Source: Fimicolochytrium jonesii (lineage: Eukaryota). From it: DNA of 64,000 nucleotides. The stretch covers positions 1,054,001-1,118,000 of the forward strand of contig NW_026515668.1 of NCBI RefSeq assembly GCF_025526975.1, written 5' to 3'. This document shows, one piece after another, positions 1 through 64,000 of the stretch (its first letter is position 1; each line of letters opens with the position of its first letter). Position numbers and translations under genes: made by a program. The notes beneath the pieces are model-generated. The model was given only the letters and a program-made list of their open reading frames with translations. It made no database searches and was not told where the DNA came from.

Positions 1-1196
1 GATGACCCGAACGCAGAAGCGCTTCGCCTGTTCAATCAGCACGTGCTGTCCGACAAGCGAGTCTCAGTAGTTGTGCTTCCCATTCGCGACGGTGTGAGTG
101 TGATCACTCGGCGAAGGTTTGTTCCTTTCTGCTTTCCACCTTTAATGAGGCCTGCGTAACTCGTCTTATGCCCTTCCTCTTAGCAGTCAGCAACCCGATG
201 CATCGAGCGATTCCGTCATTTTAGGCGAAGGAGGACTTGACATACTTCAACGACTAAAACTTTCGGACAAAGTATCCCTTGTGACTGGTGCGGGGCAGGG
301 AATTGGAAGGGCATTCGCGCATGCGCTGGGCGAGGCTGGTGCGGCCGTCGCTGTGGTCGATATAGCGAAAGTCAAGGCAGAAGTGGTGGCGAAAGAGTTG
401 AAGGCTAAGGGCATTAGGAGCATAGCTGTTGGAGCCGATGTTACGAAGAAATCAGATTGTGTTCGGTGAGCAATGACGTATTGCATCCCATCGATGTTCC
501 TGACACTAATGTCCAATGTTCCAGAATGGTCGAAGAAACTCTCACTGCGTGGGGCCACCTGGATATTGCGGTGAATAACGCCGGAGTGAACTTCAACGGT
601 GCTGCGGAAGACATTACCGATATTCAGTGGGATACAACGTTCAATGTCAACACGAAGGGCGTGCTCTACTGCTGCCAGGTCCGCGCTGCCTCCTCAATAT
701 TGGCAAAATTGGTATGGTGCTGACTCAAGATGTTCCGACAGGCTGAGGCGAGATACATGCTACAAAGTCAGCGACCTTGCTCCATCATCAACACCGCGAG
801 CATGGCCACTCTTCTTGTGCCGCACCCGCAGAAACAGGCGGCATATAATAGCAGTAAAGCTGCCGTTGTTAAATTGACGCAAAGCCTTGCGGTCGAATGG
901 GCTGACCGAGGCGTACGAGTAAACGCTATCAGTCCTGGAATCGTAAACACTGCTCTGATCCAGGTTGGTAGTAGCATTGGAGCGCTTCACGTCGTAGATG
1001 TGCTGACGACAAATATCCGGAACAGGAAAACCCAGATCTCAAGCCTCTCGTGAAGACTTGGCTGGGCCAAATCCCGCTGAATCGCCTTGCTGAGGTTACA
1101 GATCTGCAGGCGGCCGTAGTGTATTTGGCCTCGGATGCAAGCTCGTATCTAACTGGGCAGAACTTAGGCATTGAGGGAGGACAAAGTGTGATCTAA
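1..1196 (+). CDS. O-methyltransferase / short-chain dehydrogenase fusion (MT-Ox-like, gadusol-pathway type); 5' partial
   Basis: Frame 1 from base 1 reads [38 protein letters not shown], a CCoAOMT/MysB-type O-MT C-terminus. A GT-AG intron (117-183) joins it in frame, with no stop, to an SDR domain: [29 protein letters not shown] catalytic YxxxK, RVNAISPG, and the end [15 protein letters not shown] at 1196. Further introns at about 466-524, 679-741 and 964-1025. Confidence 0.85.
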
Positions 1197-1999
1197 GCTC
1201 TGAAGTATATTGCCTAGATGCTCATGCAATCCCCATCTTGGTTCCTGGCATTGCAGTTTTCATGCTCGGATATTGAGGAAACACTTCCATTTAGCCCGCT
1301 GCAGCGCGCCATCATGGGAGAATCCTTGCTCTCAATCAACAGGGTTCATTTGACAGGTCCCAAAGACGACGCGCTGTCGATTTCTCTCACGGTTTCGATT
1401 TTCCGCTATTATTTTCCAATGACGTTCAGATATCCCGTTGTGCCGAACCTGACGTCCACCTTGCGTATTCGTATATAACGGAAGCAGATTCTCTTTGTTT
1501 TCCTGCCGCGCGCGCGGCGTCAGCAAAAGTATCCCGAAGCATGAGTATCATTTGACACAGAGTGTCAAATATATGGCGCCTTCGGTATTTGGGCGGTCAA
1601 CCAGTGGGGTAGCGGCGTAGGCTGTGAGGATCTCTCTGAGTTATCGTCGCTCGGTATGGCGTACGTTTGCCCCAAGTGAGAATGAAGTAACGTTTATAGC
1701 TATATCCCCTCATTTTCGGTATTCGACAGCTTACAACATGGACGACAACGTGACAAGTCTACCGCCTTCGTCATTAGGATGTCACACCCGACGGCTATAG
1801 GCGAAGGTGAACGAAGATGTGCGGAGAGGGAAGCAGGAGAATGCGACTTTGATGGGAGCTTTTCCGCTCCGATGCCATGGCATGGATCCTTGACGAGGGG
1901 GATATAGGATTGGGCATGTTCGAGCGCCCCGGCGTGTGAGCAAACAGCAGCCGTTCCCGAAGTCCATGCACAGGCCGATTGCCTTTTTTAAAGCGAATC

Positions 2000-3489
2000 A
2001 TGGGGCCCCTCAAGGAACAAACCACGCTGTCCACGAAGCTTTGGACTGTCATACAAACGATATCGGTGCTGGTTCTTCTGCAATGCGTCTTACTGCCCAT
2101 CAACCTTTGGATCTGTTCGACGACCGACGTGTTTCGCGTTTTCGCATCCCCGATCCGCCGCTCCAAGTTCCGTTCTCATGACTTCGCTTCTCCCCAGAAG
2201 ACGGTTCTCATTGACGGGGGCCGACTTTCCAAGGGGCTCCTACTCGCCCGGCTTTGCAAACAAGCAGGCTACCGTGTGATCTACACCGCCACGCCGCAAA
2301 CATGCTTTTCGGGTGCCCGGTTTTCCCGAGCCGTCGACAGATTCTACGTGATCCCCAATCGAGCAAACGATGATTACGTAGCGTGCGAAAAGGATGTGAT
2401 GAAGATTATGCGCAGGGAAAAGGTCGACGTTTACATGCCGGTCAGCACAGCTAGCTCGGCGGTCGGGGATAGCAACATCGCGGACAGTGTCCGGAGGGCT
2501 GGGCATCGGGCTGTAGCGTTGGGAAGTGCGGATGCACAAAGGTTGGACGATAAGCACCTGTTCGGGCAATGGGCGAAGGAGGTTGGGTGTGATGTGCCGG
2601 TAAGGAAGCGGAATCATGTTTCGATGAGTCGTTTCATTTTGACTGATCGGAACATCAGGAATCGCATCAAGTCACATCTCCCCGAGATATGCTCGTCACT
2701 CTCGCGAAGCTCTCGTCCGGCAGCACTGAACCCTCGCGCTTCCAACTCAAGAGCATTCAATACGATGACACGCATCGCACGGAGACCGTCTGCTCGTCAG
2801 AGGTGTCCAAGCCTGAAGTGCAAGCTAGAGTTCTGTCGTTGCCCATCAGCAGAAGCACACCGTATCTCATCCAGCGCCACATCAGTGGCAAAGAGTACTG
2901 CACCCATGTGCTTGCGCTCTCCGGGGATGTATTGGCTTTGGCGATATGCCCCTCATCGCCCTGGCTGTTGCAGTACAAGCATGTGGAGCACGCGGGCATT
3001 AGCGCATGGGTGAAGCGGTTCGTGCGCAACACGGGATTGAGTGGGCATGCCTGCTTCGATTTCATTGTTGAGGACGGGACTGAAATCGTGTATGCGATTG
3101 AGTGCAATCCCCGGGTTTCAACCGCCATCGCTTGTTTCAGGGGTTCTGAGCAGTATGGCAAGGCATTGGACCATTTCCTCGATAACCCGAAGGCGGAAGA
3201 ACATTCGGCTGACGCAAGCACGATCACACCGCATCATTCTATGGTAGCCCAGCACTGGCTATACCATGAACTGCTGTATGAGTTGCCCCGAACATTCTGG
3301 TCGCCAACAGCTGCGCTCAATCGCATCCTCTTCATCGTAAAGAATGAGGACGCTTTGTATGATTTCGATGATCCATGGCCGTTCTTTGCTCAAAATCATT
3401 TGCTAATCCCACAGCAGTTGCTGTGGCATCTCTGGCATCTGAGGCCGTGGACCCACATAGATTACAACCTCGGTCGCCTGATCGATTGA
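2000..3489 (+). CDS. mysC: ATP-grasp amino-acid ligase, MysC (mycosporine-glycine synthase) family
   Basis: Two exons (intron 2600-2658). Motifs match cyanobacterial MysC as recalled: LLPINL, KTVLIDGGRLSKGLLLAR, RFSRAVDRFYVIP, LDDK, LKSIQYD, GKEYCTH, FDFI..DG..YAIECNPR, WLYHEL, DDPWPF, WTHIDYNLGRL. Confidence 0.88.
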
Positions 3490-3967
3490 TGAACTGCGCA
3501 TTGTAGCGTGTAAATATCTTCTACAATTACATCTACTGTGACATTTGCCAAAGACGAATTATGTGCGGTTCCAGAAGCCCCACTTGCACATGTACATGTA
3601 GATGCCCGCGATGCGTACGCCGTACTTTCAAGTTGTGTAGCACAGGAAGGCTGGAGCAGGCTTCTTAGAGAGTACGGCATGTTATAACTGCAGCTCATGC
3701 CGAGCTTCTCCGGTGGGTGCCGCTTTCATTGCGGCTCGTCTCTTGTAGTTCGTCGGCAGTAGCTCACGCAAATCGTCAGCTACCACCATCGGAGAGGTGT
3801 GCCTAGCCGAGATCGTGACAACGAGAGATTTTCAATCGTCAGATCCATGAAGGCCAGCGGCTGTGACCATAACCATCTTGACCGTGTTCATGATGGAGAA
3901 GACGTGAGGCAATCCGTGGGAGGTCTGGAGTTCAGCAATAGCATTTTCCTGTTATCCGGAATGAAGT

Positions 3968-5986
3968 TTATCCGGAATGAAGTACGGAGTGCGCCTAGGA
4001 AATAGGAGCGATGAGTCAGCAGTCGGAGTTGTCGAGCATCGTCCAATATAGAGATCCCTCACCTGCACGCATCCCAGCGAACAATACCGATACATGAACT
4101 TCTCAAACGGCGTGCAGTTCGACAATGACTTGCCACAAGCCGCACACTGATTCATCCGTCCCCTAATCCGAGCCTCAGCCGCCAACGCCCTCTTTTCCCG
4201 ATCAAGCGCCATCCGCTGCTCCGGTGTCAGCCCAATCATTTCCCGTTCGGTTTTGTTCAGTTTCGCCAAGAGCGGTCTCCCACTGGAGGAGGACTTCTGC
4301 GGTTCGGGCTCGGGCTCGGACGCCGATTCCTTCTTTGCCGCGTTGTATGCCTTCTGCTTTTCTTTTGCTTTCTTCTTTTTCTCCTTTTCCTTTTCCTTTT
4401 GTTGCTGTTCCATTTCGGGTGTCAAGGGACCGGGTACGTGAGCTTCTTTCCAGTCCCACCGCTCGGGCTCTTTTGCCATGTGGCGACGGAATGCATCACG
4501 CGTTTCCTTCGAACTTGCTGCATCGTATGGCCTTAGACTCTTTTTTTCCGCAGCTTTGGTTGGGTCGGCACCAAGGTCGAGAAGGAACGCGACAAGCTCA
4601 GGATGGTTGTTGCTCGACGCGATGTACAAGAAGCTGGTCCCTGCAGAATCAGGCAGAACCGCGTTGATATCGAACGTCGGTTTCGATTGCAAGAACCCCT
4701 GTACAACCTCGATTTTGCCTCGTTTGCACAAGTCGGCGAGCTTAACCAGCTCGGGGTCCAGCGCCGGCTCCTCCGCTTTCGGCTCCGACGTCGCCTGAAG
4801 CGCTGGCGAAGACCTTCCTGAGACGGGAGCTTTTGGCTTTGGCGGAGCTAGCGTTGCGGGTTCAACCTCTTTGATATCCTCGATAGTCACCGTGGACAGC
4901 TCCTTGAAACATCTCATCAACTCTCCATGCGTCGGACGTCGGGTGGTGAATGGGAAGGATCGGATCCTTTCATCGGCACTACTCAATGGGCTATCCTCGA
5001 AGAACAGAGTCCGCCTATTCTGAACGGATGAGCGGATGAAAATCAGCTCGCTGCCTTCAATTTCGCTTCTCCATTGAAGCAACAGATCGTGGATGTCATC
5101 CTGGAAATGCCAACCCATTGTCAGCGGTCCCGCCACGCGAAAGTACGGCTCAGATCATTACGTACCTTCAGAGCCTGTTCATTGTATCGACGGAGCATGG
5201 CTCCCGCACTTTTGGCGGAACCTTTCGCGCTGTCGTTCCTAAACCAAGCGTTAGGCATGATTCCCCATCACGACGCACACTCATCCGCAACACATACTTG
5301 CTCTGGGCTCCTCCTTGCTTTCTCCTCGTCGTATACCGATGGAAAGTTTTCTGCACCACAGACTTTCCCGACGCGCAATCGATAACCGTCCCCGCAAAGT
5401 GCCCCGCTCCCAACATGAGTAGCGTCCAATGCGTCTTTCTCATATCCCCATCATGAAGCTTCTTGACCACGGAGGCGCGGTCCAGTCCAGCAAACCTCTT
5501 TTCGCCCGACACAATCTGCCTAAAGAGCCTCAGCGCCTTTTTATTATCCGGCAATGGAAGCAGGATATACGGCGAGCCTCGTTCTATCTGTCGTCCCGAC
5601 GCCTTACGAGATGCGGTATCATCGTCATCACTCTCGCTGTCGGAGTCGCTCGCATCGATACTGCTGACTTCCTCAATCTCCTCAAACTCGGCCTCTGAAA
5701 CAGGAGAGCGACCGGCGACCTTTCGCTGGAGGTTATATCTATGCCAGTCTGCTTTGTAATGTTGGCGCATATCATCGCTGGATGTGAAGGTGACCCCGCA
5801 GGTACTACATGACGTCTGGGTCCCGATCGGATTGTTTTCGGCAACGCTCTTTTCCACTGGCCGGGCCGTCTCTTGTGCTGCCTCGACCTGGACGCTGGAG
5901 CTGATGGCATCTACCACGGTCGGTAGGAGTTGCTGAAACTGCTTGCCGAACAAACTTAGAACTTCTGGCTGTCCTCTGACCACCAT
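3968..5986 (-). CDS. VMS1: Vms1/ANKZF1 ribosome quality-control tRNA-releasing factor
   Basis: C2H2 finger CSTC...HYKADWHRYNLQRK; VLRF1 motifs GHFAG and KTFHRYTTRRKQGGAQS; ankyrin repeats; coiled coil; C-terminal CxxC...YCSLGC treble clef. Spliced from ORFs 5168..5986 and 3952..5136. Confidence 0.9.
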
Positions 5987-6570
5987 TTTACTAGTCAGCT
6001 AGGAAATAACTAATCAGAGGACGCTGCAGGGGAACGGGAGAGGTAGGTAGAAGTAGAAGTACGGCAGCGACGGTGTTTTTGAAGTGCTTTCCGCAATGAC
6101 AGCAGGCTCAAATGGACCGGTTATCCTCTGTATTGCCCTCGCGACGGACCCGCGTCTGCCGAATGTGAGCGCTGAGGTTATCCTGACCCAACATGGGAAC
6201 CCGAATCCTCCGAATCCGCACTTCGATACACGCCTGCCTATAACGACGTGAAAGACGGGCCAGATGCCACTGATCTTCGATGGTGATAAATCGAGTTCGT
6301 AGGTATCAGGATGCGCTCCAAGTGCGATGATTGATGACGAAGTAGATCTCGGACGTTCTCCAATCCTTCCAATCCTCCCGGGTTGGAACCCAACACTCGA
6401 AATTTCGACCCACAAGTTGTATTCTTCTCTTTCGACATGAACTCTCATGCATAGATCTTAAGACCCACGACCAGTAACGCTACGCTCCTGTTGCAGCTGG
6501 GTCATCCTAGACTCCCCTAGGTCTAATCCTGTCTTTGTATATGTACAAGCTCATGAAGTTCTCCTTGCTC

Positions 6571-6978
6571 TCACTCCATCTTGGTCTTCCCAAACCACCC
6601 GACCATCCAAATCCCTTGAGCTATCAATGTCCAGCATCCACTGAGGGGCTGCACAAGTGCTCCAATCACGCCCACACCCAAAGTTCCCCATGCTACCCCT
6701 CTCGGGACATATCCCGCAACGTTGATATTCTCCCTTATAGAAATCCCCAAAAGTATCATCGCTGCGCCGGCGAGCTCGAACCACCAGGCTGCCATACGAT
6801 CGTATTGCGGTGCGCCGCTCGAGGTGGGGTCCAGACTTATGCCGGTTATCGAGTCGAAGAGGCCCGAGCGTACCATGGAGAGGAGGGGTGGTCCTAGTCG
6901 AGGATGGGTGAGACCGACTAGGATGTGGGTTACACCAGTTAGGACGAGGGTTGCACCGGGGTTGATGGAGGATGGCAT
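6571..6978 (-). CDS. small intronless multi-pass membrane protein, DUF6463-like
   Basis: 135 aa with about four hydrophobic segments. Motifs GVTHILVG, AAWWFELAG..MILLG and QPLSGCW resemble a mostly bacterial DUF family (from memory). Confidence 0.5.
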   Translation of the reverse strand: MPSSINPGATLVLTGVTHILVGLTHPRLGPPLLSMVRSGLFDSITGISLDPTSSGAPQYDRMAAWWFELAGAAMILLGISIRENINVAGYVPRGVAWGTLGVGVIGALVQPLSGCWTLIAQGIWMVGWFGKTKME

Positions 6979-7541
6979 TTTGTGCTGGTTTATACGTTGT
7001 CAGGTTTGTTGATGTGAGCGATAATTATTGACTGTATACCAATGCTCTGAAGTGGATGCTATCCCCTTTTATATGCAACGCGTCCGGTTTCCGACGCGGA
7101 AATTGACGGAAGCGGAGGCATCGGAGGCGGAAGGCTCTTTTAGGGACATGCATGGAGACCCGGGCAAAACGGAACGGAAAGGAGGAGTCTATGTGCAAAG
7201 AGGATGTGCTTGAGTTCCTAGGCTCGGGTAGTCACGGCTACGACAGCGCCTCCCGCCGTCTTACCTTACTGCTCCCGCCCTCATTCCTGGTCGGATGGGC
7301 AGTCAAGAAATTTGGTCGTTTACGCTTCTGCCACTAACTATACGGCGAGTTTGTTCTTTGAGTTTACGCAAACGGAAGGATCTTTTGCAAGAACGAAGCA
7401 TGCGCATGGTGTATTGAATTAGTGAACTGAAAGAATCGTCTCCGAGGGTATATATGTACATGAAGGGTCAAAAAATCCGTTACGCCGTATGCCGAAGCAC
7501 CTATCTTAGATACGCCGGTTGAAAGTACTCCCGACATATAG

Positions 7542-7997
7542 CTACCGCGTCGCAGCCAGATTCGGCGTCGAATAACTTGGCGGGGTATCCATGTACACCG
7601 TCGCCGCGCTCTCCAACGTCGCCGTCCTCGGCATTTCTCGCCACAGATCCCACATCCGGCCCGATCCTATTCCCGGGGAATCCGGCCCCACATTCCGAAA
7701 CGTGCTTGTCGACGGCCTCGACTGCTCCACATCAACTCCCACCACTAACTGCTCATGCTCCAAATCGTTGTACACAATTTCAACCGGTTTAGTGGTCGTT
7801 ACTTTAGGCCGGAAGAATAATTGGCGCGCTGGTTCGGCCATTCGATACCCAACCCATCCTAGGAATACAACGGCTAGTATGCCGACGATGACGAATACGT
7901 ATTGGACTGGCATTTGGTTGCTTTTGAGGGCTATTTGGTTCGAAGAAGAGTCGGGTGTGCTTGGGGAGGGAGAGGGCGAGGAGGAGCTTTGGTCCAT
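7542..7997 (-). CDS. hypothetical single-pass membrane protein
   Basis: 151-aa ATG ORF with an S/P-rich N-terminus, one TM segment (YVFVIVGILAVVFLGWVGY) and a C-terminal PPSY motif. Confidence 0.55.
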   Translation of the reverse strand: MDQSSSSPSPSPSTPDSSSNQIALKSNQMPVQYVFVIVGILAVVFLGWVGYRMAEPARQLFFRPKVTTTKPVEIVYNDLEHEQLVVGVDVEQSRPSTSTFRNVGPDSPGIGSGRMWDLWREMPRTATLESAATVYMDTPPSYSTPNLAATR

Positions 7998-9871
7998 AAT
8001 TGCCGAGTGATTGGTGTGTGATACGGTGATACGCAGAGGTGAAGGCGAGACGATAGTTGTCGGCAGGCTTTTGCGTGCGTTATACCAAGTTCGTCGTCGG
8101 GAGTCCCTTTGTTCACCCAGCCGCTAACAGGAACTTGAGGTAATTCCAGAGGAGCTTCCGAATTCGACGTGTGTCACTTGTAGCTCTACGCTCCGTAAGA
8201 CTATTTGATATCTACGACCTTGAGAGCAGACGGACGGTCGTTCGAACGAATGGCTGCGAAACTGCCGAGCTGGAGGGAGTCTTGAATGCAGGAGGTTATG
8301 TGAGACACGGCAGGAGGGAGTTGTGGCTGGCTCGCCCCTATGTATTGTATTTTTTGCGCAACATTTGAGCGCGGTGACGAACGCAGAATTCGACAAGCGC
8401 TGGGCGATCACTTCCGCCAACAGGGCCCACCATCTCGCGTTTCTTTTTGTCCCCATAGAAAAAAAAAGTTGTATCGGGACGGCAACGAAAACGTGAGCGC
8501 CGTAGGTTTTTGCATTCCGCTGGGATGGACAATATTCCAACCGCCTTTTTTCCACCTTCGCAGTTGGGGACGCTAGAGAAGGCATCGAAGCGGGATGCCA
8601 GTGGTTTGGCTCTTTGATACCGTTGGGCCCAGCGTTGGGCCGGGCTTGACGTGACCGACGCGCGGTAGAGCTGCAGACATGGCGGGCTTACATTACGTCG
8701 ATGACAACTTTCATGAAGTGTAGAAGTCCTGCATAGGAAGAACTGTAAAAACCCACTTTTACATACGTATACTGGGCTACCATTTGCACACTTAACCGGT
8801 TCCCGTGACCAAATATCTCGTCATTAGCGAAACCTGTTTGTCGCGCGCGCTGGAGCAGCGGAGAAGCTGGCTACAGTTTGGGTTCGATATAAGGACCAGG
8901 CATACGAACCCGGCCAGAGCTTCACGCAAATAATGAGGAACTCCTTCACCAAGCCCGAGAGGATTGCTTCTGAGGTGGTGGGGCATCAAGTGAGTGGTGG
9001 AGCGAAGGCAAATCGGAACAACGGGCTCAATGGACGAAGGGCTTGATGGACAAGGAGGCGGAAAGAGACATCGGTTCCATACCTGCCGCAATGAGCAAGC
9101 ATGGGCAAGCTTTATCCCTCATCTGACATAGACAATGGTATTGCAGGGAAGCCACAGCAAATCCTGGCGACAAATCTTTGTTCCTGGCGGGGAACTGGTC
9201 TCTTCGCTTTCCAAACTGGCCTGCATTGATGCCAATGTCATGCTCACGTACGGTCGTATCGTGGTTGTAGCGCACTTTGGCAGAAGGTATTACTATCAGT
9301 CCAATCCGACACTGAGCAAACACCAACCTCCTGAAGATGAAGAGAGTGAGAGTCATATTATTTTCATGCCCTCGCCCTCAACGCCTGACATGTACCCTAG
9401 ATTCTGTATCTCGACGACTTTATTGGGTACGATCTAAGATCTAGTAAGATTGATGAGGTGACGTTGCGATGTTTCAGCCTGTCAGATAGTAAAGATACTG
9501 TCTCCACCTCCCTTTCATACTCGATGAGTCCTTCATCCCACATAGAGGACTCATGAGTCTTTTCATCGCCGTCGTTAAATATATCTTGGCATGCAGATCT
9601 GTGCAGTGCAGTCGGGGGCCGAAGATCCAATGTGGGGGTGGTTGTGCAGGGTCGCGCGCAATTGACAGGCGGCCTGAGGTGCTGTCAGTTTCAGTTATGC
9701 GTGCAAAATCACAGGCAAAATCATAACGAAAATGCGCGCATCGAGATAAACAACCCCCTTGCAATCGGCGGACCTCCCTACGTAGACAAACCATGGTATA
9801 TTCCCCACTCTGACTTGCTCTATCCAACGGCCTGGAACCGCTCTTGCCTCTCGCTTCACCGCCCAGCAAGT

Positions 9872-11761
9872 ATGGGCTTTGGGTTCTTCAAGTCGAAGAA
9901 GGACGCCACCGGCGGTGGCAACAGGAGCAGCAGCAGCAGCAGCAACCGCCGGACCCGCTCACCATCCCCACTGAGTTTTTCCACTCCGGCTACCAGAGGA
10001 GGGTTTGGACATAAATACCCCGCAGCTCCCGGGTCGCCCGTCGACTCGGCCTTCTCCTCGACCGGCTCGTCATCCTCAAAGTCGAATTCGTCGACGGGCT
10101 ATAGGACCCTGGATCCTAAGGCGGATTACTTTGACCTGGCTGGCGTCGGTGCCGCGTTGCCTGGTGGGGAGGGTGGGAGGGGTGTAAGCGGTCTGTCGAA
10201 AGCAACGACACTGGATGCGCCGTCGTTTCTGGACGACCTGGTCTTTGATTTTGACGGGCGGAGTGGGGTGAAAGACAAGAAGAGTCCACACACGACTCGG
10301 GAAGTGTCGTCCTCAGGCAGACAAAGGGATTTGGAACCGGTGGTGGAGGGAAATGAGGGAAGATCTCGTGGCGAGCCGCCCGCCAGGCGACGGTACTCGT
10401 TCGAGAAAGGAGACGATCTGACTGGTGAGTTTTGTCATCGTGAGTGTTCGTTCTTCATGTCTGAGAACCTTTCATATTAACGTCTTGTCCCGCTCTCAGT
10501 TACTGCCCTGGCTGACCGGGCAGTGACCACCCCGGAAGCTATCAGATCGACACGGTCAGAACCAGAGCGCCCGTCCTCTGGGTCATCAGTAACAACGAAA
10601 ACGAAAGGCCTCAAATCGAAAGCTGCTGATCTGCTCAAGATGAACACGAACCAAAATGCTCTCTCATCACACACCGTCCCAACATCAACAACTCCACAAA
10701 CTAGCAAAAGCTCCGTCACAGCACCGAAACGTCGAAAGAGCCGGCGAGATGCAGCGCGGGCGCCTTCGCAGTCCCGCAATCGTTACCAAAACGCCCATCA
10801 ATCCAGCGGAACAGAATCCGACTCTGATGACGACGTTGCGTTAGTCCGCCATGTCGTTTCCAACCCTAATATGTCCGCTGCATTCTCACGGGCAAATCTT
10901 AACGCACCGGCTGCACCACCCCAGCGACTCCGGCCTCAAGCGTCCTCGCCCAATCTACGAGGCATGGTGCAGCCGTACAACTCCTCGTCATCGTCATCAT
11001 CCCACGACCGCCACCCATCCACATCCACAATCTCTCAGTCGTCGTCAACGGCCTCGCCACCGGGCTCCCCGCGGCTAGCACCCTCTGCGTCGAACCGGTC
11101 CCTGTCAAGGACGGGCAAACACCCACTATCCCGCTCATCGTCGCGGCGCACCAACGCATCGACAAGCGACGAATCGGATGATGAGGAGGCCCCGCTCTCG
11201 AGCGTACGACACCAAGCGATCTCGGATGCCCAACAGCGGGGCAGGCGACGACGCGGAGGTGCGGCCGCGACGCCCGCGATTGTTACAGCCGGGACGGGCA
11301 GGGTTTCCACAGACTCGCAGTTTTCCGCACGGTCCAATGCGTCTTCTGCGACTTTGGCCGGCGCGTCGCCACGACGGAAGAACGGAGACCCAGGCTTGCC
11401 TCCACCGCCAATGGACAAGGTCATGCCTGCCCTCACACCTCATCTGCAACAACACGCGCATTATCCATCACCATACCCACAACAGCCACCACAACCAACA
11501 CAGTACTACCCGCAACAGCAGCTCCAACAAATGCCCGCACATGCCTCACCCTCATACACACCCCAGCAACAGGCCATGGCCGTCGCGCAACAGCAGCAGA
11601 TGTGGAACGCGTACTTCCAGCAAGCCGCTGCGATGCAACAGGCGGTGTTTGTCCAGCAACAGCAGCAGCAGCAGCAGATGCATCAGCGGGCTATGCTGGG
11701 GATCGCGACCGCGGACGGGGGTGCGGGGAAGGAGAGGAGTGGGCGGCGGGGTAGGAAATGA
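9872..11761 (+). CDS. hypothetical disordered Ser/Pro/Gln-rich protein
   Basis: Starts MGFGFFKSKK at 9872. An intron at about 10425-10499 joins it to the 412-aa ORF ending at 11761. Low complexity with poly-S and poly-Q tracts. Confidence 0.65.
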
Positions 11762-12469
11762 GAATGGGACACGTTCGCATTGGACGCGGCGTTGGAATGG
11801 CGTCGGCGTACGTTGGTTCTCAGACATAGCTTGGCCCACTGGGGATATAGCATAGGTCAGACTTAACAGACAGACAGGCAGAACCTATATTACCTCCCCG
11901 CTCCAGCCCCTTCGGGCTTGAGTTCACATGTGGTTGCTTGAACTCTGGTGATACGGCGGATGTATTCTTTCTGTACATACTTACATACAGACTATTGCAC
12001 AACTCGACTTTCTTCAATATCTGCTACCTCCGTAGGTATCATCAGTAAAACATTTTGATTCAGACAGCAAAAGAGACCCCGATATGCGGTATCGAAACAT
12101 CCCCAAGATGTGCGATCCTCACACCTCCACCGCGGTATTTAGGCACATAGGGCACTGAAAAATCGAATTTGCATTGCACTACGTATGTACATACAGATTA
12201 TACAGATGTTGGAGGAAAAGCAAAAGACTACGCCGCGCATGACATAGAGGGAAGAGACAGAATCCGAGTGGGGAAGAAAGTCCTACGAAAAAGGCCGGCG
12301 AAAGGGGGGTATGGCGAAATGATGGATATATACACGCCGGTCCCATTGCGCGGTGGGAACTGAAAAAGTGAAGTGGGTGTTCAATGCAAGGTCAAGTCCG
12401 GGATATCAAGGGCATTGTTGCTCTGCACAAGAGTTTGGACCGAGAGTCTTAGTGTCTGTCGAGGAAAAC

Positions 12470-14665
12470 TCATCCTAGAATGCTTTGCGGAAATACGCCG
12501 CTGAGCCCTGTTCGGGTATTCACGCCAGATGCCCAACCGTCGTTGAATAGTTGACTATAAAGCGAGATGCGGAGTGGCTTGATGAATAGATGCCCATGCC
12601 ATGTAGAAAGGTAAGAGACAAAGGCTCTCACCTGATCTCAATGGTATCCCCGGGAGCAATCTCAATCTCATCTTCCTGGCCAGGGGTGAATCCTTTCATC
12701 GCTTCCCTTCTGTCGAAAGTCGGGCTACCTCCGTTGGCCGAGCCAGCCGCTCCAGCCGCCGCCGCCGCACCCAAGCCTCCCGCCGCAGCCGCGGCTCCAT
12801 ACGCTGGGTTGTACCCATGCCCATGCCCGTCCACGTTCAGCACGTCGTGGCTGACCGGACCGTCCCCGGGATTGCCGTACATATAATACGGCGATGGCCC
12901 ACGCTGAGCGCCGTATTCGTCAACGTAACCAGAGAGCATCTGTTGTCCTGAGCCACTCGAATACGGGCTGATGGCTCTCATCGATTGTTGGGAGGGACTC
13001 TCACGAAGACTGCTGTCGTGCCCAACTACCATGTTCTCGTGGATGGCAGGAATGATGGATGGGGAGTCAGACCGAAGGACTTTGCTGTTGGCCCCAAAGA
13101 GACCAGTCATAGGCTCGTTGAAAGGTAGATCGCGGTCATTGGCTTTCGCGCGTTTGTCGCGCAAGTAGCGGTAAACGCTGGTTCCCAGCACTCCGAGAAC
13201 AACGAGGCCAAAGAGACCTCCGACAATGCCTCCGATAATGGGTCTATCACCAGACGAGTGAATACATCTCTCAAAGCACTCAATCATACATTCGGGAACC
13301 ATGAAAACCTACCCCGTGTGAGTGGTACTCCCACCATCTTGCAAATTGCCGATATCTATGACGAAATAGGATGAGCATTCCGCCGGAGCAAAGCGAGCAT
13401 GAGGGTTCATGGATTGCATACCTGATCTGCCGGTCGTGACCGGCAAGGGCGTCGATGTGACGACAACATCATCAACCCATACGGTGGTAGTAGTTCTGAC
13501 AGCACCGTTAGAAGTATACACGAGAGCTGAGCTGCGAGTCACAGGAGTAGTGTAGACGGTCGGCGACGGTGTGAACGTGGTGAGCTTCGCCGGATCTTTC
13601 GGAGGAGGGGCGGGGTTGGTTGTAGGCTGAGTGGGAGGATTGGTAACTGGATTGGCAGTTGGAGGTCGAGTATTAGTCACTGTTTCAATGATCGGGGGAT
13701 TCGTCGGGGAGGGTTTGGGGGAGGGGGAATTGGAAGGGGTATCGATCGGGGGGATTGGGGTATTGGGGCGGGTGGTAGGGTCCGGGGTATCAGACCGAGT
13801 AGCAATTGGGGTATTGATTGGAGTATCAACAGGGATATCAATTGGGGAATCAATCGGGCCAGCGGGAGTACCAGTTGGGGGAGCAGGCGATGCCGGCGGA
13901 GAGTCGACAGGAGATGGCGCAGTCGGGCCATTCGGACCGTTGGTGGTAGGTTCGGGAGGAGGTCGAGTGACGGGGGAATTGGGAGGGGGGTTGGGGGTAG
14001 GGGAGGGACGATCAGTAGGAGACGGGCTTCCATCTGTCAAAGCTATAGGTTAGCCAGAAGGCTCCTACGCCACGACAGGGACAGAATACGAAATCTGAGC
14101 AAAATGCATACCTCCTCCGTCGCTGGGTGGGAGTGTGGTTGGGCGCCCACCATCATTACCTTTGTTACCAGAGACGAGATGGGATATGTATTAGGAACAA
14201 TGTACGCCAGGCACAACCATAAGCAAACGTCATACCTGGTGAGTTTGTCGGGGAGTTTGTCGGTGGAGGAGGTGGCTCGATTGTTGGGGGAGGGGTCGGG
14301 GGCCTTGTCGTAGGAGGAGGACGCTCGGTTGTCGAGGGCTCGTTTGGACGGTCGGTTGTAGGGGGAGGTGGAGGAGTAGATGGACCGACTGGCGAAGCTG
14401 GTGTCGGTGAATCTGCAGGGTTCCCAGGACTAGGAGCGGCATCACTAGGACTGGGTGCAGGTTTCCCAGGACTAGGAGCGGCATCACTAGGACCAGGTGC
14501 AGGGTTCCCAGGACTAGGAGCGGCATTGCCAGGACTAGGAGCAGGAGCATCAGGGCTCTGCGCTGGGGGCGCCGGTGCGGGACTCTGGGCGGTGGCGGAG
14601 CCCAGGATGGCAACAAGGGCCATCATCAGAGCGACGATGACCCGGAATGGCATGTTGAAAAGCAT
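12470..14665 (-). CDS. cell-surface Pro/Thr-rich single-pass membrane protein with C-terminal SH3 domain
   Basis: Signal peptide (…VALMMALVAILGSATAQ), a mucin-like P/T stalk and a TM segment (IIGGIVGGLFGLVVLGVLG). SH3 reads AMKGFTPGQEDEIEIAPGDTIEI|SQLFNDGWASGVNTRTGLSGVFPQSILG*. Multi-exon. Confidence 0.8.
14410..14550. repeat. coding tandem repeat (about 21/42-bp units) encoding AAPSPG(N/K)PAP(G/S)PSD
   Basis: Repeated ttcccaggactaggagcggca(tcactaggac) units. Confidence 0.8.
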
Positions 14666-15973
14666 CTCCCTTGACGGCTTTGGTGAGCCCCAATTGCTGT
14701 TGTGTGTTGATTCCCGGATCTCTAACTTGGTTCAAGTTGAGAAGAGATTCCTGTTCGTGGTGGTGGTATCGATATAGCGGTGGATATTTTTGTTGGGGCG
14801 TGAGAAAGGGGAACTCTCAGGCAGATTCATATACGCTACATCATACTGTACAGTACAGTACGTATGTACGTACTGTAGATAGATCATATGGAGGCGGATT
14901 TCACGGGCACTGCCGCATCCAGGTGGTGCCCAAAAGGCGTCCCTCGCGAGTCGCAGCCAAGCGCTCCAAGCGCCCTCCGGGTAATTTTGAGTGGAATTGA
15001 CACTGATTTTCCTAAAATCGCTATGAACCATACCGACGGGGAAATCGTACGGGTGTGCTTGCAGGTCCGCTTTGTCCATTCGTTCAGGGGCACACCATCC
15101 AGCTCAAGGACATTCACGGAGGAACGAGGTGCAGGAGTGGATGGAATCATGCGGGCGCACGTGACGGAAAAGGGAGATTATTTACGAAGCTAGGTGCCCC
15201 ATATGGGCACGGCATTCTCCTTTCCCCTTTCTCTTTCTCTCCCTCCCTTTTTCCCACGCCCGCATAGTCACAAAGCTCAAAGCACCCACCCTCCTCTCCC
15301 TGGGATACGTACTGTATTATGTATATGTTTGTGTGGGTCGGAGCCCACGCCGCAATATGATGGCCCCTTTTTCACCCAAACGGCGAAGAGTGCGATGAGC
15401 GATGAAGTCCATTCAACGCACAAATCTGATGGAAGGAGGAGGGATGGCTTTCATCAACGCGTTCCCCGGATACAAATGTCAAACGGCAGAATCACCCGCC
15501 TCCGCCGCAGCAAGGCTTTGCGCCAACAAAAACCGGTTGCGTAAAATGTCCGTGAGTACCAACCTTGAAACTTCGGAAAACCGATAGGGGAAGAGAGTGT
15601 CATGTGCATGGGAAACGATGTTTCTCTGATGGTTTTCTTTAGAGTATATTACAGAACGGCAAACCGCCGAAGATGACGATTATCAAGTTGAAAAGAGCAT
15701 CTAACTACACAATCATATGAGGGACAAAAAGTTCGCAAGTACGCCGAGAGGGGTTATGTAAAGCTACGGCATACTGTATACAGGGGTACGCGGCGTACGC
15801 AAATATAGGGAAAGAACAAGGAAAACTATAGCTCAAGTATCTATGGAGGTGGATAGTACGGCGTAGGAGAGGAAATAGCGGCGGAAGGCAGTGGAGTCGT
15901 ACGACAATGCGCGAAAGAAGCAACAGCGGTAGTTGGCACAGGTATATAGGCGTCATCGAAATCGTCCACAAGG

Positions 15974-17875
15974 CTAACGGATGTAATCGCTGCCGTGCGC
16001 CCGGTCCGACTGTCTCAGATCATGGTGGAAGCTCTGCCTCCTCAGATCGAAATCCCCGCCGCTCTCCTCATCGTGTAGCGGCAGCGAGCGGATCGAATCC
16101 TCATACCCGTCGCCGTCATGCCCATACCCATCGGCCTCCATGCCACCATAGCTGTCTCGGCGGTGGTGAGAGCGAGACTCCTCACCCTCGTAGTCGTCTC
16201 CGTCGCCTTCGCGCGGCAGAGTCCCGATCATGATGTTGACGATGGTGGCCGAATCGTCGACGGACTCTGCGTCCGCGTCGATGCCCCCCTTCAGATGGCC
16301 GCCTCCCATGCCGTCACCGCCGGACGGCGCATCGTCGTCCGTAATGGTGGGGATGCCGCCAGCCCGCAACGCCGCGAGCGCCGCCGCCTCCTCCGCGGCC
16401 CGTCGCCGACGCAGCTTGATGTGTGCGTAGGAGTACCACGCCCCGACAATCGTGACGGGAGCGAGCACGAGACCAAACAGGAGGCCGTATAAGCCGTGGC
16501 CTTTACCCCCACCGTCGCCGCCGTCCCCTCGTGGCGGAGGCTTCGGTGTGTTGATAGGGTCGTTGCCCGGACCGCTAGGGGTGCTGGGGGCGGCGTTGGC
16601 GTCCGCCGGATTGTACGTGACGAGCGAGCTTGCATTGGCCCAGACGAGGGTATCCTGCAAGGTGGTGAGGTCGGTTTTGAAAGCGGCCAGGACGTCCGGT
16701 GCGGCCGTGATGCGGTAATCCATAGAGGCATTGCGGTTTTGCAGGTCGTCGCGGAAATTGATCATCTTTAGAAGCGGGAACTGGGCGCGGAAGTTTCTGT
16801 CAAAGATTTGTCGCCACCAGGCCTGCTTGACAGCTAATTCGGTCGGGCCGCCGGTCGGGGGCACGGATTGATTCTTGTTGTCGCGCAGGTACATGGCTCC
16901 TGTCGCCAGCAACATGAAAGGAATGTTTTTTCCCGCGGCCGTGGCGTACGTGTTGTAGAAGTTGACGTTACTACGAGTATTGACACCCTGGATGACATCA
17001 GACACGAAGGTCTTGTTGGGCAGCTCGTTGCGATCCCACGGATACACGTTCCCTTTGTAGCTGACGGACAGACCGACCCAGGCTGGCTCAAACCCTTGCT
17101 GCGGATAGTACGGTGAGTACGGGTCATCGTTCTCGTCAAGGCGACCATCCCCGTTTGTATCCACATTCTTAGGAATGGCTGCGCCGCGTGTCGAGTTGAC
17201 ATTTGCTTTCCAAGGATAGCCCAAACCAGCCTCTGGTGCCCATACGAGCGCCGTTTTATTGGCCATTTCTTCACCCGCTAAGAATTGAGATATTCTGTTC
17301 CACGCTGAACTGAACGTCGTTGGCTGCTGGCCCCAAGCGACGCCATACAGAGGATTCGCATTCATGGAAGGTGCGAATACCAGGAAGACCCCTCGCCCCC
17401 GCATGTTAAGACCTTTGCAGATATTGACGATTTTCTGGCAATCCGTGTCGGTAAAATTCTTGACGTCCAGACCCTTCCGTGGGTACACATTCAATTGCAC
17501 GTAGGCGTCCGTCTTGGTGGCATCGATGAGGTCCAGGTGACTCTCGACGTTGTTTGGGCCTTTTGGGATGTCCGTCCGCGAGGGGACATACATGGAAAAG
17601 GCAAACGCCGAGAATTGCCTGCCTACTCGGTTGTTGAAGTCGGCGGGGTGGTCAACGTCGTTATCCAGGGTGGCTCCGATGAGGATCTTATTTTCGGGTG
17701 GGAGGAGCGGTGGCCCAGCGGGAGGTGCTGGGGTGGTTTCCGGTAGTTCGACGGATGTAGAGGTCGCTTCGGGGTCCTGGGCGAGAACAATGCCGCACAT
17801 CAGCAGCAGGAGGATGAGAAGGGCGGAACATGGTGAGGAAAGGAACTGGGTGGTTCTCCGGGGGAATCGAGACAT
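15974..17875 (-). CDS. membrane-anchored glycoside hydrolase family 26-like protein, probably catalytically inactive
   Basis: 633 aa, intronless. Signal peptide; motifs WGQQP, ALVWAP, DTNGDG...DDPYSPYYP, WVGLS, KQAWWRQ, FPLLKMINF; TM segment near residue 470; acidic cytoplasmic tail. Confidence 0.75.
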   Translation of the reverse strand: MSRFPRRTTQFLSSPCSALLILLLLMCGIVLAQDPEATSTSVELPETTPAPPAGPPLLPPENKILIGATLDNDVDHPADFNNRVGRQFSAFAFSMYVPSRTDIPKGPNNVESHLDLIDATKTDAYVQLNVYPRKGLDVKNFTDTDCQKIVNICKGLNMRGRGVFLVFAPSMNANPLYGVAWGQQPTTFSSAWNRISQFLAGEEMANKTALVWAPEAGLGYPWKANVNSTRGAAIPKNVDTNGDGRLDENDDPYSPYYPQQGFEPAWVGLSVSYKGNVYPWDRNELPNKTFVSDVIQGVNTRSNVNFYNTYATAAGKNIPFMLLATGAMYLRDNKNQSVPPTGGPTELAVKQAWWRQIFDRNFRAQFPLLKMINFRDDLQNRNASMDYRITAAPDVLAAFKTDLTTLQDTLVWANASSLVTYNPADANAAPSTPSGPGNDPINTPKPPPRGDGGDGGGKGHGLYGLLFGLVLAPVTIVGAWYSYAHIKLRRRRAAEEAAALAALRAGGIPTITDDDAPSGGDGMGGGHLKGGIDADAESVDDSATIVNIMIGTLPREGDGDDYEGEESRSHHRRDSYGGMEADGYGHDGDGYEDSIRSLPLHDEESGGDFDLRRQSFHHDLRQSDRAHGSDYIR

Positions 17876-18787
17876 TGCGAAAGGGTTTCTCGGCTGTCAG
17901 TCGAGTTGGTAATTGTTGTGGTGTGCGGTGGGGTGGTGACGTGGAAGTGCAACGCAGGAATGTCCTTGACTAACAAGAGCTGGCTGGCTAAGACACCTGC
18001 GTAGCTTGTCTGCCTGCCGCGTGAGCGTGCCTGCTGAACTTCGCCGTTCCTCTGCTGGCAGACGAATGGAACGTTCTGCCCTGAACCAAGATCGCCGCTG
18101 GGAGTGTTAGTTGACTTGGGAGGTGTGAAGGGAGGCCCGCCACCTTACTGGGAATGAAGGCGGACGAGAAACACCTTGTGATGAGAATTAGACCACCCAT
18201 CGATGTTGCGTTTTGATTTGGGGCTTAGGATTTTGATTAGAACCCTTGCCCTTTCTTTCCAGCGGCAATCAGAAGGGTTCTCCGGGTGTCGCGTGTGTCG
18301 GCCAATTTGAATTGCAACGTCAAATTTGACTTTCCTGCGGTTCACATTAGTGCCGCAGGTGTGATCTCGTGTTCTGTGAAGGTGGCCTTCCGGATGCTGG
18401 TAAAGCTGAATGATGATCAGAACCGACACCGTGGTTCGAGGACATTGACGGTTCCGCCGTCAACGGAGCTCTGAGCCTCTGACTGATGTCTGCAGCTGCC
18501 AATCGCGTGTTCTTCAGGGTGACGTAGCCGCGTCCTTTGCGCGTCACTACGTAATTTCGAGATCGAGCTTTGGCGGCGGCTTTCTTTCGACAGACAAGCC
18601 TCTTTACGTTGCCAAGTTCGCCATTTTAACCGTCTACCGTCTCAAGTCATCTGCAGTGTCTCGACTCTCGAGCGCTTCGTCCAGCTGTTCATATAGAGTC
18701 AGACATCTCTGGCCCGCACGAACCATTGTCCACCAGGTCGGTTAAGATTCTATAGCTCCTCCGACAACGTCTACACGACCAACGTGA

Positions 18788-20030
18788 ATGACTCGAACGG
18801 CCAACATGCCCCAAGAACGAGTGCACGTCCTATACGAAACAAAGTCCGACAGTCTGCGGCACCTGTTACGTGAAAGTCTTTGGGAATGGGGTAAAGTTCT
18901 TCACCACATCGTACTGTACTCCGCCGACTTCCGCTTGCTCACCTCTTGCCCCCTCAGTCGCCGTGGTATGTCTCCTCGGCTTCAGCGGAGGACTGGAGTT
19001 CATCGACCCGTTCCAGCGGGTAGCTTTCGCCGAGGACTTGAAGATCGTGTACCCGCTGCGCACGCAGACGGTGCCGAGTTGGATGTTGGGTGTGCTGGCT
19101 GCTATTGTGCCGCTGGTTGTGATTTTGTTTACGTCGATTTTCGTCAAGAGGAGTGTGTTTGATGCGCACATGTCGACGTTGGGTGGGTGAAGTTCGTGCT
19201 TTTAGCAGACGGTGGACTACGAGGATCTTGTCACCAACGACAGATCCCTATCTCTCAAAGGCCTCGCAGTGTCATTAGTCTTCACCCTGATCTTCACACA
19301 GATCGTAAAGATCGCCGTCGGAAGTCTGAGGCCAGACTTTCTGGCGAGATGCCAGCCGGTCTGGAAGTACGACGACATGCTAACAGTCACTATGGTGGAC
19401 AGATGCACGGGCGACGCAGGAGACATCAAGGAAGGACGGAAGAGTTTTTTCAGTGGGCATTCAAGCAGTGCGTATACTTCTCACTTGTCTCACTGATGGT
19501 GTGGTGGAAAACTTACTCAGTCCGTTCTCGTACGTCTCATTACAGTGGCATGGAGCGGCTTGGGCTTCCTGGCCATCTACCTCGCCGGCCGCCTCAATCT
19601 CGACCGCAAACCTTTGGCACCGAAATACGCCGTCGTCACGATCCCGATCGTAGTTGCCCTCCTGATTTCAATCTCCCGCGTAGACGATTACTGGCACAGA
19701 TGGGAAGACGTCGTTGTGGGAGCCGTCGTCGGAGCCACCATCTCCGCCTGGTCATACAGCTATCACTGCACGATAGCCGAATCGGTCGTAACCGGCGACG
19801 ACAGGTCGGCATCTGGAATCGATGATACACATTCTTCCCAGCATCGCGGAAGCACGTTGACCCAGGAGGGCTCGCACGAAAGGCTGCGACCTGGCGCGAG
19901 GGTATCGTCCCACCGACAATCCACTGGCGATGTGAACATTGCCGTCGACGACGAGAGTCAGACGGCGGGAGGAAACATCAGGCAGAACAATCGCCTCGAA
20001 CAACGTAACGGCTCTTTCTTCAGATCTTGA
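18788..20030 (+). CDS. PAP2-family lipid phosphate phosphatase (DPP1/LPP1-like)
   Basis: The three PAP2 motifs KIAVGSLRPDF, SFFSGHSS and SRVDDYWHRWEDV lie across about four exons. Confidence 0.9.
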
Positions 20031-20240
20031 GTCCCCTTCCATCATTCACGATACTAGTCTCTAGGTAGAGGGTAGGGATATCCTCGTAATACTGCCATCG
20101 ACTTAGGCGGTAGATAATGAAACCCGGCGTATACGATAGACGTAGACCTCAGCCCCCTTCATATAAGGACTCGCTCTCTGATCTGTTTTCTGGTTTTAGA
20201 TACACTATGTACAGGATACAGGGGATGGTCCGACGCTGAA

Positions 20241-20902
20241 TCACTCCTGCATTGTGTCGCCATCTTCCTCTTCGATTCGTCGTACCTGTACAATGGAGAA
20301 TTGGATCGAAAACACAGTGAGAAACAGGGCGAGAAGGTGCGACGGGCGAACACTCGAAAACAGTTCCCTGCTGTGCCGAACTCTGTCTGAACTGAGGACA
20401 CTTACGTAGAGAATGTTGTTACACCTACGGGCGAAACGAAGAGAAAGTTAGTCCCAATCGAGTGGCGCATAGCGTTCGCCCTGCAAAGCAGCAAGTTCCT
20501 CCAGACGTACCGAATCAGAACCTCCCCAAGAGCCCCAGTAGACGCCCCATCTATGTACTCCTCCGTGTTCGCCAGCTATGAAAAGGAGATTCTTAGTCTG
20601 TGATCCCAGTCAGGGTGTACGCAACCCACCAGTCGCCCATTTTCGTACCTGCATGTTCATGTACGAATCCACAGACACCAAGAAGCCCTTGTACTCCTGG
20701 CCCCACTTCAACCTGACCATGATGGGTTTGCCGGTCAGCTCGTTCAGGAATGGCTTGGGGTTTACGGGGACGAACTGCGAGTGGGGAGGGACGGCCGAGA
20801 GATCAGTTCTTGAAACTTTGATACGGTCGGCACGGCAATAGGAGAACGGAAGGTCCGAGCTGAGTAGCCCTGCTCAGCGAACGATATGATACTCACAGAC
20901 AT
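20241..20902 (-). CDS. SNRPF: small nuclear ribonucleoprotein F (SmF)
   Basis: Spliced translation: [86 protein letters not shown]. Absent from the ORF track because the exons are small. Confidence 0.95.
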
Positions 20903-21275
20903 GGTGTGCGGTGTTCTTTGGGGTTGAGTGGCCGAAGATCGTTAGAGCAAGCGCCAGCTGTGAATGTGAAACCAACTAGACCAACTTTGAGCAGCTGCTC
21001 TGTGTAGCCTGTGTGAAGGCTCATTAAGGGCGCGGTCCGTGACTTCTCGTCAAGTTGCATCGAATCAGTCGCGAGGGTGGTGGAAGTCACCGACCATGCG
21101 CGGGGTCTCATTGCGTGAACTGTTCCCTTGCCTCGAGCCACTCTCCTTTGTTCACAATCGTGATCCTTTTGCACTTTTGTGCTCAACCAGAAGAAGGGAA
21201 ATAGTGATAGATCCCCAGATACGCTCACGTCAAAAGAGAGGTCTCATATTGAGTTCAGACCGTCGCTTACCTGCT

Positions 21276-23809
21276 ATGGAGTTCTTAGGTTCCAACGTCG
21301 TAAGTAGCACTTACAGGACTTCCTGGTGTTCACCGACTCGCAAGACGATGCTGAGGGCTAACGGTCATCGTTCGGGCAATAGCGGCTCTATCTAGCCAGT
21401 GGCGTAGTTGTTGATGGGAGGGTCGCCAATATTGATCAGGACACTCAACTGCTGACCTTGCAGAATGGTAAAACAATATCCTTCTCGTTATTCGCTGTCC
21501 TCGGAACACAGCTGACTTCTTGTTCCCGATTGCCTCAGTGAGCGCTACCATCAATGGCTCGACGCATCACTATCCCAGCTATCCAGTTTCGGGTCATGAT
21601 ATCAAGGATCTTCAGATTGTAACGGCAGTGGATGCACAAGCTCGTCGTCCTCCAGAACCCCCGCAACCCCCGGCACCTGCCGGCCCGCCTCTTCCCCAAC
21701 CCCGCTACCAAGAGGCTCCACTGCCTCCTCAGTACCCAGTTCCTGGACAGCACCCTGGTCATCATCCACATCAGCATTTTCATCATCCCCACCAGCACGT
21801 TCCGGCACCCCATGGGCCCCCGGGTCCACCAGCGTTCCCGTACGCTGCTCAGCCTGAACCGTTTCATCAGCATCAACCCCCGCCGCATCAATTTCATTCT
21901 CAAGCACAACCGCAGCATGTGTCGTCGCATGCTCCGCCATCTCATGTGCATAAAGTTGAGTCGGAGCAAGGGCCCCAGGCGCGACCAAAGCCAACTACAC
22001 TGTTTCAAGATCCAGCCATTATCTCGGTAACGTAACATGGCGTATATCTTCCATCATATGGGCTTCTCTGATTCTCTACAATCTCTCCAGATGTCACCCA
22101 GTCCAAGCAAATCGCAATATCCTACAAAGATCCTATCCAGAGGTGCAAATACTCCCAAACAATCATCTGGTTTGGCACGGACGCCGCCCGTTATGGCCAA
22201 GACACCATCAGGTGGCTCCAGCGTTGAAAGACGCTCTCAAACAGTAAGGATATTGGGTAGTAGAGTCCACACTCGCAGCAATGGCTGATTTTAACCCCCT
22301 CTCTAGCCGAAAGCCGCACGTCATACGGGAGGACAAAATCATGCAGCACACGCTATAACAGTCACTGAAAGCGAGTTGGACGGCGAGGTGGATTTCTCAG
22401 ATCTGAATGGTACAAGCGCCAATGAATCTCCAATGCAATCTAGAACAAATGGAAACTCGCGCAGGAGGGTAGCTGATGGCAGACGAAGCAATTCGAGAGG
22501 AGGGCGAGAATCGCAAGGAAGACGCGATGGGCAATCCCCCAACGGCGGGAAATTAAGGAAGGGCCGACGTGAAGAGACCTTCAAGGAGGATGTAGCAAAC
22601 TTGTCCGATGATTTCGACTTTCAAGCGGGGTTGACTCAGTTCGACAAACGTCGCGAATTTGAGAAGATCAGGGAGGCAGATGAGACCGACCCCGAAACGC
22701 TTCTCGTCAGTCACAATCGCCTCCGACCTGTGCCTCAGGGCATGCAGAAGATGGGAATCAGGCAAATGGTTCTGGACTCGTCAGTAGCTCCGAGTGGGGA
22801 GGAGACGGGAAACGAAGCGGAAGTCGAAAGCGCATCAGACAGCGAGGAGGCGGTTGCGCTGGCCGGCCTTCCCGAAGAAGCCCCACCTCTCGTAGAGTTT
22901 GGGGGCTCGAGAAGGCGGATTTGTCAAACGTTGGGCGGCGTGGCCGTCCCAGCTGTCACTCCCGGCGAGATGTTGGAGATTGAGAGGATTGCAGGCACGG
23001 AGACCGGGCCGAGCGATGAACAAATGATCGAAAATGGTGGACGTGGGTGCGCCATGATGATCCTGCAAGCGCTTGGAGGGAACAGACGGATCAAACCTGG
23101 AAATCATAACGATGGGCCATTGGTCGTTGTGTTGACCGGGAACAACAAGATTGGCGCGTTCGGGCTCTGCGCGGCACGACATCTGGCAAATCACGAATGC
23201 AATGTCATCGTCTCCGCTGTGGGCACTGAGGCGGAGATGGTCAACTCTGTTGCTGCACAGCACAAAACATACGTGTTCAGCGGCGGGAAACTCGCCAAGG
23301 GCATGGTTGATCTTCCACACCCGGCATCACAGCCCGTCGATTTGATTGTCGATGCGTTGCTAGGCACACACCAGAGCATTTTGGATCTGAGCGAGCATGA
23401 TCGGAGTCTGGTCTGCCAGTTGTTCCAGTATGCGAATGAAAATAAGGCGAATGTTTTGAGTTTGGATTTCGCGAGCGGTGTGCACGGTACAACAGGTGCG
23501 TTCAGTGCTTTCTCCCTTCCCGTCCATTGATGACAGCTGTGGACTGAAATAATGAATTCCATAGGAGTCCCCATGTCTCCCCTGCACCACATCAAACCTA
23601 AATGGACCTTAGCCCTAGGTCTTCCCAAAATCGGGCACCTACGCGCAGACCGCGAAGTCGTCGGCGAGCTCTTCCTCGCCGACCTTGGCATCCCACGTGT
23701 GGTCTTCCAAAAAGTCAATCTTTCCAAAAGCCAGGGGAATAACAAGTTTAGGTGGATCCCGCCTTTCGGCGACAAGTTTTTGGTCGGGTTGGAGATTGCC
23801 GACGTGTAG
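21276..23809 (+). CDS. EDC3: enhancer of mRNA decapping 3 (LSm-FDF-YjeF_N)
   Basis: N-terminal LSm domain (MEFLGSNV|RLYLASGVVVDGRVANIDQDTQLLTL), FDF motif DFDFQAGLTQFDK...LLVSHN, and YjeF_N domain (QMIENGGRG, DLIVDALLG, LFLADLGIP). Confidence 0.9.
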
Positions 23810-23955
23810 TGTAGAGTGCAGCTAATTATCGACCAGTCATATTCCCCCTGCTCTTCAATGTACATTATTTTCCTGTAAGGGTTCCACCCCTACAGCCGTC
23901 TAATTCTTCGAATCCCAAAACTGCATCTCGGCTTCCAAGTCCATCGTACACGCGT

Positions 23956-25034
23956 TCATGAAATGACACCTTTCAGTGACTCGGCTTGTGCTTTTATCGT
24001 CTCGTACTGCTTCTCATCGAAGCCTCGCCTACGGCTGATCCGTTTCCGCAATATCCCACGGACCCACGTTCCAATGTTGGTGTACTCGGGGTCCCGCTTC
24101 ATGAGGACGTATATTGTTGCGGAGAAGATGCCGCCCGACAAGCTGGCGAGGTATGACACGGGTTCTGTGAAGGTGAGTGCTTAGTTAGATTCGACAATAC
24201 ATGCGCCCAAGTTCAAGGCTGGCTTACCCATCAGATCCCACCCCAGCTATAAGACGATAAGGTAAGAGAACACAGACTTAGCCAATCGTCGAAGATCACA
24301 CCGAAAATCCATCAGACGAAACATACCTGCTGCGTGAGAAAGATGATAGCCCCCAACTGTCCACTAATATACGCCAACCCCGTCCACTTGATTGCCAAAA
24401 TCACCCTCTCCACGCTCCGTGCTATCCCAGCATGCGTGCTCTCCATCTGCGTCACAGCGCCCTCCAACGCCCTATGTCGCGCCTCTATATCTCTCAGACT
24501 CGCCAGAATCTGCCCCTCATCGAGGTTTAGAGCTAATCCTCGTGGAAATTGGAAACTTCCATGGATTTTGCCTCGGAATAGCTGTCCAAGTGTGTGTCCG
24601 TTGGATAGTGGGCTGCTTGGCCCCCCTGGAGTGTTGGAAGGGTGCTCTACAAACCGAGGAGCGCCGAGGTCGGGGTACTCTTCGCGTAGGATGGTAAGCA
24701 GCTCTGAGAGCGTGTCGTTTATTGACACGTTCAACAGGCAGGTTTCGGGTTTCGTTTGTCGGGGTATAGATGGGAGATGCGGCTGGTGATTGAAAGTGGC
24801 TGGGACTGTTATGCGGAGCCAGAGACGTCGTTCTTCCGGGCTGTGGCGGGCGATGCTTATGGTTCCAGCATGATTTGCTGGTAAACGGAATATAAGGCTT
24901 CATATGTGCAGGAACGAAGACCGTGCCGTGAAGTTACCATTGGAATCCGTTGCAAGATGACACCGCTGCAAGATTGACGATCCCGCAGGACGTGGGAAGC
25001 CACGCCTGTGCAGTGTTTTGAAGATATTTAGCAT
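23956..25034 (-). CDS. MCU: mitochondrial calcium uniporter (MCU family)
   Basis: Basic presequence (MLNIFKTLHRRGFPR), coiled coil and TM1. The spliced selectivity-filter motif reads LTQQ|LGWDLM|EPVSYL, followed by TM2 and a C-terminal RRRGFDEKQY. Confidence 0.8.
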
Positions 25035-25695
25035 TGTCGTGCGTGGGTACGAACTCATCATCTTGTGAGAGTTGCGCCGGAATAGTTCAGAGGCTTGGGC
25101 TAATAGGCATATGGATGCGGCAACCTTAATACGTAGTAGAAGGTTACTGAAGTTCCTTTTCGTCCATTGGCGCCTCAGTTGGCATAACATGACTCATGCA
25201 TGCGCAGATCCGATCGGAGCCTCCCGTACGTCATTGTCTCCCTGGGTCCACACCTGACGTGACTTTGAAACGCCCCAAACGCCGGTATCAGGAAAAGTCT
25301 GGGTCGGTCGGTCTGGGCAATTCCAGACTTTCGGTTCACCAATACCCATAACGGCCTTCTCCGTTATAGGAAAAGGGAGCTTGGAGGGGTGCTTCCCTCG
25401 CCCATTACAGTATATGTAATCGTTTCGTGGGAAAACCTGGCTTTTTCGCTCTCGTTTCTAATCTTCACCAAAGACGGCTTTCATACGGTGCTCGGAGCTC
25501 GAACTGGTTTCCTTTCCAACGACCGTCATTGTCTTTCAACGACAGTCATTGTCTTCATAGTCATACAGTTCCCCTCCTCTGAACTGCCTCGAGTTTCCAG
25601 AACTGTCGATCCAGGAGATAATTGAAGTGGGAAAACACCTTACTTCCGTGGAGCGCCATACCTCATAGGCAACCGCACAGCACACCCTCACCGTC

Positions 25696-28600
25696 ATGCC
25701 GTCGTATATGGAAGAGGGGGAGTTGAATTTGCTGGAGCAAGGGGAAATGGCCAGACGGGTTCGGGAGTTCAACTGGGCAACTACAGGGGTTGGGCCAAGA
25801 GATAAATGGCCTGCGGTTCTAGCAACCGCTGTTAATATGATCTTGGCTATTCGTTTCCCGATCGTCATCTTCTGGGGTCCTAAATGTGAGAAGGCTTCAG
25901 CTACACTTTCGCTGCCTTGGTGCTTTGCTAATCCGATTTGTTTCCGACACCAGATGTTACGATATACAACGATGCTTGTAGGAAGCCTGTCATGCTCTTG
26001 GTCATAATACCTCTTCAATGACTGATCGAAATGCCTTCAACAAATATATAGATATTGATGTACTGGGACCGAAACACCCATGTCTGGGGCGCACTGGAGC
26101 TGATGTCTATGAGGAGTTCTGGGCACAAATCCTTCCGGTACTGTGTTTGAACACCCAAAATCGGTTGGAGGAACAGTCTAAGCTGACCTCCGGATACTAG
26201 GAATTCAAACGTGCCGAGCTGGGAGGGTCGGTGCTTCAATACGATCGCCATCTGCCGATGTTGAGACGCGGTTACCTGGAAGAGGTAAGGGGCAGATACG
26301 ACCTTCAACTGTGAGACTTGGGACTCACTTCAGATGTATCCATCAAGACCTACTTTGTGTATACCTTGTCCCCGCTTTCTGATTCGGATGGGGTGGTGCA
26401 AGGAATCATTGGGCCATCATTTGGTAGGATCTTTATGTCGTTCATTCGCGGGTATCGCCTACTGACGCCCGTGCTATCGAGCAGAGGTCACCAAAAAGGT
26501 CTTTCAGGAACGAAGAGAAGCCTGTTTGCGAGATTTGGGGTCCAAATGTGGAAAAGCGCACACTGTCAGCGATGCCGTAGGCATGGCTTCTGCGTCGCTT
26601 CAAGACGCAAAGGCCGATTTTCCATTTGCGTTGGTGTACTTGATAGAGGGAGAGGAAGATCAAGCACAGGTAGCTATCAAGGAGTCTTGCTGGCCGCGAC
26701 GTTCCATTAAAAGGTTTGACAATCCCTCCTTTGCATAGGCGGTTCTGAGAGGCAGTTCTGGGATACCAATGACGCACCATCTTGCGCCATCGGGGATACC
26801 ACTGGGAAGGAACTTCGCAGGCAGCGGCATTTGGCCTATTCGCGAGGCTATAACCTCAGGGGAAGCGTGCGAGATCTATGATCTGAATGATCCTTCGTTA
26901 CCTGGTGGCATTTGGGAAGAGACGCCTACAGAGGCGATTGTGCACCCATTGTATGGAACGCAGCTCGATATAATAGGCTGCTTGGTCATGGGATGCAACC
27001 CGCGGCGACGGCTCGACCAGGACTACCGGAACTTCTTCACGTTGGTTACTCGTCAAATCGGGGTCAACATTGCCGCTGCTCGGAATTACGAGGAGGAAAA
27101 GAAGAAGCAGGAAGCTTTAGCGGCCATTGACAGGGCAAAGACGGCCTTCTTTAGGTTCGTTCAAACCAGTCTGGCGCAATCGCGCGGCACAATGTCCTAC
27201 TGACTCCCGATTTCAGCAATGTCAGTCACGAGTTCAGAACTCCTTTGACTTTGATCTTAGGTCCGCTCGAAAAAGTCTTGCGGGAAAACGAGGACCTTCC
27301 AGTCGGAGTCCGTGAGGAACTCGGGATAGCACAGCGCAATTCGCAACGACTGTTGAAGCTGGTCACTTCGCTGTTGGACTTCTCCCGAATCGAGGCCGGT
27401 CGCATGCAGGCATCGTTTAGACCGGTGGATTTGGCAGCGTTTGTCAGCGATCTCGCAGGAGTGTTCCGGTCGGCTATTGGTCGGGCGCAATTGGAATTTC
27501 GCATGGAAGTCCCACCATCAGGACGCATTGCATACATTGACACGGATCTATTCGAAAAAGTGATTTACAACATGCTTTCGAACGCAATCAAGTGCACGCT
27601 CAGAGGCAGTATCACGGTGGGTTACAGAGAAACGGACGCGGGCCCGGAAATCACCGTCTCGGACACGGGATGTGGAATCAAATCTGAAGATTTGCCTAAG
27701 GTTTTATATCTCTTTGTTGTTGCGTGCTGAAACGTGTTCATCATACTGAACCTCATCATAGATTTTTGACCGATTCTTCCGAGCTGAAGCGACTGAAAGA
27801 CGGTCCACCGAAGGCAGTGGTATCGGACTGGCCTTGACGCAGGAATTGGTACACTTGCACGGAGGTCAAATCCGTGCGGAATCCAAAGTTGGAAGCGGGA
27901 CTTCCTTCGTGGTAACACTCCCTTGGGGCAAGTCACATCTCGCCAAGGAAAGCGTTACCGAGGTCGTGAACAGCCAGAGCGATCTTGTTACGGGCGTAAG
28001 GGATCAATTTCTGGAAGAGGCGATGGGATGGCTTGGAGACGCTTCCTCCGAAGAGAAACCGGCTACACCTGAAACGGAGGCTGAGAAGTCTGAGACTACC
28101 CACGCATACCCGGTGAGCACAGGCTCTGGGCAATCGACACCATTGTTCAGGCCTCCCAGCCTGCCACGGAAATGGACAGCAACAGGCGCGCACCACATTG
28201 CAAGCGCTTCGAAGACGTACATTCTCGTGGCCGATGACAATCGCGACATGGCCTTTTATGTGAAGAAGCTCCTGAGCCCAATCGCTCGCGTCCACGTGGT
28301 TCACGACGGGGAGCAGGCATTAGCGCGGTGTCGCCAGTATCCTCCGAGTCTCCTGCTTTCAGATGTAATGATGCCTAAAATCGACGGTCTTGAGTTGGCA
28401 AGAGCGGTTCGCGCGGACAAGTCGCTGAACTTCATCCCCGTCATTCTGCTTTCGGCTCGTGCGGGCGAGGAGGCTAAAGTAGAAGGGATGGGGACCGGAG
28501 CCGATGATTACATGTAAGTCTACTGCGCAGAGGCTGTCGAACCGAGGAACTTTTGCTGAAGATTACTCTTTTCAGGTGCAAACCCTTCTCCGCCAAAGAG

Positions 28601-31180
28601 CTGATTGCCCGAGTACGCGCTCATCTTGAGTTGGGGAGACTGAGAAAGGAGCTGTTTGAGTTTGCCAACATCTGCCCAGTGGGAATCATGCGAACAGACG
28701 CTGCAGGAGGGAATATTTTCCGCAGTACAAAGATGCAGGAACTCAGTGGAACGGCCGCGCATGATCTGTTCCTGCAGAACGTGGTACGTATCACATCCCA
28801 AGCATTCCCGCCGTCTGAGAGCCGCGTACACCATAATGATACCGATTCGCACATGTAGCATCCGGATGATATCCAATACGTAATGGAAAGCTGGGATGAA
28901 TGCCGACGGCAAAAGGACCCAGGTCACATCGAATTCCGCTACCAGCATCCTGATGGTCGGGTTGTGTGTGTCCTGTCGCAATGGACGGCGGAAGTAGACG
29001 AGTCAGGCAGAGTCATAGGTAAGCCTTCACGGTGCATCTTGGTGTCGACGGGTAAAACCGGGGCAATGGATGGTCCATCTCAAACCCCTCTCTATATAAA
29101 CAGGATTCGTTGGGGCTATTACGGACATCACTGAGCGTACTCAGATGCAGCAGAAGCAGCTGAAAGAGGTCAGGGTCAAAACTCAACCGGGAGTCGACGT
29201 TTCTCTCAACTCACCTCATGGATTATCGCGTTACACGCAGGTTGAAGATGACCGAGTAGCTTTGGATCGGCTCATTGACATGATCTGCCATGAAGTGAGT
29301 TTTCTTTGGCCGCCGTCTATCTGAGTGCGGACATTAATGACAAGTTCTCCGGCAGATCCGGAATCCATTGAATGCTATCTACAACAATACAGATCTGTTG
29401 AGAACAGGGGTGCAACGACGCCGTGATATTCTCGCAAGAATCCTCTCTGGCGCCACATACAGTATAGACTCAGCCACCGATCAAGTAAGCATCAGCCAGA
29501 GAATTTTTTTTAGCTTCCGAATATCATCACTCACTCGTTGATCTAGTTTGCTTTTGACGAAGAGTGCCTCGACGCCATTGAAAGCGCTGCGCGACATCAG
29601 CGAGTCATTGCCGATGACGTGCTGCATCTATCCAAACTCAGGAACGGGCCAATGGCTATGAACAACAAGCTTTTCGACCCACTAGAGATATTGGGCAGCG
29701 TCGTTCAGATGTTCAGGGCGGAATGCGTCAACAAGGGCGTGAAGCTTGACACTGAGGTTGAATGGGAAGTTGGCCAGGTGTGGGGAGATCCCGCTCGAAT
29801 CAAGCAGATCCTCATCAAGTAAGTCCATAAATCCATATGACGTCCATATGAGGAAGACACTGGACTGCTACAGTTCTCAACGCCAGAAAGTAACACCTGT
29901 CGCGCAGCTTATTGTCGAACGCGGTGAAGTTCACGCAACACTCGGAGAAGAAGAGCATCATTCTCAGAGTCTATCAACTACAGAGTGAAGAAGGGTCCTC
30001 GCTGCGACTCGCTTTCAAGGTCATTGATACAGGTACGTCGTGCGTGGCTCGAAATACTACGTATATCAAGCCTAAACTGACTTGGACACTTAACCACTGT
30101 GTGCGTTAATAGGCATTGGGATGTCCGCCGCCGCGCAAGGGGTGAGTTGTGAAGCGATTGTCCACTGAAAATGCCAAGTTTATTTGATAAAAATACTCAA
30201 TGGTTTTGCTTTACAGAAACTTTTCAAACGCTTTTCCCAAGTTGGCCTTCGGACGCATCAAGATTATGGAGGCAGCGGTTTGGGCCTTCATATTTCTAGG
30301 TGAGGATTGCAAGCCAGATACGGATTTTGTGAAGAGCTGTCATTACAAGTGCTGATCCTTCCGTCTTTGGCAGGCAAATGATCCAAGTGATGGGTGGAGA
30401 AATCGGGGTAGAATCCGAGCTGGGCAAAGGAACAACATTCTGGTTCTACGTCTGTGTGGAGTTAGACCAGAAAGAAGACCTCGGAAGCGATCACGGTGAC
30501 AGCGTAGGGTCGTCCATAACTGCGAAGCAACCCCCGAACGGGATGGATCTGAGCAAAACCAAAACGGACGCGCCCGTGGAAGCTGTCAACGGTCTCTCGC
30601 CGACTAAGGAAAGCGACCGTGGCACGCCGATTTGCGTGCTTGTAGTGGAAGACAACCTGATCAACCAGCGAGTCATCAAACGCCAACTCGAGCTTGCGGG
30701 ATACAAGACTTATTTGGCGAACGACGGCTCGGAAGCCGTGATGTTAGTGAACTTACATCGGGAAGAAATTGATGTCATCCTGATGGATGTCGAAATGCCA
30801 AGTAAGTGATGGTTTTGGTGGGATGCAACGCGAGCAGATCGTGTGAACACCTGCTGACATATCTCTCTTCAGTTATGGACGGCATAGAAGCCACCCGCCG
30901 CATCCGACAAAGCGAGTCGCATCCCAACAGCTCGCCAAATGTCGGTGACACAGTGGGGACACAAAAGTCTGATGGCGAAGAATTCGCGAAAAACGAGCTA
31001 TGCCCGTCATCGCTTCCGATTCTAGGTCTGAGTGGCAATGCGCGCACGGAGCATCGCGACGTAGCGGTTCGTGCCGGCATGAACGATTACGTTGTGAAAC
31101 CGTACGAGAAAGCGTCACTCTTCAAGCTGATAACATCGTATGCGACCAAGCGAAGAGAGAATAGAGAGTTGTGGACATGA
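25696..31180 (+). CDS. dual-transmitter hybrid histidine kinase (PAS/GAF-HisKA-HATPase-REC-PAS-HisKA-HATPase-REC)
   Basis: H-box 1 SNVSHEFRTPL, N-box NMLSNAIK, G-boxes DTGCGI and GSGIGL; REC1 LSDVMMPKIDG. H-box 2 MICHE|IRNPLN, then LSNAVKFT and GGSGLGL; REC2 EDNLINQ...LMDVEMP. Many short introns. Confidence 0.9.
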
Positions 31181-31557
31181 TGATATCGCAACATCAGAGA
31201 CAATGGGTAGCAAGAGGCTTGTATATAGCATTGTGGACGCCAGTGGTACAGTGGACTAGAATCACTAGATGTAGGCCATGAACTTTCTTACACTTGGGGC
31301 GCAGTTCAGGGATATTCGGCTAAAATCAATAATAGCAGATTTTGCCGACAGCATAGCATGTTGCATGAAACTTGACGGACCTCATCGGCGTAGATGTAAT
31401 GTAGAAATGGAAAGTTGTGATAGCATTGGGAATAATTGGACATAGAGTGCTTGAAAATAGCCATAGCTTCTCGGAGTATTGCGCAGACTGATATTCAAAC
31501 GCAACAACAATGATCGTAAATTATGCAACGCTCGTGTATTGGCAAAAGTACAAATGT

Positions 31558-32638
31558 TTAAGCAATCAGCTCAACCTTGCCACCAGCGGCAACGATCTTC
31601 TCCTCAGCCTTCCTGGAGACGTAACGAGCCTTCAGGATGAAGGGAACGTTGGGGAGACGTCCCTTACCGAGAACCTTAGCGTAACCCTGATCGAAAGAGA
31701 ACATCTCGAATTAGGACCCAGACATACTTCGATCACTGTGCCCAGCTTGTTGTAACTTACGTGACGAAGGACGTCGATGACGGGGACGGGTCCAGTGGGG
31801 TTGGCAGCGGCCTTCTCGCGGGCCTCCTGGGAGACGAAGGACCACACCTTGTCGAGGTTGCAGACGGGCGCCCAGTGTTGTTGGCGGGTCAAGTGGAATT
31901 GGCGCATACCGACCTTTCCGAAGTAACCAGGGTGGTACATGTCCATGTTGATGCGGTGGTGATGTTGACCACCTGCAGATCGATGTGTGAGGCGCAAACT
32001 CCAAATGCTGCGACAAACAAATGGGGCATTTATAGTTGACACAAGTTCTTACCAGCAAGACCACGACCACCTGATATACAGTAGAGTGAGAAGATGATCT
32101 CACGCAAATGAAAGAAGGAAATAAATAGCCTTACCGGGATGCTTCCTGTGTTTTCCTATTAGCGGGCAGCAGAAAACACTTTTAGATATGTTGCGAAACT
32201 ATGGCCTCCATCTTCGTGGATCATTTTACGACTGCCCCTCGCAAAATGATCCTGGAGAGCCGATAGCACAGAAAATTGCATAGCTGACTGAAATTACTGA
32301 CCAACACGACCGTGACCGGCGGACACGTCTGGAAAAGAGAAAGGGTGAGGATCGAGCCATGCGAGCCTAGGCCTGGGGAATGCGACTGGACAGTTGACAC
32401 TTACGACCACGCTTCTTCCTGTTCTTGCTGAGTCTGGACGGCTATCATAGCGGAGGCAAAAAAGAAATAAGCCATTCATTCGCCATTCATTCGTTTGGGC
32501 ATTGGTCCTCCCATTCCGACGATCCATCCAATCATCCATCCATCTATCCATCCATCCATCTCTGCCAGACTACCACTCGCCCTGTAGGTCGGCCCCTCTA
32601 CATTCGTGCTGCTGTCCTCGTCTGTGTGTCCTTACCAT
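31558..32638 (-). CDS. RPL27A: 60S ribosomal protein uL15 (L27a / yeast L28)
   Basis: Spliced: [59 protein letters not shown]...|[12 protein letters not shown]...GGKVELIA*. Confidence 0.95.
32199..32266 (-). other. long intronic RNA hairpin in RPL27A (candidate snoRNA or regulatory element)
   Basis: Sense strand GGAUCAUUUUGCGA pairs with UCGUAAAAUGAUCC (14 bp including one G-U). An outer stem CUAU(C)GGC(U)CUCCA/UGGAGGCCAUAG extends it. Confidence 0.55.
32520..32560. repeat. imperfect (CCAT)n microsatellite in RPL27A intron 1
   Basis: gatccatccaatcatccatccatctatccatccatccatc. Confidence 0.7.
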
Positions 32639-33196
32639 CTTGACGTTTATCCGAAACGATCTAGTTGTCGTTTATTTGGATGTCTGTGAAGATCGAATCA
32701 CCACAAGCTTTCGCTCGGAACAAGGGCTGTCGCGCAAGTGCAGTTATCCATGTCACGTGCTTGGATAAAAGCAAACAAATTCAGTCTGTTGATTCAAGCA
32801 ACGCTACGTATGTACGGCGCGTTTCCATAACTGTCGGGCATTGGTCCTGTTTGACGGCAAGTCCATTCGACATTTAACTCCGATGCCGTGGTCTTGATTT
32901 GAGTCGGCATCACAAAGTCTGCCTAGTCTACCTCTGATCCCCACTATGCTCAAAGGCCTTGGACGTGGGACGACGTCTTCACTCCCGTGGCTGTAACATT
33001 TACACTTCCCGTCGTCGCTGTCGGAAACCATCCACATCGGATGGCCCCCACAGTTTGCCCTTGTATATTTCCAGCGCCCACATTTTTCGTTCAAAGCCGT
33101 TGGAAGAGGAACGGTTTTTGATAACAGTTTATTTCAATTATTTATCCAAGGGATGAACCGCAGGCTTCAAAAACAGATATGGACGAAGCCTATATA

Positions 33197-35223
33197 TCAG
33201 AAGCCGCCGTTGCCGCCTTCGCCTTGGCCTTGGCCGTCGTCACCGTCGCGCTTGGTAACGCGAAATCCAACTCCACCCTTGCCTTGGCTTGCGGGGTTGC
33301 CTCGGGCAGCAAGATCCTGGCCGTCGTCACTGTCGCGCTTACCACCAGCCCTACCATCATTGGAGATGCGAATTTTCGAGGAGCCTGCGTTTCGGGCAGC
33401 AAGATCCTGGCCGTCGTCACTGTCGCGCTTACCACCAGCCCTACCATCATTGGAGATGCGAATTTTCGAGGAGCCTGCGTTTCGGGCAGCGAGTTCCTCG
33501 TCGTCACCGTCTCGGTAGGCAATGCGAAATTTCTCTGGGCCTTTAATTGCGCGTCTGACCTTCTCGGCGACCGCATCGTAGATGTCCTCGCTTTCCTCGA
33601 CCGCGCCCTCGACGGCGCGCCTGACCTGCGTGCCCGCCGCAGCTATAGCGTCTCCCGGGAGATTAATAACGTTCTCATAGTACGTGTCGTCGCCGTCGCT
33701 GCCATCACGGCGGGTTGGGTAACGGAAAGGGGAATATTTGTTGGAGGAGTACTTTTTGTCGATCTCGGCATGGTCAGCGGAATCAGCTGGCTCGCGGCGA
33801 AGGGGGAATGGGAATCGGCGCCTCTCGAGCTCGGAATCGTCGCCATCGCCACGGCGCTTGAACCATGTGTACCGGGCAGGTGAATAGCGGCTAGGGTTTA
33901 GACCACGTTTTATGACTCCGGTCGTTTTGTCCCAAACTTCTTCGGCTTGCGAGTGAACAGCGTCCGCCCAACCGCTTCCGGCGCCACTAACGTCACGGCG
34001 GAAAGCAATCCTGTCCGGATGCACACTCGAGGCGGTCTTCCACTCATTGGGAGCGAAGGTGCGTCGAACTTTGTCCGCTCCAGCGGCGGCAGCATTCTTG
34101 ACCGTGTCGGCGGCGCTGCCCGAGGCACCCTTGACGGTACCAGCAACGAAAGCGTAAGCACCCTGAGCGGTGCCGGCGGCATCAGCAGCAGCACCCTCAG
34201 CTGTTCCGGCGGCGTTGTTGACAGTACCAGCTACGTAGCCATAAGCATCTTTTGCGGTGCCAGCAGCCCTGGCAGCGATGTCCTGAGCAGCACCAGCCAC
34301 GCCGCCGGAGGCCTCTTTGACGGTACCAGCAACGGAGGCGTAAGCATCTTGAGCAGTGCCGGCGGCATTCGTAGACGCGTCTTTGAAAAAGCCACCGACG
34401 TAGCTGGACGCGTCGTGGGCGGTGCCAGCGGCATTGGCGGACGCATCGTTAACCGTGTCAGCAGCCCTTGCATAGACGTCCTTGGCGTTGCCGACGGCGT
34501 TGGCAGAAGCATCCTTGACGGTACCAGAGGCGCTTGCATAGGCGTCCTGGGCGGTGCCAGCCGCTTTGGCAGAAGCATCCTTGACGGTACCAGAGGCGCT
34601 TGCATAGGCGTCCTGGGCGGTGCCAGCCGCTTTGGCAGAAGCATCCTTGACGGTACCAGAGGCGCTTGCATAGGCGTCCTGGGCGGTGCCAGCCGCTTTG
34701 GCGGAAGCATCCTTAACGGCGCTAGCGGCGTTGGTGGAGGTATCTTTGACAGCGCCGGCGGCGTTGGCGGACGCATCCTGAGCAGTCCCAGCAACATAAG
34801 CGTAAGCATTCTTGACCGTGCCAGCAGCATTTGCGGATGCATCTTTAATAGCGCCAGCTGCGTGGGCGGAAGTATCATAGATAGCATCCTTGGCCTCGTA
34901 GCCAGCTTTAACTACCGCCTTGGCACCGTGCTTGGCAGCCAGGGCTGCGGCTGCAGCCGCTTTGGCAGCTTCGCCGCTCGAAGAAGTGTCGGCAGCAACA
35001 CCGGGTATGAATTCGATCTTGTCGGCAACGCGTGCGATCGCATCTCTGTTCAGAGAGAGCTATGAGAATGGTGCTAAACAAGGTGGTTCTGCACAACTTC
35101 TGGCATGCAGAATCGGTCACGCCGCCAAAGGTCCTCAACTCACCTCGCCTTGTTCAAAGAGAAAGCGCTGGAAGCCGAAGCTCCAGCTACAAGCAGTAGC
35201 AAGGTGATTTTAGCGCCAACCAT
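33197..35223 (-). CDS. secreted Ala-rich 11-mer-repeat (LEA3-like) protein with a dibasic-site repeat C-terminus
   Basis: Exon 1 encodes the signal peptide MVGAKITLLLLVAGASASSAFS. After an intron at about 35049-35143 comes a long exon of 11-mer repeats (AGTAQDAYASA/SGTVKDASAKA), continuous with ORF 33197..34300. Confidence 0.75.
33302..33490. repeat. exact 90-bp tandem duplication (2 copies plus partial)
   Basis: Unit tcgggcagcaagatcctggccg...gaggagcctgcgtt at 33302 and 33392; encodes NAGSSKIRISNDGRAGGKRDSDDGQDLAAR on the minus strand. Confidence 0.95.
34501..34698. repeat. exact 66-bp tandem repeat x3
   Basis: Unit tggcagaagcatccttgacggtaccagaggcgcttgcataggcgtcctgggcggtgccagccgctt (22 aa, two 11-mers). 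Confidence 0.95.
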
Positions 35224-35788
35224 TGTTGGTCGATGGTATATTCGGCGTTTAGTGTAGTCTGAAGGTATATTCTGGAGTATATGTCCGTAGATTTCCGGTT
35301 TCAGCGGTCTCTGGAGTAGCGAGGGGGGTATGGGCTCGGACCCGGTTTAATAGACGTTACGAGGCGCAATCATCGCGCGTGCGCCTCCTTTGCTCTTTTA
35401 GCGAGCGGGAAACCTGACCCCTGCGAACAATTCGCCGAAATTGCACTTAGTTCCCAAAAGGCTGAGCTCCCCATCGGGAGTACGCTTATACTAGCCTTTT
35501 AGGGAAAGCAAGTTTGTCGTTAAATCGGAGTGTGGAACTAACGATGACGTAAACGCGTCGCACTAGATGATACTGTCGAGAGGGGAGGTCAATCATAGCT
35601 CTTCAGACGTAGTTAGCGTGCGATCGCAGATCAAACATTGTTGACTGAACTCTCTGAATGAAGGACTATGATGCTTCCTGTATTACTGGGACTAGCTACA
35701 TCCAGGCTTCTGTTCAGTGAAGCATACCCAGGACGGCTTTGCCTGTCTCTACGATAAGATGCCTTCTAGACACTATATACTCTAGCGC

Positions 35789-37803
<2,015 letters not shown>

Positions 37804-38042
37804 CTAAGTTAGACGACTTCGTTGAGTCCACGCTCGTCCTTTTATGCTTTAGACTTAGGTAAACTGCCGTCCCGATTTCCAGTGCGTCAGGAAAGACGCC
37901 AAAGGCATTCGTAGTGTGCTTCTCGGAGCCTGCCCGTGACGTGATCGCCCCACGCGAACACTCCGACGAGCCGCCCTAATTTTGACGGGTTTCCCACTGC
38001 GCATGCATCCCTGCGGTTTCCGTATTTCTCGAAAGGGTGGCA

Positions 38043-39391
38043 ATGGCACACTACGAAAGCGACTTTGAACCGCTCGATGCAGAGATTCCGGGCAAACATG
38101 CTCAGGGAGCACAGTCATCCGTGCGAGTGTTTGGATTGAGAGGTTCGGAGTCTGATATCTATGCTCCATACAAGACGTCCAAGGTACATTCCCGGACTGG
38201 TGAGTGCGTTTCACAGTGGTTGATGATGATGAACTTCACTCTCAAGCGACTTGCTGTCTCTCAGAACCTCCCGCGCTTTCGAATAACGAGCAGAAAAGAG
38301 CCGCATCCGGTGAGCTCCGAAACGAAAGCCTTTACAGCTAGGTGCCTTCACAGCTGGCCAGTTTGGGAAAGGAAACTTACATTGCATTGTAGGAAAGAAG
38401 CGGCGGAAACATGTAGAAAAGCCAGTGGCCCGGGCGCCAGCAGTAGCTACGTCGTCGCGATCAACAGTCCCCACCAACTTCGACGACATTGCCAAGCTGG
38501 TCGCTGTCATCGATGAACAGCGAGTGACTATCGCGAAACTGAAAGATGAGCTGCGAACGTCTAGAATCGTAAGTTGCGAGGCACACCCGTCATGACTACA
38601 ATAGGTGGCTCACATGCCGCACTCTCATTTAGGTGGCTCAAAGGCAGGAGAAAGCTATTCAGCAGTTGAACAAGGATCAGAATGACTTCCCCAGGCTGTA
38701 CAGCCACCTGAACACGGAGATTCGTGGACTGAAGGTGAGATGTCATTCTGCCATACGATCCGTCGTGCGTCTCTTCTGATGTTTCCCGTGGCACATCGTG
38801 TTCAGCTCGAAAAACGGCGGGACCGAGCAAATTTCGAGCAGCTATCGCATAATGCACAGAGTCAGGTTGCCGAGAACGTGCGCCTGAGGGCGCTGGTACA
38901 GAAACTCCAGTCAGAGAACAGAGATCTCAAGGACAGAAGGAAAGCATCAGTGGCGAATGAGGAAGTACTAGATACCCCGGTTGCAGTCAATAGCAAAGGC
39001 GATCGAAAACCGACGCAGCAGGTACATAGCCTCAAATATATGGGAACGGCCTCACACCAATGTTTTGACCTCCCCTTGCACGTAGAAGGCCGTGTACGGA
39101 ACTCAAAGACTACCATCAAAGCCTCAACCAGTTTTGAAGGCTAAAAGTGAGCAGAATGGTAAAGCCGCTCCAGCGACAACCCAAGCTGCAAAACCGGCAC
39201 CGAAAGGCCCGAAGGACCCGTCTGCATACGAGGAGGACTTTGATGACGAGGAACCAAGTGATGAGGGGGACGGGTACGATGATGACTTTGCGAGCGAAAC
39301 AGGTTCAGCGCATTCCGGCTCCGACTTGGCTTCTTCATTCATGGCATCGTCGCCGTCGAGGAAGAGCATACCACTGGGAACCGTGCGCTGA
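38043..39391 (+). CDS. coiled-coil protein with lebercilin (LCA5)-like domain
   Basis: Spliced segment LKDELRTSRI|VAQRQEKAIQQLNKDQNDFPRLYSHLNTEIRGLK|LEKRRDR...LQSENRDL resembles the lebercilin RQEKAL...HNxEI core. Acidic YEEDF/YDDDF tail. The exon model is uncertain. Confidence 0.5.
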
Positions 39392-39824
39392 AGTGTTCGA
39401 GAGGGGTCATGTAGGCCATATGTCACAAGGAAGCCGTTCAACAATGTCGGCGCGACGGGGAGGGGCCGCAGATATGCTCCTGAAGAGACGACAACCAGCT
39501 GATGTTATCGCTGGATTGGGCCGAAGCTTTGATGGAAATGGAACAACGAGTATCTCCGGCCTGCTCGATGGACATCTGCTTCAGCGCTGACGCATAGATT
39601 GTAAAATACGTACATATTATTGGGTAGTAGATGTTCGTTGTGCGCTGTCCGCTGTTCGAACACCGTTTCAATTGGATTCCGTCCTCCCGACGGTCAATGG
39701 ACATGTTTGTGTTGCAAGGACAGTGTATGCTACTCCCTTACTGTAGACCGATGTCCCAGGTCCGAAGCTCGAGCATTCCGAGCGACAGCATAATGTGCGT
39801 GTAAATCTTGCTCCTTGTCATGGT

Positions 39825-40643
39825 CTATTTGAGATCTGCATGAAGCTGTTCTCGTTCTCTATACAGTTCTTCTACCCACTTCCGTACTGTTGGGTGACGG
39901 AACTTCCCTTCTGTAGAAGCGTAGAACGTATCCAGCTTCATGTTATGCCCTATTTGAGGACCCACCTGTGAGCCTAGTGGTATGTAAACACATATGAAAC
40001 GCATACGACACTCACGCTTCTCGTATTCGAAGGCCTGAACAATCATCTCAAACTTGTCCAGGTCTTTCACATATAGTGCCTCCTCTGTTGTCGCCTCTTC
40101 ATACTCTGTCCACAAGCTTCTAATCTCCAAGGCTTCCGGTGATGAATCCAGGTGCCTAACTACCTCGTCCATGCCCTCCTTCTCCAGCCTGAATTTCTCC
40201 TCTTTGCTTACGCCGCTGTGTGGCGTTATGTCCCCTGCTATCGATTCCGCAAGATCGTGCACTATCGCCATCTTGATGCATTTCGTTCGGTCAAGCGACT
40301 TATCGTTTATCAAGAGTGCCAGGACACCCTAAACGCGCCGCCCATACGATAGGTTCGATCGGTGAGGAAGTGTGCCGACCTCGAGGTTGAGAAACCGCCT
40401 AGTGTCGGGCTCTGAAGACTCTGACGGAGCGTTAAACATACCATCCTATGCATATGGTCGCTTATGGACTCTGCGTCGCCAATTTTGTTGTCCACCCATC
40501 CTGTCCGTTTGGTCCGCTGCATGTCGGTCAAGAACTCCTAAGTCATGGGGTTCCGTCCCCACGGGACTCTCAACAACGAAGGCACATACCTTCAGGTTCT
40601 CAATGACGTGAAGGAAACGCAGAACTCCCGCCGGGGTAGACAT
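39825..40643 (-). CDS. HDDC2: HD-domain 5'-deoxynucleotidase (HDDC2/YGK1-like)
   Basis: RTKRTGWV, ESISDHMHRM, VHDLAESIAGDITP, VKDLDKFEM. Confidence 0.9.
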
Positions 40644-40849
40644 TGCACCGCCGCAAATGTTGTAGGGCGAATAAGGCTGTGAAAAGAAGGTTAAGTGAAA
40701 TACAGTGAACGGGGGTCGGTGTCAGCCCTACAGACTTGGTCTGAAATGAAACCGAGTCGGACACCGCAATGGCCTTACCTGAGCAAATTGCGTTGCAGTA
40801 AGGAGCTCAGTATACTGTTGGTGGTTTTCCGAGTAAGACTTGAGCGGAA

Positions 40850-43800
40850 ATGTCCAGAAGGGGAGGAAGAAGGGCATCGGCTGCCCCCAGCTCCGCCAGT
40901 TCAAGACGCGAAGGGCCTTCACGCGAAGTCGAAGACGACGTTGCGCAGGACGCAGCATTGGTGGCAGCCCAGGACCCGCAGAATGCGGAAGTACCAGGGA
41001 CTGTCGGAGAGGCAGCGCAAGGCGCTTCTGTCGCGGAAAGTACAGGGTCGACTGAAGCGCGATCGCAACCCGACCTTGCTTCGGATGGTTCGGGCCCATT
41101 AGCGACGACGACATCATTCAGCGTCATAGCACCGACAGATGCGCCCGCTGTGGGGGCGGACACCTCGCAGGAAAGCTTGGCGAAAGATGTAGATCCCTCA
41201 GCGAACCCCGAAGCAGCGCTCTCACCTGCTGCCGCTCCGAGTGCGCTTGTCACAGAACCAACGCCGACGCAGCCAGAGACTGACAAGCCCGAGGTCGACG
41301 ACTTGCCGGGAGCTGAGGACAAACGACACCATGATAGCCTGTATCTAGCGATGGAGTTGGAGTATGATGAAACATGGCAAGACATTGCAGATATGAGTTC
41401 GTTGGGTCCTTTCCGATCAGAGTACGAGAAAATGCACCGAGCGGTGCTCAAATCGCGAAGCAATATCGAGAAGATGTATGGCCAATACGAAACATCGTAT
41501 CGGGAGTACTGTGTCAACCTGGTGCAGACGCAAGAGGCGAAAGAATCTTCCATACAAGATCAGCATATGATTAAGTCACTTCGCACACAGATCACAAAAG
41601 CGGAGGAGACGGTGGAGGCGAGCATGAAACTGGAGGAGTCCTTCAAGGAAGAGTTGCGGCAGCTGAAGATCGAAGTTGGCAATCTGAACGCAACTATGCA
41701 GCAAGGGGTGGGACTCAGTGCCACCCAAGAAAAGACGCTTCAGGAGCTCATACAAGCGAAAGAGCAGTCCACCAAGGAATTGGAAGAGGAGCTCGAGAAG
41801 ATCGTCCACCTGCGGAATAGCATAGCCGATGTCTCCGAACGAATCAAAATGGCAGACCAGCAAAAGCGCGAACTCGAACGCGAGATCTACGAACTTCGTG
41901 ACAGGAGCGCATCGAAGAAAGCTGAAATCGATGCCGAGCTTCGGATAAAAGAGAAACTGGAACGAGATTTGCGCGAGTTGCGGGTGGTTGTCGGTGTGAA
42001 GTTGCAGGAAGTGAGGGGAAAGCAAGACGCGGTAAACCGTGCCACGGATGATATTACCATAATCGAGTCTCAAATCCGAACTCAGAGGCAGATGACCGAG
42101 AAGCTGGTCAAAGATGAAGAAGCGCTGAACATCCGAATGGACGCGTTGCAGATCGAAGCGAACGAGCAGATGGAGCTCACATCGGATTTGATGGAGCAGA
42201 ATGTCTTGATGGCGAGCGAGCTGCGGCGGCGGGAAGGCCAGTTGGAGAAGAACCTGAGCGAGGTCAGGAAAGTGGCCAAAATCAAGGACGCGCTAGTGAA
42301 GAAGCTGCAAGCCTGTGAGGAGCAAAAACTGGAAGCCGAGCTTGAGCGTAAAGACATTCGGTTGGAATGCGAAGGGAAACTCGACACTATCGAGGCCACC
42401 AAGCGTCAAATCGACGTGCACAAGAAAGCAATGGACGATTTGACGAGAGAGCGAGACTTGATTGAGAATAACTTCCACAAGGCGCAATCCGAGCTCAATG
42501 CTCACGAGCGCATGATCCTGCTCTGCAAGCAGACTCGGCATAACATCGAGCTTGACATTGCACGCTACAATCGCGAATGCACCGATCAGACAAAGACCAT
42601 CAAAATGCTACAAGCAGAGCGGGATGGGTACATTGCAGAGTCCATCAAACTGCAAACTGCATGCGTTGCGGGCTTCCAGGAAATTAAGAGCAAGGAGGTG
42701 GAGCTCTTCGATTACAAAAAGCGCACGAGCCAGGCAGACACGAAGCTCAAACACCAGCAGAACTTGTACGAGGCTGTGCAGAGCGATAGAAACCTGCACA
42801 GCAAACATCTTATTGAAGCACAGGCAGAGATAGCCAAAATGAAGCGGAGGTTGAAAATTATGAATTTCCAAATCAACGGCTTCAAAGAAGATATCAACTC
42901 GAAACAGCAGGCTCTCACCGCCGAAGCAGCAGAGCATGCAAAGCTGCAAAAAGATATCGAGATCATATCGGAGGAGATCGCGACTTTGCAGCATCAGAAT
43001 GATCTCGGCCAGGCCTACATCCGATCACAGAGCGCCGAGGCCAACAAGCTCAACCAGTTTGTGAAGGAAGCGGAAATGGAGCGATCGCGGCAAGAAAACG
43101 CACTGAAGATTCTCGTAACGGAGCGCGACAACCTGAGCAACCAACTGATCAAACAGAACGGGGAGCTAGAGAAAGCCTATGACGCACTGAAGTTACGGCA
43201 GGCATCCCTTCTGTGCAGTGAAAGGCACTTTGCGGCGCATATTGAGAAGATCTCTGAGCTCCGCCGGGAGATATCGAGACTCAGGCGAGAAAAAGCTGGC
43301 CTGGATCTTGAATCTTCTGCTCACCTTAACACGCAGGAAACTGCCCGTCACCTCGAAACCGACCTCCTCACGCAGCAGATGCGGATCAAAGCCCTCGAAG
43401 ACCAGCTCAAACACCGCATCAACGTCCACCGCTGGCGCAAACTCGAGGGCAAAAACCCAAAAGTCTTCGATATGATCCTACTCCTGCAATCCTTGCAAAA
43501 GAAGCTTATCATGAAGTCTCAGGAGGAAAATGACAAGGAGAAGCTGATACACAGCAAAGAGATGCTGTACCTGTACCTCAAAACACTGCTTGCCAAGCAA
43601 GTCGGCCCCGAAGCCCTCGAGCAGATTTCAGAGTACCAACAGATCCTAAAAGATAAAAACATGCAGTTCAGACACATGGGCACCGAGCTGAACATGTACC
43701 AAGCGCAACTGCGAGAATATCGATACGAGATTTCCCAGTTCGACAAAACCATGCAAGTGCTCAAGTCACAATACTTGGTGGAGCATCGGGATCGAGGGAT

Positions 43801-44296
43801 GAATAACAGTCCTGTGGGGAAGAAGAAGATCAGAGCCGCGGTGGGAAGTGGGAAGTTCCCCAACGGGCCGCCTCCACCGCTTCTGCCGTCGATGGATAGG
43901 GCCGACGCCAACCGGACGCCTCCGTTGAGGAGTCGAGCGTCGGAGGTGGACGTTGCACCGGAATCGCAAACGAGCGGGCCTGAACCGATGATTGCGGAGC
44001 CGGCGGAAAGATCTCTCGCACCGACGGACGATGTCGCATATGGTCAGGCACCACTGGGCGATGACCTTGCACCGCAGGATGAACCCGCTCCGCCGCACGA
44101 TGATCCGATAGCAGAACAGGCGGAACAGGACCTCCCACTGTTTGCCTCAGAGGATGATGGGCCGAGCTCTGCTGCGAGCCCTGAGGCGCATGATTATGAG
44201 AACGATGGGGAGGCGCGGAATGCAGATACGCAGGCGTCCTCGTCGCCGGTAGTTGAGGATGACGACATTGATGCGCCAATACAGCAGCTATCCTGA
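40850..44296 (+). CDS. CFAP58: cilia- and flagella-associated protein 58-like (CCDC147)
   Basis: 1148-aa coiled-coil ORF with KLKHQQNLYEAVQSDRNLHSKHLIEAQ and NVHRWRKLEG. Confidence 0.85.
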   Translation: MSRRGGRRASAAPSSASSRREGPSREVEDDVAQDAALVAAQDPQNAEVPGTVGEAAQGASVAESTGSTEARSQPDLASDGSGPLATTTSFSVIAPTDAPAVGADTSQESLAKDVDPSANPEAALSPAAAPSALVTEPTPTQPETDKPEVDDLPGAEDKRHHDSLYLAMELEYDETWQDIADMSSLGPFRSEYEKMHRAVLKSRSNIEKMYGQYETSYREYCVNLVQTQEAKESSIQDQHMIKSLRTQITKAEETVEASMKLEESFKEELRQLKIEVGNLNATMQQGVGLSATQEKTLQELIQAKEQSTKELEEELEKIVHLRNSIADVSERIKMADQQKRELEREIYELRDRSASKKAEIDAELRIKEKLERDLRELRVVVGVKLQEVRGKQDAVNRATDDITIIESQIRTQRQMTEKLVKDEEALNIRMDALQIEANEQMELTSDLMEQNVLMASELRRREGQLEKNLSEVRKVAKIKDALVKKLQACEEQKLEAELERKDIRLECEGKLDTIEATKRQIDVHKKAMDDLTRERDLIENNFHKAQSELNAHERMILLCKQTRHNIELDIARYNRECTDQTKTIKMLQAERDGYIAESIKLQTACVAGFQEIKSKEVELFDYKKRTSQADTKLKHQQNLYEAVQSDRNLHSKHLIEAQAEIAKMKRRLKIMNFQINGFKEDINSKQQALTAEAAEHAKLQKDIEIISEEIATLQHQNDLGQAYIRSQSAEANKLNQFVKEAEMERSRQENALKILVTERDNLSNQLIKQNGELEKAYDALKLRQASLLCSERHFAAHIEKISELRREISRLRREKAGLDLESSAHLNTQETARHLETDLLTQQMRIKALEDQLKHRINVHRWRKLEGKNPKVFDMILLLQSLQKKLIMKSQEENDKEKLIHSKEMLYLYLKTLLAKQVGPEALEQISEYQQILKDKNMQFRHMGTELNMYQAQLREYRYEISQFDKTMQVLKSQYLVEHRDRGMNNSPVGKKKIRAAVGSGKFPNGPPPPLLPSMDRADANRTPPLRSRASEVDVAPESQTSGPEPMIAEPAERSLAPTDDVAYGQAPLGDDLAPQDEPAPPHDDPIAEQAEQDLPLFASEDDGPSSAASPEAHDYENDGEARNADTQASSSPVVEDDDIDAPIQQLS

Positions 44297-44582
44297 GACG
44301 GGAATATTCTCTCATTCGCGGCAGGCGGGCGATGTCTATAGTGGCCCCGTACCCCTAGTATCTACATACAATTTTGGTGTTCTGTGCTTATATACAAGTC
44401 TACAATGATAGTCGCCGTGGCGTTCGGATACTAAGCTGCATACGTGACAGAGAGATATGTCTGGACGAGGATCCATAGCCTGGTGCCTAAACCCTTCTGC
44501 GCGTTACTGATGCTACAGCTACATCCGAAAATCGCGCCAGCCTTGCTAAGCACGCAAGCAAGGTTTGTTCACTCCAAAAACA

Positions 44583-45462
44583 TCACCCAATCAGAGCTGC
44601 TGTCGTAGCTTGTGAGTCGGACGCGTCTGATGGCACAAGACGCCGCAGTTCATTGAACGCCTTTGAGAAGAACGGGCGAATCTCGTTGATTTCCATCAAT
44701 CCCAGGTTGTCCATCTACGATTCGAAGTCGTCAGATCAACTCACACTTCCCGTGCGTTCGATCATCCTGAGTACAGGCCGCCCGTTCGTCCGTACCTGTA
44801 GATAGTATGGATCGAGTGCTTGCAAACCCTGCCGCGCCTTTCGTTGCCGTGCCTCCCGCAGGTCTTTCAGCAGTGTCCGTACCAGGTCTGCCTGCGGTAC
44901 ATCGTCGCTAGCACTGTGGGATGGGGACAACTATGTCAGGGTTGTTTCCTTATCTCCGATATCCCATGAATGCCTCGACAGTTACCACGCTAATAATAAG
45001 TGGGCTGTCTCCATATAACGAAATGGTAGCGCACTGAACTCCTCGTTGGCGTTTTCTTCCTCAATTTTCTCCCGGAGAAACTCTGTAATGAGTATGCACC
45101 TAGCTTCAGCCGATGCGGTAGAGAAGTCCATGCCCAGATACACCACCAATCCCCACCTACGTCCATCCAGTTTGGCGGTTGTATCTGACACTTATGCTTC
45201 TGCTTCAGCGTTATTGCAAGCCAAACCGGCACATCCTGCTTTATCGGTGGTCTGAAAGGCCCAAAAGATCCCTGTATTATGAGATTCGGTTGGTATCAAC
45301 AAAAGATTTGTGGTTTTTTTAGTTGCTTGAAAAACGGCGTACATTTATCAGCTGAAGCTGGTCCATCCTCTGCCTCGGTATTATGGATATTGTGTCGCTT
45401 TCGGCCAGGAATTCGATCTCAGCAGGCGTGAAAGCGTTGCGCATATTCTTTGGAAGGGCCAT
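44583..45462 (-). CDS. PSF2: GINS complex subunit Psf2
   Basis: FTPAEIEFLAE, VPVWLAITLKQKHKCQIQPPNWM, FSALPFRYME, LLKDLREARQRK, LGLMEINEIRPF. Confidence 0.93.
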
Positions 45463-46082
45463 AGCGACCGTTGCAGCGCTCCTGGGAGCGGAGTAGGAAG
45501 CCGGATGTTTTGTTTCGTTGTTGGGCGCGGCCGGAAAACGTTCTCTGAGCGGAAAGTCAGAGGCGGCTTCAAGTATCGTGTCGTAGAGGGAGACAAGCGG
45601 GACTTTCTTCGACAAGACCGGGAGGAGACCTTTCAAGCACTGAGAGAGGCTGCTGAAGCTGATGCATGGACTTGTGTGTATGTGCCTGTGCAAGCCGGGG
45701 CTTCTTCTCGGTGGTTGCGGTGGGAAAGGGAAACGTCCGACGCATTGGCCGCGAGAGAGCGAGACTGAGAGAGCGTCCGGACAAGACGGGAGACTTTCCG
45801 CTCTTTCCCTCAGACCCGCAAGCACTGTGCCCATACGCTCCTACATGTACACAGCCGCACTGACACACATACAGGAAAAGAAGGTGAGCGGCCGCCTCCT
45901 CACACCTGTATGCTCTCTCGGCCACTGGCGGGAGTCGCTAAGCACATAAGTCTTAGCTCCTAAGATTTCGCGGCTCCCAACATCATCACCTAGCGCACAA
46001 GCGCGTTTTCTCGGCCCGACCTGCGCTGGCCTTCTGTTAATTCCACTGACTTGCGCCTCACACCCTTGGCCAACCGCATGAT

Positions 46083-47273
46083 ATGATCCGGAACGTATCC
46101 TCCGTTCGGGCGGTCCAGTTCCAACTTCAGCGAGGAAACGAGAATGGCGGACTCGACAAGGAAAACGCGGTGGTGGGCAGGTCGGCGCCCGCAAAGACTC
46201 CCATGCCTGGAAAAATCGGGTTCAGGACGCCTTCACGCACGGGCTTGACCGCCAAGAAGACTACAAACACTGTCATTTTGGATAAGGAGAACACGCCGTT
46301 CGCAGAGCCGACTGCGACGAAGGGTGCGCATCGCGCGTTGAAGACACCTGCTGCTAAAGGTTGGGACTTGTACGGCGTGTGCCGCGTATGATGTCTCACG
46401 ATCGCGGCTCTGACCTCTTTGATGTACGCAGTCCTCGTCGCTTCTACAGCGCTCCAAGGCAAATCAGTGAATGTGCGACAAGCCAAGAAGCCTCTGGACA
46501 CAGCAGCCAAGAAAGAGATCAAGCACATATCGCTCGTCACTTCGAAAACACCCAGCCAAGCAACCACGACCCGTCCCTTCCTTCAGCAAAAGCCCATCAA
46601 TACCCCGCACACGCACGCATATAGAGATTCATACAAAACGCCCCTCAACCACCCTCTCAAGTATTCTGCTTTCGAAACGCCAGATGGATCGCAGAAATCT
46701 CTTGAAAAGTCGGAGAAAATTAGAGAAGCGAGACGGGCGTCGGTTAGGAGGTCTTCTGCTCAGAAATCCTCGGTGAAGAATGAAGCGGGAAAGAGCGGTG
46801 TGAGCGAGCCTCCGGCTCCGGTGATTGCGAAGGAGGAAGAGGATGTAGAGGTTGAGTATATGCCGCCTGTGTCGAAAGGTAAAAGCAGCATTACCGCTTT
46901 TGAAACGTCTTTATCGTACATGTGCATTGACGACCGTGCGTCTTTCAGCACTTCCATTTGTGCCCCACCCGGACCTGATCGTGGACCACAAAGTCCTCAC
47001 TACCCCCGTGTTAGACGTGCCTTGGAACGCAATCCCTCCCGGCCCGGACCTGCCAGAGTTCATCCCGCCAGACTTTGGTGCTTTCTCGCCGCCTTCTGTT
47101 GCTTTTGGTGCGTCACTACTGTGAAAATTATTCATGCCCGGCTGATGCTAAACTCTCGTTCCTCATTAGACCTGCCCAACGCCGACGATATACCCTGGTT
47201 GGAACTGCCTGACGAAGATGATTTTGGACTGCGCGATGAAGTTTTCCTTGAACTCAAACCTTTGAGTGCGTGA
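46083..47273 (+). CDS. putative securin (Pds1/Cut2-like)
   Basis: Two DKEN boxes, many TP/KTP CDK sites in a basic N-terminal half, an EDVEVEYMPP separase-inhibitory-type motif, and an acidic C-terminus. Confidence 0.65.
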
Positions 47274-47532
47274 GCTGCATATAAAGTCACTTCCCGGTCT
47301 CCCACTGTAATACCCCCTGTATATGCAAACTGTACAAAGTCCTCGCGCGCACATATCCTGCCCGTGGACTGGAATACGCGCCATTCATTTGGTTCCGCCG
47401 TTCTGCTGTGTAAATAATTCGTAAATGCCATACTGTAAGGTGACTCGGACGGTGACTCTCCCATGATTGGACCACCAAGCGTATGCGGCATTTGCATTAG
47501 ATGTTGAAAATTGACACGATGTACATTATAGT

Positions 47533-50371
<2,839 letters not shown>

Positions 50372-50792
50372 TGAGTGATACTTCTGGTCACCTCCCAACC
50401 CTCAGAGCGTTCGCATGCAGTCCAAATGCCGCCACCGTCAATGCGGAGATTGAGGAATGTGGCTTGGTGCGGTCGATGACTCACGCGTCTCTCTGTTGGG
50501 GCGTACCATGAGCCGAGTGGGTGGTGTGGGTGTCTGTCTCCCCCCAAAAGATGGCCCGCCCATTAACCCCTCCCTCGGAGTCCCTCATGCAAGTCCTAAT
50601 GCGTGTCTTGTGGGAAGGAAGCCGCCCGCACCAGCGGGAATTCATGCTAATAGCGACATTCTCATACGGCGCGTCGCATCAACAATCCCCCCTCCCGCAA
50701 GCCTTGCAGGGAGACCCTCGCATTACCTTCTTCAAGCCTATTGGATTCTGTCGCCCGTAGGAGTTGGAGAAGAGCCGTTCCAAAAAAGTTAT

Positions 50793-53700
50793 ATGGTAGA
50801 TCCCACGACAAAGCCGCAAGGAATGTTGTCGGTAGCAGAGATCTCCACGTACCCGGTGGGCAAGGTGCCCGGCCAGGGTGCAAAAGTTGAAGCCTACCTT
50901 CGCAAGTCGCTGCAGGAGCGAATCATGTTCATCGACGGTGCCATGGGAACAATGATTCAGCGATACAGGTTCTCCGAACAGGATTTCAGGACGGAACGGT
51001 TCAAGGACCACCCGAAGGACTTCTTGAAGGGCAATAACGACTTGCTGTCCATCACCCAGCCCAAAGCAATTTACGAGATCCACTGCAAATACCTGGAGTC
51101 CGGGTCGGACATGATTGAGACAAACACCTTCTCCTCGACATCGATCGCACAGGCCGATTATCTGATGCAGGACCTCGTTTACGAGATGAACATCGAGTCG
51201 GCGAGATTAGCAAAGAAGGCTTGCGAGGAGTACACGAAGAAGGATCCCTCAAAGCCACGTTTCGTCGCGGGTGCCATCGGTCCCACAAATCAAACGTTAT
51301 CCATCTCTCCGTCAGTCGAGAACCCGTCATATCGTGCGACAACCTTCGATGCCATGGTGGCTGCCTACGCCGAGCAGGTGCGAGGTCTACTGGATGGTGG
51401 CTCTGATGTCTTGCTGGTTGAGACGATTTTCGACACATTGAACGCTAAAGCCGCGCTATACGCCATCGACGTGGTGTTTGAGGAAGATGGGTACGACAGG
51501 GTTCCCATCCTGGTGTCTGGAACGATTGTTGACCAATCTGGACGTACGCTGTCTGGTCAGACCGGAGAGGCTTTCATTGCCTCCGTCGGTCACAGTGATC
51601 CATTGGCCATCGGACTCAACTGCGCTTTGGGTGCCGACCAAATGTTGCCATTCCTGCAAAACATCTCCAAGAACAACCCCACTTTCATTATCTGTTATCC
51701 CAACGCCGGTCTTCCCAACACCTTCGGAGAGTACGACCAATCACCTGCGGACATGGCAGAGCAGGTTCGACCGTTCGCCGAGTTGGGACTTCTGAACATC
51801 GTTGGAGGATGTTGTGGTACCACCCCCGACCACATCAAAGCGATCGCAGACATGTGTAAAGGATACGCACCCCGTGTGCCGCCCACGATAGATCCGGAAA
51901 CGTTGATCGTATCCGGTCTCGAGACACTGAAGATTAACAAGGAAACTGGATTCGTTAACATCGGAGAGAGATGTAACGTCTCCGGTTCCCGAGTGTTTGC
52001 AAAGAAGATCTTGAACGGAGCATACGAGGAAGCCCTCGCCATCGGACGAGCCCAAGTCGAAGCCGGAGCGCAGGTCATCGACATCAACATGGATGAAGGT
52101 CTCTTGGACGGCAAAGTCGCCATCGCAAAGTTCCTTAACTACATCGCCTCCGAGCCCGACATTGCAAAAGTCCCCATCATGGTCGACTCGTCGAATTTCG
52201 AGGTCGTCCTCGCCGGTCTCAAATGCGTGCAGGGGAAATGTATCGTCAACTCGATCAGTTTGAAAGAAGGTGAAGCCGATTTCATCAAAAAGGCGAAAAT
52301 CGTTAAGCGCTTCGGTGCCGCTGTCGTCGTTATGGCGTTCGATGAGACCGGTCAGGCCGTCGAAGCGCAGCGCAAGTACGAGATTTGCGCGCGGTCGTAT
52401 AAGATCCTGACGGAGGTTTGTGGGTTCAAGGGGTGTGAGATTATCTTCGACCCCAATATCCTGACTATCGCGACGGGAATGGAGGAGCATAACCACTACG
52501 CTGTGGAGTTTATTGAATCCAACCGCTTGATCAAGGCCAACCTCCCCGGTGCCAAGATCAGCGGAGGTGTCTCCAACCTGTCGTTCTCCTTCCGTGGAAA
52601 GGAGGTACTCCGTCAGGCCATGCACAGTGTGTTTCTGTACCACGCCATCAAGGCCGGGATGGACATGGGTATCGTCAACGCTGGTTTCCTGACCATCTAC
52701 GACGATATCCCCAAAGACCTTTTGGAAATTTGCGAGAACGCCATCTGGAATAGGGACCCCGAGGTGACCGAGAAGCTTCTCGCCTATGCCGAGACGCACG
52801 GAAAGGACTCGACAAAGTCCGCTGCTGAGGCTGAGGAGTGGCGCAAGGAAGACGTGGAGCAGAGGTTGAAATACGCGTTGGTCAAGGGGATCACCAAACA
52901 CATCATCGAAGACACCGAGGAGGCCCGGCTGAACAAGGAACGGTACCCGCGACCACTGAACGTCATCGAAGGCCCCCTCATGGCCGGCATGTCCGTCGTC
53001 GGAGAACTCTTCGGCGCCGGCAAGATGTTCTTGCCGCAAGTCATCAAATCCGCGCGTGTGATGAAGAGCGCCGTGGCGCATCTGATCCCGTTCATGGAGG
53101 AGGAGCGGCTGGCCAACCTGGCTGCGGGCGGGATCGACGACAGCGATCCGAATGCGGCGTATAACGGGACGGTTGTCCTGGCGACTGTGAAGGGTGATGT
53201 GCACGATATTGGCAAGAATATTGTTGGGGTTGTGTTGGGATGCAATAACTATAAGATTATTGATTTGGGCGTTATGACGCCTTGTGATAAGATTTTGGAC
53301 GCTGCGATCAAGGAGCGCGCGGATGTGATTGGGTTGAGTGGGTTGATTACGCCTAGTTTGGACGAGATGGTGTACGTCGCCAAGGAAATGGAGAGGAAAG
53401 GATTGAAGGTTTGTAACGAGCGATGGGTGAGCTGTCATAGCAGAACTCTATGCTAAAGTGTGCTATGCGTACAGATCCCTCTCCTGATCGGCGGTGCCAC
53501 AACATCCAAAATGCACACCGCCGTAAAGATCGCCCCCCGCTACTCCGAACCCGCCGTGCACGTCCTCGACGCCTCGCGGTCCGTCGTCGTAGTGTCCAAC
53601 CTCCTCGACGGCAAGGTCCGTGAAGACTTTGTCGACGACATTGCAGACGAATACGAGGACCTGCGTGCCGAGCACTACGAAGGGCTGAAGGATCGGCGGT

Positions 53701-54799
53701 ACCTGACCCTCGACGAGGCGATGAAGAAGCGGGCAAAGATCACCTGGGACCAGGCCACCGTGCCATGCAAGCCCAAGTTCTACGGAAGCAAGTCGTTCAA
53801 GGAATACGACATAAAGTCGCTGATCCCATATATCGACTGGAACCCCTTCTTCCAGACATGGCAGCTGCGTGGAAAGTACCCCAACCGTGGGTTCCCCAAG
53901 ATCTTCAACGACGAAACCGTCGGCGAGGAAGCAAAGAAGCTGCACGACGACGCCATGGAGATGCTAAACACCATCGTCGAAGAGAAGATCCTCTCCGCGC
54001 GTGCCATCATCGGGTTCTGGCCCGCAGCGTCGATAGGCGAGGACATTGAGATCTTCTCCGACGACAAGAACCTTAACACACCGGTCGCGACATTCTACGG
54101 GCTCCGTCAACAAGCCGAGAAGGACGCAGATAACGACGAGCCATACTACTCCCTCTCCGACTTCATCGCGCCCAAAACAACCAAGATTCTCGACCACGTG
54201 GGCGCATTCGCCGTATCCTGCGGGTTCGGCGTCGACGAGAAATGCGTCGAGTACGAGAAACAGCACGACGATTACAGCATCATCATGCTCAAAGCCCTCG
54301 CGGACCGTCTCACCGAGGCCCTGGCGGAGGTCGTGCATGCGGATATCCGGAAGAACTGGTGGGGATATGCGCCGGAGGAGGATCTGTCCCCGGAAGAGAT
54401 GCTGCAGGTCAAGTACCAGGGCATTCGGCCGGCGCCGGGGTACCCCACGCAGCCTGACCATACGGAGAAGGAGACGATGTGGAAGTTGATGGAGATTGAG
54501 AAGGAGACGGGGATTGGGTTAACTGAGTCTCTGGTGAGTAGGATGAGCCAGTGTATTTTATCACCGCCTTCGACTGGGATCTAGATTCTGATGATGTCCT
54601 CTCTCCCTCCTCATCCACACAGGCCATGACACCAGCAGCCTCCGTTTCCGCCATCCTCTTTGGCCACAAGGACGCCAAATACTTTGCCGTCGGCAAAATC
54701 GCAAAAGATCAAATCAACGCATATGCCGCGCGAAAGAGCATGGAGGTGCATACCCTTGAACGGTGGCTTAACTCGAACTTGTCGTATGATGCGGAGTAG
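50793..54799 (+). CDS. metH: cobalamin-dependent methionine synthase
   Basis: [34 protein letters not shown]12-binding [10 protein letters not shown]...SGLITPSL, and reactivation domain GIRPAPGYP. Introns near 53410-53473 and 54534-54622. Confidence 0.97.
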
Positions 54800-55301
54800 G
54801 GGATTTGACTTGACGTTAAGGTGTAGATTTCGGTAGTTTTGGTCCCTTTATTTGGGATAGACTCGGTCCCCTCTCTTTCCTTATTTTGATGACGGGCTTT
54901 TCATGTATTTAATGCTTTTTAGTTGATCGATTGGATGAAGATATTAGCTGCGTATACTGCACATAATGGGTGGATAACGTACGGCGGAAGGGTGAAAGGT
55001 GGTAAAGAGAGGTTTGTGCACGGCAGGCCAACCCCGCATACGCCGCGTGGAGAGGATGGGAAAGGTTCACATGTTTTTCGCTGGTCATATGCTACCAATT
55101 TCGTCAAGGAATATCAAGATTGACCAATTTTCGTGAGGAAGATGCTACCAATTTCGTCAAGATCATCTTCTATTCGCAATCGGGTCAGAAAGCTCGAATC
55201 CCGTTTCTCTATCTATGCAACGTTGCGGGGAAACACGCTTCACGGGATGCCATTCCAAAAATTATGTGAAAGCTAGATGAGGGAGAGTCTAAACACCGCT
55301 C

Positions 55302-56616
55302 TCATAGTTTACGTGGGAATTCTAGACCGTAATGCTCCGACAAATAATCGATGACCCCGGGTGTTGATGTGAGAACGTTGAAAGTTTTCTTTTCTGCAAT
55401 CACAGACGTTTGATGAGTCGATTTGTGATCATTTGCCTGGTGCTCTTTCGAAGTCCTCTCGCGATTTTCCGCCACATACCTGCTTTGCTCATCGAGGAAT
55501 CCAGCATATACATAAGATGGTGATGAAGGATGAAATGCGCTGACCCATACCCCGTGCTCAACCTCACAAACTTCTGCACGGCCTCAATCGGGGTATGCTC
55601 GTACCCCGCAAACAACGCTGGATTCTCCAACAGCCCTCTCGCGGCCATCACACCGTCAACTCCCGTGTAGTCAACGATCCGGTCGGCATCGGTGAGCGAG
55701 AACACGTCTCCGTTGGCGAGGACGGGCATCGAGGGGCTGGCGTGCTCCTTGACCAGCTTAATGGCATCCAGCGAGACGGGCTCGGACGATTTCTGATGTC
55801 GTGTGCGGCCATGCACCGTGACCCAGTCGACGCCAACGGATTCTGCCCTGCGCACAAACTCGACCGTCTTGCGTGGGTCGCGGTGTACACGGATCTTGAT
55901 GGAACAAGGTAACCCACCCCCCGTCGTGCTGCCGTTGCCGGCCTCACACCCATTCGTCCGCGCTTTGACCTGCCGCACCATCTCCCGCACAAGCTCCGGT
56001 TGCTCCATCAGGTAACTCCCGATCTTCTCCTGCACGGCCCATTTTTGCGGACATCCGCAGTTGAGATCCACGCCGTTGGCGTACGGCGCGACAAGCTCCG
56101 CGGCATCGGCTAGATCGCCTGGTGTCGAGGAGGCGAACTGGATGACGACGGGGTCGTCGGCTTTGTTGGTGCGGTATTCGTGGTCGCGGGATATTTGGGA
56201 GTGCTTGTAAACGTCGGCGAGGATCATGGGTGTGTAGGCGATATCCACTCCATAGCTGTATGTGGGGCGGAACAAAAGGACGTGAGACAGAAAGATCTTC
56301 GATTTCAACGTACCCAAACTATCCCATCGGCGATTACCCACCCTCGCACCAACTCCCTGAATGGCAGCTTGCTGTATCGGACCATAGGCGCGCATATCGT
56401 CACATAAGGCCGCTCCGGCCTCCTCTTTGCGTCGTGAATATACTCCAAAGCCGACCTTCTCTGTGTCGGTAACTCAGTCATATCATCAGATTTATGCCCT
56501 TCTTCCTCCTCGTAATGGCCTTTGACGAAGCTTGGGCTGTCGTTGAAAGCTGCGTCGTCGCCGTCAACATCTTTGCGGGAGTATTTCAAGTCGGGAAGGG
56601 TTTGGTGGACAACCAT
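55302..56616 (-). CDS. DUS4: tRNA-dihydrouridine synthase 4-like
   Basis: CAPMVRYSKLPFR, YTPMILA, GVDLNCGCPQ, TVHGRT, ANGD, GVMAARGLLENP. The start codon is uncertain. Confidence 0.9.
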
Positions 56617-57006
56617 TTGGGGTTTGCTCTTTGTTGGGCTCAAACGTGAAGTGGCAGCTGAAGAAAGCTCTACCGGCGGCGCAGGTGTTTTCTATTCGAG
56701 GGAAAGGAAGAAATTGTATATTGCAGCTGTTTTGAGCGTCGGAGGGCTTGGGAAGGAAATTGGGCATTGGGTTTGCCCCACAGAAACCGGAGGCTCCGAA
56801 AAAAGTCTCAAACGGCGTTCGACGATTTCCAACGGTCGACACACACCGCCATTGCACCGCACATCGTAGACATCACATAAACACCCTTACGGACCTCGTC
56901 GAAATATCTAGACTTCCCAAGGTGGAAGGGAGCCATTTCCGACCGGCAGCGAGAAATATCCATACAAGAACAGCACACCACTTAACGCCATCCCTCATCC
57001 CGCAAG

Positions 57007-57967
57007 ATGGGTCTCTCATTCTCATCCTGCCTACGAGGCCACGATGACGAGCCCGGAACCCATCCGCACCAGGTTTGCTATCAGCCTGGAGCCGCTATTC
57101 ATTTGTCCTACTTATTTCTGCACACAAATTCACTCACTCTATGTTCTCCACATAGCCAACAGAACGCACGCCATTGCTTCCGCCCGTGTATGAGTCCGAG
57201 GAACAGCCTCGGTAGGTCAATGTTTGATGTTATCCGGGGATATGCGGGCTGGACTTTCTCAAGTGACGTATTCTCTTCTTTCGTGTGGTAGGTCGCCAAT
57301 GGACGAAGAGGCACAGGCGCGGTTAGAAGAAGAGGAAGAGCTGAAGAGGATAGTGCAACGGACTGCAGAGTGAGTGGGGGCGACGGAACGGATGGTGCGA
57401 ATCGTCGACAAGAGGACCGTGGGACTCACTAGTGTCTACGTTTATCCGAACTTACAGCAACCTCATTGATATATCCGCAACACGGATACTGGACCCGATT
57501 CCGCCGGACCTTGCTGCCGAGCGGGCTGCGAAATACAGGTATCGTTTCTCATCTCAGCAACGTTCTCCAGTTTCAGAATCAAGAACAACACCTTCGCCTT
57601 TAGATCAATACTCGCTGAAATCGGCCCTCAACTCCGTCCCTTCCTCCCCGCCTCCAAACCCGCCTCCTCCTTCTCATCCAGCCCGCTTCCCCGCCCACAC
57701 ACCTTCGAACTCCTCCAAGGCAGCGGTCTAACAAAACGCAGGAAGGAACTCATGGCCGAGGCCGAACGGGTGCTGGTGCCGCCGTTCAAGGAGATTAGGA
57801 TTAAGCCTGTGGGGGATATTTGGGTGCCGTTGATGCCGGGAGGGCCGCCGTCGGTTGCGGGAAATGCGACGTCGCCGGCTGCGGGTGGGGCAAATGGGGG
57901 TGCGAATGGAGCGGGGGCTGCGACGGGTTCGGGGCCGTCGACACCAGGGTCCGGGCCGGCTTCCTGA
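57007..57967 (+). CDS. LAMTOR1/Meh1(Ego1)-like vacuolar anchor
   Basis: N-terminal MG..C lipidation motif, ERTPLL dileucine signal, and EEELKRIVQRTA|xNLIDI. Multi-exon. Confidence 0.6.
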
Positions 57968-58611
57968 TGGGGATTCCATTAGACCGTTAGTGGTTGTTGG
58001 GCCGGGGGAAGATCTTTCATCGAGATAGCGCGAGGAAATCTCTCGGGCTTATCGTCGATGAGCACATCTTTAATGCAAGAAGGGCGAGGGGATATTTGTA
58101 TTATAGTGAACCGCGCAGCGAGATGGCCCGCGGTGGAGGCAAGGATTGCCGATGGCTTTTTTTGGTGTAGGATAACAGTGTATATAAGTTCTCGAAGCTC
58201 TTCCATAGTCCTAGACTCAAGGGAGAATCCGCATCCCCAACGGAACGTCTCATCCGAATATCAACGCGGTAGTCTCCCCGCCGGGTTATGAATTTTATTT
58301 ACATTCGAAGAGGACCAAACCCGCCGGTTGCATACAAAAAAAAAAGGGGAAGTTGGACCGTCGTTCATTACAGGAATGAAACCGAGGCATCCCTCCTCCA
58401 CTCAAACAAAGGGGAATTGGGATACTCTCTTCGTAGACTAGGAGGGCGTGGGGGTTTTCAAAAAGATAGTATGGCAAAAAAATCTCGGTCCGATATGCTT
58501 GGCTGGCTCTTAGAAGAACTCGTAGCCGAACATGCCGGAAGAGGCGAACGCGTGTGATCGCTGTGCTATGTCATGTTTCGTAGGTTGGCTTATTTGATGA
58601 TATGCGGTTGG

Positions 58612-59960
58612 TCACATATCCATGCTGCCCATCGTGTATTGCTCAAAGGATAGTTCCCTGTGGTGAGACATAACGCATGAGCTTACAAGCATAACCTGCA
58701 GATGCCACAGAGGAGGAGTCCTACCTGCTCTCGTCTTCGGGGATATGCAGCTCATCGACGCTCTGCCCATCAGTATCGTCCATCATGTAAATAGCGTTCT
58801 TCTCTTCTGGTTGTAAAGGTGCTAGACAACTGACTGCTCGGGCAGTAAAGAAGACGATTCGTTTTTGACGGCGGTTGACGAAGAAGTAGTAAAAACTCCA
58901 TCTGTTTGGGCGGACATAGATGGTTCTGTCAGTCAACCCCAGGTTCCGCGATCAAATTCGAGCGCTCACAAATGGGGAATCGCCGCCCCAACGTACAAGT
59001 TTCCCTGCTCCTCAGCATCTGGCTCCACGTCTCCATCTGGATTGAAACTGTAGATATCGCACTCCTTCAAGCAAATCGCTTCATCAATCGCAGCCCATAT
59101 CTTTGCGCCAACGGCATGCTGTGCGCCATCTATCCCCAAATGCACAAGCAATGTCGTGTTGACCGTATTCGCAACAATATTCACCGGTACAGTCGAGAAC
59201 GAATCGGGTCTCAGATCGCTGAAATCGTAATCAGGGAACGCGGCGTTCATGGTGGCTAGAAGGTAGAAGAAGGTTTTGCGAGATACATGTGGATGACCTA
59301 GTGAGCCTGCGTGGGGCGAGCTGGGGGAATTGTGGGACCCTTGCCAGGAGCCGATTTCCACATCGCCGCTTTTGTCTGGGAACTTTTCGTCCACGTGTCG
59401 TTTTAGACGGCGGTCATCGTCAGTGTTCTTACCTACATGAGCGCAATGATTGGCCAAGAGATTAGCGAAAAGCAATGGATAGGGATGGTTGCAAAGCGAA
59501 GGTTGAATGGTTGGTTAAACGATACCCTCGTGACAACAAGGTTGGGCGGCGTCTGAATCACAACGGCCGCTCGCTGTAGCTCACATTTACTGCTCGCTGT
59601 CGCTGGCGAACGCTTTTGGGGTGGTCGCGCTCGCCTATGCTTGGGCTCCCATCGCAAATCCAAGGCTCGCCTATGGCTCGCCTGCTTCGCTCGGCGATCG
59701 CCCCACTTCACTCGCCGGACGCTCCCACTTCACTCGCCGATCGCCCCACTTCGCTCGCCGCAGTACGCGTATGCCCAATACCGCCCTCCCCATCCTCAGG
59801 CTCTCAGAGCGAACCAGTCTCCCTACGCTCAAACGCTAGCGCTCTCGAACATACATGAATAAGCCTCGACACGCCCAAAGAGTCTACAGTCTCCGGTATC
59901 GATACACGACAGCTGGTTATTTATATTTTCGAGCGACTCGAAATCCGTAAGGTACTTCAT
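58612..59960 (-). CDS. MAF1: repressor of RNA polymerase III transcription Maf1
   Basis: MKYL...GRVEAYSC|K, SRKTFFYLLATMNAAFPDYDFS, CDIYSF, L|WSFYYFFVNRRQKRIVFF. Confidence 0.92.
59685..59760. repeat. about 21-bp minisatellite (about 3.5 copies) in MAF1 intron 1
   Basis: cttcgctcggcgatcgcccca / cttcactcgccggacgctccca / cttcactcgccgatcgcccca / cttcgctcgccg. Confidence 0.75.
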
Positions 59961-60790
59961 CCTTCGACTGAGTTTCCTTATTATTCCAAGCGAGGCGGTT
60001 GAGGTATTCGTAGAGACGAGGCTCTATAAAGAGCGCGGGTCTGGGAGAATATACGTTCCAGTATGCTGTTCTTGGTATCCGTTTTGCGTTGGTTTGCAGC
60101 GGACAACAGGTCATAGTAGGGCCAAAGGGGAAAGACGGGTGCAGGGTGCAGGCGGGTGCAGGCTCTCGACACAAAGTTCCAACGAGCCTGGGATGGGTCC
60201 ACAAGGGCGACAAATGGTGGAGCAGTCGTCTCACTGTCGACTTCGATGGGGCTTCCAAGGTGTTTACGAGTAAGGAAAAGCACGTTCAGTAGCCAAGACT
60301 GGTGTATCGCGGAGGCCTCGTATATGGAGTTCGATTACGTGGGTGTAGCTTGTGCGTGTGTATTTGCGATTGAGTTTCGTTGGGCTTTCGAGTGGCTTTG
60401 GGCACGTTGCGCGCGACAGGCTGAGGCTCTGAGGGGAGAGACGGACGGAGACGGACGGACGTTGGCCCTGATGACATCCGCGACGCTTTCGCTCGTGCGG
60501 GCAGCAGCCCAGCCGAAACGCAAACAAAACATACCCAGCCAAATCTACAAAGCAGCCGCCGCCACTTAGCAGCAGCTGTATGTACAAGGAGGAATAGAGT
60601 CTCTCTATGGCAGAGTAGACTGGTAATAGTGTGGATTAGCCCAGCTATTTGGCCGACACTCAAAGACTGGGCGAAGCTAATATAGATCTGCTCTATGCCG
60701 TCCATGCGCTCGATCTAGCTATCCACACATGTCACGTCAAGGGCCCTTGGAAAAGCGTCCAAACTCCTAAACCCCTAAGAAAGAAACCAC

Positions 60791-63700
60791 CTAAAAGTAC
60801 AAACTAGCTGCAAAAACAATATCCCTCTTGATGCACTCCCGCGCCTCCTCCATCTTCTTGAACAGTCCCGCATCTCCAATCAGCCGCGCCGTGCCTTGCA
60901 CCTCGCGGCACGTTTCTTCAAGTCGGATGATGGTTCGGACGATGGAGCCTGGTATATCATAATGCGGGGGTGCTCAGCAATCGTACTTTTCGAGATATCA
61001 AGCAGACAAAAGGTCGGCTTACCTTCCAAGACGTCCGTGAGATGCGTGATATGCTTGAACGGTAATCCACGTGCCCATTCGTATACGACCTCGACGAGTC
61101 CGATTTTGATGTTTGATAGGACGTCCTCTGTACGGACGTCCAGTCCGCAGCTTCGTTGGATGTCGCCGACACGCGTCGCAATGTCTACGATGGCTTTGAC
61201 GCCCTGGCGAACGAGGAATGGGTTTATCCCGGTCAGATTGATGTTGGCGTTCATGTGAGGTTGTGCAAAGCAGAGACCATACGAACCGTTTCGAGCCTCG
61301 GCGTCATAGCCGGCTCATTCTGCGTCTTCTCCTGAAACACAAAACAGCTGAGCAACGCAACAATCTCTGCTGGCTCATAGTCTGCCAAAAAGTTTTCGAG
61401 AATGAGCTCCGTCAGGATCAGTTCGTCTGCGGTGTTGATCTGGTTTGTCGGTCATTAGAAATCCTTCCGCCATCACGTCGAAATGTAATACTCGCAATGT
61501 ACGGTTTTCGCATTCGTACCTCGCACGCAACCCGTCCTTTTATTGTTACCGTGCCGTTCTCGTCAATGAAATTCATCACACGGAGAACCTCCACACGCTG
61601 ATGGTAGTCAGGAAGCAATTCCAGATTCTGGTCTGAGATCTTATGTGCCAGCTCTGCGACTTGTTTCTCCAAGGTGCGTTCGTTGTGAACCTTGGCGTAC
61701 TGAGCAAACAATCGAAGAAACGTCAATGATCCTATAGAAGCTGGGTGCATCATGACATGGCAAGTACTCACGTGTTCCATGAGATCAGGACATTTGACGC
61801 ATTGGAAGTTGTTAAGCTGGGCAAGCAGGTGTTCCTTCTCCCGATATCGCTCTTGGAAGTCGATGTCCCGTATTTTGCTCCAGTCGTATTCCGATATCTG
61901 ACCAGCAGCGTTGATTTCTTGCCCGATGCGCAAAAGCTCTTGCACAGCTCTTGCGATCTCTGCGCGGTCTCGTTTCGCTGTTACCAGTTCTGGGTCGATC
62001 TGAAACAAGAAAGTATCAGCACTCATTCACTGACAACGTCTCTCGAGACAACTAACCTTGATCTGCAGCTTGGTAATGACCCATATGTCGGTCACCGGAA
62101 GGTCAACAATCTCATTGTCGATCTTCTCCGCCGAAGGCACAGTGACACGGGTTACAGGCATGGGGGCATTCGCACTGGCCATCCCCTCCTTCGTCAAGTC
62201 GTTCTGATCCGTCAAAATCAAGATACTGTACTTTTTATCTTCCCCGCCCGCACGGTCAGGCCCACTCCCAACAATCACGCCAACAGCGTTGCGGTGGAAT
62301 TTGCTGTTAACGACCACGATCCTCCCCACCGCCAACGACTTGCCACCCATTGGGGTCTTCATGACCCGGTCCCGCAGGTCGAACTGCAACGTCGCAACTC
62401 TGTATGACAGGTCGTAGTATGGGTATATATCGGCCGAACAGATAGGACACGACAGCTTGGTCAGCGTTGATAGGGTTTCTGCGTGCTCGGCATGCTGCTT
62501 CTGCTGCTCAGGCAACAACTTCTGCGCAACATTCTCGGAAAAACTCCTCTTGATCATCTCTTCCACTTTCAAGGCTTCCACTCGGAGTAGGTTAAGGATC
62601 ATCGTGTATGTAAGACGGAACTGGGACGCGAGCTTCGTGGGCTGGCCCAGAATCATTTGTTGCAGACCGAGGCTTTCAGGAACCTCGTCGTTGCACGCGA
62701 TGATAACGATGCCCCGATCGTCCAGTCCACGACGGCCTGCTCGACCTGACATTTGCGTGTATTCCCCGGGCAGCAACTCGCGGAACGACCGTCCATCATG
62801 TTTCCGCGTTGATGAAAAAACGACGCACCGAGCAGGGGCGTTGACACCCATCGCAAACGTCTCGGTTGCAAACAGGCAGCGGACGAGCCCACGCGTAAAT
62901 AAAATCTCCACCATCTCTTTCACGATGGGCAGCAGTCCACCGTGATGCACGGCGATCCCGCGACTTAACAGATCCCGCATCCGCAAGATCTGCGGCAATT
63001 CCTTGTCGCTGCCTTTCAGCCGCCCGACACATTTCTCGATGAATACGTGCACTTCGCTTTTTTCGCCGGCGCCGGCTGTGAAATCTACGTTGGCGAGCCC
63101 GTTTGCGTACTCTTCGCATTTCTTTTTGGAGAAAGTGAAGACGATGACGGGGAGTAGCTGTTTTTTCTTGAGTAGTCCGAGGAGGTGGACGTACATGTTC
63201 CGATCCTGGTATGGAGGATGTCTCACTAAGAGGCCTGCCCACTAAACATGAGAAACATCTCGACTGAACAGCACACTTACAGTCTGTCCCATAGCCCTAG
63301 CATTAGGTCCGGCCCGACTCCCAGCCGACGTAAAGGTCTGCTGAGCCCCTCCACGCCCACCACCTCTTCCACCGCGACCACCACTTGCTTGACCGCCCCG
63401 CCCGCCGCCTCGTGCCGGAACACCGCCTGACCCCGGGCGTGGTGCTTCCTTCTTGGGTCCTGCAAGTGCTGATTGGGCAGCCTTCCACCTGCGGAGAAAC
63501 TGATGATCAGATACAGGAATCACAATGATTCCAAAAGGCAGATTCATCGTACCCCGTGGAAAGGAACTTTTTCTGCGAATCGACAACCTTGTAGAGCTCC
63601 TTGTCCGTTGTGGGGACGTACAGGTGATGCTCCAGGGGAACAGGACGTTTTGCTGTGGAGATGACATAGATGTTTTTCTTCTTTGTGCGTCTATGATCGG

Positions 63701-64000
63701 ACACATTAGCATACAGCGCCTCATGATGAAGAAAATATGATGAAAGGAAGGCCGACATACCCGACCCAGTCTGCAAATTCTCGGGTATTGGGCACAGTCG
63801 CGGACAATAGAATCAGGTTGACGTGCGCAGGCAGCATAATGATAACTTCCTCCCATACAACTCCTCTCTATGAAACAAATCACTCGTTATCATCTGCCCC
63901 CCATGAAACCTGTGCTCAACCACACCCCTCTTACCTCAATATCATTCACATAATGCACTTCATCAAAAATCACAAACTCCACATCTCGGATAAGGTCGGC
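60791..64000 (-). CDS. SKI2: Ski2 DExH RNA helicase; 5' partial
   Basis: [21 protein letters not shown], an RGG-rich insert, [38 protein letters not shown]-terminal [13 protein letters not shown]. Confidence 0.93.

Follow-up and report, generated by a model that had tools for sequence, protein, structure and literature searches.

A fused O-methyltransferase/SDR gene and an ATP-grasp ligase gene lie in tandem in Fimicolochytrium jonesii

We analysed 64,000 nt of the forward strand of the chytrid fungus Fimicolochytrium jonesii (assembly GCF_025526975.1, contig NW_026515668.1, positions 1,054,001-1,118,000), hereafter the window. Its left end carries the 3' part of a gene for an O-methyltransferase/SDR fusion (MT-Ox), a complete gene for a MysC-type ATP-grasp protein and a gene on the opposite strand:

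1-116, + strand: MT-Ox exon, end of the O-methyltransferase domain (final 38 residues; P0044 254-292); Pfam Methyltransf_3, exact match to P0044
117-186, 466-524, 679-741 and 964-1025, + strand: MT-Ox introns, all four with GT..AG ends
187-1196, + strand: MT-Ox linker and SDR ('Ox') domain; adh_short / adh_short_C2 in every exon, exact match to the P0044 C-terminus
187-465, 525-678, 742-963 and 1026-1196, + strand: later MT-Ox exons (coding to 1193, stop codon 1194-1196)
1197-1999, no strand: spacer between the MT-Ox and ATP-grasp genes, 803 bp
2000-2599, + strand: ATP-grasp exon 1, 200 aa, with a hydrophobic segment at the N-terminus; NCBIfam PRK06849 positions 4-132, E 3.6e-22
2600-2658, + strand: ATP-grasp intron, GT..AG, 59 bp
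2659-3489, + strand: ATP-grasp exon 2, 276 aa and stop codon; PRK06849 positions 149-381, E 2.8e-41; Pfam ATP-grasp_3
3955-5998, - strand: Vms1-like gene with VLRF1, VATC and ankyrin domains

A preliminary description of this DNA had placed an O-methyltransferase/SDR fusion and a MysC-type ATP-grasp gene in tandem on one strand, about 800 bp apart, both with spliceosomal introns, with VMS1 as the next gene and neither MysD nor NRPS in the window. This arrangement was borne out: the gap measures 803 bp, GT..AG introns interrupt both genes (four in the window part of MT-Ox, one in the ATP-grasp gene), and the next gene is Vms1-like because it combines VLRF1, VATC and ankyrin domains. The spacer matched no family and contained only short ORFs on both strands; it presumably comprises the 3' end of MT-Ox and the promoter of the ATP-grasp gene. 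The window has 108 stop-to-stop ORFs of at least 135 aa; Pfam analysis of 100 of these, together with tblastn, revealed no MysD, NRPS, second O-methyltransferase, second ligase or cyclase in the window, and no extra stand-alone O-methyltransferase within 64 kb rightward (Pfam on the 100 ORFs; tblastn with MysB). For window positions 1-3700 no sequencing runs, and no RNA, were listed. The GC content of the first 10 kb was even, at about 0.49-0.56. A viral-island origin, an idea taken from the giant viruses of zoosporic fungi, was rejected because of the spliceosomal introns, the even GC content and the housekeeping neighbours.

The fusion gene encodes an MT-Ox orthologue

The 5' part of the MT-Ox gene lies beyond the left edge of the window. 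Positions 1-1196 (+ strand) encode residues 254-566, the last 313 codons, of the 566-aa O-methyltransferase/SDR fusion P0044, with an exact translation match; P0044 is the window's own protein (566 aa, 100% identity). The acceptor of the first MT-Ox intron is a tag|cag pair, of which the deposited model uses position 187. Since only 38 residues at the end of the methyltransferase domain are encoded in the window (exon 1-116 matches profile positions 166-203 of 204 of Methyltransf_3, E 1e-4), it takes P0044 to demonstrate the fusion claimed in the preliminary description; the window by itself does not suffice. P0044 contains PF01596 (Methyltransf_3) and PF00106/PF13561 (SDR), and the window part yields the same families.

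P0044 aligned end to end, through both domains, with zgc:113054 of salmon, bass and carp and with the Artemia protein at 49-51% identity, and with green-algal MT-Ox proteins at 52-56% identity (alignment A1). SDR proteins are recognised by a glycine-rich NAD site, an NNAG motif, a Ser and a YxxxK motif. The SDR motifs (17 protein letters, together with YNxSK) were found in P0044 and in all 18 rows of A1. Furthermore, the MT-Ox tree resolved chytrids (100/100), green algae (98/96) and animals (100/100) as separate clades. These alignments identify the fusion as a genuine MT-Ox orthologue along its entire length. In vitro, zebrafish zgc:113054 uses SAM and NAD+ to turn 2-epi-5-epi-valiolone (EEV) into gadusol (PMC4426668), and by analogy the chytrid MT-Ox would carry out the same conversion. 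For gadusol, the zebrafish study reports an absorption maximum of 294 nm at pH 7 and m/z 203 [M-H]-.

Metagenomes were also scanned for relatives. With P0044 alone, the scan gave 272 pattern matches and no relatives. The scan with A1 gave 561 relatives, the best 80 of which all matched the SDR domain only, and none of these best 80 loci had an MT-Ox-type methyltransferase or a MysC-like gene. In eight annotated SDR loci (61 of 119 ORFs analysed), the neighbours were sugar or polyol catabolism genes. The scan suggests that the Ox domain of MT-Ox is related to bacterial polyol dehydrogenases.

The ATP-grasp gene belongs to the MysC family

The ATP-grasp gene is complete, with its ATG at position 2000 on the + strand, a single intron and a product of 476 aa. 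When donors at 2595-2604 and acceptors at 2650-2664 were scanned, 2600-2658 was the sole GT/AG pair that opened one 476-aa frame. Exon 1 was 53% identical over 135 aa to P0003 of Rhizophlyctis rosea (tblastn) and exon 2 was 54% identical to R. rosea HDV00_006955; the R. rosea orthologue as a whole was 48% identical over 449 columns. Searching with A2, a 28-row MysC-family alignment headed by P0003, retrieved 79 cyanobacterial and actinobacterial loci (tblastn; 32-37% identity, approximately residues 36-481, E 1e-67 to 4e-79). A MysB-type O-methyltransferase lay directly upstream of the ATP-grasp homologue in 77 of the 79 loci and a DHQS-like cyclase alongside it in 74, and the gene order in Chlorogloeopsis was cyclase, O-methyltransferase, ATP-grasp, NRPS. 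Because its homologues stand directly behind a MysB-type methyltransferase in 77/79 prokaryote loci, the window ATP-grasp is assigned to the MysC family, as the preliminary description had it. In the window protein, 48 of the 51 invariant columns of A2 and 36 of the 64 near-invariant ones are conserved. The protein falls short of the curated 406-bit cut-off of PRK06849, the NCBIfam model under which bacterial MysC falls, its two exons scoring 78.9 and 141.8 bits (R. rosea P0003, 239.9; bacterial P0019, 478.1). With scores under this cut-off, the chytrid ATP-grasps are divergent members of the family and not equivalogs. The Pfam ATP-grasp_3 match, at 24.2 bits, barely exceeded its cut-off of 23.2, and FastTree placed the chytrid proteins as a long-branch pair outside a 113-row, mainly bacterial MysC group, a placement that is unreliable.

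A search for a solved structure of a relative gave no match with P0003, and the A2 profile returned only weak matches to carbamoyl-phosphate synthetase. A search of deposited proteins of 151-483 aa did not return the window ATP-grasp itself, the best match being 68% identical, so public annotation may lack a 151-483-aa model for this gene. The chytrid enzyme would be expected to ligate an amino acid to a cyclohexenone core at the expense of ATP.

An EEVS-type cyclase is probably encoded on the same contig

The preliminary description had proposed that a sugar-phosphate cyclase to the left of the window be classified as EEVS or DDGS by phylogeny and active-site residues. An EEVS-type cyclase, P0341 (462 aa), was found outside the window. 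P0341 and the window MT-Ox P0044 are each recorded on a contig of 2,244,513 b, and P0341 probably lies on the same contig as MT-Ox. P0341 was 65% identical to Thoreauomyces P0213 and scored 330.8 bits to the EEVS ValA (4P53) versus 224.3 to DDGS (5TPR); in the cyclase tree it fell inside the EEVS side, with DDGS as the outgroup. NCBIfam offered no usable EEVS-specific model. The bacterial EEVS reference was taken from a 401-genome search; the bacterial cyclases adjacent to MysC are DDGS-like (both sampled types score higher to 5TPR than to 4P53) and were unusable as EEVS queries.

EEVS enzymes carry the fingerprint Leu267/Asp281/His360 (ValA numbering), versus Glu/Ala/Thr in DDGS, and mutagenesis has shown that the sites of Leu267 and Asp281 matter (PMC10666671). 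With the numbering verified on the 4P53 alignment, P0341 carries two of the three EEVS-type residues, Leu267 and Asp281 (alignment A3). Since Gly replaces His360, its residue at the third site is neither of the EEVS nor of the DDGS type. Site 360 was Gly or Cys in four chytrids, Ala or Gln in four green-algal rows and Saitoella, and His in fish, Cyanidium and bacterial EEVS (A3).

Linkage of the three genes differed between relatives. While MT-Ox and the ligase are adjacent in F. jonesii, with EEVS presumably on the same contig, Thoreauomyces carries EEVS (HKX48_002137) and MT-Ox (HKX48_002138) under consecutive locus tags on one 35,375-b contig, and no ATP-grasp was among the matches for this genus in a protein search confined to 151-483 aa. 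In R. rosea, EEVS (HDV00_008262, 28,373 b), MT-Ox (HDV00_005505, 56,759 b) and ATP-grasp (HDV00_006955, 40,997 b) occupy three contigs. Thus, clustering of the three genes is either not required or not conserved.

A predicted route to a gadusol-core mycosporine

We predict that the window MT-Ox and MysC-family ligase, with the EEVS that probably shares their contig, produce gadusol, to which an amino compound is then likely joined; we give this reading an even chance. EEVS (P0341) would cyclise sedoheptulose 7-phosphate to 2-epi-5-epi-valiolone, and MT-Ox would produce gadusol, its SDR domain oxidising the ring with NAD+ and its methyltransferase domain performing the O-methylation with SAM, as the zebrafish orthologue does in vitro. 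The ATP-grasp enzyme would then use ATP to activate the ring enol for condensation with the amino group of either an amino acid or an amino alcohol, and the product would be a mono-substituted, hydroxylated (gadusol-core) mycosporine; a second substitution is not expected because no MysD or NRPS lies nearby. The predicted product would have the mass of gadusol and the amino compound less one water, 16 Da more than the corresponding deoxy-core mycosporine, and would be expected to absorb at about 310-330 nm. The order of methyltransferase and ligase in the window is that of mysB and mysC in bacteria. Moreover, engineered strains in which bacterial MysC and MysD take gadusol as a substrate have been reported (Osborn and Mahmud 2019, cited by PMC7826186).

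Alternatively, two separate pathways could coexist, with EEVS and MT-Ox making free gadusol as in fish and the ligase using 4-deoxygadusol from a Dikarya-type DDGS and O-methyltransferase encoded elsewhere to make an ordinary mycosporine. Dikarya do use DDGS, OMT and ATPG (PMC10057719), and the EEVS, MT-Ox and ATP-grasp genes are unlinked in R. rosea; but no DDGS-type chytrid protein turned up in searches aimed at other targets, and the ligase immediately follows MT-Ox, as mysC follows mysB. For P0003, the named protein most closely related to the window ATP-grasp, the nearest look-alikes in a protein atlas were two Ascomycota clusters (0.98) and one cyanobacterial cluster, although such feature-based, alignment-free look-alikes are leads only. 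We consider two coexisting pathways unlikely.

It is also quite improbable that the two genes are neighbours by chance or as a relic of evolution, with no pathway in common, the ATP-grasp having drifted to another substrate or not being expressed. Its open frame is intact and its intron clean, it keeps 48/51 family-invariant columns, and its orthologue is retained in R. rosea (48%, 449 columns), which keeps EEVS and MT-Ox too; these points have to be set against the long branch and sub-threshold NCBIfam score of the ATP-grasp, its absence among deposited proteins of 151-483 aa (best match 68% identical) and the loss of linkage in R. rosea. That the chytrid cyclase and MT-Ox make a non-gadusol core for the ligase to decorate, proposed because the cyclase departs from characterised EEVS at one fingerprint site (ValA His360 being Gly or Cys in four chytrid proteins), is very unlikely, as the two sites tied to product outcome by mutagenesis are EEVS-type, the catalytic motifs of MT-Ox are invariant, and algae with the same substitution are proposed makers of natural gadusol-core compounds (PMC7826186).

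The points that we counted against the predicted gadusol-plus-ligase pathway were the unlinked genes of R. rosea, the sub-cut-off PRK06849 scores, the long branch, the His360 to Gly replacement and the lack of a Thoreauomyces ATP-grasp in the 151-483-aa search.

Comparison with known gadusol and mycosporine systems

The closest parallel is the putative MAA neighbourhood of green algae. In Klebsormidium, Chromochloris and Coccomyxa, EEVS, MT-Ox, a MysC-like ATP-grasp and an extra O-methyltransferase form a hybrid neighbourhood (Foflonker and Blaby-Haas 2020, PMC7826186). The chytrid set comprises the same three enzyme families with the same predicted logic, in which an amino acid is ligated to a gadusol core, and the pathway is a prediction in both; in the trees of EEVS and of MT-Ox, the chytrid sequences make up a clade that neighbours the green-algal one without falling within it. 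However, the chytrid host is a fungus, adjacency in F. jonesii is demonstrated only between MT-Ox and the ligase, and the window contains no extra O-methyltransferase.

The vertebrate gadusol pathway of EEVS and zgc:113054 (Osborn et al. 2015, PMC4426668) shares with the chytrids an EEVS-type cyclase and the same two-domain MT-Ox, at about 50% identity, and EEVS and MT-Ox are adjacent in Thoreauomyces (consecutive tags) as in fish. In contrast to vertebrates, in which no MysC-type ligase lies beside EEVS and MT-Ox, the F. jonesii ligase directly follows MT-Ox. The canonical mysA-mysB-mysC(-mysD/E) clusters of cyanobacteria and actinobacteria have a ligase of the same family in the same order and strand, methyltransferase then ligase, and the methyltransferase domain of MT-Ox is 33-43% identical to MysB-type proteins over approximately residues 20-290. 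These bacterial clusters use a DDGS-like cyclase and a MysB without an SDR domain to make a 4-deoxygadusol core, whereas the chytrid has EEVS and a fused MT-Ox. The DDGS-OMT-ATPG cluster of Phaffia rhodozyma is likewise a fungal three-gene sunscreen set ending in an ATP-grasp ligase; its DDGS and stand-alone O-methyltransferase, in place of the chytrid EEVS and fused MT-Ox, lead to mycosporine-glutaminol, with a deoxy core (PMC10057719). Engineered gadusporines also combine gadusol genes with mysC, but there fish and bacterial genes were brought together artificially, while the chytrid combination is native (Osborn and Mahmud 2019, via PMC7826186 and PMC10666671).

These comparisons narrow the novelty of the locus. 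The preliminary description had regarded a native gadusol-plus-MysC pathway as new and the gadusol route of vertebrates and some algae as having no MysC. Neither view holds in that form: the hybrid neighbourhood has been described in green algae since 2020, and PMC7826186 also cites prasiolin and klebsormidin A/B, natural compounds with a gadusol core. Because green algae have such EEVS/MT-Ox/MysC-like neighbourhoods, the 'no MysC' statement is true of vertebrates only, and because natural gadusol-core mycosporines have already been described, known chemistry is unchanged. In the literature searched, we found no proposal of a gadusol-plus-MysC design for fungi; surveys of cyclase distribution may already list chytrid EEVS. 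The chytrid gene pair would thus represent a new lineage for a pathway type already proposed, its product being a prediction from sequence.

A native chytrid EEVS/MT-Ox/MysC route to a gadusol-core mycosporine may, more tentatively, be an ancient eukaryotic trait that chytrids and green algae have both inherited, derived from a bacterial operon of the mysA-B-C type in which MysB gained a polyol-dehydrogenase domain and still stands before mysC; we regard this history as doubtful. If true, fungal sunscreens would have two unrelated origins, EEVS-type in zoosporic fungi and some early ascomycetes versus DDGS-type in other Dikarya. Experimental knowledge of how fungi make mycosporines comes only from the DDGS/O-methyltransferase/ATP-grasp cluster of a basidiomycete yeast, and the gadusol enzymes and MysC-type ligase of chytrids point to a second fungal sunscreen route. 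With them, EEVS and MT-Ox also have a wider known distribution, a point relevant to the debated acquisition of these enzymes by vertebrates. Furthermore, the three genes are small, have few introns where their structure is known and are suited to yeast, and they bear on a question raised for green algae, namely whether a native MysC accepts gadusol.

Identity of the MT-Ox and ATP-grasp genes

The tandem, same-strand arrangement of an O-methyltransferase/SDR fusion gene (MT-Ox) and an ATP-grasp gene, both with introns, was confirmed, with just the end of the methyltransferase domain falling inside the window; MT-Ox begins left of the window, which opens mid-gene. An 803-bp spacer separates the two genes, and the next gene, previously read as VMS1, is indeed Vms1-like.

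1-1196, + strand: 3' part of MT-Ox; exons 1-116, 187-465, 525-678, 742-963 and 1026-1193, stop codon 1194-1196; exact match to residues 254-566 of P0044
2000-3489, + strand: ATP-grasp gene, 476 aa; ATG at 2000, intron 2600-2658, end at 3489, one open frame
3955-5998, - strand: Vms1-like gene; VLRF1, VATC and ankyrin domains; convergent with the ATP-grasp gene

A protein search returned P0044 (566 aa) with 100% identity to the window translation, and it is thus the window's own product. All four MT-Ox introns in the window have GT..AG ends; the acceptor of the first is a tag/cag pair, making 184 an alternative to 187. In Pfam the first 38 window residues are the end of Methyltransf_3 and each later exon belongs to short-chain dehydrogenase families, both domains being present in whole P0044. 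Relatives of the same length were found in the chytrids Thoreauomyces humboldtii (HKX48_002138) and Rhizophlyctis rosea (HDV00_005505, HK097_001425), and the protein search also returned green-algal relatives (Trebouxia, Coccomyxa, Symbiochloris, Elliptochloris, Tetradesmus) and, from fish, dozens of entries named zgc:113054. Across both domains of an 18-row alignment, P0044 shares 62-72% identity with the chytrids, 52-56% with the named algae and 49-51% with fish and Artemia, and 128 columns were invariant, NAD-binding and catalytic SDR motifs among them. In a careful 21-row tree, animals and chytrids each formed a group with 100/100 support and green algae one with 98/96, the chytrid group lying outside the algal group and not nested within it. 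By homology, the gene is an MT-Ox orthologue. According to PMC4426668, zebrafish zgc:113054 converts 2-epi-5-epi-valiolone to gadusol in vitro with SAM and NAD+; by analogy, we infer that the chytrid enzyme would form gadusol.

The ATP-grasp gene has a sole intron of 59 bp (GT..AG). NCBIfam PRK06849 was matched by exon 1 with E 3.6e-22 and by exon 2 with E 2.8e-41; exon 2 also scored barely over the cut-off for Pfam ATP-grasp_3. Among proteins of 151-483 aa (43 hits from 1932 candidates), exon 2 came closest to two proteins without a name, a 266-aa fragment at 68% and one of 321 aa at 50%, and to R. rosea HDV00_006955 at 54%; some 40 further hits, for the most part bacterial, ranged from 29 to 42% identity. 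Scanning prokaryote genomes with a 28-row MysC-family alignment gave 79 loci that match along almost the full length with 32-37% identity, most of them from cyanobacteria (Nostocales and others) and actinobacteria. A homologue of the MT-Ox methyltransferase half (33-43% identity, about residues 20-290) lies immediately upstream in 77 of the 79, and 74 contain a dehydroquinate-synthase-like cyclase, which falls into two types, the longer one in 15 loci and the other in 59; one sample of each type (n=2) scored higher against DDGS (5TPR) than against EEVS (4P53). The Chlorogloeopsis fritschii locus has the textbook order of cyclase, O-methyltransferase, ATP-grasp and NRPS. Thus, judged by homology and by the genomic context of its relatives, the gene belongs to the MysC family.

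Sequence comparison also marks it as a divergent member. It retains 48 of 51 invariant family columns; the R. rosea orthologue P0003 scored 239.9 bits against a curated NCBIfam cut-off of 406, below which the chytrid ATP-grasp proteins fall, and in a FastTree phylogeny of low reliability they formed a long-branch pair outside a 113-row, mainly bacterial group. A structure search found no solved structure for its relatives. The window's MT-Ox was present among its own deposited-protein matches, and the ATP-grasp protein was absent from those of 151-483 aa; the public annotation may lack the gene at 2000-3489 or model it at more than 483 aa.

An EEVS-type cyclase

No cyclase was detected in the 64-kb window by Pfam on 100 of 108 ORFs of at least 135 aa, the other eight overlapping MT-Ox, the ATP-grasp gene or the Vms1-like gene, and neither the two bacterial cyclases nor the two chytrid EEVS proteins used as tblastn queries matched the window. 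A bacterial cyclase from a 401-genome search (400 bits to the EEVS ValA) was used in a HMMER search of 1.84 billion representatives, which returned at least 150 proteins. Of ten listed matches that were checked by name, one, P0213, is Thoreauomyces humboldtii HKX48_002137, and the best other hit of a P0213 query was P0341, a 462-aa Fimicolochytrium jonesii protein (65% identity), very probably encoded on the same 2,244,513-b contig as the window's MT-Ox.

P0341 scored 330.8 bits to ValA versus 224.3 to DDGS. It carries Leu and Asp at ValA sites 267 and 281, which separate EEVS from DDGS, as confirmed by mutagenesis (PMC10666671), and it is 47-49% identical to two bacterial EEVS-type proteins and 31-38% to DDGS-like ones. 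By these three measures, scores, Leu/Asp sites and identity, its sequence is EEVS-type. The preliminary description had proposed classifying the cyclase by tree and active-site residues: the tree, Leu and Asp agreed on EEVS, whereas P0341 has Gly in place of His360, the third fingerprint residue. The four chytrid proteins carry either Gly or Cys at this site, and the four green-algal rows and Saitoella either Ala or Gln. In a quick LG+G4 tree (41 rows, DDGS as root), four chytrid proteins formed one group (99), joined at 95 by early-diverging ascomycetes (Saitoella, Savitreella, five unnamed rows); this fungal group stood beside green algae (97), with fish outside.

The ascomycete cyclases clustering with the chytrid enzymes include EEVS-type P0237 (Saitoella coloradoensis) and P0374 (Savitreella phatthalungensis). 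Many proteins closely related to the bacterial EEVS, namely P0171 and some 40 further representatives of 640-770 aa, are fusions whose C-terminal half is the cyclase; one of them bears the JGI name dehydroquinate synthetase / NBD-HSP70-family sugar kinase.

Linkage and the proposed pathway

EEVS, MT-Ox and the ligase co-occur in two chytrid orders, and their clustering varies. MT-Ox adjoins the ligase in the window genome. The synteny looked for across chytrids held in part: in Thoreauomyces, of the same family as Fimicolochytrium, EEVS (HKX48_002137) and MT-Ox (HKX48_002138) have consecutive locus tags on a 35,375-b contig, with no ligase among protein-search matches of at most 483 aa, but in R. 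rosea HDV00 the EEVS (008262; 28,373 b), MT-Ox (005505; 56,759 b) and ligase (006955; 40,997 b) lie on three different contigs and are thus unlinked.

What is observed for the chytrid pathway is the identity and arrangement of its genes. In the most likely route, for which we infer all chemical steps, EEVS would convert sedoheptulose 7-phosphate to 2-epi-5-epi-valiolone, MT-Ox would convert this to gadusol, and the ATP-grasp ligase would condense gadusol with an amino compound; the predicted product is a mono-substituted, gadusol-core mycosporine. The chytrid order of methyltransferase then ligase mirrors that of mysB then mysC in bacterial mys clusters.

Such hybrids had been thought known solely from engineered mixes, which did not hold. 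PMC7826186, which cites the engineered gadusporines, describes a neighbourhood of EEVS, MT-Ox, MysC-like ATP-grasp and O-methyltransferase genes in Klebsormidium nitens, Chromochloris zofingiensis and Coccomyxa subellipsoidea, terms it a naturally evolved hybrid and ties it to prasiolin and klebsormidin A/B, gadusol-core compounds that occur naturally. The concept is therefore already published, as a bench-untested proposal. The experimentally defined fungal route is of the DDGS type (PMC10057719). Our literature search did not find the pathway, or any EEVS or MT-Ox, in chytrids or other fungi; the two Osborn 2017 cyclase-distribution papers may list such genes.

A possible origin of MT-Ox and genomic surroundings

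The closest bacterial proteins to the Ox domain are located in sugar or polyol catabolic loci, pointing to a possible origin of MT-Ox in a MysB-like gene to which a polyol-dehydrogenase domain was added. These loci (L001-L080) hold stand-alone SDRs with 50-59% identity to the Ox domain, beside sugar-kinase, aldolase, Gfo/Idh/MocA and ABC-transporter genes. JGI labels one relative, P0107, EEV dehydrogenase / demethylgadusol O-methyltransferase, but the gene surroundings of the proteins closest to it (62-80% identity, e.g. L004) do not support this label.

Other genes noted in the window were as follows.

26739-30806, + strand: hybrid histidine kinase; GAF, HisKA, HATPase_c and two receiver-domain hits; several exons
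40844-44293, + strand: flagellar protein CFAP58 (Pfam on ORFs)
50454-54581, + strand: cobalamin-dependent methionine synthase (MetH); homocysteine S-methyltransferase, pterin-binding, B12-binding and activation domains; two long ORFs
55403-56473, - strand: dihydrouridine synthase (Pfam on ORFs)
58969-59514, - strand: Maf1 (Pfam on ORFs)
60883-63241, - strand: Mtr4-like helicase (Pfam on ORFs)

The Vms1-like, CFAP58, dihydrouridine synthase, Maf1 and Mtr4-like neighbours are consistent with a zoosporic fungus, and as housekeeping genes they argue against a foreign-island origin. Most fungi use a B12-independent methionine synthase. The histidine kinase could be a sensory kinase, with no link to the sunscreen genes.

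In the prokaryote mys loci, the second DDGS-like cyclase type, mostly longer, occurs in 15 of 74 (L088, L110, L111, L122, L127, L129, L134, L135, L137, L141, L143, L146, L148, L153 and L156); bar one closer pair, these cyclases share only 43-57% identity. In L141 (3827-10380) HAD and TauD-family genes come after the cyclase and ahead of mysB, mysC and mysD.

What the first reader, a model, noticed from the sequence alone, without database searches (positions are those of the whole stretch)
1..1196. MT-Ox-type methyltransferase/oxidoreductase fusion hidden by an intron
Seen: the ORF track shows only SDR fragments, but removing intron 117-183 joins the O-MT C-terminus ([14 protein letters not shown]) through a short linker to [33 protein letters not shown]. 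From memory, the stretches [12 protein letters not shown], VPHPQKQxxYNxSKA and [16 protein letters not shown] closely match vertebrate MT-Ox and not generic fungal SDRs. MT-Ox is not a standard fungal gene. Inference: either horizontal transfer (for example from an algal host) or an old opisthokont origin, which bears on where vertebrates got the gadusol genes. The introns and fungal neighbours argue against bacterial contamination.
Basis: partly seen in the sequence, partly recalled or inferred. Interest (0 to 1): 0.8.

Follow-up and report, generated by a model that had tools for sequence, protein, structure and literature searches.

The report
Fungal MT-Ox sunscreen-pathway fusion gene
The window opens inside a real, intron-split gene of a flagellated (chytrid-like) fungus that fuses a methyltransferase to a dehydrogenase and is a full-length, 50%-identical relative of the fish enzyme MT-Ox, so the fungus would likely make the sunscreen gadusol; its nearest non-fungal relatives are green-algal, which likely reflects an old gene transfer and not shared animal-fungal ancestry.

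Summary
Window 1-1196 (+) holds the last five exons of a 566-aa O-methyltransferase + SDR fusion protein. The 67/70-nt GT..AG intron at 117-183/186 joins the two domains in frame, and the SDR frame has no start codon of its own.

The protein is a full-length homologue of MT-Ox:
- 49.6% identical to the Danio rerio protein over 554 aa
- 53-57% to green-algal proteins
- 63-69% to proteins of the chytrids Thoreauomyces and Rhizophlyctis
- 57% to the ascomycete yeast Saitoella

The window also carries CFAP58 and B12-dependent MetH, so the organism is probably a zoosporic fungus.

In an ML tree the fungal proteins form one clade (100/100) that groups with green algae (99/98). They do not group with animals: the AU test rejects fungi+animals (p = 0.0008). 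Whether fungi sit inside green algae is not settled (p = 0.107).

The next gene (2000-3489) is a MysC-family ATP-grasp ligase. I therefore predict a gadusol, or gadusol-core mycosporine, pathway. No EEVS gene is visible, because the window starts inside the MT-Ox gene. There is no transcript evidence.

This is a new member of a known kind. My nine searches found no paper on fungal MT-Ox.

The parts
1..116 (+). Exon holding the C-terminal end of the O-methyltransferase domain of MT-Ox. The gene starts upstream of the window; this exon corresponds to about residues 252-290 of the 566-aa product P0001.
   Evidence: Pfam Methyltransf_3 positions 166-203 of 204, E 1e-4. Identical to P0001.
117..186 (+). 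Intron between the MT and SDR domains. The donor is GTTTGT at 117. Both are in frame and differ by one Ser.
   Evidence: With the intron retained, frame 1 stops at 157-159.
187..465 (+). Exon holding the interdomain linker and the N-terminal Rossmann part of the [11 protein letters not shown] lies at 284-307. The following AVAVVD Asp suggests NAD preference; that rule is recalled general knowledge of classical SDRs.
   Evidence: adh_short E 6.9e-13; alignment A1.
466..524 (+). Intron, 59 nt, GTGAGC..CAG.
525..678 (+). SDR exon with the NNAG motif at 574-585.
   Evidence: adh_short E 6.1e-10.
679..741 (+). Intron, 63 nt, GTCCGC..CAG.
742..963 (+). SDR exon with the catalytic Ser (799-801), Tyr (844-846) and Lys (856-858), in the stretch [15 protein letters not shown].
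   Evidence: adh_short E 1.6e-17. These columns are conserved in A1.
964..1025 (+). Intron, 62 nt, GTTGGT..CAG.
1026..1196 (+). Last SDR exon, ending in the TAA stop at 1194-1196.
   Evidence: adh_short_C2 E 7e-10.
2000..3489 (+). Neighbouring gene for a MysC-family ATP-grasp ligase of 476 aa. Exons are 2000-2599 and 2659-3489 (stop at 3487-3489), with a 59-nt intron at 2600-2658. The N-terminus is hydrophobic.
   Evidence: Pfam ATP-grasp_3; NCBIfam NF005315. It is 48% identical to the Rhizophlyctis rosea protein P0325 and 34-36% identical to ATP-grasp genes that lie between mysB-like and mysD-like genes in 6 of 6 metagenome loci examined.

Best explanation
Window 1-1196 is the last five exons of a 566-residue O-methyltransferase-SDR fusion gene that is a full-length homologue of vertebrate and algal MT-Ox, and it is predicted to oxidise (NAD+) and methylate (SAM) 2-epi-5-epi-valiolone to gadusol.

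Shown directly:
- the exon-intron structure;
- the two domains and their motifs;
- the fusion: the SDR has no start of its own, and every close relative has the same architecture;
- the placement inside the MT-Ox family;
- a fungal, probably zoosporic, genomic setting.

Inferred:
- The chemistry, by homology to the zebrafish enzyme that Osborn et al. 2015 tested in vitro and in yeast.
- The presence of an EEVS partner somewhere in the genome.
- That the MysC-family ATP-grasp ligase 0.8 kb downstream would add an amino acid to the gadusol core and give a gadusol-type mycosporine, as was proposed for green algae.

History (inferred): fungi hold one MT-Ox lineage, found in chytrids, Saitoella and three unnamed sequences. 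It is nearest to core-chlorophyte green algae. It was most likely gained by transfer from a green alga and lost in most fungi.
For: Gene model and missing start codon.

Domains.

The window's own fused 566-aa product, P0001, is in the protein collection.

Full-length hits (687 proteins at E<=0.001, best 120 listed):
- Thoreauomyces 69%
- Rhizophlyctis 63-64%
- Saitoella 57%
- green algae 51-56%
- fish zgc:113054 proteins 49-51%
- Danio P0161 at E 2.8e-154; blastp gives 49.6% over 554 aa.

The 12-sequence alignment A1 has 139 invariant columns. These include the SAM, DADK and VDN motifs and the SDR motifs, and the alignment runs continuously across the junction.

Careful ML tree (36 rows, 559 columns):
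- fungal clade 100/100;
- fungi plus green algae against animals, haptophyte and Vitrella 99/98;
- core chlorophytes plus fungi, excluding prasinophytes, 94/93.

The AU test rejects fungi+animals (p = 0.0008, delta lnL 59.7).

Domain trees rooted with bacterial SDRs or MysB put the root outside the fungi-plus-green group.

The neighbouring ATP-grasp belongs to the MysC family.

Zoosporic-fungus markers CFAP58 and MetH lie in the window.
Against: - No transcript evidence. No RNA run was listed, so the splice is supported only by sequence logic and by orthologues.
- No EEVS or other sugar-phosphate cyclase lies in the 62.8 kb downstream (Pfam on ORFs of 150 aa or more; tblastn best E 0.22). Upstream DNA and the rest of the genome could not be read.
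- The SDR domain alone is 55-63% identical to bacterial stand-alone SDRs. In 4 of 4 loci examined these sit in sugar-catabolic loci and not in cyclitol loci. The SDR sequence by itself therefore does not fix the substrate.
- MT-Ox and the ATP-grasp lie on different contigs in one Rhizophlyctis rosea assembly, so the adjacency is not conserved there.
- A tree with all green algae as one clade and fungi outside is not rejected (p = 0.107).
- The domain trees are quick searches with modest support.
Confidence: 0.8

Rival explanations
1. The fusion is real but works in a DDGS-type (classical fungal or cyanobacterial) mycosporine pathway. In this reading the MT domain acts like MysB on desmethyl-4-deoxygadusol, and the SDR domain does a different redox step, so gadusol is not the product.
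For: - The neighbour is a MysC-family ligase, as in mysABCD and DDGS-OMT-ATPG clusters (PMC10057719, abstract and found passages).
- The MT domain is 37-39% identical to MysB of such clusters.
- A Dikarya double OMT (Rhodosporidiobolus, P0187) falls in the same MT-domain group, though on a long branch.
- No EEVS was seen.
Against: - The protein is about 50% identical over its full length to the zebrafish enzyme, whose activity on EEV was shown (PMC4426668, passages).
- Green algae carry the same MT-Ox plus ATP-grasp combination together with an EEVS (PMC7826186, passages).
Confidence: 0.12
2. MT-Ox was inherited vertically from the common ancestor of fungi and animals.
For: - The gene occurs in both animals and fungi.
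- Within fungi the topology (chytrids against Saitoella plus unnamed sequences) fits old vertical descent inside the kingdom.
Against: - The split of fungi plus green algae against animals, haptophyte and Vitrella has 99/98 support.
- The AU test rejects a fungi+animals clade (p = 0.0008).
- Both rooted domain trees agree.
Confidence: 0.05
3. There are two separate genes, an O-methyltransferase ending at the stop at 157-159 and an ordinary polyol-dehydrogenase SDR. The 'intron' would then be an intergenic spacer.
For: - Stand-alone MT (P0199, P0215) and stand-alone SDR (P0182 and 35 bacterial loci at 55% identity or more to it) exist elsewhere.
- There are no RNA data.
Against: - No ATG lies in the SDR frame before the NAD-binding motif.
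- The spacer would be under 70 nt.
- The canonical splice sites and intron size match the other three introns.
- All 4 named fungal relatives, and the algal and animal relatives, are fused with a collinear linker.
Confidence: 0.03
4. Algal DNA was mis-assembled into a fungal genome, that is, contamination.
For: The closest non-fungal relatives are green algae, including Trebouxia.
Against: - The gene lies on a 2.24-Mb contig next to CFAP58, MetH and other genes, with uniform short introns.
- Its closest relatives are proteins of three other fungal species in independent assemblies, and together they form a 100/100 clade.
Confidence: 0.02

Closest known systems
Vertebrate MT-Ox (zebrafish zgc:113054), second enzyme of the EEVS + MT-Ox gadusol pathway (Osborn et al. 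2015, PMC4426668)
   Same: - Same two-domain order: Methyltransf_3, then a classical SDR.
- Similar length (566 against 551 aa).
- 49.6% identity over 554 aa to the Danio protein P0161.
- All SAM, metal and SDR catalytic motifs are conserved.
   Different: - The host is a fungus.
- The protein belongs to a separate branch that groups with green algae.
- Its neighbour is an ATP-grasp ligase, which the vertebrate locus lacks according to the paper's gene maps.
- An EEVS partner was not seen here.
Green-algal EEVS / MT-Ox / ATP-grasp / O-MT neighbourhood (Foflonker and Blaby-Haas 2020, PMC7826186)
   Same: - The MT-Ox is 51-56% identical (Trebouxia, Coccomyxa, Elliptochloris, Tetradesmus).
- These are the nearest non-fungal branch.
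- MT-Ox is linked to a MysC-related ATP-grasp, which predicts a gadusol-core mycosporine.
   Different: - Only two of the four genes are visible in the window.
- The algal ATP-grasp could not be compared with the window's. No algal hit appeared in the length range searched, 151-483 aa.
- The organism is a fungus.
Dikarya mycosporine cluster DDGS-OMT-ATPG (Phaffia rhodozyma, PMC10057719) and bacterial mysA-B-C-D
   Same: - A Methyltransf_3 O-methyltransferase with the same N-terminal extension (37-39% identical to MysB).
- A MysC-family ATP-grasp ligase (34-36% identical), adjacent and on the same strand.
   Different: - Here the OMT is fused to an SDR, which those clusters lack.
- No DDGS or MysA lies in the window.
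- No MysD-like or NRPS gene is present.
Bacterial stand-alone GolD/DthD-like polyol SDRs (for example the relatives of P0182 in Streptomyces, Patulibacter, Seinonella and Verrucomicrobiae)
   Different: - They have no MT domain.
- They sit with sugar ABC transporters, a GntR regulator, an HpcH aldolase and an M24 peptidase in 4 of 4 loci examined.
- They fall outside the eukaryotic MT-Ox group in the SDR tree.

Membership tests
MT-Ox (bifunctional methyltransferase-oxidoreductase of the gadusol pathway) | N-terminal class I SAM-dependent O-methyltransferase domain (Pfam Methyltransf_3) | tested here: met
   Window 1-114 matches the end of PF01596. The whole product P0001 carries PF01596. The VLE(V/I)G-FTG, DADK and VDN motifs are conserved in A1.
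MT-Ox (bifunctional methyltransferase-oxidoreductase of the gadusol pathway) | C-terminal classical SDR with TGxxxGxG, NNAG and Ser-Tyr-Lys | tested here: met
   adh_short hits on all four exons. Motifs lie at 284-307, 574-585, 799-801 and 844-858.
MT-Ox (bifunctional methyltransferase-oxidoreductase of the gadusol pathway) | Both domains in one polypeptide, in the order MT then SDR | tested here: met
   The intron is in frame, the SDR has no start codon of its own, and the database product has the same join. This rests on sequence only; there are no RNA data.
MT-Ox (bifunctional methyltransferase-oxidoreductase of the gadusol pathway) | Full-length homology to the characterised zebrafish enzyme, and placement inside the fusion clade and not among stand-alone SDRs | tested here: met
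   49.6% over 554 aa to Danio P0161, E 2.8e-154. Trees.
MT-Ox (bifunctional methyltransferase-oxidoreductase of the gadusol pathway) | Partner EEVS gene in the genome, adjacent in vertebrates and algae | not testable with these tools
   The window begins inside the gene and no whole genome is held. None was found in the 62.8 kb downstream.
MT-Ox (bifunctional methyltransferase-oxidoreductase of the gadusol pathway) | Converts 2-epi-5-epi-valiolone to gadusol | not testable with these tools
   This needs an enzyme assay.
MysC (ATP-grasp ligase of mycosporine-like amino acid pathways), for the neighbouring gene 2000-3489 | ATP-grasp protein homologous to the genes that lie between mysB-like and mysD-like genes next to a DHQS-like cyclase | tested here: met
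   ATP-grasp_3. It is 34-36% identical over about 410 aa (E 1e-65 to 1e-79) to the ATP-grasp of 6 of 6 examined loci that hold DHQ_synthase-like, Methyltransf_3, ATP-grasp and D-Ala-D-Ala-ligase-like genes, the last three adjacent and in that order, the cyclase upstream in 4 loci and downstream in 2. That this gene order defines mysABCD is recalled knowledge.
Dikarya-type mycosporine cluster (DDGS-OMT-ATPG) | Stand-alone OMT next to a DDGS | tested here: not met
   The OMT is fused to an SDR. No cyclase lies in the window, but the upstream side is unseen.
   No start codon. It groups with the fusions.

The most novel reading that the evidence does not exclude
Zoosporic fungi and the yeast Saitoella keep a second fungal sunscreen route that is unrelated to the DDGS route of Dikarya. 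It is an EEVS/MT-Ox gadusol pathway captured once from a core-chlorophyte green alga early in fungal history. Together with the adjacent MysC ligase it makes gadusol-core mycosporines, natural 'gadusporines', perhaps to shield free-swimming zoospores or exposed sporangia from UV.
Probability: 0.35. Interest if true: 0.65.

Novelty: new member of a known kind. Interest (0 to 1): 0.5.

Why it matters
Gadusol synthesis through MT-Ox has been described for vertebrates and a few algae. Osborn et al. 2015 found only Aureococcus and Coccomyxa outside vertebrates.

A conserved, intron-bearing MT-Ox in chytrids and one early ascomycete adds a third kingdom. It gives a cheap, testable prediction: these fungi make gadusol or gadusol-core mycosporines. 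It also documents a probable alga-fungus transfer of a sunscreen gene.

It narrows the question of vertebrate origin only in a negative way, because the fungal genes are not the link to the animal ones.

The same data show that MT-Ox proteins are widely mislabelled ('D-arabinitol 2-dehydrogenase', 'hypothetical protein'). They also suggest that stand-alone bacterial SDRs may be over-annotated with the gadusol KEGG name.

Tried and rejected
- **Own genome:** not held. Upstream DNA and a genome-wide EEVS search were therefore impossible.
- **RNA evidence:** no RNA holder was listed for window 1-3600.
- my first exon 4/5 boundary was wrong. I corrected it.
- **MysC test through cyanobacteria:**
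  - 6 of 201 sampled genomes gave only weak hits (E 6e-8 to 6e-5).
  - The 3 loci I extended showed no DHQS-like or Methyltransf_3 neighbours.
  - NF005315 matches them below its cut-off.
  - This was a dead end, and the metagenome loci replaced it.
- **PDB:** no solved relative of the ATP-grasp at E<=0.01. There is no full-length MT-Ox structure. The best match is an SDR-only polyol dehydrogenase, 3awd.
- **Earlier scan notes:** nothing near the place, and two unrelated hits by sequence.
- **Literature:** these searches found no paper on fungal MT-Ox or gadusol genes:
  - MT-Ox+gadusol+fungi
  - gadusol+chytrid
  - MT-Ox+EEVS
  - mycosporine/chytrid/zoospore
  - gadusol/fungal/horizontal gene transfer/EEVS
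  - C7-cyclitol synthases
  - gadusol+Chytridiomycota
  - gadusol with genus names (only the top 10 of 68 were seen)
- **Limits of the literature check:** figure 5C and the supplements of PMC7826186, and subscription papers (Osborn and Mahmud 2019; Osborn et al. 2017), were not seen and may show fungal sequences.
- **Considered and rejected:** a lichen or 'algal host' setting. The window's markers point to a zoosporic fungus, and nothing indicates a host.

Full report
**What is in the sequence**

The window starts inside a gene on the + strand. Frame 1 of bases 1-116 encodes [38 protein letters not shown]. This matches the last 38 positions of Pfam Methyltransf_3 (positions 166-203 of 204, E 1e-4, 22.1 bits against a cut-off of 22).

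A GT at 117 and an AG at 182-183 bound a 67-nt intron. A tandem CAG at 184-186 gives an alternative 70-nt intron. Both join in frame to a linker and to [21 protein letters not shown]. Three further GT..AG introns (466-524, 679-741, 964-1025; 59-63 nt) complete a classical SDR:
- TGAGQGIG at 284-307
- NNAG at 574-585
- Ser at 799-801
- YNSSK at 844-858
- stop at 1194-1196

Each of the four SDR exons hits adh_short or adh_short_C2 (E 7e-10 to 1.6e-17). My first placement of the exon 4/5 boundary was wrong, and I corrected it.

**Is the fusion real?**

If the first intron were retained, the methyltransferase frame would stop at 157-159. The SDR frame (open from 149) contains no ATG before the NAD-binding motif. 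Its first Met lies in exon 3.

The protein collection contains the window's own product, P0001. It is 566 aa, lies on a 2,244,513-bp contig, and has the same join through the acceptor at 186 (RRSQQ).

Every close relative has the same architecture. A 12-sequence alignment (4 other fungal, 4 green-algal, 2 fish and 1 brine-shrimp protein) runs collinearly across the junction and has 139 invariant columns.

No RNA run was listed. The splice therefore rests on sequence logic and on orthologues.

**What family is it?**

With P0001 as query, 687 proteins reached E<=0.001 and the best 120 were listed:

| Relative | Identity to P0001 |
|---|---|
| Thoreauomyces humboldtii | 69% |
| Rhizophlyctis rosea (two proteins) | 63-64% |
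| Saitoella coloradoensis | 57% |
| Green algae (Trebouxia, Elliptochloris, Coccomyxa, Symbiochloris, Tetradesmus) | 51-56% |
| Fish proteins that NCBI names zgc:113054 | 49-51% |
| Artemia | 50% |

The Danio rerio protein P0161 is 49.6% identical over 554 aa. zgc:113054 is the MT-Ox that Osborn et al. showed to convert 2-epi-5-epi-valiolone to gadusol (PMC4426668, passages read).

They are nearly as well conserved in stand-alone bacterial SDRs such as P0182.

In 4 of 4 loci examined, those bacterial SDRs lie among sugar transporters, a GntR regulator, an HpcH aldolase and an M24 peptidase. They are 55-63% identical to the Ox domain. The diagnosis therefore rests on the fusion and on full-length homology. 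It does not rest on the SDR motifs.

The MT domain is 37-39% identical to MysB of bacterial MAA clusters. No MT-Ox structure is solved; the best PDB match is an SDR-only polyol dehydrogenase.

**Which organism?**

The window also encodes CFAP58, a flagellar protein (40844-44293), and a cobalamin-dependent methionine synthase (50454-54581). From general knowledge, both are typical of zoosporic fungi and absent from Dikarya.

The best hit is a member of the Spizellomycetales. I infer that the organism is a chytrid-like fungus and go no further.

**Evolution**

I built a careful ML tree of 36 full-length proteins over 559 columns. The long-branched frog and Lineus rows were left out (quick versions). 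It gives:
- One fungal clade at 100/100: (window + Thoreauomyces, two Rhizophlyctis) and (Saitoella + three unnamed sequences).
- A split of fungi plus green algae against animals, Gephyrocapsa and Vitrella at 99/98.
- A trichotomy of fungi, the Tetradesmus group and the Trebouxiophyceae. It excludes the prasinophyte pair (Pycnococcus; the cluster of P0127 contains Cymbomonas) at 94/93.

The AU test rejects a fungi+animals clade (p = 0.0008, delta lnL 59.7). It does not reject a tree with all green algae together and fungi outside (p = 0.107).

Two quick domain trees place the root outside the fungi-plus-green group. One is the SDR domain rooted with bacterial SDRs; five unnamed rows were dropped there by my motif filter. 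The other is the MT domain rooted with MysB.

Vertical opisthokont inheritance is therefore disfavoured. A transfer between a green alga and an early fungus is the simplest reading. Alga to fungus is favoured because the remaining topology follows green-algal phylogeny, but this direction is not proven.

The fungal genes are not close to the animal ones. They say little about the source of the vertebrate genes.

**Context and mechanism**

About 0.8 kb downstream, on the same strand, lies a 476-aa ATP-grasp gene (2000-2599 and 2659-3489). Its best named relative is a Rhizophlyctis rosea protein, 54% identical in the search and 48% over 473 aa by blastp.

Its bacterial relatives are 33-39% identical. 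In 6 of 6 metagenome loci examined they follow a Methyltransf_3 gene and precede a D-Ala-D-Ala-ligase-like gene, with a DHQS-like cyclase in the same locus (upstream of the methyltransferase in 4, downstream of the ligase in 2). I recall this gene set as mysA-B-C-D. The window's gene is therefore MysC family.

Green algae have an EEVS, MT-Ox, ATP-grasp and O-MT neighbourhood that was proposed to give gadusol-core MAAs (PMC7826186, passages). By analogy I predict the following route:
1. An EEVS makes EEV.
2. MT-Ox makes gadusol.
3. The MysC-like ligase adds an amino acid.

Steps 1 to 3 are inferred. No cyclase is present in the window, and the upstream side cannot be seen. In one R. rosea assembly the two genes lie on different contigs.

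The established fungal route is DDGS-OMT-ATPG in Phaffia (PMC10057719, abstract and passages). That route has no SDR fusion.

**Novelty**

The gene model is already in the protein collection, and the named fungal orthologues are labelled 'hypothetical protein' or 'D-arabinitol 2-dehydrogenase'. Nine literature searches found no paper that reports MT-Ox or gadusol genes in fungi. Figures, supplements and subscription papers were not seen.

I class this as a new member of a known kind, with an interesting distribution. The opisthokont alternative and the link to vertebrate origins are not supported.

Noticed in passing
window 2000-3489 (+): MysC-family ATP-grasp ligase gene with one 59-nt intron (2600-2658). 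It has a hydrophobic N-terminal stretch (LWTVIQTISVLVLLQCVLLPINLWIC) that the Rhizophlyctis orthologue shares. The window's own product did not appear in the 151-483 aa search.
   Followed up: yes
window 40844-44293 (+) and 50454-54581 (+): CFAP58 (a flagellar coiled-coil protein) and a cobalamin-dependent methionine synthase (MetH; the open frame is interrupted at about 53453-53457). Both point to a zoosporic fungus.
   Followed up: partly
window 26739-28514 (+) and 30333-30806 (+): Pieces of a hybrid histidine kinase (HisKA, HATPase_c, Response_reg) and a further receiver domain.
   Followed up: no
window 3955-5998 (-): Vms1/ANKZF1-like gene (VLRF1 release-factor domain split over two ORFs, plus a VATC treble clef). 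It is not part of the sunscreen locus.
   Followed up: no
proteins P0118 (Artemia franciscana), P0184 (Lineus longissimus), P0368 (Pseudophryne frog): Invertebrates carry MT-Ox. Artemia is sister to vertebrates at 100/98, which sits uneasily with a transfer into early vertebrates only. The Lineus and frog proteins keep the SDR domain but have a strongly diverged MT domain.
   Followed up: partly
loci L001, L015, L024, L026; protein P0064: Stand-alone bacterial SDRs 55-63% identical to the Ox domain sit in sugar-catabolic loci. One such 269-aa protein carries the JGI name '2-epi-5-epi-valiolone dehydrogenase / demethylgadusol O-methyltransferase', which is probably an over-annotation.
   Followed up: partly
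protein P0187 (Rhodosporidiobolus ruineniae, 593 aa): A tandem double O-methyltransferase with no SDR, 33-35% identical to the MT domain. Each half carries the same N-terminal extension.
   Followed up: no
loci L096 and L107: In two of the six MAA-type metagenome loci the DHQS-like cyclase is a 608-612-aa protein placed after the mysD-like gene, instead of a protein of about 410 aa placed before mysB.
   Followed up: no
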